Shown here piece after piece: positions 1-64,000 of a DNA stretch of 64,000 nt. The DNA lies in assembly GCA_021432655.1 (NCBI GenBank), contig MU271183.1, forward strand, positions 194,926 to 258,925. The letters are read 5' to 3'. This stretch comes from Atractiella rhizophila (Eukaryota). Under the pieces are notes generated by a model. It saw nothing but the letters and a program-made list of their open reading frames with translations. It made no database searches and was not told the origin of the DNA. The number at the start of each line of letters is the position of its first letter. The first letter of the stretch is position 1. Position numbers and translations under genes: made by a program.

Positions 1-82
1 TCCACGCTTTGCTGATGCTGAACAGTAGATTCAACTCATGTCATAACCGCTAATATCAAACAAAAGAAGCATTCCCACCACG

Positions 83-3000
83 ATGCGACACCTTGTCCTT
101 TCCCTCCTTCCTCTTTTTCTGGCCATTTCACTCCTTCACCTCTCTGCATTATACCTCTTCACATCCGGCTTCCTACTCCGCCGCATCACTCTTCCCAACA
201 CCTCCGTTCTTTCTGCCCCGATCGAATCCAACAGTCGACCAAAGCTGATTTGGCTCATCATCGACGCTCTCCGCGATGACTTCCTTTTCACCCATCCATC
301 CTTTCCCACCCCAGCTAGGCTTGCCAAGGAGCATCCTGAAAATTCCTTCATGGCACGTTTTGTAGCCGACCCTCCAACCACGACCCTCCAAAGGATAAAG
401 GGCCTCACAACTGGGTCCCTTCCAACGTTTATCGACATGTCTGCAAACTTTGCCGCAGGTCGCGGAGCAGAAGGTACTGTAGGAGAAGACAACTTGTTGC
501 GCCAGATGAAGCAAAACGGCTTGCGTGTAGCTTTTGTCGGGGATGATACATGGATCGGAGCCTTCAGTGGAGAAGACGTTTGGGCGACGGGTATGTCATG
601 GGGATACGACAGTCTCGACGTAGCCGATTTGGATACGGTTGACCGTGGAGTGACTGAAAAGTTGAGATGGTTGTTGGCAGAAGGCGAAGGTCGTGGAAGC
701 TGGGATGTCGCCATTGCACACGCTCTGGGAGTCGATCATGCTGGTCACACGTACGGTCCCCAGCACGACGAGATGAAGCGCAAATTGAAAGAAATGGACG
801 AGCTCGTCTCAGAGCTCGTGGAAAAGATGGATGACGATGCTTTACTTGTTGTCTGTGGTGATCATGGTATGGACGGCAAAGGCGATCATGGAGGAGACTC
901 AGAGTCTGAACTGAACGCTGGAGTTTGGGTCTACTCGAAACGCAATGTTCGCCACAGGTCATTGCTCGAGGGGCTCGTTGAGGATCGGACGGCGACGGGA
1001 AGAAGGGTTGTGCGGCAAATCGATATAGTCCCAACGCTCGCACATCTCCTAAATATTCCAGTTCCATTCAACAATCTAGGAATGATCATCCCCGAGCTCT
1101 TCCATCCCGAAATCCAGTCTCGAGTGATACGTGACACTGCTTTGCAGTTGGCAGAATACCTGAACATTTCGGTGCAATCTGGTGTATCGGACCTCGCGCA
1201 TTCACTGGGTGAACTTATGGGGATATTTTCTGAAGGAGAGAGACTTTACTCTGAAGGCCATCATCAAACAGCTATGGCATCCTTCTTCCAGTTTTCGCGA
1301 CGAACTTTGGAGCATTCCAGGGCGGTCTGGGCACGGTTCGATTGGCCGCTGATGCTGGGAGGGATCGTCGTTTTGCTGCTTTCTTGTCTCGTCACCTGGA
1401 ACCTGGTGTACAAGCCACACAATGCCGTCACTCGATCAGCTTGCTTGAAGAGTGGCGTTCGTGGGGCTATAGTCGGCGGAATACCTCTGTCTGTTTTGTC
1501 TGCAGTCGCTGGTACTGGGTCCAGGGGTCGTGCTGGCCTACAGGAGGTCTTTATTTTCTCTCTAAGCTTTACTTTCGCATTGGGCATGCTATCGGCTAGT
1601 AGCAACACGTCCAACGGTCAGCAGACACGGCTCTCAGTCGAGGGTTTGTTTGGGCTTGCGTTGCCATTCCTGCATGCCGCTCTTTTCGCATCCAATTCTT
1701 TCACGATTTGGGAAGATAAGGCAGCTCTCCTCCTCCTCCAGTCTTGTCTGCTGTACCTCGCATGCCGATCGTTTGCTGTTCCGGACCCTCGCTTGCGGAA
1801 ACGACTCTGGTTCTTTCTCGCAATCATCCTATTACTTATCCGTTGGATCGCCAGTTTCACCGTTTGCCGGGAGGAGCAGCAACCTTTTTGCTCTATCACC
1901 TTCTACGCTGATCGCCGGCACGAAGGCACGTCTCTTTCGCCAGCTCCGGTCATCGTCATTCTGCCAATACTAGCGTCCCTTGTCCCCGAATTGTTAGGGA
2001 GATTTCTCGATATCTCGCAGTCGCGCAAAGGCGTCGCTCGACTCTGGCTCGGATGGGGATGTCGATTCTGCCTCTTCGGAGCCATACTATTCTGGGGACC
2101 GGAAGATGTGTTTGGTCACTACCCTCAGTTGAAAGGTCTGATTTGGTTTCCGGACCAGCTGAAGCACTGGATCGCTCGCGCAGTCCTCGTCTTCTCACTC
2201 GTGGGTGGTAGTCTCATTTGGTGGTACAGTCCGCTTTCCGTTGATGTCACGAAAGAGGCTACCAAAAACGTATTTGGTGAGAGCAAAACGCGGATCACCA
2301 TCGTCGGGTTTGCGAATGCATTTGGCTCCTCTTATCTACTTTTCCTAACATGCTTGTGGTGCCTCGTCATCCTCGTCAGCTTGCCTACTAGTCAGCTGGT
2401 TCTCATGCTGGGAATGATAGCGTTCTTTGGGCTGACAGAAGTTTTTGATTCCTGGGCGGATGCTACCAGTTTACTCCGGGTTGTCGAGAGCAAAAAGGAC
2501 GCCGCACCAGCTCAAGGACACCAATTCATTTTTCGAACGTCTATCCTTTCTATTTTGAGCTTCGTGCTTTACTTTGCCACGGGACACCAAGCCACCCTCT
2601 CTTCGATTCAATGGAAGACCGCATTCGTCGGAGTGCGAACTGTGGTGTATCCAATTTCACCAGTTTTTGTCATTATCAACACCTTAGGTCCATTTCTCCT
2701 TATCGCCGCTGGCGTTCCACTCCTCTCCCTCTGGAATACCTCTCCGATTCTCAGTACACCCAGCTCAGTTAACAAGGACTCCCCAGCTCAAAAATTAGCA
2801 ATCACCGACTCCCTAACTCGCAATTCACTTTCATTTGTTTTATACCACAGCATCATCACGTTATCATCTATGATCTTCGCGGCACATTTCAGACGACACT
2901 TGATGGTTTGGAAGATCTTTGCGCCGAGATTTATGCTCGGTGGCATCACTTTATTATCAGTCGACTTTGGTATCACTGTACTTGGAATGGCTTGGGCAGT

Positions 3001-3098
3001 TCCAGTAGGCAAGTGTTTCCTGTGCTTGATTGAATCTATTTAACCATTTAGTAGTTCTCCGTAAAGTGCAGATCAACTTTGGCACCTCGTATACGTGA
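83..3098 (+). CDS. GPI13: GPI ethanolamine phosphate transferase 3 (PIG-O family)
   Basis: 986-aa ORF with IIDALRDDF, ADPPTTTLQRIKGLTTGSLPTFID, HALGVDHAGH, GDHGMDGKGDHGG, TGHQATLSSIQW and RRHLMVWKIFAPRF motifs plus many TM segments. Probable terminal GC-AG intron 3009-3054 gives ...VVLRKVQINFGTSYT* (TGA 3096-3098). Confidence 0.95.
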
Positions 3099-3305
3099 GA
3101 TGGTATGCCATCCTAGTAGGTCCGCAAGCACCTGGTCGATTCTTAATATTATTCGTCCTGTTGATTAGACGACCTATAATATGCACATCCAAATGTATAC
3201 ATTCGCAAGACATAAAAAGCACTTTCAATGCATGTTACTTAATTTCGCTGAAGTATCATTGCAAGGTTGCATCAACACCCACTTTGTCATATAACCGCCT
3301 GTCTG

Positions 3306-5478
3306 TCAACTCAAACTTCGTATCAAAGCAGACTCTATGTTTTCTGTTGCGACGTCTGCCCCATCCACGATAGCGTGAACGTGCAACGCGTCAAAAGCAG
3401 GAAAAATGAAAGGTCGCCAGGCGGTAAAGAAATGGTAGCCATTCGACGGAGGATACGATGCGTTGACGGTAAGGGGTATTGTTTGTAGGGTAGGATCGAT
3501 CATAACGTTGTGAGTCCAGGTTTCAACGTAGATATTACTGGCATTAATGGAATCATGTACCTATACATTGGTTAACGTAAACGCTCCAATATTTTCAAGC
3601 AGGAGCGTACAGCTGCAAGAATGAGGTCACTGTTGATTTTGTGATAGGATTGAACCTGATCCCAGAATACCATCGTATCCGTATCCTTGAGACGATAGCC
3701 ACATCCTTCCCCTCCATTATCAATGTATGTGACTGCACCCCCGTCCTTTTCATCGACTTCGAACCAAAATCTAGAAATGGACTCTTTAGGATCCACATAT
3801 GCTGTGAACTGAAACCGGGTGGCTGTATGCCCCATTCGCTTCAGAACCATGCCTTCGACGTTCTTCTCCGATGAAGCAAGAAACGACAGAACATTGCCAG
3901 TTTTTGTTTCCACCAAAATAGTTACGATTCGCGATGGGTTGGCCTTCAGATTCATGACTCTCAGATCCGTCGTCATTTCCAACTTGCTTGTCGTTATGTT
4001 CAGTCCAAAATTGATGACTCCAACCTTGAAAGGAACAGGTTCGAAAACATCGGAAAGAACCACGTTCTTGGGCACCGTATTGATCATCCTTTCAAACATA
4101 TCCGCGCATATCGACTGGAAGACTTCTTCGGATTCTGCCATTCTGATGCTTTGTTAGCGTCGTGGTTTCAACTAGGGCAGAAATTAGAACGAACCTGCTG
4201 ACCGTGACATTTCCATCGCTCCCGAAAATCCTAGTTAGCGTCAATCAGTATAATCTCGTCCGCCCTTCGTCATATCTCACCTGCCATCGGAGGTAATTGT
4301 TTCGTTGTTATTGCGTACCAGAGGATTGGCAGTAGTACCATTGAGATATTCGAGCACGCTTCGGTAAAGTGGTGAGTAGGGACCTTTGGATTCAAAGGAG
4401 ACGTACATCGATCGATCAAAGTGATTACCAGACCCGTCAAAGAAATTCATATCTTCTGCGGTCACGATTTCTGGGAAGTCGATTTGTCGTACCCCACCTA
4501 TACCACCTTGAGCTAGGAGAACACCCCTGCAGGTGTAACAAGACCTAAGGAATGCCCGCATGCTGTCATGACAGTCACCAAGGGGCATTTGGATTTACAG
4601 GGGAAACATACCGACCAGCTGAATCATTTCAGTCTGGTTAAATCCTTGTTTCCGGAACGCTTCGATATGAGTGGCGAGATCCTCTTGTGGCTGTGGGACC
4701 CCAGCACGCCCTTCTGACGTTGCATCGATTCGTCCGCTTCGAAATGGAATGAGAGGCCCACCGCATCCAACGAGTGAGAAGATGACCTAAGTCGGCATAT
4801 TAAAGATGGTCCGTCACACTCACTACAGACAAACCCCAAGTGCTTCGAGATCAGCCACTGGGCCTTAATTCAGTATCGAATCACTCAAAATCAAAACGCG
4901 TACTAGAATAGTAGCGGGAAATAGCAGAGGTGAAGTCGGAGATGAGAGAGTTTTCGTTTCCAGAGCCGACATTCTGACATTTGTCATTCAGGGAGGTGAT
5001 GATGAAGGGGTGACCTACTTCGGGTCGGCTCAATTCGTATCTGATAGTTTTTTCAAGGTGATTCCTCTTTAGAAAGAGAGTACTTACCCGATCGAGAAGT
5101 CAAGACCACCAGTTCCGTCATCAATGTTGTAGGTTGCCTGGTATAACGCTAAATACAGACACAATTATAATAGGGAAGGAAGGCAGCTTGCCATGTCATG
5201 ATAAGCCTACAAGAACAATCTGAACGTTTATAACGACTACGGCGCCGAAGGATAAAAGAGCGCACCACTCGGATCCATTCAGCTGCGAACGGGGAAGGGC
5301 CATCTGCTCTGAACTTGCAGTCCTCACCTACTAATCCAGCGAGGTCGAACCCTCCTTGGGCGACGCCTTCAAAAAGCAGCTTTTCTAACCGGTCAAAAGC
5401 AGGCGATGGCCATTCCGGGCAGTTCTGCCCTTTCACAAGTAGGATGGTAAACGATAGCAAGACCACCGCTTGAAACAT
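3306..5478 (-). CDS. Secreted heme peroxidase-like protein (peroxidase-catalase superfamily, fungal hybrid-B type), multi-exon
   Basis: Signal peptide MFQAVVLLSFTILLVKG. Spliced exons give AAEWIRV-AYHDM-ATYNIDDGTGGLDFSI-GYELSRPE (distal R..YH motif), GGVRQIDFPEIV, YLNGTTANPLV and CADMFERMINTVPKNVVLSDV, which are typical of this family. Confidence 0.8.
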
Positions 5479-5839
5479 GTCAATGTGAACTTCGTTCGAC
5501 AAGAAATGGGAGGATGAAAGAGAAAGAAGGAGTTTATGAGGATGAGGGTGCTCGCCGTGCTGAGAACTGAGCAATGAAGCTACAAGGCAAAACTGCTGCA
5601 AGTGGATGTCTCGTGGGCTTCACCGTCCTTGTCCACGCCGCGCTCACGCTCCCTCCCTCTCAGGCTACACATGGGAGGATTCGGTGAGGATAGTCGTACA
5701 GTGCTTTGCTCCGCTTTGCAAACCTTGCATTGCTGTGTCCGCGGCGAAGATGCACTAATAAATTCAATGACTGACTGCACGAGAGAAGTCCGTTAAAAAG
5801 TCTTGATGAATTGATATTACGAATGTCCTTTTAAGAACC

Positions 5840-7180
5840 TCAGAGGGAGGAAATTAGAACGAGTAAGGCCATAACCATTGGTAGGTAGGCAGGCACCTGC
5901 ACGGTAGCCGCACCGCTATCACCGCCTTTTAGAGCAGCATTACCACTACCAGGCCTGTTCGCAGTCATCTTTCCCATGCCTGAAGAGGAATAGAATGATG
6001 ACGCGGCAAGTGGCTCCGCTGGCAGCACGAAGGCGGTTCGTGATTCGGGCACCGAAGATGCTGGCAGAAGTAGCGAGACGAAGCTGGTACAAAATGGTTA
6101 GTACATGACATTCGTTGCACCCGAACAGCTATAAAACAGTGCAGGCATTTCGTCGCTGAATTGCGCAGAGCTAATCGAGCTGAAAGCTCGCATTCTTTGC
6201 CGCTCAGAATCAAAGAAACGAGCACCGCCCTGAAGGATCTGGCTATCGTGTATGGGACGTAACGGGCTACGGCTGGTCCCATTCTACAGTGGGGTCGAAG
6301 ACTACCAACCTCACTTCTGAAATGCGTTCTCGAGCCAGCATGACTAGTCATATCTGTGCACGTCGATAGATGGCGTGACGTTCATGATCAACAAGCAAGG
6401 AAGGCTGCTAGACCTCAGCTGCAAATACATTCCAGAAGGGACGTATGTCCTTCCCAATCATTTTGTGCTAGCCCGGCGAGCGCTCTGTCTATAAGATATA
6501 AGGGAAAGACCCGGAAACTGTATTGAACAGACGCGTTCACTCCTTCACACGAAGGAAAAGTTGAAACAGGCCACAAGTGAGAAACACCCACCTAGAACTC
6601 TGCTCATCAGGACTTTCCCACTCCATCCAACCTTCACCCCACTCAATTGCATAGCTCCCATTATTTTCTGGCCCACGAAGAGCAGTTACACTCTTCCAAA
6701 GAAGGACGTAGCTATCCATTACATGAACTGATAGAAACGGTGAGTCACTGTAAGAGGGAACATACGAGCTGTTCATGCTGCTCATCGTCAAGAGCGTAAC
6801 GAAGCTCAATGCTCCGCCAGAGATAGTTGCATTACGTGAAGGTGTGAAAGAGGCGGAAGGTTCATCGTTTAGGACTGTCCAAGCAATCCACCAAGAACAC
6901 AGAAAGAATCAACATGTCTTGTATTCTTCCACGTGCAGTTAAACGTACCGTCTGCGCTACTAACAGCTGTTCCATCCGGTACACCCCTTCCACCAGTAAA
7001 TATATTCTTCTTCTGACCACTGAAAGCGAGAGTTAGGAGTCCAGATGGCGTGAAGCGGATGGGCTGGTCAATGGGGTTCAAGAGAAGAGATCGTGACGGT
7101 AAAGGTGGAGCGAACTGAGCGTAAGCGAAAATCCTCAAAAGGCTTGTCCAGCAGCACCAGAGAAGGAAGAACCGGCTCAT
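5840..7180 (-). CDS. Secreted, probably GPI-anchored hypothetical protein (multi-exon)
   Basis: N-terminal signal-like MSRFFLLWCCWTSLLRIFAYA. Ser/Gly-rich tail and hydrophobic C-terminus (SGAATVQVPAYLPMVMALLVLISSL*). The middle exon resembles a concanavalin/GH16-like fold (YAIEWGEG.MEW) but has no clear catalytic motif. Confidence 0.55.
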
Positions 7181-8191
7181 GATTGTCCGTGGAAAGTATG
7201 GGCAGCACCGGGCCGCAATGAAAGAAAGACTAAGGAATTTGGCGTAGCTGCCCAGACAAGTAAAGATTAGGCACGTAGAAGACGGGAATGAAATCAACGG
7301 ATGGGGATTGGGAATGTATAGTCCAGATGAGGCAGGAAGTTCATTTAGGACACGCCATTGCTCTCGTGCCAATGCGGTGACTGCTCTTGACGACGTCGTC
7401 AAGTGCAGGTCTTGACCATTTAGCGGGAATGTCCGCCAACCGGGTTTGCTTTCACTACTATAATGCGGCAACATGGATACAATAATTATCAAGAATCAAT
7501 GCCTCAACGTCTGGATTTAGTGCTGCAATTCGATTCCTTTCACCAAGTTGATCCTCAGCCTGTCTCTTCTTACATTGTGAATCTCAAGGAGTAACGCTTA
7601 CCTTTAAACCAGAACCAAGACGCCTCGATCCTCCTAACTACCTAACAGTATCTGCAGCATATTTGCAGTATCCTTAACGGCATCAGTTGCCCGCACTTTC
7701 TGCCACTTCCCTCAGGGGTTTCAACTTTGCTGTCGAGGCTTATGTTGGGTTGTGCAGGTGGTAGAGTTATCGGTGTTGATGAAGACAACCAAAGACTTTG
7801 GGTTCTGAATTAGGTTGGCGATTGATGTTGAGTGAAATGGTTTGCATTGAAATGAGTCTTATCGGTATCAGTGGAGAGCTTCCGAATCACCGCTGCACTT
7901 GGCGTTGGTTTATTCACTTTTGTGCGAAAACAAGAGCAAGGGAAGCGAGAAGGAAAGCACGTTCATCCGGACTCGATTTCCTCCTCGCTGGGAAAGCAAA
8001 ACACACATCTAGCTCTTATTTACTACGGACATTACCTTTGGTGGCGGCAGACATTGACATTGTGCGCAGTGGGTGGACCGAACGAAACCCACTCACGTAT
8101 ATGTCCTGTAGCCTTCTTAAAGCGCAGGCGATAACCTCGATAACAACCCCTGTCTTTGCATCAGCTACATCAGCTTCAGATTTGTTTCGAC

Positions 8192-9269
8192 ATGAGCGGA
8201 GCGCCTCCTCCCTATCCCGCCGTCTTTGCTTGTGTGCTTCTTAGCAGCACTGACAAACTTCGTCTCTGTGGCTTCACCAAAGACACGATCAATGCGGTAA
8301 ACGAAACCGTGAAGCGTGCTTGGGGACGAGGCATCCAGAGACAAGGTCTGTATGAAGGGACTTGGGAGTGGAAACTGTCCGGTACGGTTGGCAGCTCTCT
8401 TTCCATTCTTTCCATTCTGATCAACGTCTCCAACCTCCTACTAGGTAATCCTTGGTATGGCCAAGGCAGCGAAGCCATATCGTCAGTTCATGTGCTTTAA
8501 CCCCCCTGAGAACTTACGAAAGTGCGGACGTGCCAGGGCGAGACGCTTGATCATTCATGTTCTCACCACACTCTCGAGCGAAGGCTGGATTCTTCACGCC
8601 TCGTGCGACCTCACCAAGAAAGCACGAGACAAGGACACAATGTTCTTCAGAGCGGCGCCGCATGTTCATGTAGGCGGTAAAGCTTCTGTGTTCGCCCCCG
8701 CTAACTGAACGGTCACAGAGGATTTTCTTCAGCATCTCGTTTAACGAAAGCGACAAAGTGAGAATAATAGACTCACCAAGTGATGCGGTCACCGCCGCAT
8801 TTACAGCGGCGATTCAAGTATGATTGATATCCGCGTTGTTGTCAGGTTCTGACTTGGTTTCAGACGTGGTCATACGGGATCCAGGAATCGCGAATGAAAG
8901 AACCTGACACTTTTCAGATGAAGTTGCGAAAGAACCCATGGTGGACCAGTGACGGCGAACAAGTGGTCCGATCAAAAGTCTGTCTTTCTTATTCACGTTC
9001 CGTGAGGTTAAGCATATGGTAGCTGTTGGCTTGCAACATTCTCAGCGCAATGGATAATGCGGGATATGAGCTTGTTGGGAGTGTGGATATGAGCTATGGC
9101 GCAGGTGATACAGCACCAGACCGTGAGTTTTCCTTCGCAGTATGTGCTAGAGACCGCTGACATTCTTATTATAGTGGATACTTGGTTTTTTGCCAGTAAG
9201 GTGCCCGCCACTTCCACAACAGCCGCACCTGCCTACACACCAGCACCGCCGCTCCCTCAGAAGAATTGA
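8192..9269 (+). CDS. Conserved fungal hypothetical protein with internal two-fold repeat
   Basis: Spliced exons give two similar halves (STDKLRL..AWGRGIQ..WKLSGNPW..S.DL and ESDKVRI..TWSYGIQ..MKLRKNPW). PPPY motif at the N-terminus and APAYTPAPPLPQKN* at the end. Confidence 0.7.
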
Positions 9270-11342
9270 GCATTCCGTGCTTGTGAAACCAGTGTTGTAA
9301 TAATCCCACCCGTTTTGTGAACTTCCGAGTTCAGTAGGGCCCGGAAGACTGTTTTAGGACAATTGAGCTTGTGTAATTTCTGTAATTCATTATTATGCTC
9401 AATACTAACAACGATCACGATGTTGGGGGCTTTATGTACAGAACCCTTCACCCTTTCAATGACTGCAGCAGCAAGATATTCTGGTTCATGTGTATGTATT
9501 CGTGTTACATCTGTTTGACGAGAAGGCTAGCAGGTATTCCGAACGACTGGAACTAAAACAAGGAACAAGAGTACCATCCTTATCTCCAGGCGTGAGCTTG
9601 AACTGGGGAGGGAAGAAACGGGGGAGACGAGGTGGTAATGGTGCTGCAGATATGCTAGGAGGTCGAAGGAGATTTTGGATCTTTTGGAGGCGGCCTGAAG
9701 GACGATGTGGACTAAGTAATTAAGTGAGCTTGGTATGAAAGTGAGTCTTTCCGCGCTCCCAGGGGCTGTGAGTAGCGAAGCCATCTTGCCTATGAATCAA
9801 CACCTAGAGTACGGGACAACCTGCAAAAATCGCGTATTCGGGCAGCCTGCTGGCGATGCGCCAACGGTTTAGCCAGTTCATGAAATCGATTGGAAAGAAT
9901 AAGAAATCGTAAATGTGCTTTGGAGAAAAGAAGGATTATTCTCCCCGAAGCGTGCACAATTTCTGTGCGCTCACAGAATCTACTCTAGCTCTTTTCTCCT
10001 GTCAAAATCATTTCTCTGATATGCCAGGAGAAAGGCTCATATATGTTATAGTGAGTTTGTCGATGCTATATGCAGCGGTGAAGAAGCATGCTGGAAGTGT
10101 CGTTTTGGGACCACTCGTCGGAGAAGCTGGTGAAGCCAGCAAAGACTGAAAGAGAAAGAATGTGGCCCGAAGCATTTGGCGCTTAAGCTTCATAGCTCGC
10201 TTGCCTTTCCATTGATTGTGCTGAACACAATTGTTCATCCTCGTGCTGGATAGCGTGTTCCGTCTCTGTCAGCAGCTGCAGCCCGCTTCGCAGATTGCTT
10301 GTACCTTTCGTGGGTTCAGAGAATCGTCTCAATGAATGATTAATTTCGATGATCAGTTCCGTTTGGACGTTTAAATATATGACAACTAGCGAGAATGAGA
10401 TGGGATCTGCAAATGCTCTTTCTCGCCTTTTTTATTGAGCAAGGAGAGTGACATGCCTTTCAAGTTCAGACTTGTGAGGTCGCTGCTGATACCCCTTTCT
10501 GCCCCCACGAGGTTTTCCCTCGATCAAACATCTTCACTTGCCTCCCTTTCGTTCACATACACCGCTGCTTCCATGTATGGGATGTTTGACGGGCTTAAGT
10601 ACAGGATATGGCTGTCTTAGTTCTCCCTACTATTGTATGTGAACCGATTAATCCGCAAAGCTCCAACCGCATCAGGTTCCTCTCACAGTTCCGTAGGTGC
10701 CAATGCGCATAGACTAGCATGCAGCATGCAGGAGAGAGGTAACCGCACAGGAGATCGTTCATCGCCAGTGTGAAAATCACACTCCGATGTCTTGTTCGTG
10801 GTGAACGTTGAAGGACGCTTTTAGTTTCTGCAAGCTCCATTCCTCAAGTCTGCATATCTTGATACACCTTTGGACCTTTCCTTACTGTAAAGGCGCAGGC
10901 AAACGCATGTTCACCTCCTTGATTGGTTGAACTTGATTGTTTTCGCTTGCTGGACATTTGTCGGATTTGGCTGTCCATCTCCGTCGTGCGTACAAGCGAG
11001 TACAGCCGACCAACCGCCGCAACCCACAAGCAGAATTGAGGAAACCAAACAACCATCACCCCTTTGTTCCACATCCATCATCTGGACCAGCCTAATTCAT
11101 CATCAAGGTGAGAGTCTGTGGGTCGAGAGCTCAGGGAGGTGCAGAGGAAGTTTCCCTTACTAACTTCCGTTTAGCGGACAGGCCGTCAATTGAAGGAGAA
11201 CGCATCCTGCGGACAACAACAACTTAAAGCCCGAGGAAGGGGCTGTTCAACTTTTGCCAGCCTTCCCATTGGGCTCAGCTTCCGAGTCGTCCACATAACC
11301 CGGAACCCCTTTGCCTAAAGATTTCCTTCACATCCATAAAAA

Positions 11343-14261
11343 ATGGCCTCCAGAGACAAGCGTCCTGAGCCTCTTGACCTGACCCGACAACCCTCATCCA
11401 CTTCTATTCGCTCAAGATTTCAAGAACGGTTCTCGCCTACACAGGAGAACCCTCCTCCACTTCCATCCAGCTGGAAAAGCGACATTGAACTTCAATCTGC
11501 TTCTCCTACCGCTGACAACAACCCATACTACACATCATTCAATCTGCCTTCCTCGCCACAGTTTCCCCCTTCGTCTTCCAGGCCACCGGTGCAGAGGGGT
11601 TTCTCGACGGCCACAGATCATACACGTCCTGAAACTCCAGATCAAGAAGTGACGCTTCTTCTATCTCCCGCGAGCCCAACGGAAGATTCCTATCCCACGG
11701 CTCCGGCAACCTATACCATCGAAGATCATCAGGACATAGGCCATCCTATGTTTCCCCATTCCTCCCACTCTCCCCGCGATCCAAAACATTTCCGACGCTC
11801 GCACATGCGCAACCTTGAGATGGCATCAAAGAAGTTTCTTGAGCGGGACAGTTACGACGCTCCTGATCCAAAGAATTTCATCATCCTTACAATCTGTGTC
11901 GCAGTTTGTTGGCCCATTGGCTACTTTGTCCCCAGAGCCTTCCTTTCTGGAATCTCCCTCTTTGGAGCTCGTGCGATCATTGCCATCACCGGGACAGTCA
12001 TTAATCTAATACTCGCGTTCGCGTTGATTAGGATCGGGACGAAGATTTATGAGAGGATTATCTGGAGCACTGTCATCCACTATGAAGTGAAAGTAGGGGA
12101 TTTAGATACTTGGACGAATGGCGGACCAATAGGAGCGGTTACCCTGGCGTGGCATCGTTTCACACACCCGGAATGGTATGGCAGGAAAGTTCGGTAAGCC
12201 CCCCTCGATTTTCCCTCAGAAGCACAGCTAATGAAAGGATTTGGTGCGTATAGGAACTACGATCGAACGCCTTGGGCCATCTTTATCTTCTACTTCATTG
12301 GCGTCGTCATCCTTGCTGAATTAGGTGGATTCATTTACGGTCGTGTCGTAAATCTCACCACTGCACCAGTGGCACAAGTTCGTATTCATTTGTTCATTTC
12401 TTTGCTCACTTTGAACTCCTTGAACGTCAGAGCAATACCTTCCATCCCATCCCGATTGTAATGGACCTTTCTCCTGAAGACTTAGCATACCAACAAGAAC
12501 TTGCTGGGACCTTCAACGGCAGCACGTTTCCAGCAGAATGGACGATTCGTTCGGTCGCCGCCCTGCAGATTCCAAATTCTGTGACAATGGAGTTTGACGA
12601 TAGAAATATTTTCTTCACGGAACCAACTTTCACAACATTTTCTGAGGACCCTGATTCAGCAGGATATGGTACTTATAACTGGTCCTCTAATGTGTTCGAT
12701 CAGGCGAGCGCCAGGACTCTGCCTGTGAGCTTGGCAACGAACAAAGGGGCCGCTAAAGATGTCAGTACTTCTTTCGAGCAATATGCCACCTCTAATTAAC
12801 TGGCACTTGTAGACCACGAGAGAGACTCAGCCAACACTTATCCAGCATCCTGCCTATGGCTCTCAGATCTCCTGCATGAAGCTAGGAGACGACGGAACCT
12901 CCTTTACTGACCAGATCCTCGTCGAGACTGGTGATGCGTTAACGAGCCAACGTACCTTTCTATTCGTTCCCCAATCTCTCTTGGACAATCTCTATGCCAA
13001 CCTCTCAATTGATACTTCGTCTCTCAACCAAGTGCAATTCTTACCGACTGATGTGTCGTCAGTGAATTCAACCTTTACTCTTCCAGCAGGCGCGAACACA
13101 AATCCACCGCCCTTTGTCGTTGGCCCTTACTTTCAGAACGGCGTTGCGCTGTCTATCGTTTCTCGTCCGCTCAAAGATGGTTCAGCGGGAGACGGATGGG
13201 TCTCTGTGGACGTTATCCTCATACGACTTGCGACTGGCGAGGCTGTGACACCATCTGGCGAGTTTCCCCTCACTAAGACTTATCCGGCTACCATGGATGG
13301 ACCAGCAATCGACGTTGGGTTCGATGCTGGCGTCTGTGTGACGGTGGTCAAGCCTTGGTTGGTGGAAAGCTTGAATGCTACGAGCGGAGTGACGATCACA
13401 AGAGTGCTGGGTGAGGGAAGTGATGTCAATATGCTGGGAGCAGGAGGGAATAGACAGGGAGACCTGTTTGTTGTCCCGCCAGACGTGCAAGTGACGCAGA
13501 GCTTAAACACCTACGGGAAGGATGTTGCGTACGTCTGATGATGTTAACCTTCGCCTCCCTAACATCGTGGATAGGTATTACAACGCTTATCAGAGCTCGC
13601 GTAACCAACTTCTCAAGGACAATGCGATCACGGGACGTTATCTCTCGAACCCAACGGTTATCCAACTGGCGACGTGGGATACCTCATGGCTGCCACCACA
13701 AAGGTTTGTCCTCCATTCGCTTGCTGATGGAGGTAGGCTCACGGCAAAGCTAGCTTCATGACCCTAAGTTCTGATAAGATGCAAAATGTGCTTGGTGCCA
13801 CCAATGTCCGATTTCTCACCCCAAATCTTGTCGGTAATGCGCGAGTGCAAGGACGAGCGTATATCTCTGATACCATCGCATTGTTGGTATCTTGTTTCGC
13901 GTCGTTTGTTTCACTGACCATTTCGTCTGCAGCCCTGACACTTCCGTTATCTGGCTCAGTGCTTACCTTGGGCTAGTTTGTGAGTGTTCCCTTCCCTGAG
14001 ATTTCTGTGGATTAACACGAACCAGATGGAGTTGGCATTATCGGAATCCTTTTCGTCCCCAAGCTTCCTCTCTCGCTTCCATCAAGAGATCTAGCGCCAT
14101 CCTCATGGATTTCAGCGTTCCAAAGTTCAGCCTCTGATTCATCAGGATCAGGCGAGAAATCACCTTTCGGTATCATCACACCCTTCCCTTATAACGAGGG
14201 ATCGAAACAACGACCTTCCGAGTTGCGACTACGTTACACGAGACCTGATAATGACACTTGA
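11343..14261 (+). CDS. Multi-pass membrane hypothetical protein with Pro/Ser-rich N-terminus and large luminal domain
   Basis: Consecutive + ORFs (11343, 12231, 12461, 12876, 13522, 13758) joined by short GT-AG introns. Several TM segments. Ends ...ELRLRYTRPDNDT*. Confidence 0.7.
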
Positions 14262-14729
14262 TTGTATTTTGTATTTGTTTCAACGCTTCAACGTCTGCAG
14301 TGGACATGTTGGGATTCTGTCTTCTTGATATCGTTATCTCGCCCAGCTTCATCATTGTACAAACGCAACGGGCCTGGTACTCAATTCTGTCAACAGCATA
14401 TAATTCCGGGTCAGTTCACGTTTAATGACAACCATCAGTGCATCAGTACCTTGTATTCTTGTTCGGATGACGCCTACTGTCATTTCGAGGGACGAAGGAA
14501 GTATTCGTTCTAGTTCTAGCTATGAAAAACATGATCGAAGAACCTTAGAATAAACAGGGATAGAAGGTCCTTTGGCATGCGTTTGATCTTGGTCAGATCA
14601 GCACTGTGATCGAAAGTTGATTCCGACAAGTGTCATTGCACTGGTCAGCGTAAAAGCGTTTGTCCATCAGGAGTATAAGAGCCCTCAGCTACTCAGCAAT
14701 TCCACGCCTCGACCATCTAACCATTCACA

Positions 14730-15907
14730 ATGTCTTACGGAAATCCCTACCCTGATCCTAACGCGCACCCACCTTACGGATCTCAGCAGACAGGAGGAGG
14801 TGGATATGGTTCCTCTGCACCCGGTGGAGGGTATGGAGGAGGAGGAGGAGGGTACGGTGGCGGTGGTGGTGGCGGATATGGAAGTGGCGGTGGTGGTGGT
14901 GGGTACGGCGGAGGCCACGGACCTAGCCATGGAGGGGGAGGAGGATATGGTCCCCCAAGTGGTGGACCACCTCCCCATCAGGTTCGTCCACTTTCGCTAG
15001 TTTTGGAATGGGGTGTAATTTCCTTACGCGCCGTTGCGTAGGGAGGTGGATATCCTCCTCAAGGACACTCTGGTCGTCCACCTGCTCCCCCACCAGCTGG
15101 AGACCACGATCCGAACCTCTACGGCTGGTTCAAGGCCGTAGATCACGATCGAAGCGGACATATCAGTGCCCAGGAGCTGCAACAGGTGCTGCTACTTCTC
15201 TGCTACCTTTACTTGATACTCATAGAACGAAAGGCACTCGTGAATGGAGACTGGTCCCCCTTCGACTTGGACACGGTCAAGCTACTGATGTCCATCTTTG
15301 ACGTCGATCGGCAAGGCGTACGTCACATTCTTTCCCGACAAGTCCAAGTATTTATTCACGGGTTGGAGGCAGACGATAGACTTTAATGAGTTCCAAGGGC
15401 TCTGGAAATACATCAGAGACTGGCAAAACGTCTTCCGACACTTCGACGCCGACAACAGCGGGACGATCGAGGCCACTGAGCTGTCGCGCGCTCTGAGCCA
15501 GTTTGGCTACAACCTCAGCCCAAGGCTGATATCGATCTTGGAGAAGAAATACGGTAGGTCTCTCTTAGATTCAAAGGGAAGCGAAGAATAAGATGAAGAT
15601 GTCAAAAAAGCAGGAACCTTGCCACAGAGAGGTGGAAAGGTTGGAGGGATCACTTTCGGTTCGTCCATTCATCCCTTTCTTTGTTGTTCGTTTGGATGGG
15701 AGTTGAGAGACTGTTCTGGATGAATAGATCGATTTGTTCGCTGCTGTGTTGTCGTTAAGAGCCTTACGGAGAGCTTCCAAAAATTGGACACCGATAGAGA
15801 CGGATGGGTGCAAATGAGCTATGAACAAGTTTGTCTTTCTTTTTCGTGATGAATGTTGTACTGATGCAGAGATGCAGTTCTTGGATATGGTCCTTAGCGC
15901 ACCTTAA
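14730..15907 (+). CDS. PEF1: Penta-EF-hand Ca2+-binding protein (peflin/PDCD6-like)
   Basis: Gly/Tyr/Pro-rich N-terminus, then EF-hands DHDRSGHISAQELQQ, FDVDRQGTIDFNEF, FDADNSGTIEATEL and LDTDRDGWVQMSYEQ. Ends FLDMVLSAP*. Confidence 0.92.
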
Positions 15908-16457
15908 TCTCAAGTTCAAAGATCAAAGAGAAGAAGTCTGCCAATGTTCTGAGTACTGTCTGGACCTGATTTCTGAAGTCAAAGTGTCAAGCTTTATTGA
16001 TTGTATTGATGACTGTTTAAGATAGTAATTGAAATACTTTAGAAACTCCATCTCTTAGCAATGATGGCGAACTGAACCTGCATGATGATGCTACCAGTCG
16101 ACAGAATGGGATCATGAGTGTGGAAACAGTCATTGCAGCAAAACGAACAAAAAGCAATTTATCGCCTTCCTATAGGGTAACACATGCTTGAGCACAACAC
16201 TAACTTGATATAAGGTGATACGTCCGAATCGAAGCCAGAAAACAAGAGTTCAGCAAAGTCAGTTCTGTAATGTTGTTACAATGAAAGACAAGGGACTCCA
16301 CTTGACGATAATGACACCGATGCAACCAAGAATGGATATTTTTCTTCAATCATAATGTATAGCGCGGGAGGTGACGAATCATGTGGTGGAAATGACGATA
16401 GAGTAAAACACTTCAGCTTGAGGACAGGATACCGACGGCGGGAAAGGTATGTCATTT

Positions 16458-19400
16458 CTATGCGAGAGGCGCAAAGTCGTGGCTGCGAACCCATCCCTGT
16501 CGAAGAACACTGAACGTAAGTACTGAGTGTGAAAGAACAACGTACGACACGGCCCCGCTCGTCTGCTCCCAAAAGCCACCCATTTCCTTCAGCATCTGCT
16601 GGATCATCTGACGGTTCCTCTTTAACAACTTCCAGTAGATCACCGACTGAAAAGGTCAGCATTGGAAATCCTGCCCTCCTCAGTGAATCTCCGGTCGAGC
16701 TTGTCACGGCTGCAGCCTGATATAAAACTGTCATCATCTCTTGAAGTGTGGCAGGGGGACTGTTTGGTAGGTCGAACGAAGTAGCAGCTGTTTTGATTCC
16801 GCTTTCATTTGAGAAAGCGAAAGAGGGGGCGGAAGAAGCAATACTGTTTCTATTCAATTCTGGTGTAGTGGCGGTTGAAGGACGGGAGCGATGAATGGCG
16901 TTCATATCATCAGAAAGATCGAATGGGGCTTGGATGCTGGAAACAGAAGGGAGAGGGGACGAGTTCTGCAGAGCATCTGACGATACGCGACGCCTGGACA
17001 GTGGGCGAGGAGAGACCGTTCGAGAAGCATAGGCGACTGGGAGACCATCAAAATTGAGGAGAGCTGGGGACCCTTTCGGTGAGCGAGTATAGTCTGTCGA
17101 AGTCGATGATTCGGTGTTGGATCGTAGACGCCCAAACTCGACAGGCGGTGACATCGTTAAAGAGCCTATCATCACATCAGTGCGATTTCGCTTTGTAGCA
17201 TTGAAGAACCAACCTGAGAAGGAGGCATTGGGAAGAGACCCATTCCTATATCGTGCGGGAGAAGTCGACGCAGTGGAGGTCGAGGTTGACACTGAATTAA
17301 TGTCAATGACGAGGCGTATACTTTCCTGAAATGAGACTTACGACTAGCGCTTCGGAACCGATGACTGTTGAGGATCAAGCTTTCTGCCAAAGTCATAACT
17401 GCTTGCTCGATAGGGCTGTGGGCTGTTCGATGATCCTCAACAACGTCTAAGCCTTTGGGGAGGATAGTGCAATGATGAGCAGCGAATGCAGCGAGATCTT
17501 GCATGCTCTCTCTGAAGAACACAGCTTGGGCAGCAGCAACTGATCATCATGCGCCCACATCAGCAATTGGATTGGATGAGGAGAGTAAGAGGACATACAG
17601 ATTTGTAGGATGGCATCAAAGTATTTCGCCACACACCCAAAAAACCGTGGCAACTCATCCATGAGCTGTGCCGTCAGTGCCTCATATGTTTTCGAATCCT
17701 GAACGAGTTGTTCGTCGATGTTCTTGTCTGATTTAGTTTTCAACTGAAGATATCTCGAATGGTCCAAGAGTTTGCGGTTCCGTTTATCGATGACAGATCG
17801 GGGATTGTCAAAGCAGTTGAGCAGGTTCTCACAACGGTCGTTTAAGGTGGTTCGGATGACATTGTTCTGTCCACTTATTCAGCGATACTTCAAGGAGTCA
17901 TGTAGTGAAGCTCACAAGACGCTTCCAGGGGCCCTCAATGATGTACTGGATGATAATAACGAAATTTGCGATAACATCCGCGCCGCCGCCTTGAACTTGA
18001 GCCTCTCCTTCGAAAGGTGCATACACAGTCTGCCAACTCCTCAAGAGGTCGAGTTGACAATGTAGCGAAGTCAACAAGCTCCTGGACCAATTCTTGGTCT
18101 CCGTCAAAAACCTCAGAACAGCTTCTTGGTCGGCCTGGAACTTGTCCAACAGTAAATCAAACGTTTCATGAGGCGGGAGCTCCATCATCCCCATTCTTTC
18201 CTTAATCTTGGCTCCGCTCCTGAAAATCCTCTTGCTGACATTAAAACCACCTGAACTTCCCGTGCCAGCACTGCGTGAATGTTTGCCCCTCGAATCCTTC
18301 TTGTTGACTATACGGGTAACAATTTCCTGCCTTCTCTTCACTTCGTTGATGTACTCGGCAACCAGGAGGATCTCCTCATTCGCCTTGCGTAGCGCAGCAT
18401 AATCCGGGTGCGTCAGAGGAGTTAGGTTGAGAATTTGATCGATCAAAAGGGGATACTTGAGACACCGCTGCACTGGCTTGATGAGTAAGCTTGACATGTC
18501 CCAAGCCGTCGTGCGACTTTTAGAGAGTGCTCTGCAGTCTAAGAAATAGGTTTGGAGGGCAGGCAGCAGTTCCTCCAGTCTCTTGATCGCCCGATCGTGT
18601 CGTGAGCAATAGGATGAATAAACTTCCTGGATCCGTGGGATCTGTAACAGGAAGGGACATTGGCCTAAGATTGCCCATCCAAAGCAAGACTGAGGAACGT
18701 ACCATTTCGAGAAACACCTCTCCGATTCGATCTGTGAAATCCTCTTCCTCTACGTCACCAGTGCCTTGGGCTTTCTCGAGCAACACGGCAAAAGCGCTAC
18801 TGAGGGTAACCACCTCCTCTATGTTCTTAAAGATCACCCGTATATCACCGGCATCCATGGGTTTCAAACCGTTCTCAGGCACTATCCTTTGTGCGCCATT
18901 CTCGTCCTTGTCCTGTTCCGCAATCGTGTCGGGCGATAGCGGGTCGTTCTTATCGAGCGTCTCTCGGATTGATGAAGCAGTGGCTCCTCTTGCACGAGCG
19001 AGGAAGACGTCCCTGACGACGACCATATCACGCGCGTAAGACTGTTCGGTTTTCACGAGCTCTTCGATGGTCCGCACTTTCTTCACACGTCGTTTCTTCT
19101 CCTGCGGCTCAAGATGCAGCTGACCCTCCGATACCGTACGGGAGATGGCAATAGGAGGGGAGGGGAGGGACGCCATTTTTGTAGAAGGGGAGAGGGGAAG
19201 CGTTTGATCTGCCGGTCTGGATACAACGGAGGATGCGACAGTCGACTCTGGGATGCCAACCATACCTACTGCCCTCGCCGAACGTAACAAAGCATGGTCC
19301 TCTGTCACCCTTCGACGGAGACCGATCCTCGCAGCGTTCCAAACCATCTCCTTCGTCTCCTCTTCCACAGGCGTTGTCCACCCTTCCGCCTCCGGTTCTT

Positions 19401-22400
19401 CTTCCTCCGTCGTGCTAGCGTTCAAGGAGGACCTAGTGAACTTCATCGAAGTGGAAAAGGCAGAACGAGGTGGTGACGGCAGGTTGTTCAGGCGGCCGTG
19501 GCTCGATGAAGGGGCATCAAAGAATGGGGTGGGAGGTTCCGTGGGGATGATGGGCATTCGGTCTGGGTCTATTACATCCAGCTCATCCGAACTGAGATCC
19601 TCTCGAATCTCAATTACTGGGCTTGGAGGCGAACCGTGGATTGGGCTGAGCTGTGTGCTCGTCCTCTTCCCCCCATGGCCTCCGCCTCCATCTTGAAGAT
19701 ACAGGCTGTTCCACCGACTTTGTCCTGGCGTATAAGGAGCGGAATCGTCAAAGTAACTGGGGATGGTAGGCAAGCCTCCATACATTGAAGGTTGAGAATA
19801 CACGCTCCCCGTCGTCGCACTGAGAATACTTGCCCTACCTCCAAGGTCGTCACCAACGTCAATCCCCAGACCAATGTTACGTTGGATGTGTTCGTCTTGA
19901 ACCTCGAGGAAGAGGGCCACTCGTCGATTTCTCTCGTCCGCCATGTCTCGCGCCAAGTTTCGGGCACCTACCCCCGTCCTCCCCTTGACCGAGCGCTGTC
20001 TCACAGTTCCCACATCAGTATCCACCTCCTTCTCCTTCTCACTCTCTGGGGGTGATTCTTCCTTTTCCTTTCGCTTCAATGTTGATGCCTCTGCCGTCGT
20101 TGGCGAGTTCGGTTCTTGTTGCTGTATTGCTAGTAGTGTAGTAGTAGTAGGAGGAGAGGAGAGGACGAGCGGCGGCGGCGGGGATTTGGCGGATGTGGAC
20201 TCGTTCCTCTTCGGGACATTCTGATTATGATGGTTGTAAGAAGATGCATCGGAAGTCCTCCTCTCCCGTCCTTTCGACGATAGGATGGAGTTCGAGGCGG
20301 AAGACTCGGTCGTAGATGACGTTATTACACTCGTGGCTGTTGAAGGTCTACGCGGGGATCTAGGAGGATGTGGGATCGGATGACCTTTAGAAGAAGGAAG
20401 GGGTGAGTTTGGATGCTCTAGTAGAGGTTTGGATGGAAGAGTAGGTAAGTGTCGGACTGGTTCGAACCAGAGTTGGAGGATGCTTCATGCAACGAATGAG
20501 CGGCAATATCAGTTCTTTTCGCTTTCTCATCAACGAAAATCAACAACACGAAACTCGGCAAACTCGATTCCAGATTCTAAATCAAAGCTGAAGAGCTCAC
20601 TTTCTCTCTCCACGATCAGCGTGCCATTGAAAGATTTACTGAGCTTCAACAACTTTCTGAAGGTTAAACCGGACGCGGAGCGTGCCTGCTTAATCCAATG
20701 GCTCTCCTCTGCTCTCCTGTCGAACATCCCTACAGCGAAGAATGTTCTTTTCGAAACTGAAGCCAATAAAGTAATGCTCAACCGAGAGATGGAGATTGGC
20801 CGGAAGAATGAAGCAGACAAAAGCCACGCTTCTCGATCCTCGGTGCTTCCAAAAGCACTGTCATCCTCGGATGAAAGGCAAAATCGAAGACCGGGTTCAA
20901 AACCCCACAACTCTCAGTCGAGGAACTTGGACGCGTCCCTGCAATTCCAATTCCATGGATCATAAAGCAGCAGCGAGCGAGGTCGCTGACACCTCCATTT
21001 CTCTTCCCCGCCCAACTCACGCGAAAGGAAGAGACACATCCACCAAATAATGCAAATCCAAACCTTATCAATTGAGTGTGAAGATCGACTACCCACCTTC
21101 ACTGTCCCTCCTCCACCCTGCCCCTCCAGCGGCGCTTCCCAACGTGACCGAGAGCTTGCTTGCGTTCGCACCACCACCCATGCTCACGTTCACAGAAGGA
21201 GCCACAGTATCGAACGACTTCCTCCTCTTCTCGTCCCTAACACCTCTCCTCGTCTCTTCCTTTTTCAACACCTCCTCCATGTCCCCAACGACCATCTGTC
21301 CGGCCAACATCCCTTGCTGCCATCCTCCCACGTTCCCATCCTCCTCTGGAAACGCGAGCGCGGCGGATATCTTGGAGAAGAACCGTTTGGCTCCGAATCC
21401 GGACGGGCGTGAGGGTCGCTTGCTGTGTTGGGATTGAGAGGACGAGGATGTGTTGGTCGCGCTGTTGGCCATCGGTGCGGAGGCAGGGATGGTGATTGGT
21501 GCGGTGGCGTTAGAGACGAATGGTGTGATACGGCCAGAGAGGGTGCCCATCGAATCCCTCCTTCCTCCTTCTGATCCTTTCAGGCTCCCACTTCCACTTC
21601 CACTTCCGCTACCGCTGCCGCTCCAACTTCCACTTCGATCCAACCCACCATTCGCATTTCCACTTCCGCTCGCTTTCACAGTCACATTGCTTCCCGAACT
21701 TGCCTCGCTGATCCTCGGTCTGTGCTCAGCTCCTTGGATCTTCACCATTCTTGCCGAACTAGCAGCGCCAGCACCAGCAGTCGCACCAATAACAGGGACC
21801 GGAGGAGGTCTGACCAAACCCTGACTAGTATTCGGCGGTCTCCTCAACCCTCCCTTTTGCATACTCGCCAACCTCGCACTCGGACTCCTTCCCACACCTC
21901 CACCTCCACTCTCAAAGCTACCAAACAGACCCAAGTCCCTAAACGCATCTTCCAACCTCACATTCTCCTCTTCCTCATCCACCTCATCGACCCTTCCCGC
22001 TCGAGACCCTCTCCTCCTCCTCCTCTTCGGAGGAGCCGCGGCTGTGGGAACACTTTTTCCCTTGGAGAAAGAACCCGGGATATCGTCTAGGTCCGAATCA
22101 GAACCTGATCCAGATCCAGAATGACCGCTGCGACTTCCACCGTCTTCGGACTGTTCGATGTCCAGAAACGACGCGTCGGACTTCGCCGAGAGAGGTAGAC
22201 CTCCGGGCAACATTCTCTCCCTCTCCCTCTCCCTCTCCCTCTCCTTTTCTTTCAATTTCCCAACCGTATTCGGTTTCGAAACGGAAGAAGAAATAGAAAC
22301 GGCCTGTCCCGATCCTATCCCGGTTGGAGAAACAGCCCGAAAGCGCCCCTGACTAGCGAACGTCGTAGAACTCGGTGCCGTCCCCGGTCTCCTAGGTACC

Positions 22401-23440
22401 CTTTCCCTCTGCGCGTTCAAATGGGGTGGAAGACCTCGCGCCGGGTTCCTTATCGGGAGACGAGGTGCGGGTGATGTTGTGGATGCGGAGGGAGGAGGAG
22501 AGGTAGGGGTGGGGGGTATGGAGGCCGTTGGTGGAGGAGAGGTTGGCGGTTGGCGGCGCGGTGTGAAGGGTGGGGAGCGAGCGGATTTGGGTGGAGAGGA
22601 GGAGAGGGTGGGACGGGGTGGTGAGGAGGGTGTCGGCGGGGAGGGGAGGGGCTGTGTTGGGGCTGCGGTTGTGGGAGGTGGGAGGTGTTTACGTGCTGAT
22701 GGACCTCTTCCTGTTTGTGTGGAATGTGCTGAATGAGTTGAGTGCGATGGGTGAGTTGAGACCATCTTGGAGACGGAAGGATGGGAGATCTTCTGTGAGA
22801 GTGCAGCGGGTGAGACAGCCAGTGGAGAAGGCGAGAGAAGTCTCGGAGTGGAAGAGAGGACGGGTGTGCGGTTCGGGCTGCCAACTGAGACTGGAGTTGG
22901 TGTTGGAGTTGGAACGGAGGAGGAACCCGGTGGAGGGTCGAGCGACTCTTGAGAGTCTCCTCCACGCGCGATACCGAATTCAATGGTGGGACTCGACTCT
23001 TCGAATGAGCGCTGAGGACATCATCCAACGCAGACAACAAGACCGGACCGGATGAAATGGCAAGTCGCAATAGCAACGAAGGTGCCAAACAGAAGAAAGA
23101 AGCGGGACAAATCAATATCCGTCGACCTCACTCTGACGCTGGAGGCTGGACGCACCTTACTGCTCCCTTGACTATCCGTACTAGCTCTTCCCCTCCCAAC
23201 CCCACCACCTTGAGCATAAACATTCAAATGACCTGGTCCTCCTTCAAAGCTTATCTTCCTTTCCCTCATCCTCTGAGCTCCACCGCGCGACGAGGAGAGT
23301 GGGACGGCCGAAGCGGACATGGATGGTGATGGAGTGGCGGAGGTCGAAGTGGCGAGAGAGGAGGTAGACGCAGAAGGCATCCTCGAAGGGCGAGTGTACA
23401 TGGAAGCATAGGCGGCAGAACCGGTTGCCATACCTCCCAT
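16458..23440 (-). CDS. Rho guanine nucleotide exchange factor with DH, BAR and C-terminal SH3 domains (DNMBP/Tuba-, Gef1-like) and long disordered N-terminus
   Basis: DH motifs TIEELVKTEQSYARDM, IFKNIEEV and SLLIKPVQRCLKYPLLI. BAR region LLDHSRY...YEALTAQLMDELPRF. SH3-like LTFSVGDLLEVV..GWLLG..GWVRSHDFAPLA*. The 5' low-complexity exons join in frame through introns ~23155-23012 and 21096-20457. The 5' model is less certain than the 3'. Confidence 0.8.
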
Positions 23441-23944
23441 TCACGATTGGACTCCAAATCTCCAAAGACCTGCAACAAACAACAGCCGTCGATTACTTGA
23501 TTTTTAGGAGCGGGAAAGGCTGGAGAGCGGTTTTGTAGATAGCTCCAAGGTTAGCCGAGCTGCTGTGAAAGCGAAAGCAAAGCCAAAAGGCTGAAGCACG
23601 CGTTCGGTCGCGAAACCAACACAGCGAAGGAAGATTTGGCGATTGATCGAGGCTGAAATCGATGATCGTGTACTTAATTTTGATTATGGGTAACTTGTTT
23701 TCTGGGTGACTCGCCTTGAGCAATTGAATACTTAGTGGCAGCTGGGATGACTGAGGCTGAGCTGGTGATGGGGTATGTAGGCTCTAGAGGCAGTAGAAGC
23801 AGTGGTGGATGTTTTGACTCTGAAGAAAGCACGCAAGAAACGCCCGACGCTTGATCTTTATCGCCACGCGACCTTCAACTTTATCGCAACGACGTCTTGT
23901 TCCCTCTGTTCACTGGCCCCATTTCTTGGCAGATAAACATATTC

Positions 23945-23981
23945 GAGAATGAGAATTGAGAATGAGAGAATGAGAATGAGA
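23945..23981. repeat. Imperfect (GAGAAT)n microsatellite
   Basis: gagaatgagaattgagaatgagagaatgagaatgaga. Confidence 0.7.
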
Positions 23982-24339
23982 CAAAACTTGAAACACGAAG
24001 TTGTAATATGAGGCCACGACAAGCGTTCCATCATCAGCTCACTGCTTCCTGACAGGTCGACAGCTGCTAGGGTGATTGCGGTGGTACTGTCAAAGTCCTG
24101 TACGACACTGAACATGTGGGACAATACCTGGATTAGGATGGATGGATATGGATTGACGGTGTACGCTTCTATTGTAAGCCTCCACTTGCACTCTCAGCCG
24201 AAGGTTCAGAATCCTGAGCACGAGGTCCCTATCCCGCTTTGAAATTTGAGGCTTTACTTGCCCTGACATGACTTGACGTTGAAGCTTGCTCGTGTGGCGT
24301 GACACTCCCGTCGTGACGACCCACTTTGACTTCAGGTTT

Positions 24340-24966
24340 CGAGCGTTCGTGAGTGGCAAGCGCTCCGATCAATCAGCCCGTGGTCGCGTCAACTCACTGA
24401 AATGGCATGGCGGCTCGTGAACCGTGAACGTGAACTGTCTTGGTCGATCTCTCAATCGTTAATTGTCCCTTGCTCTTGAATGACCCGGACCCAAGAAGGG
24501 TGATGGCCTGATCCACGTACGACTTCGAAACACGTCGTTCTCACGGATTGACGGGCCGTCGCACTTCTTCTTTGGCTGAGATGCTGCGAAATTCATCGTC
24601 CACTTCTGTAACGTCTTCTTGCCTTCTTATTCCGATGCAATTCCTGATGCGGACAATGATAGCCGCGCTGCCCAAGGTGCAATCTTCAAAGAGAGTGCGA
24701 GACCTCCCCTGCTGCCACCGTTGCACCACTCGAAAGGCTCAGACATGTTAGAGGACCATTGGCATCAAATAAGCTGCTTATGACTTGTGAGAAAGCTTGC
24801 AGTCATTGTGACCGTCTCATTTCTATGTCTGAAGAAAGTTACGAGGCGAAACTACCGACCCTCATCCCAATGTGAATGTCAACCTCTACGTCCACTCCGT
24901 CGACTTCCCTTGCATAATACGGGATAGAGTCTCCTCCCAATGCCTCCTTGTCCAGTTCGTTCTTCA
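24340..24966 (+). pseudogene. Inverted, decayed copy of RhoGEF 3' region (BAR end), left part
   Basis: Aligns by eye to the reverse complement of ~17200-17920, for example atgtcaacctctacgtccactccgtcgacttccc vs gtgtcaacctcgacctccactgcgtcgacttctc. Retains the intron (tct|gtaacg...gatag). Many indels. Confidence 0.8.
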
Positions 24967-25133
24967 TGTTAATGAAACGAAGTGCCGTGGTGCTGATCTG
25001 GTAATATGTAAGACTCTGCTGCAAAAAGTGAACTCCTTTAGCTCAACTAGAGCGAGAACTAAGAGGCTCAATATATAAATGAGACCTTAAATGAAAGAGA
25101 GACAGGAACAAACTTATGCTAGCTGCACTAAAG

Positions 25134-25330
25134 TGTCGAGCCACCTATTAAGCTATTTCGTCTCAGAATGAAGAGAAGGGTTTTTACAGAGGCACTTCCA
25201 AGGCCAGCGGAAGTTACCTTGATTCTTACCGTGCTGTGAGGGTGAAGTAAGATAATGAGGAGTAAGGTGATTTTACAGTGACAAGTGACACTGCTTTTAA
25301 AGGCCAATGAACAGATAAAAGATCCGGACA
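25134..25330 (-). mobile_element. Putative short solo LTR (TGTC...GACA) at the point where the copia RT is truncated
   Basis: 4-bp terminal inverted repeat. The copia RT ends abruptly at ...PSFRLI here. No TSD. Confidence 0.35.
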
Positions 25331-25647
25331 AGATTAAGCGAAATGACGGCATGGAGAGGACTGGGGAGAAAGTTTCGTCGTAATCGACTGCGTGAAGCCT
25401 TGAGCGACGACTCTTGCACGAAATCGGACGGTTTCTCCCCCTGGGCCCAGTTTCTCCCTCAACACCCATTTCGAACCGATCACATTCTCCCCCTCAGGAA
25501 GTGGCATCATCTCTCCAACTTCCCTCTCCTTCCACGAAATCCTCTCCTTGTCAAATGTGTCCTGCCACTTGGAGGCGTCTGGACCATTAATGGCTTCTTC
25601 GTATGACGGAGTGAGGTTGCGAGTGGGGCTGGCGATGGTAATGCGAG

Positions 25648-26080
25648 TGTTAGGGCAAACACTATGTGCGGTCGCCGACAGGCGATGCGTCTGTAGTGGA
25701 GATAAACCTAAGAGCATGATATGACATGAAGACTAACCTGTAGTGGAGATAAACCTAACAGAATACTCTAAGGTCACCTCCACTACTCTCCGATCTATAT
25801 ATACAAGCGGAATAACACTGCCACAAAGTGTAGAGCAGAGCAGATGAAACATGTAAGAGAACAAAAAGGGGAAGTGACAGTGGGATTACACGGAGTTAAT
25901 AAGAGGAGGATAGGCACAATTGGGCTAAGTGGTGATGTAGGTGCAAATGGACGACAGGAGATGCAGTGGTGACGGGAGACGCAGTGGCGAACAGGCGCCG
26001 ATTCGCAGGGAACGCAAATGGGCGATAGGAGACGCAATCCGGCGAACGAGCGCCGATTTGCGTAAGATGCAAACCTGACA
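25648..26080 (-). mobile_element. Solo LTR, family A (TGTCAGG...CCTAACA), inserted in copia pol
   Basis: 433 bp, TG..CA, perfect 5-bp TSD GCGAG on both sides. Contains TATATA and a duplicated TTAGGTTTATCTCCACTACAG. Confidence 0.93.
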
Positions 26081-28570
26081 GCGAGCCACAGTGTCGGAGA
26101 GAGATGAGTCTCCGAAATACTTTTCTCTGTTCTCTCTCTGAGCTTCTGCAGGAGAACGACGAGCTCGCTAAGAGCGTTCGCGGGGCGGAGATGGGTCAGG
26201 TTTCACCTTCGACGGCACTTCAGTGGGTCTCGCCCCCTCTTTCTGTTCCTCTCCCTTTTCTACCATGTCTGACGTCTCTTCAGGAGGATCCAGCACTTCG
26301 TTAGTTTGGACTTCGAGAGATTGAAGGAGGGTCGGATGGTGAGTTTCGTCGAATTGGACATGGAGGTGTTTGGTGACTGACCCGTTTTTAGGGTTGTAGA
26401 TCCGATAAGTCTTGCTCTCCCAATCATAACCGACCAGTCTCCCTTCCCACGAACGTGCATCCAGCTTCTGTCTGTTTGGCTCAGGAGGAACCAGGCCGTA
26501 AGTTCGACATCCCAGCACGGGCAAGTGCTCCACTGACAGCTTCTTTCCAGTCCAAGCCTCGAACGGCGTCTTGCCTTTGAGTGCGACGGTTGGACGGCGA
26601 TTTAGGAGGTGAATTGCGGCGACAACAAGTTCTCCCCACGGCTTCTTGGGGAGATCGGAAGTGTGGAGGGTAGAACGGATGAGGGAAGCGATGGAAAGGT
26701 TGAGATGCTCCGCGACGCTATTCTATTGCGGAGTGTAGGAGGCAGTGTGCTCGTGCTTGATGCCATGAGACTTCAGGTACATCTTGAACTCGTTGCTGGT
26801 GTACTCCCCGCCATTATCTGACCTTATTGCTTTGATCTTTAAGCCGGTCTCGAGCTCGACTTTGGCTTTGAACTCCTTAAAGGTGGAGAAGACATCGGAT
26901 TTTCGCTTTAGAAGGTAATCCACTTTCTTCGAGTCGCATCATCTGTGAAGCTCACCCAGTATTCAGCTCCACTGATCGACTTCACAGGCGCAGGACCCCA
27001 CACGTCAGTGTGAACGAGTTCGAGCTTCTCACTCGCACGTTTCAAAGGTCCACAAGGGAACGGGAGCTTGGATTGACGACCAAGGAGACATCCGGCACAA
27101 GGTGCGTGATGATCCTCCTCTCCCACTTCCATCCCTCTAACCATTTCTTTCTTCTGCAGCTCCTCAAGTCCATCCATTCCAAGATGACCGAGCCTGCAGT
27201 GCCAGATGTGAGCAGACGGGGTTTTCGTGGCAGTGGTGAGTTTCGCATTCGCTTCGCTTGCTTCCAGGAACAGCACTGACGCATCAAGCTTGCGCAGGCC
27301 TCCTTCCGCACTAATTTCTGCCACTACCGTTACATCTCGCTTCACAATCCTCCCACGTCTGTCCGTGGAGAAGACGACGTCGAAACCACACGAGTTGAGC
27401 TTATCGGTGGAGAGGAGAGCACAATCAATTTCGGGTCAAAGAGAACATCGGTGAGTTCAATTTTTCTTTCCACTCCATTCAGTTTTGTCAAGACTCTGAC
27501 TGTTCCAATGCCAGGGGCCCTTGTGATGATTTCGTGGGACGAGCAGATGCGACAAGCGTGCGGAGAAAGCGATGAGAACCAGGAACGGAATGGGACGATG
27601 TGGTCTGTTGCCGCAGAATCGACATAGATCCCCTCGCGGTGAGTTCCATCTCCAGCGACCGTGTGGAAAGCCTCTGAGATCTTTGCTTCCCCAGGTTTTT
27701 CTCCTTCCTCCCGCTTCTTCTTTCGGCAATCGCTCTCCCAATGACCTTCGATACCACAAAAGTGGCATTTGCCCTTTTTCTTCTCGCTTTTCGACCTCCC
27801 TCCACCACTACTTCCACCTCCCGACTTGGTATAGTTCCTTCCTCCTCCCCCAGACCTTGTAACTAACGCTTCGCTAGGTTTTGAGTCTGGATTCCTTCGA
27901 TCGGCTTCGAGCAGGAGACGGGAAGCGATGTAGGAGGATGTGAAATCAGAGGAGGAGACGGCGTTGAACCAGGAGACGAGTTCGATCCAGGACGGGGGTA
28001 GGGAGATCAACAGTAGCATCGCGACATCCTCGTCATCCGTCTTGTCACCCATCACCTTCAACTCTTGCCCCATGGTGTGAATCCGATTGACATGATCTTG
28101 CATCGACTCACCCTCGACGTAACGCGCGGTGTAGAGCTTCTGACAGAGGAGAATACGAGCCTGGCGGTCCTGGGTTTGGTAGAGCTCCTTGAGCCTATCC
28201 CAAACCTCCTTCGGCTTCTCGACATCGATGCCCCGGATATTGGTGAGTACGTGGTCTTTGCAGGCTTCGATAATGATCGAATAGACTAGGTTCGCCCGTC
28301 TCGTCCAGTCCTTCTGCAACACCTCGACCTTCGCGACTTCCTCCGGCTTCCCAGCCTCTCCACCAACGGCAACAGGTTTGACATCCGTCCCAGCAACGAT
28401 CCCCGAGCATTTCTTGCCGAGCAGCTTCGCCTGGACACGGAAGTACCAGATGTGGTAGTTCTCCCATCCCTCGAGTTTTGGGATAGTCGAAGAAGTAAGT
28501 ACGGTAGTGTCATGATTTTCAGACATTTGAGGCTGACGAGGTGGCAGGGACTTCGGCTAGATGAGAACGA

Positions 28571-28583
28571 GCTTTCGCTACCA
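28571..28583 (-). promoter_or_regulatory. Primer binding site TGGTAGCGAAAGC (initiator-Met tRNA type)
   Basis: Starts 2 nt after the LTR end and ~45 nt before the gag ATG. TGGTAGC is complementary to a tRNA 3' end GCUACCA. Confidence 0.7.
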
Positions 28584-28585
28584 AT

Positions 28586-28852
28586 TGATAAAGATTACGA
28601 GCGGTGGGGCAAGCGGGACTGCAAGGTGCTGCAAGGTGCGAGACCAATCAAGACTCTCTTATTGTATGTTCTATATGAGAATGAAATACATACCTGCAAG
28701 GTGCGAGACCAATCAAAACTCTGGGTCTCACACTTGCAGGGGAAGTTATTTTATAGCATAAAAGCTGAGTAATAAGAAAAAGGAACAAAGAAAATATGAC
28801 TTCGCACCAGCAAGAGAAAGGAGGGTGCGTTTATGCTCCCGTCAAGATATCA
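28586..28852 (-). repeat. 5' LTR of the copia element (TGATA...TATCA)
   Basis: 5-bp terminal inverted repeats. Followed on the - strand by AT and a PBS. Contains an intron-like CAG|GTATGT...TTGCAG duplication. Confidence 0.75.
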
Positions 28853-29002
28853 TGCAGTTATCTTTCCCTCTTCGTCCTGTCGATCATGTGTGCTTGGAGC
28901 TGATCGGAGAGGCATAGAGAGATGGGAGAGTTGTGGGGTATTCTGTGGTCAATGGGACTTTCAAGTTAGTAGCCAATTCCAGTACAGGAAGGTGTTGCCA
29001 CA

Positions 29003-30160
29003 TTTAAACGTTGTGTATCTTACACGATGGGCTCTTTAACAATGTGGCTGCCTCTCAAACTGGCTTCAACGGATTATCGTGACTCAAATGCATCCCATTG
29101 ATGGGGTGACTGGAACACTTACACCTCCTACTTTCTGAGAACATTCACGTCTCTTAGCATCCTTACTGTGGTGTGTGCTCAAGTTTCCTCTTCACTTCCA
29201 ATTACGCCTTCTCATTATTCAGCACCTTTCTCTGATAAAGCGAATTGCCCTGTGAGTGTGAGACCACATTCTTATTGGTTTGGTCTCACACCTCACAGGT
29301 GCTGTATTTGGCCGTTACATAGCTAGAACCACATTCTTATTGGTTTGGTCTCACACCTTGCACTCTCACACCTCGCTGCTCTCTTACTCGTCATCCTCTC
29401 CCAAATAACATCATCACCTTTTGAAATTTCGGAAGAACATGTCCCCTCTTAGCTCTCTCCAGTTTCCATTGTTGTGCCTTACGCTCATCCTTTAACCAGC
29501 ACAAGTAGAGTATTGCTTCTTCCCACCTCTTCCCACTTTCTCAAACATAAGTGAAATCAAATCACTGTGACTTCATTTGAACTACCAAACAGACCAAAAG
29601 AGACATGACTGTCTTGCATCCAACAGCAATTTGTGACAGGAGATTCACAGAGGAGGGCTAGCTTCCATTGCTCATGTTTTCTGTTGGTCTGCTTCAAGTC
29701 AGTAAGGAAGAACAGTCAGACGATCTGTGGATCACTTTTGAGCACAGACAAGCAAAGCTATCATATATGTTCATTCATTTTCGCCTTCAGGTCTGTATAT
29801 TGCCATATCATTTAATAGGGAGGGGTGTTTGGTCACCATTTTGCATCTCTCACATAGAATTGTCATGCTTTCACCTTATCGATATCTCCTCCTCAGGTTG
29901 AGGGATTTTCCAGACCATTTCTCAGTTTCACTATTACATTCTTGGTCAAATGCACAGACGCTTTACTTTAGATTATGAAAAGATCCATCCTTCATTATAT
30001 CAGCCAATATCACACCAAAGGTGCCATTGATGACTTCCAACACAAAATCCCACCCTCATAGCATCACCTTTTTTGGCAATTTGTCGTTCTTGCCGTACTC
30101 AAGGCAGTTGACGACAACCCTACAAGAGTTAATGTTGTACACTCTATAGCAAAGGGTCTT
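29003..30160 (+). pseudogene. Inverted, decayed copy of RhoGEF 3' region (Ser-rich, SH3, stop, 3' UTR), right part
   Basis: gatgggctctttaacaatgt, agtattgcttcttccc, ggagattcacagaggagggc and tttgcatctctcacatagaa match the reverse complement of ~16170-17200. Interrupted by a solo LTR near 29167-29410. Confidence 0.8.
29167..29410 (+). mobile_element. Solo LTR related to the copia LTR, opposite orientation
   Basis: Shares the duplicated GGTCTCACACCT block and hairpin with 28586-28852. Ends ...AATAACA. Left boundary uncertain, no TSD. Confidence 0.55.
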
Positions 30161-30664
30161 TAATGCCCTTGATGCCTTCTCCGATGAATAAACCACTAGT
30201 TGGGCTAGAGAAGGCGCCAGAGCATCTTCAACAGCACTCTGGCAACATGCACATCGGTATGTCTTCCCTGTGAAAACTATGGTTATGGTTCTTTGGTCTT
30301 CCTTCCACATGAATACTTTCCGCCATACACTAGCACAATGCGCATTTAATACTTCGACGCAAACCACAATGCACCATTGCGAGCTCAAGCTCGTAAATCT
30401 CCCAGAGGCTTTCCATGGTCATTAAGAGAGCGACAGTGATTGACGATGTCTTTAGATATTTTCAGTACCGTTCAGATTCAGAAAATAGGGGGATATTGCC
30501 CAGATCACATATTTTGGCCTATTTGGAACTGTGGGAATGATCTATATTTGTGTTCACATCAGCGAAATTGAATTCCGACTCCACGACTTGAAACCTTCAT
30601 TGGCCCAAAAAGCCTACGACAATTCCAATTATGATGCATTTTCTGTTTCATTTTCAAGTAGTAA

Positions 30665-31035
30665 TGTTAGGGCAAACACTATGTGCGGTCACCGACAGGC
30701 GATGCGTCTGTAGTGGAGATAAACCTAAGAGCATGATATGACATGAAGACTAACCTGTAGTGGAGATAAACCTAACAGAATACTCTAAGGTCACCTTCAC
30801 TACTCTCCGATCTATATATACAAGTGGAATAACACTGCCACAGAGTGTAGAGGAGAGCAGATGAAACATGTAAGAGAACTAAAAGGGGAAGTGACAGTGG
30901 GATTACACGGACTACACGGAGTTAATAAAAGGAGGATAGGCACAATTGGGCTAAGTGGTGATGTAGGTGCAAATGGGCGACAGGAGACGCAATCCAGTGA
31001 ACAGGCACCAATTTGCGTAAGATGCAAACCTGACA
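30665..31035 (-). mobile_element. Solo LTR family A (internal deletion)
   Basis: Near-identical to 25648-26080. Flanks are AGTAGTAA and TCACT and do not match each other (see inversion finding). Confidence 0.9.
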
Positions 31036-31750
31036 TCACTTCAGCAAAGCCTGGTCTCTTGCAGCACATCTGCTTCACTCCTGCAACATCCTGCTTGCTC
31101 CTGCTCAGCCGGTTCATCTGGTTCGCTTCTGTAACATGCTGCTCCTGTAGCAAAGTGTTGCGTACTCCTGCAAAGTCCTGCTCGCTTCAACAAAGTCAGT
31201 CTGCTTCATGCACCTCTGCTTCACTCCTGCAATGCCAAGCTCACTGAAGCTATGTGCTGGTTCCTCCAGTGAAGCAGTGGTTGCCTCAGCGAAGGCTGAA
31301 GGGGTGGCTGGCCCAGCAGAGGGACTCTGTAGCAAAGCAGTGGTCAAGGGCTGATACCTACAGTGAAGCAGCAGGGCTGATGTCTCCACCAAAGAGCAGT
31401 CTCTCTGATGAAGGTGTCTCCAGTGAAGCTATAGTTCCTTCCAGCGAGGGGGCGGTCCGTCCAGGGAAGGTTCTCCTCAGCGAAGCAGTGGTTATGACCT
31501 GGATCCTTCAAAGATGTATAGGCCACTGCAGTGAAGGAGGTTCACTTCCAGCATGTCTGCTCCTCATTTTGGAGGTATGGACCGCATGCAGGAACTCATC
31601 TTTGCTCTGGGGACTTGGTCTCGTTCCAGTTCCCATATGGGAGATGAAGTTCATGTTTGGGACCAGGTTCGATCTGGCAGGCCAAGGTCATGTCACTCTA
31701 TGTTGAAGCCCATCAGGTTCGAAGTCATCTCTACATACCCTAAGGGGTCA
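31036..31750 (-). pseudogene. Transition-riddled coding remnant (coiled-coil-like), probably TE-derived; appears to continue at 35162-35620 (+)
   Basis: Codon-like Q/E/A-rich sequence with many stops and few CpG. Shares TSD AGTGA with 35162. Confidence 0.35.
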
Positions 31751-32044
31751 TGAGGTGCAGACCCAAAGCGGTTACTATCAGTTTGTGTGAAGCAGACTTC
31801 GTGAGAGAGGGCGAACTTGATATGTTGCAGTTAGTTCCTATACAAAAGTGGTGATTTTGTGAAATAGGTGAACTTTGTATGTTGGAGTGCCAGAGTAGTT
31901 ATTTTGTAACAGGAAGTGCACTCACTTCCCAAAAGCATGTGAGGTGAAAGTCACAACAGCAGGTGGACTTTGCAGTTTGTAGCCAGCCAGCCACCTGAAG
32001 TACCCACTATCAGGCCTGCTCCTACATATTACCAACATTCATCA

Positions 32045-32405
32045 ATCTAGGTCATGCAACCTAATTTCCTACTTCACATTTTCGCACTCTTACCAACCAC
32101 CGCTTTACGTTGTTGCATACAGGTCACCGCTCAGCATTTTGCCGGTCTGCACTGACACCATTTCATCTTGACATCCTTTCACATTGCTCTACTTATTTTA
32201 TCCTATTTCCAGTTATTCCCTTTATTGCTTTTCCGATTTACTTATTCGACATGTTTCATGGGCCATACTTTATAGTTCATGGTGGTGCCCTTACACATGT
32301 ATATAAATCGAGATGTCGTGGTGATGATCTTAGAGTATTCTCTTAGGTTTATCTCCACTACAGATATTGCCGATCAGCGAACTTTATATAATGTCTGCCC
32401 TAATA
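32045..32405 (+). mobile_element. Diverged LTR (family B, related to A) upstream of gypsy remnant
   Basis: Contains acatgtatataaatcgag, cttagagtattctcttaggtttatctccactacag and a ...gccctaata end resembling family A. Left boundary approximate. Confidence 0.55.
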
Positions 32406-34350
32406 GAAGAATACTCTCCCTCCACCCTCTCTCTCTTCTTCAAAACCAAAGTTAGAAAAAATGTTGAAGGTTTGGGGAGACATGAAAATGCACAATTCAC
32501 TACCAACAGAAAAACGTATCTATCGCTCAGAAAGGATGTTCCAACTCTATACCTCACAACTGAAAAGCAGTTCAGAAAACTTGAACAAGACCTCATGTCA
32601 AGTTTCAACCAGTAAAATGCACATACTTCCCAGAATGTAATCGAAATTGTGCAACTGAGATCCGACCTCCAAAATACAAACGACTTTACAATTACTAGAT
32701 TCCAGACTAACTCTTCCTAAAGACAGTGGAACCACCTCCACCTTTTTATCTCGAACAGACCCAACACCTCAAGCATACTCCTCTCCTTCTATATATCGAT
32801 CTGCAGTTTCACTATATGCAGGTATTAAACTTGTTTCACAATCTCCAAAGGAGTGCCCAACACAGCTCCAACCTTTTTACACGAAATTTACGGCTACACT
32901 TCTACTGTCCCAGGATAATTCCCCTCAGAAACATTAAAAATTCTAATTACCCTCTCTTATATGAAAGATGGAGATGCTGAAAAATCCGCCGCTAGGATTT
33001 TGTGCTGACTTGTTGAAAATGAGGAATAAATTCGTGCAGCAATTTTTGTCGGAGTTCAGATCGCGATTCTGCGCATCCGATCACTAACCCATCAGTGATG
33101 GCTGGACCCCAAAACATGTTTTCTATGAAGAAAAACAGCTTGAAAATAACAAAACACAAGGAGAACAGACCACCTGTATTGTATCGACTGAGTACTAATC
33201 CCTCACTGAGCACCACCCCCCATACTCACAATGCAAAAGAGCCCCCGAGGACATGGAGGTCGATGTGACACAATCTAGACCCCTCGTTGTCAACGATGCC
33301 AAAGAATAGGACACAGGGAAAGGAATGTAGGACGTCCATGAACAAAGAATACGACACTGGGAAAGCGAATATAGGACATCCATGAACAAAGAACAGCACC
33401 TCTGAGCACAGTGTGAATATTTCAGTTCCAAGTTTGCGCAACAAGACTGTCAAGCGACCCAGATCATTGAACTTCTGACGATAATGGTTGTTCCCCAATT
33501 GATAAGTCTAGATGAGGATTTTTAAAGCGGCGATGGGTGGAAGAAGTGTCCCCATTGCCGACCTGCAATTCTATTTCATCACCTAAAACCACTTCCAACA
33601 AAGCACCACTTTGACTTTGTGCAGATTTCCCTCCTCCCGAATTCGACTCCCCCTTTCCAAAGATGAAAAAATACACCTTTGTTCCACCACTACATCTCTC
33701 GTCAGCTTGAAAACGAAACTCAGAACTACATTCCATCATCCATATTCCCAATTGCCGACAAGCCACATCGGTGCTTGTTGACAGTGGGGCAACCATTTCC
33801 TTCATTTCCCCAAAACTCGTTTCTGCATACAACCTACCCATCACTCAACTTCCTTCCCCAGTAGCCAATTACAATATCGACGTATCTCTCAATCAGGGGG
33901 TCCCATCCATTCTGTTGCTTATTTACCCATTTTGATCGCTGCTTATCGCAAAGTTTGGCAATTCGCAGTGGCGGAGTTGGGGATGGTTGACATGATCCTA
34001 GGTCATGATTGGCTGAGACACTACAACCCAGAGATTAACTGGGCTTTAGGGAAAGTAGAGTTCTCTCACTGCCCCACCCTTACAATGCGGTTGATGTGTC
34101 TACCCCATGCGAACAACTTCCATTGTCGTCTGCCTCAATACAAGCCACCATTACAAAATCGTAGAAACTGGCACAATACGTGGCGGCGACGAGACCAAAA
34201 AGTGGTCGAAATACCAGTGCAAATTGGAATTTTGCAGACATCTTTGACGACGAAAAATTCAAAACGTTACTTCCACCACGATGACTGTGGGACCATGCCA
34301 TTAACCTTAAAACAGATGCTTGTTCTCTCAACAATGTTAAAGCCTGCAAA
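32406..34350 (+). mobile_element. Ty3/gypsy remnant (gag, aspartic protease, RT N-terminus), copy 1
   Basis: Gag-like KILITLSYMKDG, protease LVDSGATISFIS...DMILGHDWLRHYNPEINW, and FADIFDD..LPP..WDHAINLK. Many stops and frameshifts. Confidence 0.88.
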
Positions 34351-34684
34351 GGTGATAGATTGGCAACGGACACACATCCCATTGACCAGTTATACTGCAC
34401 GTTGTGTCTACAAGTGTGTGGCCTGAGCCTATTTAATGGTGAGCTCCAAAATAAGCTTGGGTAGCTAGTGGGAGGAACACCTGAGTGCCTTCCCCTAGAC
34501 AGAGGAGTGAGTCCTATATCAACCATTACAGCTAAGGCCCCTACTCACTACCATTCCTTATGCCACTGTGACACAATTTACACTCGTCACCGCCTGGCAT
34601 TTTGCCGCTAATACTGAGACCCAAACTGCATACATTTCAGAGTTCAAAATCACCAATCCGGGCAGACTACTCGCTATTACTACT

Positions 34685-35161
34685 TGTCAGGTTTGCATCT
34701 TACACAAGTCGGCGCCCATTCACCGGATTGCGTCTCCTATCACCCATTTGCGTCCCCGGCGAATCGGCGCCTTTTCGCCCGTTTGCATTCTATACAAATC
34801 TGCAAACCGTCGCCACTCTGCGTCTCCCGTCGCCACTCTGCCTTTTCCTTGTCGCCTATTTGCACGCAGTGCATCACCACTTAGCCCCTTCATGTGTATT
34901 CTCCTCTTGTTAACTCCGCGTAATCCCACTGTCACTTCCCCCTTTTAGTTATATTACATGTTTCATCTGCTCTTCTCTACACTCTGTGGCAGTGTTATTC
35001 CGCTTGTATATATATATCGGAGAGTAGTGGAGGTGACCTTGGAGTCTTCTCTTAGGTTTATCCCACTACAGGTTAGTCGTCATGTCATATCATGTACTTA
35101 GGTTTATCCCCACTACAGACGCATCACCCATCAACAACTGCACATAGTGTTTGCCCTAACA
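34685..35161 (+). mobile_element. Solo LTR family A
   Basis: TGTCAGG...CCTAACA. Flanks TTACTACT and AGTGA. Confidence 0.9.
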
Positions 35162-35738
35162 AGTGAGTACCACTTAGTTGCTGAAACCATCCCTTTGCCG
35201 GAAGGACCACCTCTTCATTGGTTGTTCGAGCATGGTCTTGCTGAAATGATACTGGCTTCACTGAATACGTAGGCAAGGTACCGAAACACAGAGCTCTGAA
35301 GGCTGAGGATCAAAGAGGAGCCTTTTGAAGTCCTACTTTGTGGGGACATTGTGGGCAGAGGTGCATGAAGGTGCCATAACCCTAAGCTGACCATTGACAT
35401 AATCTCGCCAATCAATCAACCACTATCTGCTCTATCCCATACATACCACATCAGCTCCCAATAGCTCTCAGTATTATGGAGAAGGTATCCTCCAGCATTT
35501 CAGGTAAATCAGCATCACAGAGAGGATCATCCTACTCATGAGACCACGGAACTGTCCCCAGCAATCTGGATACCTTCATCCTCATATCTCACCACTCGGT
35601 AAATCCTGTTCACCAGTCTGCACCATCACTATTTTCATCTTGGCAATCCTTTGATATTGTTCTACGTCTTATATCTTATCTCTAGTTATTTCCTTTGTTG
35701 CCTCCCCGATTTGGTTTATTCTATATGCTTCAAGATAC

Positions 35739-36316
35739 TATCAGGATTGCATCTTACGCAAATCGCTGCCCGTTCGCCGGATTGCATCTCCTAACGCCCA
35801 TTTGCGTTGCCTGCGAATTGGCGCCTGTCGCCACTCAGCGTCTCCCGTTGCCTGTTTGTACACAGTGCAAATTGGCATTCAGTCGCCTGTTCGCCCATTT
35901 GTGCCTATATCACCACTTAGCCCAATTGTGTCTATTCTCATCTTATTAACCCCGCATAATCCCACTGTCACTTTCCCATTTTAGTTCTCTTACATGTTTC
36001 ATCTGCTCTCCTCTACAATCTGTGGCAGTGTTATTCCGCTTGTATATAGATCGGAGAGTAGTGGAGGTGTGTCAGGATGGCTACAGACCAACAGCTAACC
36101 AACTGAACTAAAAGAGCTAACGATGGGTGTTTAAACCCATCTTGGTCTGTACTTAAGGTATATCAGGGGCTCGAACCCTGACAAGGTGACCTTAGTGTAT
36201 TCTCTTAGGTTTACCTCCACTACAGGTTAGCCTTCAGGTCATATCATGCTCTTAGGTTTATCTTCATTATAGACGTATTGCCCGTCAGCAGACTGCACAT
36301 AGTGTCTGCCCTAACA
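35739..36316 (+). mobile_element. Solo LTR family A with nested 114-bp element
   Basis: TATCAGG (mutated TG)...CCTAACA, 5-bp TSD GATAC. Inserted into a family B-like LTR. Confidence 0.9.
36070..36183. mobile_element. 114-bp mini solo-LTR/TRIM-like element
   Basis: TGTCAGG...CCTGACA 7-bp terminal inverted repeats and 5-bp TSD AGGTG. Absent from the duplicate site near 40067-40071. Confidence 0.9.
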
Positions 36317-36431
36317 GATACATGCTTTACAGTTCATGGCGGTGCCCTTACACATGTATATAAATTGAGATGTAATGGTGATGACCAGGCAATTGCCGAT
36401 CGGCGAACTTTATATAATGTCTGCCCTAATA

Positions 36432-38372
36432 GAAGAATACTCTCCCTCCACCCTCTCTCTCTTCTTCAAAACCAAAGTTAGAAAAAATGTTGGAGGTTTG
36501 GGGAGACATGAAAATGCACAATTCACTACCAACAGAAAAACGTATCTATCGCTCAGAAAGGATGTTCCAACTCTATACCTCACAACTGAAAAGCAGTTCA
36601 GAAAACTTGAACAAGACCTCATGTCAAGTTTCAACCAGTAAAATGCACATACTTCCCAGAATGTAATCGAAATTGTGCAACTGAGATCCGACCTCCAAAA
36701 TACAAACGACTTTACGATTGCTAGATTCCAGACTAACTCTTCCTAGAGACAGTGGAACCACCTCCACCTTTTTATCTCGAACAGACCCAACACCTCAAGC
36801 ATACTCCTCTCCTTCTATATATCGATCTGCAGTTTCACTATATGCAGGTATTAAACTTGTTTCACAATCTTCAAAGGAGTGCCCAACACAGCTCCGACCT
36901 TTTTACACGAAATTTACGGCTACACTTCTACTGTCCCAGGATAGTTCCCCTCAGAAACATTAAAAATTCTGATTACCCTCTCTTATATGAAAGATGGAGA
37001 TGCTGAAAAATCCGCCGCTAGGATTTTGTGCTGACTTGTTGAAAATGAGGAATAAATTCGTGCAGCAATTTTTGTCGGAGTTCAGATCGCGATTCTGCGC
37101 ATCCGATCACTAACCCATCAGTGATGGCTGGACCCCAAAACATGTTTTCTATGAAGAAAAACAGCTTGAAAATAACAAAACACAAGGAGAACAGACCACC
37201 TGTATTGTATCGACTGAGTACTAATCCCTCACTGAGCACCACCCCCCATACTCACAAAGCAAAAGAGCCCCCGAGGACATGGAGGTCGATGTGACACAAT
37301 CTAGACCCCTCGTTGTCAACGATGCCAAAGAATAGGACACAGGGAAAGGAATGTAGGACGTCCATGAACAAAGAATAGGACACTGGGAAAGCGAATATAG
37401 GACATCCATGAACAAAGAACAGCACCTCTGAGCACAGTGTGAATATTTCAGTTCCAAGTTTGCGCAACAAGACTGTCAAGCGACCCAGATCATTGAACTT
37501 CTGACGATAATGGTTGTTCCCCAATTGATAAGTCTAGATGAGGATTTTTAAAGCGGCGATGGGTGGAAGAAGTGTCCCCATTGCCGACCTGCAATTCTAT
37601 TTCATCACCTAAAACCACTTCTAACAAAGCACCACTTTGTGCAGATTTCCCACCTCCCGAATTCGACTCCCCCTTTCCAAAGATGAAAAAATACACCTTT
37701 GTTCCACCACTACATCTCTCGTCAGCTTGAAAACGAAACTCAGAACTACATTCCATCATCCATATTCCCAATTGCCGACAAGCCACATCGGTGCTTGTTG
37801 ACAGTGGGGCAACCATTTCCTTCATTTCCCCAAAACTCGTTTCTGCATACAACCTACCCATCACTCAACTTCCTTCCCCAGTAGCCAATTACAATATCGA
37901 CGGATCTCTCAATCAGGGGGGTTCCATCCATTCTGTTGCTTATTTACCCATTTTGATCGCTGCTCATCACAAAGTTTGGCAATTCGCAGTGGCGGAGTTG
38001 GGGACGGTTGACATGATCCGAGGTCATGATTGGCTGAGACACCACAACCCAGAAATTAACTGGGCTTTAGGGAAAGTAGAGTTCTCTCACTGCCCCACCC
38101 TTACAATGCGGTTGATGTGTCTACCCCATGCGAACAACTTCCATCGTCGTCTGCCTCAATACAAGCCACCATTACAAAATCGTAGAAACTGGCACAATAC
38201 GTGGCGGCGATGAGACGAAAAAGTGGTCGAAATACCGGTGCAAATTGGAATTTTGCAGACATCTTTGATGACGAAAAATTCAAAACGTTACTTCCTCCAC
38301 GATGACTGTGGGACCATGCCATTAACCTTAAAACAGATGCTTGTTCTCTCAACAATGTTAAAGCCTGCAAAG
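36432..38372 (+). mobile_element. Ty3/gypsy remnant, copy 2 (tandem duplicate)
   Basis: Near-identical to 32406-34350 at an offset of ~4020-4026. The protease ORF 37791-38213 is still open. Confidence 0.88.
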
Positions 38373-38705
38373 GTGACAGATTGGCAACGGACACACATCC
38401 CATTGACCAGTTATACTGCACGTTGTGTCTACAAGTGTGTGGCCTGAGCCTATTTAGTGGTGAGCTCCAAAATAAGCTTGGGTAGCTAGTGGGAGGAACA
38501 CCTGAGTGCCTTCCCCTAGACAGAGGAGTGAGTCCTATATCAACCATTACAGCTAAGGCCCCTACTCACTACCATTCCTTATGCCACTGTGACACAATTT
38601 ACACTCGTCACCGCCTGGCATTTTGCCGCTAATACTGAGACCCAAACTGCATACATTTCAGAGTTCAAAATCACCAATCCGGGCAGACTACTCGCTATTA
38701 CTACT

Positions 38706-39163
38706 TGTCAGGTTTGCATCTTACACAAGTCGGCGCCCATTCGCCGGATTGCGTCTCCTATCACCCATTTGCGTCCCCGGCGAATCGGCGCCTTTTCGCC
38801 CGTTTGCATTCTATACAAATCTGCGAACCGTCGCCACTCTGCGTTCTCCTGTCGCCTATTTGCACGCAGTGCATCACCACTTAGCCCCTTCATGTGTATT
38901 CTCCTCTTGTTAACTCCGCGTAATCCCACTGTCACTTCCCCCTTTTAGTTGTATTACATGTTTCATCTGCTCTTCTCTACACTCTGTGGCAGTGCTATTC
39001 CACTTGTATATATATATCGGAGAGTAGTGGAGGTGACCTTAAGAGTCTTCTCTTAGGTTTATCCCCACTACCGGTTAGTCGTTATGTCATATCATGCTCT
39101 TAGGTTTATCTCCACTACAGACGCATCGCCCATCGGCGACCACACATAGTGTTTGCCCTAACA
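38706..39163 (+). mobile_element. Solo LTR family A (duplicate of 34685-35161)
   Basis: Same termini and same flanks (CTACT / AGTGA). Confidence 0.9.
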
Positions 39164-39740
39164 AGTGAGTACCACTTAGTTGCTGAAACCATCCCTTTGC
39201 CGGAAGGACCACCTCTTCATTGGTTGTTCAAGCATGGTCTTGCTGAAATGATACTGGCTTCACTGAATACGTAGGCAAGGTACCGAAACACAGAGCTCTG
39301 AAGGCTGAGGATCAAAGAGGAGCCTTTTGAAGTGCTACTTTGTGGGGACATTGTGGGCAGAGGTGCATGGAGGCGCCATAACCCTAAGCTGACCATTGAC
39401 ATAATCTCGCCAATCAATCAACCACTTTCTGCTCTATCCCATACATACCACATCAGCTCCCGATAGCTCTCAGTATTATGGAGAAGGTGTCCTCCAGCAT
39501 TTCAGGTAAATCAGCATCATGGAGAGGATCATCCTACTCATGAGACCACGGAACTGTCCCCAGCAATCTGGATGCCTTCATCCTCATATCTCACCACTCG
39601 GTAAATCCTGTTCACCAGTCTGCACCATCACTATTTTCATCTTGGCAATCCTTTGATATTGTTCTACGTCTTATATCTTATCTCTAGTTATTTCCTTTGT
39701 TGCCTCCCCGATTTGGTTTATTCTATATGCTTCAAGATAC

Positions 39741-40199
39741 TATCAGGATTGCATCTTACGCAAATCGCTGCCCGTTCGCCGGATTGCATCTCCTAACGCC
39801 CATTTGCGTTGCCTGCGAATTGGCGCCTGTCGCCACTCAGCGTCTCCCGTTGCCTGTTTGTACACAGTGCACATTGGCACTCAGTCGCCTGTTCACCCAT
39901 TTGTGCCTATATCACCACTTAGCCCAATTGTGTCTATTCTCCTCTTATTAACCCCGCATAATCCCACTGTCACTTTCCCATTTTAGTTCTCTTACATGTT
40001 TCATCTGCTCTCCTCTACACTCTGTGGCAGTGTTATTCCGCTTGTATATAGATCGGAGAGTAGTGGAGGTGACCTTAGTGTATTCTCTTAGGTTTACCTC
40101 CACTACAGATTAGCCTTCAGGTCATATCATGCTCTTAGGTTTATCTTCATTACAGACGCATCGCCCATCAGCGGACCGCGCATAGTGTCTGCCCTAACA
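39741..40199 (+). mobile_element. Solo LTR family A (duplicate of 35739-36316, without the mini element)
   Basis: TSD GATAC on both sides. Confidence 0.9.
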
Positions 40200-40296
40200 G
40201 ATACATGCTTTATAGTTCATGGCGGTGCCCTTACACATGTATATAAATTGAGATGTAATGGTGATGACCAGGCATTGTACATGCCTAACAGACCAT

Positions 40297-42620
40297 CTAT
40301 TCCTTGATGAACCCCAGACGCCAGTCAAGATAACCCCAAAATTTGCTGTCTATATCTGGTGCATATCGGTAGTCATCTCCATCTCCACCCTCACAAACCC
40401 AGGACCCTAAGCAAAGGTCAAACTCGCTTCCTTCACACTCTCTTAACATGCTCATCGCCCTGCTCATCTCTCCATCCAGCCATGCTCCAAAAAATAGGAG
40501 AACCCTTAAGTGCTTACCTGGGTCCCTAACCCCTCTGTTCCCAAAGAACCAGCAAATGAAATCTAAGAATATAAACCCTTCAAATTCAAACCAGTACACC
40601 ATACAGTACCGAACATTTATTGAGGAGATTGCATTTGCATTTCTGAGGGTATAGAAGAACCTTTGGGGAACAATGTTGGAAGTTTCCTCACCACCATCGA
40701 GGTCAAGGGACTTGAGATGTTTGAGGTATGATAAATCCAGCGGGGTGGTTAGAATGGATGTCTTCCCATCAGGCGAGTAGGACTTGAGCCAGATTGCAAG
40801 TTCTTGTAGGAGTGGTGGCAGACACGAGCCTGAGATGGAGGCAGGGAGGGGACACAGATTGGCAAGGTGCAGCCGTGTTAGGGTTGGTGCAAGGGAGAGG
40901 GATGGGATAGGCGGATACCGATGAAGACATAGATGTTTCAGTTCCGAAGGTAATTCAAGGCCTGTTGATGTTGAAGAGCCAGAGTCTTCCACATTGTGAG
41001 CACGCAACTTTCTGATCCTGCCTCCTATCCTCCGCATAAAATTCTCGATCTCGTCATTCTTCCAACTCCTCCAACCTTGATCGCTAAAACCCACATCATC
41101 TAACCTTGTCAACCCTTCAATAGCATGTAACACAGTCTTTGCCTCCTCTTCATTCCAAAATGCACCTATACGAACTTCTTCAACATTAGGCGTGCCTGCA
41201 ATGATGTCTTTTGCCATCTCAACTCGATTCCTATCGTCAAGCTTCGTACCAGACATAAACGAGAGGGTTCTCCAGAAACGTCCAGCATGGGGATACAGTT
41301 TCAAACGAGCATACAGCTCCTGCACAGGAACATCTTGACGCCAATAAGGGATTGAAACAGTCTTCCAGAGCTGACAGACATCAGAGACTCGCTGGAAGGA
41401 AAGGTCATATTGATCATCTTCAAGATCTTCAATGTATTTTCCGAAAGAAAGGAATATGAAGACGAGAGAGAGTATCTCAGTAGGCAGCTGTGCAATAGTG
41501 CATGGACTAATCCCTGGAGTTCGAGTTGGGGACATGGAGAGTTGGATGATGTAGCCCTCACTGGTGGATGGGATGGCTGATGATTCCGATGCACTGACAG
41601 GAACGAAATTCCCACTAGAGAGGAGTGCAATGAGGTCAAAAATGACCTGAGAGCGATCATCTGGAAGATGGATCATGGATGTGAAGCACCTCATTTGCAC
41701 CTTGTCTGAATCCACAAATGTATGATGTTTCCTGTCCACAAAAGTTACTGTAATACTTTTCTCCTCCAATGTGATGCCAAAGTTCACTACACCATCAGAA
41801 TCAACTGCACTTTCAAGACATTCAAGTGAGAAGTTTGATGATTTCGACGGCCCATATTCCCATGACAGAAACTCAACAGGGAAGACAAAGGTGATCCGGA
41901 GCATGCGAATCAATGGAGGTAGCCGAGAAACGAAAGAGGGAAGAATGGAGATATGCATCGGAGTGTGTTCATCAAGGTGATTTATTGTGTACCAGGGGGC
42001 GATGAGATGAGCCAGTGCGGTTGACTCTGTTCCCTGACCATCCTTGCATGGAATCGACGTTTCCATTTCAATCAAACCTAACGCTCGTTCTATTTGGCTT
42101 TGAGGTTGAACCCTAACATTCACGCAATTTAAAATTGGCAAATGTTAATCAGCAAGAATACACACATATTATTTTCCATGCCAGCCAGCGAATGGTTCCT
42201 GTTGGATAACAACTGACTTGAATAGGGTGGAAGAGTGTAAGGGTGTTGGAGGATCTTGTTGCCTCCCGTTCCCAACAACGCATCATGTTGCGGAGACTCG
42301 TGTCCGAGGGGGGTAACGATGAATGTATCGTCATCAGAAACTGGATGGGGTCCACTGCTATGAAAGATAGCGCCAAAAAGGTTTTGACCACCGTGTCCGA
42401 CAGCAGGAGCATGACCTAGACCTTCTGCACAATATGATCCTCCTTTCTGCACTTCGAGTTGTCTTGTAAGGTCCTCGATGCGTGCTTCATATCTGCTCTC
42501 TTTGTCAGCCTCACTCTTCAAACATACATGGGACTTGCTTGCTGACCATCCGCTGATGCTCATTCTTTATATCCACCAAAGCTTGTCGAATGGCACAGAG
42601 CTGTTGAATCTGCTTGAAGG
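40297..42620 (-). CDS. F-box/LRR-like protein with an upstream Tup1-N-terminal-like coiled-coil exon; 5' end degenerate
   Basis: F-box-like IAQLPTEILSLVFIFL...VSDVCQLWKTVS followed by LxxLxL repeats (LKHLCL, LTRLHL, LQELAI, LKSLDL). Upstream exons join in frame through a GC-AG intron 42538-42493 and a GT-AG intron near 42166-42113. No intact first exon found. Confidence 0.7.
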
Positions 42621-43454
42621 CTGTTATAGGCACCGTTAGCAAACAGAACAAATGCAATTTATTCTTGTGACAAAGGTGTCATCTTTGACAATCGATTGAT
42701 CGAAGAACAAAGACGACAGAATCAAGGTTAACTATTTGCGGCTGCTGCGATATCTGACAATCATTACATCCCTTCGATGTGAGGAGGAAACAAAGGGGTT
42801 GTGATCCTCGAAAATTACGAGGTCAAACAGTTCTGTGAGTCTTTCGGGATATCCCACACATTATTCGGGCACGGGATGACTGTTCCATGTCCGCAGTCCC
42901 ACATCATTTCCTCATTCGCTCACCGTTCTCATTCAACTCCTCTCTCTCATGTCTCATGGCCAATAATTCACTCTCCAAAACCTCCGAGTCAAAAGCCACC
43001 ATATCTATGACTGCGGTCAGAGGTGTCGGTTTTCCGGACAGTCGTGAGGTGTACATCATGAGAAGGAAGGGCAGTCGTTTTAATCGCTTTGGATAAGGGA
43101 TAATTCCTTCAAAGCAATCAATTATAAAGGTTGCGGGTGAGGGCTGCTCCCATGATGTGATTGATCACATGGGGAAGGTTTGCGTCTGCTTGCTTGAAAA
43201 GGTTACGACTGGTTGAACAGTTTTTAACCGAACATCGCCGAATTGCAAGTGGCGAAGAAGAAGTGGATTTGAGAGGTGGAAACCACTTGCGCAAATCTAG
43301 GGCTTTTATGGCAAAGAAAGTATTATGGATCTCGTAGCATAGTCAGAACTTCTAACGCAATATTTTCTTTTGATTACCCGATTCTCCTCGCTCCTAGCCC
43401 AAGTCGCGGTAAACGTACTCGTAGGTATACAACTGGGTATCACATTGCGACATT

Positions 43455-46020
43455 TGGCGGAGGAGGACATCGTCTCTTCCCGTCATGGAAAGGCAAGATA
43501 GATAGAAACTTCGCCCCTAGGAGACAGAGACTCCATAGATTCCCACATTGAGGCGGAAAGTGGATATTTTCTTTCTGCTAACATACTACAACATACCAAA
43601 GTCACAATTCTAATTTCTAATCTAGACAAAAGGGTGCGACTGGAATGAGGAAGTTCAGTCCATATCAAGAGTGAATTTGTCATGGCGTACTGTCTCCTGG
43701 ATATGACAGCTGACAAGGGAAGAAAAGAAGGGATGTGTCCCTCTGTCCTCGTTTGACGATGTTGGATAACCCTAAAGGAAAGGAAGGGCAACAAGACTCC
43801 GGCTTCCAGGGACAATCATTGTCCAAGCATATCTCGATGCATCCATTCTGACTGCTACTCTGGCAAAGCATACCGAGAACGTTGGCCAATGCTGATGCAC
43901 TCTCGGACAATGTGTAGTAAATAATGCCCTGGGTCCAAACACGATGAAGCTATATGCAACGAGATCAAATTAAGTAGAGCTATAATGGGGGGACTTTTCA
44001 AAGCAAAGCAAAGGTTTTAAGGAAAGCGGGATCATACAAAAAGTTTGCAAACAGAGACAAATTGCAAAAACAAATGCGCGGTGAATAGGAATAGCAATAA
44101 AGTGTTCAGTCAGAAGTGTCAATTTTAAACCGGACAAACCAAGTCATGGGAGGTAACTGTTGCTGCAGTATCACGTAACAAACAACAGTCTTTTGGAAAG
44201 TTGATTGTGGTGGCAGAAGAACGGAAGGAAGGAGACTGGTGAGCGGGCTAGGTGCTATAGCCCATATGAACGTAATACAGGACTATGAGTTGGAGGTTGT
44301 GAAGATGACGGATGGACTGGTACAGAATGAAATTAATAAACAAGGCGTGCTCTCAACCAAACCGATCCTTGGTGCTCCTCAGTTCTGATGCTGACGGCAT
44401 TGATCGATCTATTGTGCCTTTTGAACAGCGTAAGCTGCGCAGGCTTTTTGGGTCATCTCGTTCCTCTCGTTAGCGCTTGTAACATCCTGGGCAACGAGAC
44501 AGCATAGACTTAGTCTGTTTCTCCCTGCTTCTGCACTGAGGAGCGACGTACTCGGTATCGTCTGGTCCTCTCATATCCACACTCATCCTCCTCCCTCTCT
44601 GGTAACTCCCCCACCCGCTCATTCCACTCATCCCAGTAATACTAGGGAGCCTCGGCCTCCCCATCCCCGTCCCAGTCGATGGCCTTTGTATCCCGATGCC
44701 CAAGTTTCCCATTTCCCGATCAACGTCCATCATATCGTCCGGTTGGTAGTGAGAGTGATTGTATTCGCTGCTCGTTCTCGACGAGGGAGAGGGGCTGGAG
44801 GAGCGTCCCCAGGAAGAGCCGGAGGAGGAGACGGGGGAAGCGGACCGGAGGGGTTGGGATTGGGTAGGTTGCGGAGAGGGGGCCCTCATGCCGAACATTC
44901 CTCTGGCTTGCTGAGGCTGCTGCTGCGTTTGAGGCCCTGGACTTGGTGCTCTTCTACCGAAGAGGCCCCCTGATGATGGAGGCGGAGCCGGTGGCCGTGT
45001 GGCTTGAGGCGGGGGAGTCGAGGCTCTCATTCCACCGAAGAGTCCGCGAGAGGGTTGAGTTTGGGGTTGTGTAGGAGGACGTGTCCGCATGGGAGGAAGT
45101 TGAGCGTTTGCGATGTTCGTCGAAGCAGAGGGGGTTCTCCCGAATAAGGTCGGACGAGGTTGCTGTTGGGCTTGGGATTGGGAGTAAGAAGGGGAGGGAG
45201 CAGCTTGAGCGTGCGCAGGAAAAGTCGCAGTTGAAGGACGGGGTGGGGGGATGGCTGCACGTACAGACGGGGGGTTCGGGGGACTCTTACTACTACTACT
45301 GGTGGAACTCCTGCCAAACAATCCGCCTGTCCCGCTTCGGTTCCTCGACGAGTTGTTGGCGTACATTTTAAATGGCACGATGACAGATTTGAGCGCTGGA
45401 TCGTTACTAACTCGTGGAAGGGTACGATACTCCCGATTATAATATGCGACGAGGTGCCAGCGCTCGACTGTCCCGTTCGATACCTGTCGATTGATACAGA
45501 TGGAGGCTCTGGTGAGAGGAAGCACGCCCGTTGGATAGTCGCGTTCGGTATAAGTGAGAAAGACGCCGGACATCCTGGACTGCCCGCACTGATGTTATCG
45601 ATCGATCAAGGAATAATAACAACTGGTTAGTTCATTTTCTCTGACGCAGTTCGAGAAGGAATTTGCACCTTCAGGTGATCAGTCCATCGCATCATCCCGC
45701 TTTTACCTTCCTCAAACACAAAGACGGCGCCATGCTGGATTAGCTCTTCCCTCTCCTGCTCGTCTAACCTTCTAGGCATGTCAACGAGCTTCCCAACAAC
45801 ACACGCGTGTACGATCTTTTCCACGTCGGTGATGTCTGCTACGTATCCATACCACGTAGCTTGCAACGACATATTACTTAGTGAGCCTGCGTTGGTTCGT
45901 CGTGGGAGGGTGGTAGGTTCGTTTCTGTAGACTTTGTTCGCTGTGAGAGGGCATCAAGCGACCTGCTCTTCATATATTGGTCGGATAGTGATAAACAAGG
46001 TTGGAGAAGATGAGCAATTT
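43455..46020 (-). repeat. Left arm of inverted duplication (WOPR gene, ~150 bp promoter, ~1 kb downstream)
   Basis: Reverse complement matches 54240-56990, for example atatccactttccgcctcaatgtgggaatctatg. Confidence 0.9.
44453..45872 (-). CDS. Gti1/Pac2 family (WOPR) transcription factor, copy 1 (full length)
   Basis: LQATWYGYV..D..KIVHAC..G.L..MPRRL...ER..LI.HGAVFVFEE.KSGMMRWTD, intron, CGQSRMSGVFLTYTE...LTRASI...WHLVAYY. Pro/Gln/Ser-rich tail. Last exon MLQALTRGTR*. Confidence 0.92.
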
Positions 46021-49000
46021 GTTGCTGAAAGAAAGTTGGGGATGATTGAGGGACCAAACGACGCCGAAACCCAATCAACGGGAGTGTAACAAGAAGACTG
46101 ACAAGAAGATATGCACACCAGGAGAAAAGAAAGATGAAGAGTCTCCACAACTATCTCGATGTTGACCGATACGAGGAATCACCAACTCTTTAGCGCTTCT
46201 ATGTAGAAGGTCGAATCGAAGGAGGAGAGACCTAACCTGCTCCAAGAACTCAGGGACACCAAAGAAGCCGCAGCGAAATTTAGGCGCCTCTGCATCTGAG
46301 ATTTGAGCTCCTCCAGCTTAAATTTGTGAGGCTTAGAAAACGTACCATACGATCCTGACTCTCGGTTCTGAAGACAAAATGGTTCCTCGCTCGACGAACT
46401 TATTGAGGAGACCACCGTACATCGCCTGAAGCCAACACCGAGCTCGAAGTTTTGAAGCGTGCCGAAATGTGTGAGCAATTCTGCACCGAGCGCGTAGGTC
46501 CAGATGTTGAGGAAGGAGAGCTCCCTAGTTGCTGCGAAGGAGGCATTCGCAACTTTTAACGCAAAACTAGACGGAAGTGAACCTTGCGCCCAAATTTAGA
46601 ATGGGATGACCGATGGAAGGGAGTCTATGCACCTGAAGTAGGATAACGTGCGCTGTGTCTGTAGAGGATACGCTATAGTCCTCTCAATCTCCATCGTCCA
46701 AAAAATGAGAGAAAGCACCGTACGACTTGTTGAATCTCACATCCCTTCGGAATGATAGGGCATGTCTCGTCCAATCCGTAAAATGCAGAAGGGACGGTAT
46801 GCCACGTACTGAGGTTCCCTCACTTCTTGAAATGTTCCGCGTACTCGTTGTTGCAGGATTTCCACTCGGTGTCGCCTTTCCTCCCTTCCCGGCACGCGAA
46901 CGAGAACCGGTCAGCCCATCGACTAGCTCAATCGACTCGGCCGGGATGATCACCAATCGCCAATCCGTGCAATCTGAGAAGCTGGTTTGGGAATATTTGC
47001 CAGAGATGGAACAAGATAATTGCTTCTTCTGAGTGAATGAGCCACAGAGCTGGAGTAATCGCATGCCGCAATACGTCATACTGGGCTTTGCAGTGGTCTC
47101 ACCAACTTGAACCTTCCAAGGCCAACGCGCAAAGGATTTCTACTCAATGGGGAATAAAAAGGACTTGCAATCGAGAAGCCGAATCACGAAAATCGTCGCC
47201 TTCTTCCTTTCTCTTGGCTGTCTCACTTCAGACTTCTGCGGTTGCTTGGGATACGAGTTGGGTATGGCAAGGGTATGGACTTGCTTCCACTGGTATCTTC
47301 CTGCCTTGGATCCTCCTGCCTTGGGTCCTCAACTCCAAACACCCGTATTTCCCCCAACGATAGAAAAAAATGGCATCAAGCCTTGAAGTTAGCAAATACC
47401 AAATTAATTGGAACTACTGGCAACATGTTCAAAATTGTGCTCCTTCCAAACAATTCTCGTTCGTTACAAGAAAACTGCAAGGATGAATACTGCTACTGGA
47501 AATGGGTATAAGGCTCAAGGGAACTGAACTTCTACGACAAATCAGGAATTGGTATCTCTCATAGATTTGTGTGGAACCTCATTCGTATCAAGAGCAAAGA
47601 TTTATTAATAAGAGAACCAAGAATACTTCTTTTCTCAGCCGGAGTGTAGGCGAGGAGCAAGGTTTGAGAGGATATGGAAGGGGTATGTGAAAAAACTGAA
47701 AGTGAAAGGATGCTAGAATTCCATCGTCTGAATTCCGCATCCCATTATGATTGCTATGCTGGCGACCCAGGAGACGAACATTTCAATCACTCGCATTCAC
47801 GAGCATCCTAGCCTGCTGAGGAGACCCCCTTCACTTGTGTCACCTTCGGTCAGAGGCGATGTGCTCCGTCCTCGGAGAGGGAGATGGTGAAAAGCATGAA
47901 GAAGGGCCGCTCAGATGAAGTTACTCCCCGTCACGATCTATCCTCTCCATAGGCATTGGATATTGAATATTGAATGAGGTAGTGATCCTCGAGCAACCTC
48001 GAGCATGGTTCTCTCCCCGGACTTCGAAGTTGTCAATGAAATAAGCAGGGAAGCTTCCGAGAAACGGATGGCGCCGATAAGATCCTCCATAATGAAAACG
48101 GTTCTCTAGGATACGAGACACAACACATACTATGTGTTACGCAGAACTTTAATACATCCAGATCGTTAACACCATGCATCAAAGTCATTCAAATTCTCAT
48201 CAATCCCCTAGATATTCTGAATTCAGAATCTCCTACTAGTAAAGCATATGCAACCTTTGTCTCCCAACATGAAGATAATTTTAGCAGTATTCCCTTTTGA
48301 ATATCAATGAAAATATGCATTGCCTTATCAGGTGTTTTCCCGAGGGAATATTCGCTCTAATCGCGTTTTTTTTGCTCAAATTCAAGAGAAATGACAAAAT
48401 CAGCGTTTCTCGAAGTGACTTTCCCATCCATTCACGAATAACTGAAAGCCAGCTATGTTAAAATGCCAAACTCGAGTACCGCTAATTCGGATCCATTTGA
48501 AGTGTTATATCTCAAAGATATCCTCCGTTTCAAAAAATTTGTATGCCTATAGTCTACGCTTGTATTGAGGTTTTTCAGGGTGTTATTTCTCTGCCAGTGC
48601 GCTAAGTTTCAGTCGTCAGCGCATAAGCTTCAACGTCGAAACTTACGAAATTGATTCATACTCTAGTGTACTAATGCTCCTCCTTGCTTCCTAACTATTG
48701 TGTTCTTCCAGACGAGAGTATATCAGGCAATTTCAACCGCAGTTGCAACGGAAGAAGCAAAGGGCGCTTGTTAGTAACAGCCACAGATTGCGTTTCAAAC
48801 CACGCAAAACATATCGGAAACAAGGCTGAAACTCGTCCAGTCTATTTTTATGATTGAGAAGACGGGATCTCTTTTTGGAACAGGAACGTCTTGGAAATCG
48901 GAAACCGGTTTCAGTCCTTCCCCGCTTGACTGTCAAAATGCGAACATCTCAATCATTTGCATTCATGGGCATCCTGGCCTGCCGAGGAGAGCCCCTTCAC

Positions 49001-49556
49001 TTGTGTCACCTGCGGTCAAAGGCGATGTGCTCTGTCCTCGGAGCGGGAGATGAAGAGCCTGAAGAGGGGACGCTCGGTGAAATTACTCCGTGTCAGGATC
49101 CGTCCTCTCTATAGGCCATTGAATATTGAATATTAAATGAGATAGAGTGTCGCCTCTTCTTTGGCCTCATACTCATCGTGATCATGAGATACACGGCTTC
49201 AAGCTTCTGTTTGCAAGGCGAACAAGGCAAGGTCTCACAATCTCCCGCTCACGGGGTATCTAGGCCTCGGTACTAGGCATCATCAGAGAAGAGCTCTTTG
49301 TCAAGCAATAAAAATTTGGCCCGTCTAGGTCCTCCCAAATCAAACTATGGAATATGGGAATAGCGACTTCCCGTTTCCGTCAGACACATGCAGCAAAGTT
49401 GCCGCGACCCGACCCACGAACTCCATTTACAGTAGCTATATTATCTAGCCCTCGAGCTGCCAAAAGCACCTAGAGTGTTGAAAATCACGCAACCAGAAAC
49501 AGAAACCCAGAATGAATCACATTAGCATTGGCGCTCTGTCCCACTTTTTTTTATTG

Positions 49557-49664
49557 AAGACTGTAAGGACACCCGCTTTTCATAAGGCTGTAAGGACACC
49601 CGCTTTTCATAAGACTGTAAGGACACCCGCTTTTCACAAGACTGTAAGGACACCCGCTTTTCAT
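49557..49664. repeat. 27-bp x4 minisatellite AAGACTGTAAGGACACCCGCTTTTCAT
   Basis: Four contiguous units with two substitutions and no spacers. Confidence 0.95.
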
Positions 49665-49970
49665 TTCGAGCTTCCACAATGAAACAAGCAAAGACTCGTC
49701 AGATTACCGAAAGAGTTTCACGTCATAGCTAGGACCGCATACTGGCGCCATGCAGCGCTTCGCGCTTACCAATGTCCTGAATCTCAACTGTATTGTGCAT
49801 AGAAACGTCGGATGAGATTTGCATGATATTAACATCGGTTGCTATTCATCAGCAGGAACCACTCTTCTTCGTTTCTGAGAGTTGTCACGAATGCAATACG
49901 ATAGAATATTGATTCAAATTAACAACAAAATAGTGGGCGACGTCACAAACAGGAGCTTGTAAAGAAGAAA

Positions 49971-50019
49971 ACATTATGCAAAGATCAACATTATGCAGAG
50001 ATCCACATTATGCAGAGAT
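49971..50019. repeat. 17-bp x3 tandem repeat ACATTATGCAGAGATCM
   Basis: acattatgcaaagatca acattatgcagagatcc acattatgcagagat. Confidence 0.85.
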
Positions 50020-50213
50020 GTGTTACATATGTGTACACGAAACGTTCGAAGCCTTCTGGAGCTTCCCTCCTCATCAAACTCACTGGGTCTCAATAAATTG
50101 GAAAGAGCAAATCACTCCATGCCCACAATAACGCCCGCGAAACCTGCAAGCAGACTAGCACACTCCACAACCTCACACAAAGAACCAACAGGCTCCCTTC
50201 GTCCAGAGGTCTT

Positions 50214-50899
50214 ATGTCTTTGCAACCTACTTGGTACGGTTACGTAGCTGACATCACCGACGTGGAGAAGATCGTTCACGCTTGTGTTGTAGGGTTACTA
50301 GTTGACATGCCCAGAAGGTTAGATGAGCAGGAGAGGGAAGAGCTAATCCAGGACGGCAGCGTCTTCGTCTTTGAGGAAGGCAAAAGCGGGATGATGCGAT
50401 GGGAAGATCATTTGAAGGTGCATATTCCTTCTCGAACTGTATCAGAGAAAATTAAGAACTAACTGGTTGTCATTATTCCTTAATCGATCAACAACATCAG
50501 TACAAGCAGTCCAGAATGTCCGGCGTCTTTCTCACTTATACTGAACGCGGCTACCCAATCGACGCGCTTCCTCTTACCAGAGCCTCCATCTGTATCAACA
50601 GACAGGTATCGAACTCGACAGTCGAGCGCTGGCACCTCGTCGCATATTACAATCGGGAGTATCGTACACTTCCACGAGTTAGTAATGATCTAATCAATTT
50701 CCACTCGCTGTCGCGTTTCCTCCCTTCCCGGCAGCGACAAGAGGGAAGAATTGAGCGCCATTCCCCGCGTAGGCTGGCGCCGTTGCGATGGCCAAAGGCT
50801 CTGCACCAGTCGCGGTGGGACCTGGGTACCCGACTTGGCTTTCGTCGGGAAAGAGGTCAGGGGATGCTGATGCTAGTTATTTTCATTGGCGGCGGTTAG
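50214..50899 (+). CDS. WOPR copy 2: DNA-binding domain only, homology ends at 50690, unrelated Arg-rich tail (truncated paralog or pseudogene)
   Basis: Exon 1 50214-50417, intron 50418-50500, exon 2 homologous up to RVSND. RWED replaces RWTD. Frame is open to TAG at 50899. Confidence 0.8.
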
Positions 50900-53800
50900 C
50901 ACTCCCGTCTGGGCCTGTCAGGAAGGACGAAGACAGGGGAACACGCACTCCCAGCAGCAGGGAAGACGGTGAAAGTGGCCGTTGCAGCCTGCCGTTTCTC
51001 AGCGAAGGGAGATGCGAAAGCCCCTCCAGCAAGAGTGAGAGCACAAAGAACAAACACCTTCATCGACATCGTGGAACGCCTTGAAGAATCACCACGACAG
51101 CCTCTCTTGGAGAGTGGATTGGGATCGGTCGAATAAAACCACGCCAGCCTCCTGCTAGCGCCAGCCTTTTATCAAGCCAGTGCTCCGCGTCGCTATTCTT
51201 AGACCGAGAGAGGAATGAAAGCGAGCGCGATGTCTGGCTATAATAATGGGATCCACGTTCAGCCCAATGACGCACAGCGAGAGAGAAATCCATGCCGAGC
51301 TACAAATGAGACAACAGGCATAGCGGACAATTCAGAAACTGATTGCAAATGTTAAACGTGACTGTGCAGGCTTCCCATAATCTCTGGAGAGTGGGAGACC
51401 AAGTGCTCGTGCCACTACAACGCTGCGATTCGAGAGAACAAAGCTGAGAGGAAAGGTCCAAGTCAGGGCTCAGAGCGAGACTCGATCGTCAACTCTGTGC
51501 CCAACCAAATGTGAGAAGCGGGACGTGTCCCGCAACAGCTTTCGCCATTCAAATTCGAGGATGTACCTTTCGCCCAATTTTCGATGTTGTCAAATGGTAG
51601 GTCCTGGTGAGACAGATGAAGGACGGGAATTTGTAGGCATGAGCGAAAGAGAACCGGACAGTCCATCAAGCTCATTCGACTCGGACGGGATTATAGACGA
51701 GATCACTCTGATGCCAGTCGCCAATCTGTACGATCTGGAGAAGCTGGTTTGGGAATATTTACTAGAGATGGAACAAGATAGCCGCTTCTTCTTCTGAATG
51801 GCCACAGAGCTGGGGCAACCACAGGTAATCGCATTCCGCAATACGTCATACTAGGCAGGCATCGATTGCAGTTGCCAGCCTCACCAACTTGAACCTTCCA
51901 AGGCCAATGCACAAAGGATTCCACTCAATGGGGGTAAAAGGACTTGCAATCTTGAAGCTCAATCACGAACATTGTCCCTTCTTCGTTCCTGTTGGCTCGA
52001 ACTGACTCTTGCAAGAGAACCTCACTGCAGACTTCTGGGGTTGCTTTGGCATACGAGTAGGTTATGGACTTGCTTCCATTGGTCTCTTCCTGCCTTGAAT
52101 CGTCCTGCCTTCGGTCCTCAACCCCTTGCACCCTATTTCCCCCAACGCCAGAAAAAGTTGGTATGAAGCCTCGAAGTTAGTAAATACCAAATTGAAATTG
52201 GGACCACTGGCAACACGTTCAAATTTGTGCACCTTTCAAACAATTGTCTTTCACTTGTTACAAGAAAACTGCAAGGATGGAAAAACACTACCTGGGAAAA
52301 GGTACAGGGCTCGACAGGGTTCAAGGGTCGCACTGAGGAACTGAACTTCCACTACAAAATCAAGAATTCACAGTTCTCTAGATTTGTGTAGCACCGCATC
52401 AAGATTTATAAAAAGTGAACCAAGAACACTTCATTCCTCAGTGCCGTTGGAGACGAGCAAGGTTTTAGAGGATATCTGAGATTTCGTATGAAACGGCATA
52501 TGAAAAACTGAAAGAGAATGGACGCTAGAACTCCGTCCTCTGAATTCAGCATCCCATTAGATTGCTACGCTGACGAACGCAGGAGACGAACATTTCAATC
52601 ATTTTGCATTCACGAGCATCCGAGACCGCCGAGGAGCCCTTCACTTGTGTACCTTCGGTCAGAGGCGTTGCACTCCGTCTTCAGAGCGGGAGATGGCGAA
52701 GAGCATGAGAGGGACACTCAGATGAAATTAATTCCGTGATGATCCATCCTCTCCATAGGCATTAGATATTGAATGTTGAATGAGGTAGTGAGGACCGCCT
52801 GGTCTTCAGCCTCATCATGATCATGAGATACACTGGGTTCTGTTTGCAAGGTGAACAGGGCACGACCCCAGTCTCCCGCTCTGACAAGGGAGACTCGGTA
52901 CCGGCATCACTAGAGAAAAGCTTTTTTAAGCAATAAAATGTGGCCCGTCTATGTTCTCCCAATCAACCATGGAATATGGGAACAGCGACTTTCCGTTTCC
53001 GTCAGACTTTGCAGCAAACTTGCGGCGGCCTGACCCACGAACTCGATTTACTGTAGCTACATTATCTAGCTCAAACAAAACCAGCTAGGGCATCGAACAT
53101 CACGCAACCAGGAACCGAAAGCCAGAATGAAGCGCCGTTGCACTGGCGCTCTACGTCCCACTTTCATCAAAAAATTCTGTAAGGACGCCCGCTTTCATTT
53201 CCAGCTTGCACCTTCTGTGGGGTTGCGGCGCCATGGTTTCAGTGGCCCAGCGTTTAGCTGCACATATTCATCAACATCGATTTATGCCCTCTTCGCAAGT
53301 GGACTTGCTCAACCTCAGATTCGTACCTAAGGCGTCCCATCCCATCACAAATGGAGATATGTGGACTGATGGAAGCCCCAACCGTGCGTGAAAAAACTTC
53401 GCTGACCGTTTTTAAGTTTGTTAGGGTCAAAGTCTGTGCTCGACTTTTCAAACTATGTGAGGATTATTCCTAGGTGAGCCATGTCGTTAATATCTTGATC
53501 TCCACTCGAGGCTAGATTCAACATACGCCGAACTGTAACAACCTTGAAAGCTTCAATCTTGGTCAACTTGGAGGAGGGCGTCGTAAGGGACAAAACCGCA
53601 CCTGTTGCGCACGGAGGGATCATGCGCACGATGCTCCCAAAGAAAACAGGAAACCTACTTCTGCCGCACTAAGGAGAGACACCAGAGAACGCGGAAGTGA
53701 TCCTGAAGCGTGGTTCTCTCCACATGTCAATGAACAAGCATATAAGCGTCAGATTACCGAAAAACTAGCAGGCGCCTAACAGTTTCATTCATTCTCCTAT

Positions 53801-54239
53801 ATCCTTCATAATGAAGCCGTTACGCCAACACACGCCTTGCAGACGTTTATCAGAGTTCGGGAATGTAAACTGTATCGTGCATAGAAACGTCGGGTGAGTC
53901 TCTGAACATAAACTTCGTTTGTTACTAATACCGAAAGAGCTTCTGCTTCTTCTTCTAATTTGACTGCAAGAATCACAGAGTCATAAATGCAATACTCTAC
54001 CATATTGCAGGAAGATGCAGTGTACACAGGAACAGGATAACCAAAAATCTCCAGGACTTGACAAAGAATAAAGATGGGCTTAAATAAAGTTGAGGATGAT
54101 TGAGGGATCAACGACGCCGAAACCCAATTAACGGGATTGTAACGAGGAACGAGGAGAAGATATGCATCACCATGCATACAAGAAGAAAAGAAGCCGTAGC
54201 TTCGCCTCAAAAGGTCTCATCTTCATCTCGCATTGTGTC

Positions 54240-56990
54240 AATTGCTCAATTGAATTCTTCCTTCTCCAATCTTGTTTATACCGTCCAAGAATATATGAAG
54301 AGCAAGTTGCTTGATGCCCTGAACATCGCCAACAAAACCTACAACCTGACCAGGACGAACCACCTACCTCTCACGCAGTATCAACGCTCCTGTCTTCTAG
54401 AAGTATCATGTCGTTGCAACCCACGTGGTATGGATACGTAGCAGACATCACCGAAGTGGAGAAGGTCGTGCACGCTTGTGTGGTTGGGAAGCTCGTTGAT
54501 ATGCCTAGAAGGTTAGACGAGCAGGAGAGGGAAGAGCTAATCCAGCACGGCACCGTCTTCGTATTTGAGGAAGGCAAAAGCGGGATGATGCGATGGACCG
54601 ATCACTTGAAGGTGCATGTCCCCCTCGAACCTTAAGACAGAGGAACGTAAAGAACTGACTGGTTGTCATTGTCCCTTGATCAATCAATAATATCAGTGTG
54701 GGCAGTCCAGAATGTCCGGCGTCTTTCTCACTTATACTGAACGCGACTATCCACCAGGCGCGCTTCCTCTTACCAGAGCCTCCATCTGTATCAACAGACA
54801 GGTATCGAACGGGACAGTCGAGCGGTGGCACCTCGTCGCGTATTACAATCGGGAGTATCGTTCGCTTCCACGAGTTAGTAACGATCCAGCCCTCAAATCT
54901 GTCATTGTGCCATTTAAAATGTATGTGAACAACTCGTCGAGGAACCGAAGCGGGACAGGCGGATTGTTTGGCGGGAGTTCCACCAGTAGTAAGAGTCCCC
55001 CGAACCCCCCGTCTGTACGTGCAGCCATCCCCCCACCCCGTCCTTCAACTGCGACTTTTCCTGCGCACGCTCAAGCTGCTCCCTCCCCTTCTTACTCCCA
55101 ATCCCAAGCCCAACAGCAACCTCGTCCGACCTTATTCGGGAGAACCGGTCTACCCTCTTCAACAAACACCGCAAACGCTCGGCTTCCTCCCATACAGACA
55201 CGTCCTCCTGCACAACCCCAAACTCAACCCTCTCGCGGACTCTTCGGTGGAATGAGAGCCTCGACTCCCCCGCCTCAAGCCACACGGCCACCGGCTCCGC
55301 CTCAATCATCAGGAGGTCTCTTCGCTAGAAGAGCACCAAGTCCCGGACCTCAAATGCCGCAGCAGCCTCAGCAAGCCAGAGGAATGTTCGGCATGAGGGC
55401 CCCCTCTCCGCAACCAACGCAATCCCAACCCCTCCGGTCCGCATCCCCCGTCTCCTCCTCCCGCTCTTCCTGGGGACGCTCCTCCAACCCCTCTCCCACC
55501 TCGAGAACGAGCAGCGAATACAATCACTCTCACTACCAACCGGACGAGATGATGGACGTTGATCGGGAAATGGGAGGCTTGGGCATCGGGATACAAAGGC
55601 CCTCGACTGGGATGGGGATGGGGAGGCCGAGGCTCCCTAGCGTCAGCGGAATGAGTGGAATGAGTGGGTTGGGGAGTTATCAGAGAGGGAGGAGGATGAG
55701 TGTAGATATGAGAGGACCAGATGATACTGAGTACGTCAACCCCTCATTGCAGAAGTAGGGAGAAAAAGACTAATGCGATGTTTTCGTGTTTTCCAGGATG
55801 TTACAAGCGATAACGAGAGGAACGAGATGACCCAAAAAGCCTGGCAAGCTTACCCTGCTCAAAAAAGGCACAATGCATCGACCAATGCCCTCAGCATCAG
55901 CACTGAGGAACACCAAGGATCGGCCGCTTGCGTGTTTGGTTGAGAGCACTCTTTCTTCATTTACTTCATTCCGTACCAGTCCCATCCATCATCTTCGCAA
56001 CCTCCAACTCATAGTCCTTCATTTTGTTTGTTCATATGGGCTATAGCACCTAGCCCACTCACCAGACTCCTTCCTTTCAGCCTCTGCATTTGTGATTGCT
56101 TTTTCAATTCGTCAGTGACTTTCAAAGTGACCACTTCCGCTCCTCTGGCAACACACTCAACTTTTCCAAAAGAACAAAGTGCTGTATGTTACGTGCTACT
56201 GCAGCAACAGTTCCCTCCCTTAACTTGGTTTACTTGTCGTTCAAAATTGACACCGCTTACTGAACATTTTATGGCTACATTTATTCCCCGCGCATGTTTT
56301 AGCATTTGTTTCTGTTTGCAAACTTTTATGCCGTATGCCGATGCTTCTCACTTTGATCAAAACCTTTGCTTTGCTTTGAAAAAGTTACCCCGGTCTATAG
56401 CTTTACTTAATGATCCACTTGTATATAGCTGCCCCGTGTTTGGACTCAGGGCGTTGAAAGTTTGCTCCACATCGATCAAGAGTGCATCAGAATTGGCCAT
56501 GCTCCCGTGTTCTCGATATGCGTCGCTAGAGCCGCGGTTAGGATGGATGTATTTAGATACGCTTGGAGGAGTGTTTTTGGGGGTTGGAGTTTTGTTGCCC
56601 TTTCCTTCGAGTTAATCCTGCATCGTCAAACAAGGACAAAAGACTGGAAGAAGCTTCGAAGAAGAATGAGGGACTCATCCTGCCTTCTTTTCTTCCCTTG
56701 TCAGCTGTCATATTATATTTAGGAGATAGTACGCCGTGACAAATTCACTCTTGACACAGACTGAACTTTATCATTCCAGTCGCACCAGCTTGTCTGGATT
56801 GGAATTGTAACTTTGGTATGTTGCCGTACCTTAGCAGAAAGAAAAGCCCTCACTTTTAATTTTAAACGCTGCTGCTGTTTAGGAGATATCCACTTTCCGC
56901 CTCAATGTGGGAATCTATGCAGTCTCTGTCTCCTACAGGCAAGATCTATCTTGCCTCTCCACGAGGGGAACGACGATGTCCGCCTCAAAC
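54240..56990 (+). repeat. Right arm of inverted duplication
   Basis: Matches the reverse complement of 43455-46020. Similarity is highest in the CDS. Confidence 0.9.
54408..55830 (+). CDS. Gti1/Pac2 family (WOPR) transcription factor, copy 3 (full length)
   Basis: Same motifs and intron positions as copy 1. Last exon MLQAITRGTR* (TGA 55828-55830). Confidence 0.92.
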
Positions 56991-57848
56991 GAACAAAGAA
57001 TTGTAGACGTACTAGCACTAAGGGTGTCCTTCCACTCAACTCGCAGGACCTCTCGCAGGTAAGCCGGTAAAACCTGTGCGGGTAGGGAATGGACACGGGA
57101 ATCCATTTGCCAATGTTGAAACCACGGGCAAGCGGAAGCCGCCTGACGACTTGAGACTTGAGTGGTCATTGCAAAGGCACAATGAGACTACGTAAAGCTT
57201 TACAATCTGGTGTTTCTCTATTTCTCGCTGCAATGAGAAGTAAAAAGGACAATTTATGCTTGGGTTTACACTTTCGCTTCACGCTAAAGGGTGATGAAAA
57301 GGTCTAGCATCAGCTGCTGAATTGCATGGCATCCGAAGGCATTCTTGTTTGAAAAGTGAACACAATTAAGTTCTTGGGCTTCTTCGTCTCCTGCAATATT
57401 CTATGTTTTCTTCATCTGATGCGGAAACCTTCCAGCTTCGGTATCGTGCCCTCCACGACTCCCAACTCCTGCTGCATCGTCATGAGTCTGTCTGAAACCC
57501 TTCAACTCCCATCCTGCCAGTTATCTCGGGGGTAAGCTATTCAACGACTGGGAACCCCTTGCGGCACAGGGAGGGGTGAGGATGCGTTAAGAGCAGTAAA
57601 CCCTTTCGGGAAAACGCAGCGAACGACGGCTGTCCCCTGTGACAGGCCTAAGCAGCACGGTAACCGCAACTCGCGCTAGGAGCGAGGAGAATCGGGAAGT
57701 GGGAAGGAAATACTGAATGTTGCTGGCGATGCCACAACATCCATGATCCTTTCCTTGCAATAAAAGCTCGAGAATTGACGCAAGTGCTTCCCATCTCCTC
57801 CTTGTCTTTTCTCTCCTCCAGTTTCAATCACGACTAGAAACGACAGTG

Positions 57849-59544
57849 ATGAGACACAGCACATGGCCCACAATCATCTACAACTTTGCTTTGCTTGCAT
57901 CGACAGCGACTTCAGCACCGTATACTGGTCCAAATCCTTTCAAGAATGGACATGAAGGCTTGGGCTCAAAGTACGGCTCACTTACAACTAAACCAGCCGA
58001 CCCTGCTCAACTCATCGAGAATCCGTTCCCCATGACGTGAGCAGATTTGCTCTCCGCCTTCTGTGTTCTGAGGACGGTATCAGATGCCATGCCGAGTACT
58101 CAGGCCCTGGCAACAGCGGCTCGTTCGTAGGTCTGGCGTGCGTTCCTTCTTCTCTAGAAACTTAGACCTACAACCTGACAACCACTCCATAGCTGTCATG
58201 CTGCAGATCCGAATTCATTGGCCAGTACAAGGACAGAGAAAATGGCGAACGAATCTGAGGACATAAGCAAGCGTCAACCAACGTACGTGACTATCACGTA
58301 CAATCTAACATTGAAACTGATGAAAGTCCCACTCTCTCCGACAGCTGTGGCGTCACCCCTAATGAAGAGAAGATGGGACAACTTCGGAAGAAGTATAGTG
58401 ACCGCATGTCTAAGAATCGCAAAACTCTGGAATCCTATGCAAAGCCGACAACAGAGGCAGGTGCTATCATTGCCGTGCGCAAGTATTTCCTTTAATTTCC
58501 TTCTCTCCATCTCCCCAGCCTGCTCCAGCTCTTACAAATCATCAGATTTCCACGTCATCACTGCCAACACGACCAGAGCCGGTGGAAACCTTTCTCGCCT
58601 CGATGTAGATTTGAGTGCGCATCTTTTCTTCATTACCCACGAATTGCGTCCCTGATGACGAGAGATCAGGCATATTAGCCCTTAATAATGGCTTTTCAGG
58701 GACTGGCCTCCAATTCGAGCTCGCATCACTAGACTACAGTCAAAACAGCACCTGGTTCCTCAAAGCAAACACCTTTGAGCAAGATGCGAATGGAGGACTC
58801 ATCGCTAGCAAAGAGGGAGCACAGATAGATTATGAGATGAAGACCGCTCTGCGCGTAGGAGAAGAGAAGGACTTGAACGTTTATACTGTTGCATTTGAAG
58901 GCACTCCTTCGTTGCTGGGCTATTCGTAAGATTATCATCATTCTTTATCTGGTGGCAGAGACACTGATGATCAGGATGTGATGTGGTAGTGCTTTTCCAG
59001 AAGATTACGAGGACAAACCAATCTTTGATGGTGTGCTTATACATTACCGAACTACTCCGGGAGGAGGATTCACTACGTGAGCACCACAGTAGCCTAATCT
59101 AATGAGGTTGATTGAACCTTCATGCACAGAGCTGATCAAGGAAAGAACTTGGTGCACGAAGTCGGGCACGTCATCTCTCCCTCATCACCATTTGTGCATG
59201 GAAGTCCTAACAGACAGTGCAGGCATTGGGTGGGGCTCTTCCACCCATTCCAAGGCAGCTGTGATGATTTAGATGACGGCGGAGACATGGTAGGCTTCTC
59301 CCTGCTTCCGCCATGAGGACTACACTCAGTGAGGGAACAGGTCGATGACACGCCACCCGAACTCGAACCTACTGGAGGTTGTCCAGTCTCCAATCCACCC
59401 AAAACGTGCCCAGGAGAAAATCAGCCAAGCTCCATCTTCAACTATATGTCGTACACTTTCGATGCTTGTAAGAACCCGTTCACTCCTGGTCAGATCACCA
59501 GGTTAAGATCACAGTTGGACATGTTTAGGGGGATTGAAATTTGA
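57849..59544 (+). CDS. Secreted M43 (pappalysin/ulilysin-like) zinc metalloprotease, multi-exon
   Basis: Signal peptide; FHVITAN; MKTALRVG..DLNVY; LLGYS; DGV; GKNLVHEVGHWVGLFHPFQG (HExxHxxGxxH across a 57-nt intron); VDDTP; NYMSY Met-turn; FTPGQITR. Confidence 0.92.
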
Positions 59545-60496
59545 CTGATTGATTGATGTAACTCTAGATCTGTATTCACTTTGATCACGGACTGAATTAT
59601 CACTCTTTTCCTTCATGTTCGCATTGTGGAAAGTTGCCTGCGGCTATTTTTTCATTAGATAGGTCCAATGAATAACGCAGTCGAAAAGTATGAGGTCCTC
59701 GTTCTCTGTCCTGACAAGCGAACACTACATGGGGTAGCAGCGCTGGGATATTTTTAACATGTGACTTTATCACATCGTCATTTCCTCATTCACTACGACG
59801 TAACTAAGCTTTGCAGTGTCGATCAGCAGACCATTTATGCCGTACGCCTATTCGTAAGCTGATTTTTTCATTGATCGGTCCAATGAATAACAGTCTAAAT
59901 AGCATCTTGGACAGGCAAGTGTGAACAGAAAAACAGGGGCACAACGTATCAGGCTTGCGTAAGCTGATCCCACCGTCATGTTATTCTCACAGCTGTGAAA
60001 CGTTGGATATTGAAAGTGCGAAAGAGGCTCTTCGTCTCACGTACGGACAAAGCCAGGGAGAGTCATGAGAGATGAAATCTGGGAGAAAGATAACTTTTCG
60101 AATAAGTTATGTATGGATTGCCAATGCCTCATTTATTGTATCAAGTACTTCCAAGCATTTATATTCCTTGGAAGCAGCGATCCATTTCACGCAACTTCTC
60201 AGATGGAGTGCCAGCCAGAAATGACTTGACACCTTCCAACCACTTAGAACAAAGCGTACCGATAGCCTGCCTTATAATCGCATTATGTTGACGCCACTTT
60301 TCATGTCAATCTGGGTCGCCATCTCTGCCGTCCTTGCTAACTTCGCCATTCTTCTATACTTCTTGTGGTCGTAATCATTTTCGGCTTTCCGCGACAGTAC
60401 GTCTGTAGTTTTCTTTGGTTCTTCCCGCATTCCTGATCTCTCATCAGCAAGACAGAAGCAAGGAAGTAGTAATACGCAACATCCAAAGTTCACACG

Positions 60497-62945
60497 ATGG
60501 CCTCGCAAGAAACGCTCTCCAAGTTCTTCGCACACGTCGACTCCCTCTCCCCCGCCTTCATCGACCGTCTCTCCAAAGCAGTCTCCATCCCCTCAGTCTC
60601 GGGAGAGCCAGTCAGGAGGAAGTTCTGCTTCGAGATGGCAGACTGGCTCGAGGGAGAGCTCAAGGCTGTCGGGGTTAGTACCGAGAAACGTAGGTTGTCA
60701 TTTGATCACGTATTTGTTTTGTGTTTGCTTTTGATCCAGCTCGATGTGTGGATTTGGATTTGCTAATGATTTGATCGATTGGATGCATAGGTGATCTCGG
60801 AAAGCATGTTATGGATGGGAAGGAACTCGATCTGCCGCCTATCGTGCTAGGAAAGATCGGAGAAGATAAGAACAAAAAGACCATTTTACTCTATGGTTCG
60901 TCTCCCTCCATCCACCCAATTCTGTCCTTGCACGTATTCTATTCTCATGTACTTTTCCTACTTTTCCTACAGGCCACTACGATGTCCAACCCGTAAACAC
61001 CTCCTTCTCTCCCAATACTGCGAAGTTTCTCACTCCAATGGCTGTACACAGGCCGAAAAATCAGATGGCTGGACCTATGGTCAGTCGCCATCACTTTCTC
61101 CTTTCCTCGCTTCTCAACCGATAATTTATCACAGAGCCCTTCGTCCTAACACACGAGAAGTCGACCGACCGCGTCCGTTTTTCCTCGTCTCGTTTCTTCG
61201 ATCATATTCAGACCAAACCTGATTGGTACCGGCGATGCGGTTGATAGTTGTTTGGGAGGGGATCTACAGATGATAAAGGTCCCGTGCTTGGATGGATCAA
61301 CGTCTTGCAAGCACACAAGGAATTGGGCATCGATTTACCTGTCAACCTCCGGTTCTGCTTCGAAGGTTCGTCGTCCCACGCCATCGAAAGGGCACGATCG
61401 ATCGCTGACTTTTTTGTTTCGTATTGCTCGCTCCAAATGTCTGGTATAGGAATGGAAGAGAATGGATCAGAGGGACTCGATGCTCTCGTTAGAGAGGAAG
61501 CTGGGAAATATTTCAAAGATGTGGATGCGGTTTGTATTTCGGATAATTATTGGTTAGGAACTGAAACCCCTTGCTTGAGTTCGTCATCTTCTCCCCCTTA
61601 TCTTTTGTGTTTTCCATCACCCTGCAAATTTTGATCGTTCTTTGGCATCAGCCTATGGTTTGCGAGGTATCGCATATTACAAAGCCACTATCTCTGGTCC
61701 TGGAGCAGACCTACACTCTGGAGTGTTCGGTGCGTCACTCTCTTCTGATGCCCTTTGATCAACGAAATTAATGGTTGCTGTATGGATAGGCGGAACGGTG
61801 CATGAACCCATGACCGATCTCTTCCACCTCTTCTCGAAGCTTGTATCCCCTCAAGGTAAAATCCTCGTACCGGGATTGAACGAATTGGTGGACCCCTTGA
61901 CGGAGGAAGAGAGGTCTGTCTCCTCTGAGCTTTGATATACATCTGTACTAATGGACGGCGATAAATAGGAAGCGATACGAAAAGATCGACTTCTCCGTCT
62001 CCGTACGACATTCTCTTTGAACCGCACATTACACGCTGACTGGGGAACGGCTTTCCTTGGTCCCCTAGAACTTCGCTACAGCCTCGGTTGGCGCGTCTAC
62101 GACCCTTAGTGAGGATAAAATCACCACGCTGATGGGTAGGATGCGGTATCCTTCGCTCAGCTTGCACGGAATTGAGGGAGCGTTTTATGGCGCTGGGTCG
62201 AAGGTACGCCTCGTCTGCCCAACCTGTCCCTTGCAACCCTTTACGGAGCTTGGGAAATGACACTGCTTGGATTTGGTGCAGACTGTTATTCCCGCTACTG
62301 TTCACGGTTCGTCTATGTTTCTCTAGTTGGGAGAAGAGTGCTGATGACGCGTTGGAATAAAGGAAAGTTCTCCATCCGTCTTGTCCCCAGTTTGACTGTG
62401 GCCAACGTTACTCCGTTGGTGGAAAAATACATCAAAGTTTGCCTTCCCTCTCTCTCATGAAGTTTGCCTGACCATGAATGCGAATGGATTGATAGGACGA
62501 ATTCACCAAACTGAACAGCAAGAACAAGCTCTCCTTTGAGCTTTCCCACGGCGGAGAGAGCTGGATCACAGATCCGAATCATTATAGCTTCGTAGCCGCT
62601 TCCAAAGCTACAAAGACGGTGTATGGGAAGGAACCTGATTTCACGAGAGAGGGAGGGAGCATTCCGATCGTCTTGAGTTTCGAACAGGCGCTTAAGAAGA
62701 GCGTCCTCTTGCTACCTAGTACGCCTCATTCCTTCCTTTCTCCTTTCTCCTTTCTCCATCTTTCCATCTCTCCCCGCCTTGCTTCGTGGTTGGCAACATT
62801 CCGGTCTGATGTTGCTTGGTTGGTAGTGGGTAGAGGAGACGATGGCGCGCATTCGACCAACGAGAAACTCGATCTCTCTAATTATATCCAGGGCACGAAA
62901 TTGTTGGGAGCTTACTTGCATGAGGTCGGCGCTGCTCAAGCGTGA
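60497..62945 (+). CDS. DUG1: M20 family Cys-Gly/cytosolic nonspecific dipeptidase (CNDP2-like), many short exons
   Basis: [88 protein letters not shown]. Confidence 0.93.
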
Positions 62946-63275
62946 AATGTAGCTGTGTAAGAGGAACTTTCGAAACAAAGAAGGAAGCTGTTGTAGCCAA
63001 AATAAAAGGTGTAGGAATGGACAAAATGTTTGTTCTCTCATTGCCAGTGAACATTTGAAGAAGTGAGCAAGGCCCGACAGTGATGTAATTTATATTCAAA
63101 AGACGAGGTGTTCATCTTCTCGATGGGCATCGGCCAAAAAGCACAAGGATTACAAAATGTCAAACATGTTGGAGTGCACTGAATGGGGTGGTTTCTACAT
63201 CATGCAGGTCATAAAGATACAGGTCTGAGTGAGTACGGATGTGGGTATGCAAGACAAGTGACAAAACAAAGATGA

Positions 63276-64000
63276 TCAGAGGAAGACAGGTCGCAGGTTT
63301 CTCCTCCTAGTATCCGTTCGACAAGTTGGGCAACGCCTTCGACGGGCTAGCGCCTGATCGATGCATTCCAAGCAGAAGAGGTGTCCACACGGAGTCAAAC
63401 GAGCATTGGTAACGGGTTCGAGGCAGATCGCACAGGGGACTTGGACTATGCCTAATCTCATCCATCAGACGACTGAGTTCCGATCAATAACTGTACATAC
63501 CAGTTTCTCCCGTGAACCCTTGTGAAGAGTCAGATTTGAGATTTCGAAGGAACGTCGCAGTTTTGCCTAGTTCGGCGAGCGCATTGCCGATCTCTCTATC
63601 TCTTTCTGATTGCTCCAAGTTTTGGCAGACGGTCAACAGCTGTTCAGCTTCCATCCACAGATCTCTATCTTCTGGGGTAAGGGAAGAAGACATCAAGACC
63701 TCGGGTGAAAGCTTGCAGAGGCGATGATAATCCGCAGAGAGTGAAGATGTTGGTTCAACTCGCGCTCCATCACCTAAAGTGACTGCGGCAAGGAGGGAAT
63801 GACGAAGTGTTTTAACCTCTTGCAAGAAATCACTCGGACTTGGAACAGCTCGGACAGGTTGGAACGATTCTGGACGACTTGAGCTCGCCAATGACGGTGG
63901 AGGTGACAGAGGGGTAGACGGAACTCCCGAATCGAAGTAAGTGTTGCTGGAGCGACCTGAAATGGATGAAGGATTGCGTAGAGAAGAATTCGACGCGCGG
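63276..64000 (-). CDS. C-terminal RING-HC finger protein (probable E3 ligase), 5' partial
   Basis: CAICL..PCGHLFCLECI...CPTCR..LRPVFL* spliced to the upstream ORF that runs towards the window edge. Confidence 0.8.

Follow-up and report, generated by a model that had tools for sequence, protein, structure and literature searches.

A gene of Atractiella rhizophila that joins a Tup1-type N-terminal coiled coil to an F-box/leucine-rich-repeat protein

The corepressor Tup1's N-terminal domain is described as an antiparallel four-helix bundle (PMC5650148). The first 72 residues of Tup1 are reported to account for both Ssn6 binding and tetramerisation; when an N-terminal fragment was overexpressed, it acted as a dominant negative on one gene and repressed three others (PMC5679332). 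For the two Tup1 paralogues of Coprinopsis, two-hybrid data are reported in which the N-termini bind each other and Cyc8 (PMC5200907). A connection of this corepressor with ubiquitin ligases has been described in Aspergillus, where Fbx15 binds SsnF/Ssn6 and links SCF to SsnF; in that account the stability of SsnF was unchanged by the binding (PMC5029927). The literature searched, largely that outside subscription journals, contained no Tup_N domain wired to an F-box or F-box/LRR protein, and the papers on A. rhizophila found there are ecological or taxonomic by title.

The window analyzed here, a stretch of 64,000 nt from this root fungus, contains a gene in which both parts are combined. Judged from its sequence, what is new about this chimera is the arrangement of known domains, seen in one copy and in one species.

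Gene structure and transcript evidence

The gene lies on the minus strand and comprises four exons (43059-42924, 42620-42539, 42492-42166 and 42112-40297) that join to 2361 nt or 786 codons, the sole stop being the terminal one. Its features are listed below, where P0099 (KAH8919881.1) is a protein of 281 aa from the same species.

42924..43059, minus strand: exon 1, with the ATG at 43059 and the first half of the Tup_N coiled coil (joint in run X2; 20 of 33 residues identical to P0099)
42621..42923, minus strand: intron 1, GT-AG, 303 nt, enclosing what the earlier note on this DNA took for a broken exon (X2 contig)
42539..42620, minus strand: exon 2, middle of Tup_N (Pfam Tup_N E 0.011; 19 of 26 residues identical to P0099; spliced)
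42493..42538, minus strand: intron 2, GC-AG, 46 nt (X2 joint 42492/42539)
42166..42492, minus strand: exon 3, in which Tup_N ends (at about 42453), followed by homology to the Tup1 linker (until about 42285) and then a stretch weakly resembling the leader of the F-box family
42113..42165, minus strand: intron 3, GT-AG, 53 nt, across which the Tup1-derived exon continues in frame into the F-box exon (X2 joint)
40297..42112, minus strand: exon 4, a member of the Atractiella F-box/LRR family, stop at 40297 (39 paralogues at 37-58% identity; open frame)
41497..42066, minus strand: family-specific N-terminal region of about 190 aa, preceding the F-box (pLDDT mostly under 60)
41353..41496, minus strand: F-box motif containing a variable insert; the positions of L-P-x-E-I-L and V-C-x-x-W are retained (Pfam and alignment)
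40432..41289, minus strand: leucine-rich-repeat solenoid (pLDDT of the block mostly 85-97)
42807..42848, minus strand: intronic Tup_N look-alike frame, PERLTELFDLVIFE (12-mer scoring of 422 window tiles)

Contigs of two public runs, X1 and X2, were compared with positions 39800-46300 of the window. The runs are not on record as RNA, and X2 was taken as cDNA from its spliced contigs. A 584-nt contig of X2 (record 10, depth 30.8) contains all three joints, 42620/42924, 42492/42539 and 42112/42167, and the removal of three canonical introns in one contig indicates cDNA, unless it reflects a processed DNA copy. It differs from the window by five letters in two listed pieces and by one more at the third joint, and the frame is kept. 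The third joint is flanked by 145 and 326 nt. The short side of the first measures 30 nt, one under the bridging bar, but record 11 of X2 has its end at 42924 too, and the resemblance of exon 1 to Tup1 is independent evidence. The 584-nt contig stops at 41968, leaving the remainder of exon 4 unbridged. X2 has zero cover at 40234-40450, and X1 covers the chimera in pieces only; neither is counted as evidence here.

These joints confirm an exon at 42620-42539, a 46-nt GC-AG intron (42538-42493), an exon at 42492-42166 and an in-frame splice through an intron at 42165-42113 into the F-box reading frame ending at 40297. The earlier note had read the first of these exons, the GC-AG intron and the in-frame splice from the letters alone. 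Splicing of the upstream exons to the F-box exon, which the note had left to RNA junctions, is seen in the X2 contig with every joint. The proposed combination of Tup_N and F-box is real and spliced; the accompanying view that this copy is broken does not hold on this evidence, as the contig splices past the supposed damage. The true exon 1 (43059-42924) is open and resembles P0099, and 42924 is spliced straight to 42620. This places the PERLTELFDLVIFE frame, together with its TGA and the GT-to-AT donor supposed near 42661, inside intron 1. The gene begins at 43059, beyond the interval 40297..42860 first assigned to it. Intact relatives had been thought possible elsewhere; this copy is itself intact, and the searches made found no relative.

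The intronic frame scores 22 against a 12-mer of yeast Tup1, a value reached by 7 of 422 same-sized window tiles. Against the native Tup1 12-mer it scores only 15, as high as which are 73 of the 422 tiles, and exon 1 tops the list with 36. The resemblance at 42807-42848 is thus most likely due to chance, and on these tile scores a dead alternative exon was rejected.

Two further contigs touch the same region. An unspliced 702-nt contig of X2 (42924-43617) spans exon 1 and 558 nt upstream with 12 ATGs; either a long leader or transcription running on from the same-strand WOPR gene could account for it. A contig of X1 at 42184-42329 is about 93% like the linker of exon 3, the X1 pieces of exon 4 being more than 99% alike, and may derive from a divergent allele or a second linker copy.

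The chimera is a single intact gene, apparently transcribed and spliced, and we hold this structure with high confidence. The contrary reading is that assembly fused two overlapping transcripts, a short RNA from a TUP1 fragment and an F-box RNA whose start lies within exon 3, or that the locus is a transcribed relic in the course of being lost. It draws on the facts that an assembled contig cannot prove a single RNA molecule, that all joints come from one run, and that exon 1 has the short-sided joint and most of exon 4 lies past the contig end. However, both halves share one frame with no intervening stop, and the contig runs unbroken through exon 3 and the joints on either side of it; the open frame of 786 codons also speaks against a relic. 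We regard this reading as improbable.

Origin of the two parts

Residues 1-146 of the chimera align with residues 36-184 of P0099 at 58% identity over 152 columns (E 6e-48). P0099 itself matches Tup_N at E 2e-15 (57.3 bits, cut-off 28.7) and aligns weakly with yeast Tup1 (3VP8) over the full domain (E 0.11). The N-terminus is therefore Tup_N, as the earlier note had suspected, and not a generic coiled coil. The single exons all stay under the Tup_N cut-off (exon 2 alone gives a weak match, E 0.011, 16.5 bits against 28.7), and membership in PF08581 follows by transitivity through P0099. A search of longer proteins with exon 3 gave one match among 84 candidates, which was P0099. Exon 2 had no match among PDB sequences, and the Tup_N query returned nothing at 0.9 or above in the Atlas.

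The start of the chimera aligns with Met36 of P0099, so the first 35 native residues are missing; upstream of the ATG no clear remnant of them was found (best local score 35, across a stop). Within the Tup_N core 51 of 74 residues are identical to P0099, and the three indels between the two proteins are all in frame. The native nuclear signal at 235 is not included, and a simple pattern search, which does not decide nuclear location, found no classical basic nuclear signal in the chimera. Exons 3 and 4 have no WD40 match in Pfam, and the structural model shows an LRR solenoid instead of a propeller.

The 58% match to the native protein points to a partial, intron-bearing duplication of the fungus's own TUP1 as the source of the N-terminus, and the introns in this part argue for duplication at the DNA level over a retrocopy. 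A second contig, present in X1 and X2, has a joint at 42495/42543, nearly the same place as intron 2; by-eye translation of its two loose X1 ends gives P0099 peptides, and the contig is therefore taken as the native TUP1 transcript. P0099 was the sole Tup_N protein found for the species, and it has no WD40 repeats and an odd tail. It is probably a truncated gene model of canonical TUP1, or the native gene may be split or shortened in this fungus. When P0099 was searched against longer proteins none of 257 candidates passed, which is weak evidence against a full-length Tup1 or another fusion among the proteins searched.

The large reading frame of exon 4 has 39 relatives, all from A. rhizophila (P0001-P0039), with 37-58% identity and the same domain order (E 7.5e-217 to 2.7e-77, 68-94% query coverage). 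The product of the chimera is not among these matches. A quick tree of 34 rows, from which the 11 most distant rows of the 45-row alignment were omitted, places the chimera body as sister to a clade of 16 paralogues, with a best identity of 59% and an end branch of 0.62 against a median of 0.35. By these distances the F-box/LRR body is an old family member and not a fresh copy. At columns conserved among close paralogues (16 compared) it departs at 28 of 183, the most of the 17 proteins; at columns of the wider family it departs at 9 of 114, within the range of 2-22%. The departures are partly explained by tree position and may also reflect relaxed selection on the F-box body.

An AlphaFold2 model on the 45-row alignment reached a mean pLDDT of 69 and a pTM of 0.64. 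The region of about 190 aa in front of the F-box is kept across the family, with no Pfam match and no usable Atlas match. The F-box-like profile of Pfam gives E 0.15 in the chimera, below the cut-off, compared with values down to 4e-7 in the paralogues, 32 of 39 of which match at E 0.1 or better; the nearly invariant columns L, P, E, L, V, C and W of the motif are kept in the chimera, which identifies it as an F-box. The solenoid behind it has COI1, MAX2, FBXL2, TIR1 and FBXL17 as top Foldseek matches (E 1.6e-5 to 1.7e-3), consistent with LRRs following an F-box. The KKRK/KRRK leader motif found in 6 of 17 paralogues is absent from the chimera. About 24 C-terminal residues (40297-40370) extend past the point where most paralogues end.

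The fusion point probably falls in exon 3, and no informative repeats were found around it. None of the 39 F-box relatives has a Pfam Tup_N match, nor have the 35 scanned among 59 further relatives. Metagenome scans confirmed none of 121 pattern matches to P0099 and none of 204 to exon 3, and the protein and metagenome searches together gave no second Tup_N/F-box protein. In automated models the same F-box/LRR family is fused to RhoGAP (P0056), TPR arrays (P0057, P0064) and SH3 pairs (P0078), and two models (P0039, P0048) carry long unassigned N-termini. This suggests either frequent domain capture or fusion errors of the models.

The gene lies in a rearranged region. Three WOPR (Gti1/Pac2) copies are present at 45872 (minus strand) and at 50214 and 54408 (plus strand). 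An inverted duplication mirrors 43273-46009 at 57797-54261 and includes the outer two copies; its identity is 88% across 1.8 kb. The start of the chimera lies some 210 nt outside this duplication, and 23 nt separate its stop from a repeat unit that continues into LTR-like repeats and a 3.8-kb tandem duplication. The latter (32264-40071) has 96.6% identity and is accompanied by several LTR-like repeats of about 450 nt, also at 25648-26080 and 30665-31035. Remnants of copia-type gag, pre-integrase and SH3-like domains lie on the minus strand (26171-28556), a frame for a retroviral-type aspartyl protease on the plus strand (37731-38210), and ordinary neighbours are a GPI ethanolamine-phosphate transferase (47-3043) and a RhoGEF gene (17898-20484). 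The rearranged, repeat-rich setting suffices to explain why the chimera and WOPR genes are adjacent, and a functional tie between them is unsupported beyond proximity. In Candida, Wor1 is reported to co-purify with Tup1 only after cross-linking (PMC5786334), which gives no evidence for the Atractiella locus.

Signs of selection and possible function

Neutral decay was simulated from the chimera's own codons with 60% transitions and no indels. The 23 core residues that differ from P0099 require at least 29 base changes, and assigning 12-23 changes to the chimera corresponds to 0.08-0.17 substitutions per site. The 786 codons stayed open with P 0.0015, 0.0005 and 0/2000 at 0.08, 0.12 and 0.17 substitutions per site. 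With at most 3 of 2000 neutral runs remaining open (P at most 0.002), the gene as a whole has been maintained. Taken alone, the 146 Tup1-derived codons and their two introns survive neutrally in a fair share of runs (P 0.03-0.18). The native Tup_N core has 22 bulky hydrophobic positions, all of which are still hydrophobic in the chimera, 17 being identical (simulated P 0.036). The changes in the core are concentrated in its first half (17 of 37 against 6 of 37 in the last; Fisher P 0.011, simulated 0.005, with the split chosen post hoc), and they include an altered block of five residues within the N-terminal motif that native Tup1 has in common with its yeast counterpart. By these tests constraint on the Tup_N part itself appears only moderate.

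The origin and function of the chimera could be explained as follows. A DNA-level copy of TUP1's 5' part, two introns included, would have landed in frame upstream of an older F-box/LRR gene, and an SCF substrate receptor would in effect take the place of the Tup1 WD40 propeller. The retained coiled coil would co-assemble with native Tup1, bind Cyc8, or both, and the F-box is predicted to bind Skp1. An SCF ligase could thereby be placed on the Tup1-Cyc8 corepressor, or the WD40 arms could be diluted, and repression would be tuned as the complex or its partners become ubiquitylated or displaced. Given the literature on Tup1, Ssn6 and Fbx15, a Tup_N domain of 69% identity is probably still able to mix with native Tup1 where the two come together; that such mixing also brings the F-box to the corepressor is a tentative step. 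Co-assembly of the coiled coil with Tup1/Cyc8 and docking of an SCF receptor there is the leading mechanism, with a probability of roughly 0.35. We count in its favour the 786 open codons, the 58% identity to P0099, the kept hydrophobic core, the better-kept second half of that core, the in-frame indels and the F-box/LRR fold, and against it the single copy, the neutrally survivable Tup1 part, the motif changes, the absence of a nuclear signal, the divergent F-box body and the unchanged SsnF stability in Aspergillus. In a complex prediction the peptide of exon 1, only half of the domain, was combined with P0099 46-128 in triplicate; its score of 0.02 speaks neither for nor against assembly.

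Nearly as likely as corepressor docking, though doubtful in itself, is that the N-terminus is a passenger. An old F-box/LRR gene would have gained a promoter, a start codon and 5' exons from the TUP1 fragment, the frame being kept open for the F-box/LRR part in the family's ordinary job while the coiled coil drifts. The neutral survival of the Tup part alone favours this reading, 31% of the core is changed, fusion seems common in this family given the RhoGAP, TPR and SH3 models, and the Tup_N fusion was seen once. An in-frame Met late in exon 3, or another at 42066, could moreover start a family-like protein; the Met-42066 form is absent from the protein collection. What frame upkeep alone does not predict is that all 22 hydrophobics are kept and that the changes gather in one half, but these tests are modest and partly post hoc. 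The latter pattern also suits a rather unlikely third reading, in which Tup_N serves as a borrowed module that di- or tetramerises the F-box/LRR receptor, and the changed first half prevents mixing with native Tup1. A D-domain dimerises the F-box receptors Cdc4 and beta-TrCP. A preserved hydrophobic core behind a first half diverged at 17 of 37 positions would fit such a module, as would the lack of a nuclear signal. However, the second half shares 84% of its residues with native Tup1, no paralogue needs a module of this kind, and the diverged Tup1 paralogues of Coprinopsis are reported to associate with each other still (PMC5200907).

A stronger form of corepressor docking is a natural degrader or decoy subunit, which would enter the Tup1 tetramer by its duplicated Tup_N and carry an SCF receptor in place of a WD40 arm. 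We consider this unlikely. If true, ubiquitin could act directly on a global repressor of the fungus, and perhaps also on WOPR regulators in contact with Tup1-Cyc8. Should the chimera bind Tup1 or Cyc8, it would represent a natural off-switch for the repressor by ubiquitylation and a ready tool for studying how the composition of the Tup1 tetramer controls repression. Even with a passenger coiled coil it would be a clean case of a new gene, in which parts of a core regulator and of an expanding F-box family were joined and the donor survives for comparison. The weight of the case is limited by its being a single copy in one little-studied fungus.

Comparison with known systems

The chimera shares with the Tup1/RcoA/TupA corepressors (PF08581; yeast 3VP8 and 3VP9) a homologous N-terminal coiled coil and part of the linker. 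It differs from them in lacking the WD40 repeats, the native central acidic/basic region, the nuclear signal and the first 35 residues, and in carrying an F-box/LRR body instead. That body resembles, in its modelled fold, SCF receptors of the FBXL type (COI1, MAX2/D3, TIR1, FBXL2, FBXL17, Skp2 and yeast Dia2), in which an F-box is followed by an LRR solenoid. Unlike these receptors, to which it is 10-14% identical, the chimera has a family domain of 190 aa and Tup_N in front, and its Skp1 binding is only predicted. Within the Atractiella F-box/LRR expansion (P0001-P0039) it is the only member seen with Tup_N.

A functional parallel is Fbx15 of Aspergillus fumigatus, an F-box protein tied both to the Tup1-Ssn6 corepressor and to SCF (PMC5029927); for the chimera such a tie is a proposal. 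Fbx15 is a separate protein that binds SsnF and controls the nuclear localisation of SsnF, and the abstract describing it mentions no Tup_N (PMC5029927). In its evolution the chimera recalls the F-box A2 genes of Caenorhabditis, reported as an expanded F-box family with a captured foreign domain for which wider substrates were proposed (PMC12062965). The A2 capture is described as a transposase helix-turn-helix that spread in a subfamily (PMC12062965), whereas the domain captured in Atractiella, seen once, comes from a corepressor of the host itself.

Follow-up and report, generated by a model that had tools for sequence, protein, structure and literature searches.

Three paralogs of the WOPR (Gti1/Pac2) family lie within 11.3 kb of each other in the window, the 64-kb stretch of DNA that was analysed, bearing out an earlier interpretation made from the DNA alone (the sequence-only reading), which had placed three close paralogs within 11.5 kb. 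Our main reading, to which we give a probability of about 0.6, is that two duplications produced this cluster, that copies 1 and 3 are ordinary regulators while copy 2 is a tail-less modulator, and that the inverted arms arose as a by-product of duplication and do not form a switch. Three neighbouring WOPR copies are unusual, as a genome normally has one or two members of the family.

Gene models and conserved domain of the three copies

By tblastn, the two exons of copy 1 matched three loci in the 64-kb window and no others. Blastn self-comparison and the gene models confirmed the description of copies 1 (minus strand) and 3 (plus strand) as full-length genes facing outward in inverted arms of ~2.6 kb; the two are transcribed divergently, away from each other.

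45872-45669, minus strand: copy 1 exon 1, 68 aa, WOPRa (Pfam PF09729, E 6.1e-20)
45589..45668, minus strand: copy 1 intron, 80 nt, GT..CTAAC..AG
45588-44470, minus strand: copy 1 exon 2, end of WOPRa, WOPRb and S/P/G/R/Q-rich tail; product 440 aa
50214-50417, plus strand: copy 2 exon 1, 68 aa, WOPRa (Pfam E 1.4e-18)
50418..50500, plus strand: copy 2 intron, 83 nt; GT donor, branch-like CTAAC and AG acceptor kept (three-intron alignment)
50501-50899, plus strand: copy 2 exon 2; codons 69-131 homologous, next 69 codons unrelated; product 200 aa
54408-54611, plus strand: copy 3 exon 1, WOPRa (Pfam E 3.9e-19)
54697-55758, plus strand: copy 3 exon 2, WOPRb and tail; product 421 aa
43460..46009, no strand: left inverted arm, with copy 1, the flank 3' of it and ~137 nt on its 5' side (blastn self-comparison)
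54261..56986, no strand: right inverted arm (self-comparison and identity profile)

The copy 3 intron is 85 nt long. Alternative 3' ends are possible for both full-length copies: an intron at 44551-44487 with a third exon at 44486-44453 would give copy 1 a product of 424 aa in place of 440 aa, and an intron at 55731-55796 with a third exon at 55797-55830 would give copy 3 a product of 423 aa in place of 421 aa. Gene models of Atractiella rhizophila are at odds with each other over the copy 1-type 3' end. The tails of copies 1 and 3 are composed of 16% S, 16% P, 10% G, 10% R and 9% Q.

The outer ends of the arms lie at 43455-56990. By blastn self-comparison, 44225-46009 matches 56076-54261 in inverted orientation (87.9% over 1829 nt), as does 43460-44227 with 56986-56134 (70.9% over 881 nt), and a spacer of ~8.25 kb (46010-54260) separates the arms. 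Identity between left and right arms is 87-100% in coding sequence, 69% in the intron and 55-80% in the 3' flank. Just inside the arms, self-comparison also recovered a 97-nt piece in opposite relative orientation (46024-46120 and 54078-54172). The surroundings are repeat-rich: a 4-kb tandem duplication of 96.6% identity lies 4-12 kb away, and a copia element and LTR-like repeats are also present.

WOPR identity, as originally proposed, was established with Pfam Gti1_Pac2 (PF09729), which exon 1 of copies 1, 2 and 3 matched at 72.5, 68.1 and 69.8 bits (E = 6e-20, 1.4e-18 and 3.9e-19), well above the gathering score of 23.6. The fold was judged on P0002, a close A. rhizophila paralog that shares 83-84% identity with copies 1 and 3 and 88% with copy 2, rather than on the window's own spliced proteins. 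The predicted model of P0002, with pLDDT of at least 94 across residues 1-140, matched Wor1 (4qtj_A) with Z = 20.8 and an rmsd of 2.0 over 145 residues (model residues 2-151) and YHR177W (4m8b_R) with Z = 19.7 over 153 residues (model residues 1-154); the next-best structural match reached only Z = 5.7. Direct sequence matches to these PDB chains gave E-values of 3.7e-11 and 2.4e-8. On this model, the predicted fold is that of WOPRa and WOPRb joined in an interdigitated beta-sheet.

Solved WOPR-DNA complexes exist for Wor1 of Candida albicans and YHR177W of Saccharomyces cerevisiae (PDB 4qtj, 4qtk, 4m8b). With these proteins the cluster shares the fold over ~150 residues (P0002 model), sequence matches in WOPRa, the Arg-Trp-Thr-Asp loop, the HL(I/V)AYY strand and a disordered low-complexity C-terminal tail after the domain. 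In contrast to them, the genes here are multi-copy and clustered rather than single, identity is ~30%, and the WOPRa-WOPRb linker is almost absent. Copies 1 and 3 have the R-W-T-D loop intact; in copy 2 the Arg is retained and Glu stands in place of the conserved Thr, which is found in 138 of 143 relatives, none of which has Glu or Asp there. The loop Arg is reported to be essential in Sge1 (R66S mutant, PMC2762075), and the Thr is described as a PKA-motif residue (Wor1 T67) whose change to Ala impairs function in both Wor1 and Gti1 (PMC2837409). The residue three before this Thr is Met here, unlike in the K-R-W-T PKA-type motif of Wor1.

A second difference from Wor1 and YHR177W concerns the near-invariant Trp after the loop (W-S-P-S-R stretch), kept in 140 of 143 relatives: copies 1 and 3 carry Cys at this position, and copy 2 carries Tyr. 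Only members of the Atractiella clade share these residues (Cys in P0001 and P0002, Tyr in P0005), and, given the fold match, the change is no ground for exclusion from the family. A scan of the window for Wor1-type sites, with a 9-bp core and one mismatch allowed, returned 11 matches with 15.2 expected; the sites are not enriched, and the scan is uninformative for so diverged a clade. Judging from fold and family, copies 1 and 3 would be ordinary WOPR regulators, with an N-terminal domain of ~150 residues that probably binds DNA as a monomer, followed by a disordered tail rich in Ser, Pro, Gly, Arg and Gln.

Duplication history and probable gene conversion

The anatomy of the locus points to two old segmental duplications, the first inverted and the second tandem, which built the cluster in a repeat-rich region. 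The inverted duplication gave rise to two full-length genes transcribed away from each other. The tandem duplication then copied ~4 kb, from the last 13 codons of a small secreted-protein gene through WOPR codon 131, and because it ends at that codon, copy 2 is a 3'-truncated "junction gene". The same step also cut into the 3' end of the second copy of the secreted-protein gene, whose stop codon is now located in the 6-nt junction.

46858..50690, plus strand: tandem unit A, with the 3' remnant of the secreted-protein gene, the upstream region and codons 1-131 of copy 2
50691..50696, no strand: tandem junction, end of unit A and start of unit B, holding the stop of the secreted-protein gene
50697..54886, plus strand: tandem unit B, with the secreted-protein gene, 3.3 kb of intergenic DNA and codons 1-131 of copy 3
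50694..51116, minus strand: small secreted-protein-like gene, 99 aa, ATG at 51069, spliced contigs
51069 to 50949 and 50872-50694, minus strand: exons of that gene, with an intron at 50948-50873 (GT..AG)
45133..45294, no strand: identical tract, 162 nt, perfect match to 54985-55146 in the right arm

The secreted-protein remnant in unit A is 37-42 nt long (46858-46899 against 50697-50737, 92.9%). Further along, unit A aligns with unit B at 46896-47985 with 51643-52791 (75%), at 48941-49579 with 52587-53195 (77%) and at 50103-50690 with 54298-54886 (83%), and it shows a loss of ~905 bp. Neutral divergence of ~0.3-0.4 dates the duplications as old, with identity at 69% in the intron and 71-77% in the flanks and dS at 0.32-0.44 in the WOPR part.

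In addition to the 162-nt tract, another perfect match, 93 nt long, begins at 45071/55211, in arms that are otherwise ~8-12% diverged. These two runs look like gene-conversion patches. Between copies 1 and 3, dS is 0.14 in the tail and 0.32 in the WOPR part, and the two genes are probably kept alike by selection together with such patches.

The secreted-protein-like gene, whose putative signal peptide is read from a hydrophobic N-terminus, is transcribed and spliced: the joint 50872/50949 is present in contigs of runs X1, X3 and X6, and in run X2 it falls in a 12-letter loose end. Its TGA stop codon (50696-50694, minus strand) lies within the junction.

Selection on copy 2 and its possible role

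The sequence-only reading had copy 2 keeping nearly the whole WOPR domain. Its open frame, intact intron and lack of a low-complexity tail held up, but the domain is limited to 131 of ~150 fold residues, as homology to copies 1 and 3 ends at 50690 (codon 131). Mapped on the P0002 model, copy 2 keeps residues 1-131, which include the loop and all helices and strands (of at least 3 residues) up to E109-118, and lacks residues 132 to ~150, with a helix at 132-135 and a strand-like element at 144-145. The lost stretch holds most of the conserved motif L-x-x-P-S-x-D-P-x-L-x5-P-x3-Y-P, and residues 131-140, beyond the copy 2 homology, are modelled at pLDDT 97 in P0002. With the loss of this conserved and well-modelled end of the fold, the stability or DNA binding of copy 2 may be impaired. 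The 69-codon tail of copy 2 runs antisense to the secreted-protein-like gene, and no homologs of it were found among proteins of 72-231 aa.

Changes private to copy 2 number 18 synonymous and 14 nonsynonymous. With only three sequences compared, the branch on which they are counted includes any stem that copies 1 and 3 have in common, and gene conversion between those two copies would inflate these counts. Neutral simulation gave an expectation of 7.6 synonymous and 24.4 nonsynonymous changes (P=0.00005, 20,000 runs). Neutral evolution of copy 2, named by the sequence-only reading as an outcome that would speak against its proposal, was thus not seen, and pairwise dN/dS values of 0.14 and 0.19 agree with this. 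The WOPR part of copy 2 has evolved under purifying selection, and by these substitution patterns copy 2 is not a freely decaying pseudogene. Because of the shared stem and gene conversion, however, this signal could predate a recent loss of function.

We consider it possible, though rather unlikely, that copy 2 is such a functionless relic of a partial duplication, a truncated gene that is not expressed or does not function and has merely not yet acquired a disabling mutation. Its origin as a by-product of the tandem duplication fits this, as do the absence of the last 15-20 fold residues and of the entire regulator tail, the Glu at the near-invariant Thr, and an antisense tail free of detected homologs. 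Decayed WOPR fragments with deletions and shifted frames are also common in A. rhizophila (P0004, P0006, P0008). The branch estimate of dN/dS is ~0.23 for copy 2, exceeding the values for copy 1 (0.05) and copy 3 (0.12) by a factor of 2-5, and the intact frame alone is weak evidence since the probability of no stop codon under neutrality is 0.23. Against a relic, the poor neutral fit of the private changes is joined by the absence of any indel in 393 coding nt at dS of 0.33-0.44, while the introns, which are unequal in length, and the flanks are rich in indels. Copy 2 has also kept its start codon and its donor, branch-like and acceptor signals, and the ~110 nt upstream of its ATG are still 83% like copy 3.

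It is very unlikely that the sequence of copy 2 was retained as the 3' UTR or terminator of the convergent, expressed secreted-protein gene and not as coding sequence. The stop codon of that gene lies inside the junction, 4-5 nt from where copy 2 homology ends, so that any 3' UTR must run antisense through copy 2 exon 2. Selection on a UTR, however, would neither disfavor nonsynonymous changes in the reading frame of copy 2 nor preserve the intron signals or exon 1, ~300-480 nt away, and both contigs (X1, X2) that extend this far end at 50697, short of copy 2.

We favor copy 2 as a gene that is most likely produced as a tail-less WOPR protein modulating its full-length paralogs, probably by sitting on the same sites while lacking a tail. 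Contigs from four transcript runs left copy 2 uncovered, which counts neither for nor against its transcription. It is a paralog with one regulator domain and no effector part. Truncated paralogs that interfere with full-length regulators are known from the microProteins (plant LITTLE ZIPPER, miP1a/b) and the Id proteins. Copy 2 is likewise small, born of a partial duplication, reduced to one domain without an effector part, and located beside its parent genes. In the classical cases, microProteins and Id proteins retain the domain for dimerisation and act by poisoning a dimer. Since monomeric DNA binding is reported for WOPR proteins (PMC8232033), copy 2 would have to act through competition for sites. 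A dominant-negative role for copy 2 is possible. A fragment of Ros1 that contains only the WOPR domain is described as binding DNA in vitro, and Ros1 itself as controlling many effector genes (PMC4917244).

The inverted arms and the family expansion

The inverted arms, in our reading, came about as a side effect of duplication and do not act as a switch. The proposal that they make the 8-kb spacer invertible, so that inversion would shift expression among the WOPR genes, copy 2 included, did not find support, and we regard it as extremely unlikely. Arms of ~2.6 kb do flank the spacer, the 97-nt piece just inside them is oppositely oriented, and the perfect 162- and 93-nt tracts indicate that ectopic recombination between the arms has happened, in the form of past sequence exchange. 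The arms are, however, old paralogs with an identity of 88% in the gene and ~71% in the flank, and a crossover within them would swap only 3' gene halves and flanks. As both promoters and 5' gene halves lie inside the spacer, inversion would leave each promoter on a complete gene. No recombinase was found, as not one of 26 ORFs (at least 80 aa) in and beside the spacer carries a Pfam domain of any kind, and the arms are diverged paralogs of 2.6 kb, unlike the short, near-identical sites of site-specific inversion.

Inversion switches bounded by inverted repeats include fim, hin and the FLP repeats of the yeast 2-micron plasmid. A segment flanked by inverted repeats is common to these systems and to the WOPR cluster. 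The cluster differs from them in its long, diverged arms, in the lack of a detected recombinase gene, and in its promoters, which lie inside the segment with genes running outward through the arms, such that inversion would not alter which promoter drives which complete gene.

An origin of the three copies or of the arms in faulty assembly has almost no probability: the region is repeat-rich, as described above, but the copies differ by 8-29% in DNA, too much for an assembly duplication, their indels, intron lengths and flanks differ, and an independent annotated A. rhizophila genome likewise contains several paralogs, including a pair on a single contig.

The proteins closest to the cluster are eight WOPR gene models of A. 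rhizophila, which lie on at least six contigs, and the cluster is accordingly a lineage-specific expansion, in an Atractiella-like root fungus of the Pucciniomycotina, of a family described as single-copy. The view that WOPR genes are usually low-copy agrees with the Ros1 paper, which gives two for most fungi (PMC4917244). The basidiomycete WOPR regulators studied to date, which are Ros1 and Pac2 of Ustilago maydis and two proteins of Cryptococcus neoformans, carry low-complexity tails, like the full-length proteins of the cluster. Whereas two WOPR genes are reported for each of these species (PMC4917244, PMC6243373), three are present here in 11 kb, and eight gene models in the nearest annotated genome.

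Cluster layout and surroundings

A tblastn search with both copy 1 exons as query found exactly three WOPR loci in the 64-kb window, and exon 1 of every copy matched Pfam Gti1_Pac2 (PF09729), with E values of 1e-18 to 6e-20. The gene models are as follows.

Gene models of the three WOPR copies
45872-45669 + 45588-44470, minus strand: copy 1, 440 aa
50214-50417 + 50501-50899, plus strand: copy 2, 200 aa
54408-54611 + 54697-55758, plus strand: copy 3, 421 aa

Copies 1 and 3 are divergently transcribed and lie in the arms of an inverted repeat: in a self-comparison of 42-59 kb, 44225-46009 matched 56076-54261 in inverted orientation (87.9% over 1829 nt), and the arms extended outward through 43460-44227 and 56986-56134 at 70.9%. 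The layout proposed by the sequence-only reading, with full-length, outward-facing copies 1 and 3 in inverted arms, was borne out by self-comparison, tblastn and Pfam alike. A direct repeat of 97 nt (46024-46120 and 54078-54172, 84.7%) lies just inside the arms in an orientation inverted relative to them, and could represent either a second, smaller inversion or a short unrelated repeat.

All three copies have a single intron, at an identical codon position (80, 83 and 85 nt in copies 1, 2 and 3, respectively), with GT, a branch-like CTAAC or CTGAC, and AG present throughout. Copies 1 and 3 probably contain a second, small intron close to their 3' ends; it would have a GTACGT donor and be followed by a conserved final exon of 34 nt. 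Copy 2 has 131 codons in common with copies 1 and 3 (90-91% amino-acid identity) followed by 69 unrelated codons. Its intact intron and missing tail were as originally described, and the nearly whole WOPR domain of that description amounts to 131 of about 150 residues.

The surroundings of the cluster are repeat-rich, with the following features.

Features beside the WOPR cluster
25648-30991: copia-type LTR retrotransposon with gag, pre-integrase and integrase SH3 domains; LTRs 94.5% identical
34685-35161, 35738-36069, 38706-39163 and 39740-40199: LTR-like copies
32264-36069 and 36321-40071: young tandem duplication, about 4 kb; identity 96.6%, GC skew strongly negative
40297-42144, minus strand: open frame of 615 codons adjoining the cluster, with an F-box-like motif by eye and no Pfam match

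The sole long ORF of the young tandem duplication (33782-34426) had no Pfam match, and Rfam and tRNA scans of the whole window returned no matches.

Origin of copy 2 and the adjoining secreted-protein gene

Three direct repeats connect the segments that end in copies 2 and 3 (46896-47985 with 51643-52791, 75%; 48941-49579 with 52587-53195, 77%; 50103-50690 with 54298-54886, 83%), and a sensitive comparison added 46858-46899 with 50697-50737 (92.9%, E 2e-12). The tandem units, A (46858-50690) and B (50697-54886), both end on the right at WOPR codon 131 and have six bases between them, 50691-50696. In unit A the 46858-46899 block directly adjoins the next repeat block, and thus about 905 bp were lost from unit A and kept in unit B.

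The region kept in unit B only contains a minus-strand gene, 50694-51116, with a 99-aa product that has a hydrophobic N-terminus, which we read as a putative signal peptide, a KR site and an Ala/Gly/Pro-rich remainder. This secreted-protein gene is transcribed and spliced. Contigs from three of the four public sequencing runs compared (X1, X3 and X6, of which X6 is recorded as RNA and the other two are RNA by guess) connect 50872 directly with 50949, leaving out a 76-nt stretch bounded by GT..AG on the minus strand, and in the fourth run, X2, this junction appears as a loose end of 12 letters. The spliced contigs were 98-100% identical in all four runs, which come from four studies. The 99-aa protein had no Pfam match, an ESM Atlas search with its exon 2 gave no usable match, and an exact 40-mer of the gene had 0 matches in metagenome contigs. 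Contigs of two independent runs (X1 and X2) stop 1-6 letters from 50697, the tandem-unit boundary; this could possibly be an assembly-graph branch, with two copies diverging there in the sampled fungus, or a transcript end.

The 42-nt block shared by the two units corresponds to the final 13 codons of the secreted-protein gene. Its frame stops in unit B at a TGA within the six-base junction and runs on without a stop in the unit A remnant (46858-46899), which suggests that the ancestral secreted protein may have been longer. Given this junction anatomy, one tandem duplication cut two genes: the WOPR gene in unit A, yielding copy 2, and the secreted-protein gene in unit B. These truncated genes are convergent, and the 69 codons that end copy 2 run antisense to exon 2 of the secreted-protein gene and to a portion of the intron. 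No homologs of copy 2 exon 2 or of its tail were found among proteins of 72-231 aa, and a protein pattern of exon 2 gave 263 pattern matches but 0 relatives in metagenome contigs. The exactly mapped junction offers a case in which a single event produced two truncated genes, one still transcribed and one apparently still constrained.

The two duplications have diverged to a similar extent at neutral sites (intron 69% identical, flanks 71-77%), and the WOPR part gives dS values of 0.32 (copies 1 and 3), 0.33 (copies 2 and 3) and 0.44 (copies 1 and 2); both duplications are therefore old. Between copies 1 and 3, stretches of 162 and 93 nt match perfectly and dS in the tail is as low as 0.14, indicating gene-conversion patches. 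By our arithmetic, a 162-nt perfect run at about 8% divergence has a chance of about 1e-6 per start position. Gene conversion accounts for the protein tree, in which the pairing of copies 1 and 3 alone is supported (94/97) and copy 2 is placed among the A. rhizophila paralogs without support.

The conversion tracts record recombination of the arms on an evolutionary scale. The suggestion that the spacer might flip as a switch is very unlikely given the structure of the locus. The arms are diverged paralogs, and 0 of 26 ORFs in and beside the spacer had any Pfam domain, so that no recombinase-like ORF was found. Inversion is very unlikely to work as an on/off device, as the promoters and 5' halves of both genes are enclosed by the spacer and transcription proceeds outward into the arms; crossing-over there would therefore swap 3' halves only. 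It would also turn copy 2 and the secreted-protein gene around relative to the flanks.

Apparent constraint on copy 2, and the WOPR fold

Neutral decay of copy 2 was the principal alternative to a functional gene. Its open frame is by itself not significant (P=0.23), and its WOPR part was covered by no contig over 43000-58000 in four of the seven runs with a share of at most 0.10 at 50000-51200, an outcome that is neutral on transcription. The pattern of substitution argues against neutral decay. Over the 131 shared codons, dN/dS for the pairs involving copy 2 is 0.14 and 0.19, and branch values calculated by us from the three distances are about 0.23 for copy 2, 0.05 for copy 1 and 0.12 for copy 3, where the copy 2 branch is inseparable from the copy 1/3 stem because only three sequences are involved. 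The 32 changes private to copy 2, a count to which conversion between copies 1 and 3 adds, comprise 18 synonymous and 14 nonsynonymous changes, against neutral expectations of 7.6 and 24.4. When the majority sequence was randomly mutated with the same transition share, just 0.005% of 20,000 runs gave 14 or fewer nonsynonymous changes.

Copy 2 has 0 indels over 393 coding nt and retains its start codon, intron signals and about 110 nt upstream. In contrast, decayed fragments of the subfamily in A. rhizophila carry deletions and shifted frames. We read this pattern as probable constraint through most of copy 2's history, and put the probability that it is still a working gene at about 0.6. Transitions and transversions among private changes number 14:18 in copy 2, which is transversion-rich, 12:3 in copy 1 and 9:6 in copy 3; an RIP-like C-to-T excess was absent in all three copies.

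The fold was modeled on P0002, a close A. rhizophila paralog standing in for the window copies, with a 47-sequence alignment. The model had pLDDT of at least 94 over residues 1-140, a mean of 73 over 141-150, and block means of 40-64 in the tail, which is predicted to be disordered. Its best structural match was the Wor1-DNA complex 4qtj_A, with Z 20.8 and rmsd 2.0 over 145 residues (model 2-151). YHR177W 4m8b_R came second, with Z 19.7 over 153 residues (model 1-154), and the match after these two scored only Z 5.7. These superpositions show that the subfamily is a genuine WOPR domain, about 150 residues long, in which the linker is almost absent.

Copy 2 homology ends at residue 131, inside a family-conserved C-terminal motif and 15-20 residues short of the fold end. 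Copy 2 also carries Glu at the Thr of the R-W-T-D loop, a position that is Thr in 138 of 143 relatives and acidic in none; the 143 are those matching the loop pattern, which nine of the 152 proteins compared lack. This Thr aligns with Thr67 of the Wor1 PKA motif, and its change to Ala is reported to impair Wor1 and Gti1 (PMC2837409). The adjoining Arg, described as essential in Sge1 (PMC2762075), is retained in copies 1, 2 and 3. The subfamily departs from the rest of the family at one near-invariant residue: 140 of the 143 relatives have the Trp of W-S-P-S-R, and Cys or Tyr occurs there in the Atractiella clade only.

Subfamily expansion and possible action of copy 2

WOPR regulators govern major lifestyle switches in fungal pathogens and symbionts. 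The nearest proteins to the window copies all belong to A. rhizophila (Pucciniomycotina) and share 83-87% identity with copies 1 and 3, which are 90-91% identical to each other; no A. rhizophila protein is identical to any window product, and relatives outside the genus Atractiella are at most 38% identical. Eight A. rhizophila gene models of the subfamily lie on at least six contigs.

Annotated A. rhizophila WOPR gene models
P0001 and P0003: on the same 79-kb contig
P0002 and P0007: additional close paralogs
P0005 and P0008: diverged
P0004 and P0006: fragments, fused to a MitMem_reg piece

P0005 has a stretch that we read as F-box-like, P0007 has 477 unrelated residues attached, and the tail of P0008 is read in a different frame. 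The joining of models P0004-P0008 to unrelated parts points to frequent partial duplication and decay of the subfamily. Elsewhere the family is low-copy, as had been supposed: a review passage gives one Gti1-type and one Pac2-type gene per fungal genome with no notable duplications (PMC8232033), and a statement in the Ros1 paper gives two WOPR genes in most fungi (PMC4917244). Our literature search, less than a full survey, turned up reports of neither a WOPR expansion nor a truncated WOPR paralog, and Gti1 and Pac2 are unmentioned in a rust transcription-factor preprint and a 2014 paper on transcription-factor prevalence.

The interpretation given by the sequence-only reading is supported in part. 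The results are best summed up as the expansion of a diverged WOPR subfamily in one lineage and its clustering at this locus, the cluster including a truncated, DNA-binding-domain-only junction gene that is apparently under constraint. A root-endophyte lineage with at least eight WOPR copies, among them a clustered trio and a seemingly selected copy with the DNA-binding domain only, would be a natural experiment in the diversification of a master-regulator family. The value of the finding rests on the expression and binding of copy 2.

According to passages in two sources, WOPR proteins bind DNA as monomers via both conserved regions (PMC8232033; PMC4917244), and a WOPR-only fragment of Ros1 is described as binding DNA in vitro (PMC4917244). 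With monomer binding, a tail-less paralog could interfere only through competition for sites or through partners of the binding domain, not by dimer poisoning. Copy 2, with all core strands, helices and the loop Arg, may fold and bind DNA, with uncertainty arising from the missing C-terminal stretch and the Glu in the loop. A speculative and rather improbable extension is that copy 2 acts as a natural tail-less WOPR, with Glu as a phospho-mimic at the Wor1 Thr67 position, competing for or pre-setting the sites of its full-length neighbors. This would form an activator/antagonist module in a family expanded in Atractiellomycetes only, and the convergent overlap would make expression of the antagonist and of the effector-like gene mutually exclusive. 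If so, module and overlap would tie a WOPR circuit directly to root colonization. Copy 2, if active, would be the first natural antagonist form among WOPR proteins within our limited literature search. A Wor1-type core site showed no enrichment in the window (11 matches versus 15.2 expected).

Run X6, a root metatranscriptome, contains WOPR contigs that match copy 3 at 54700-54890 and copy 1 at 45257-45407 with 91-93% identity. At 54754-54756 the X6 contig encodes Met, as does A. rhizophila P0007, in place of the Pro of copy 3; a further paralog of this subfamily is therefore transcribed in roots.
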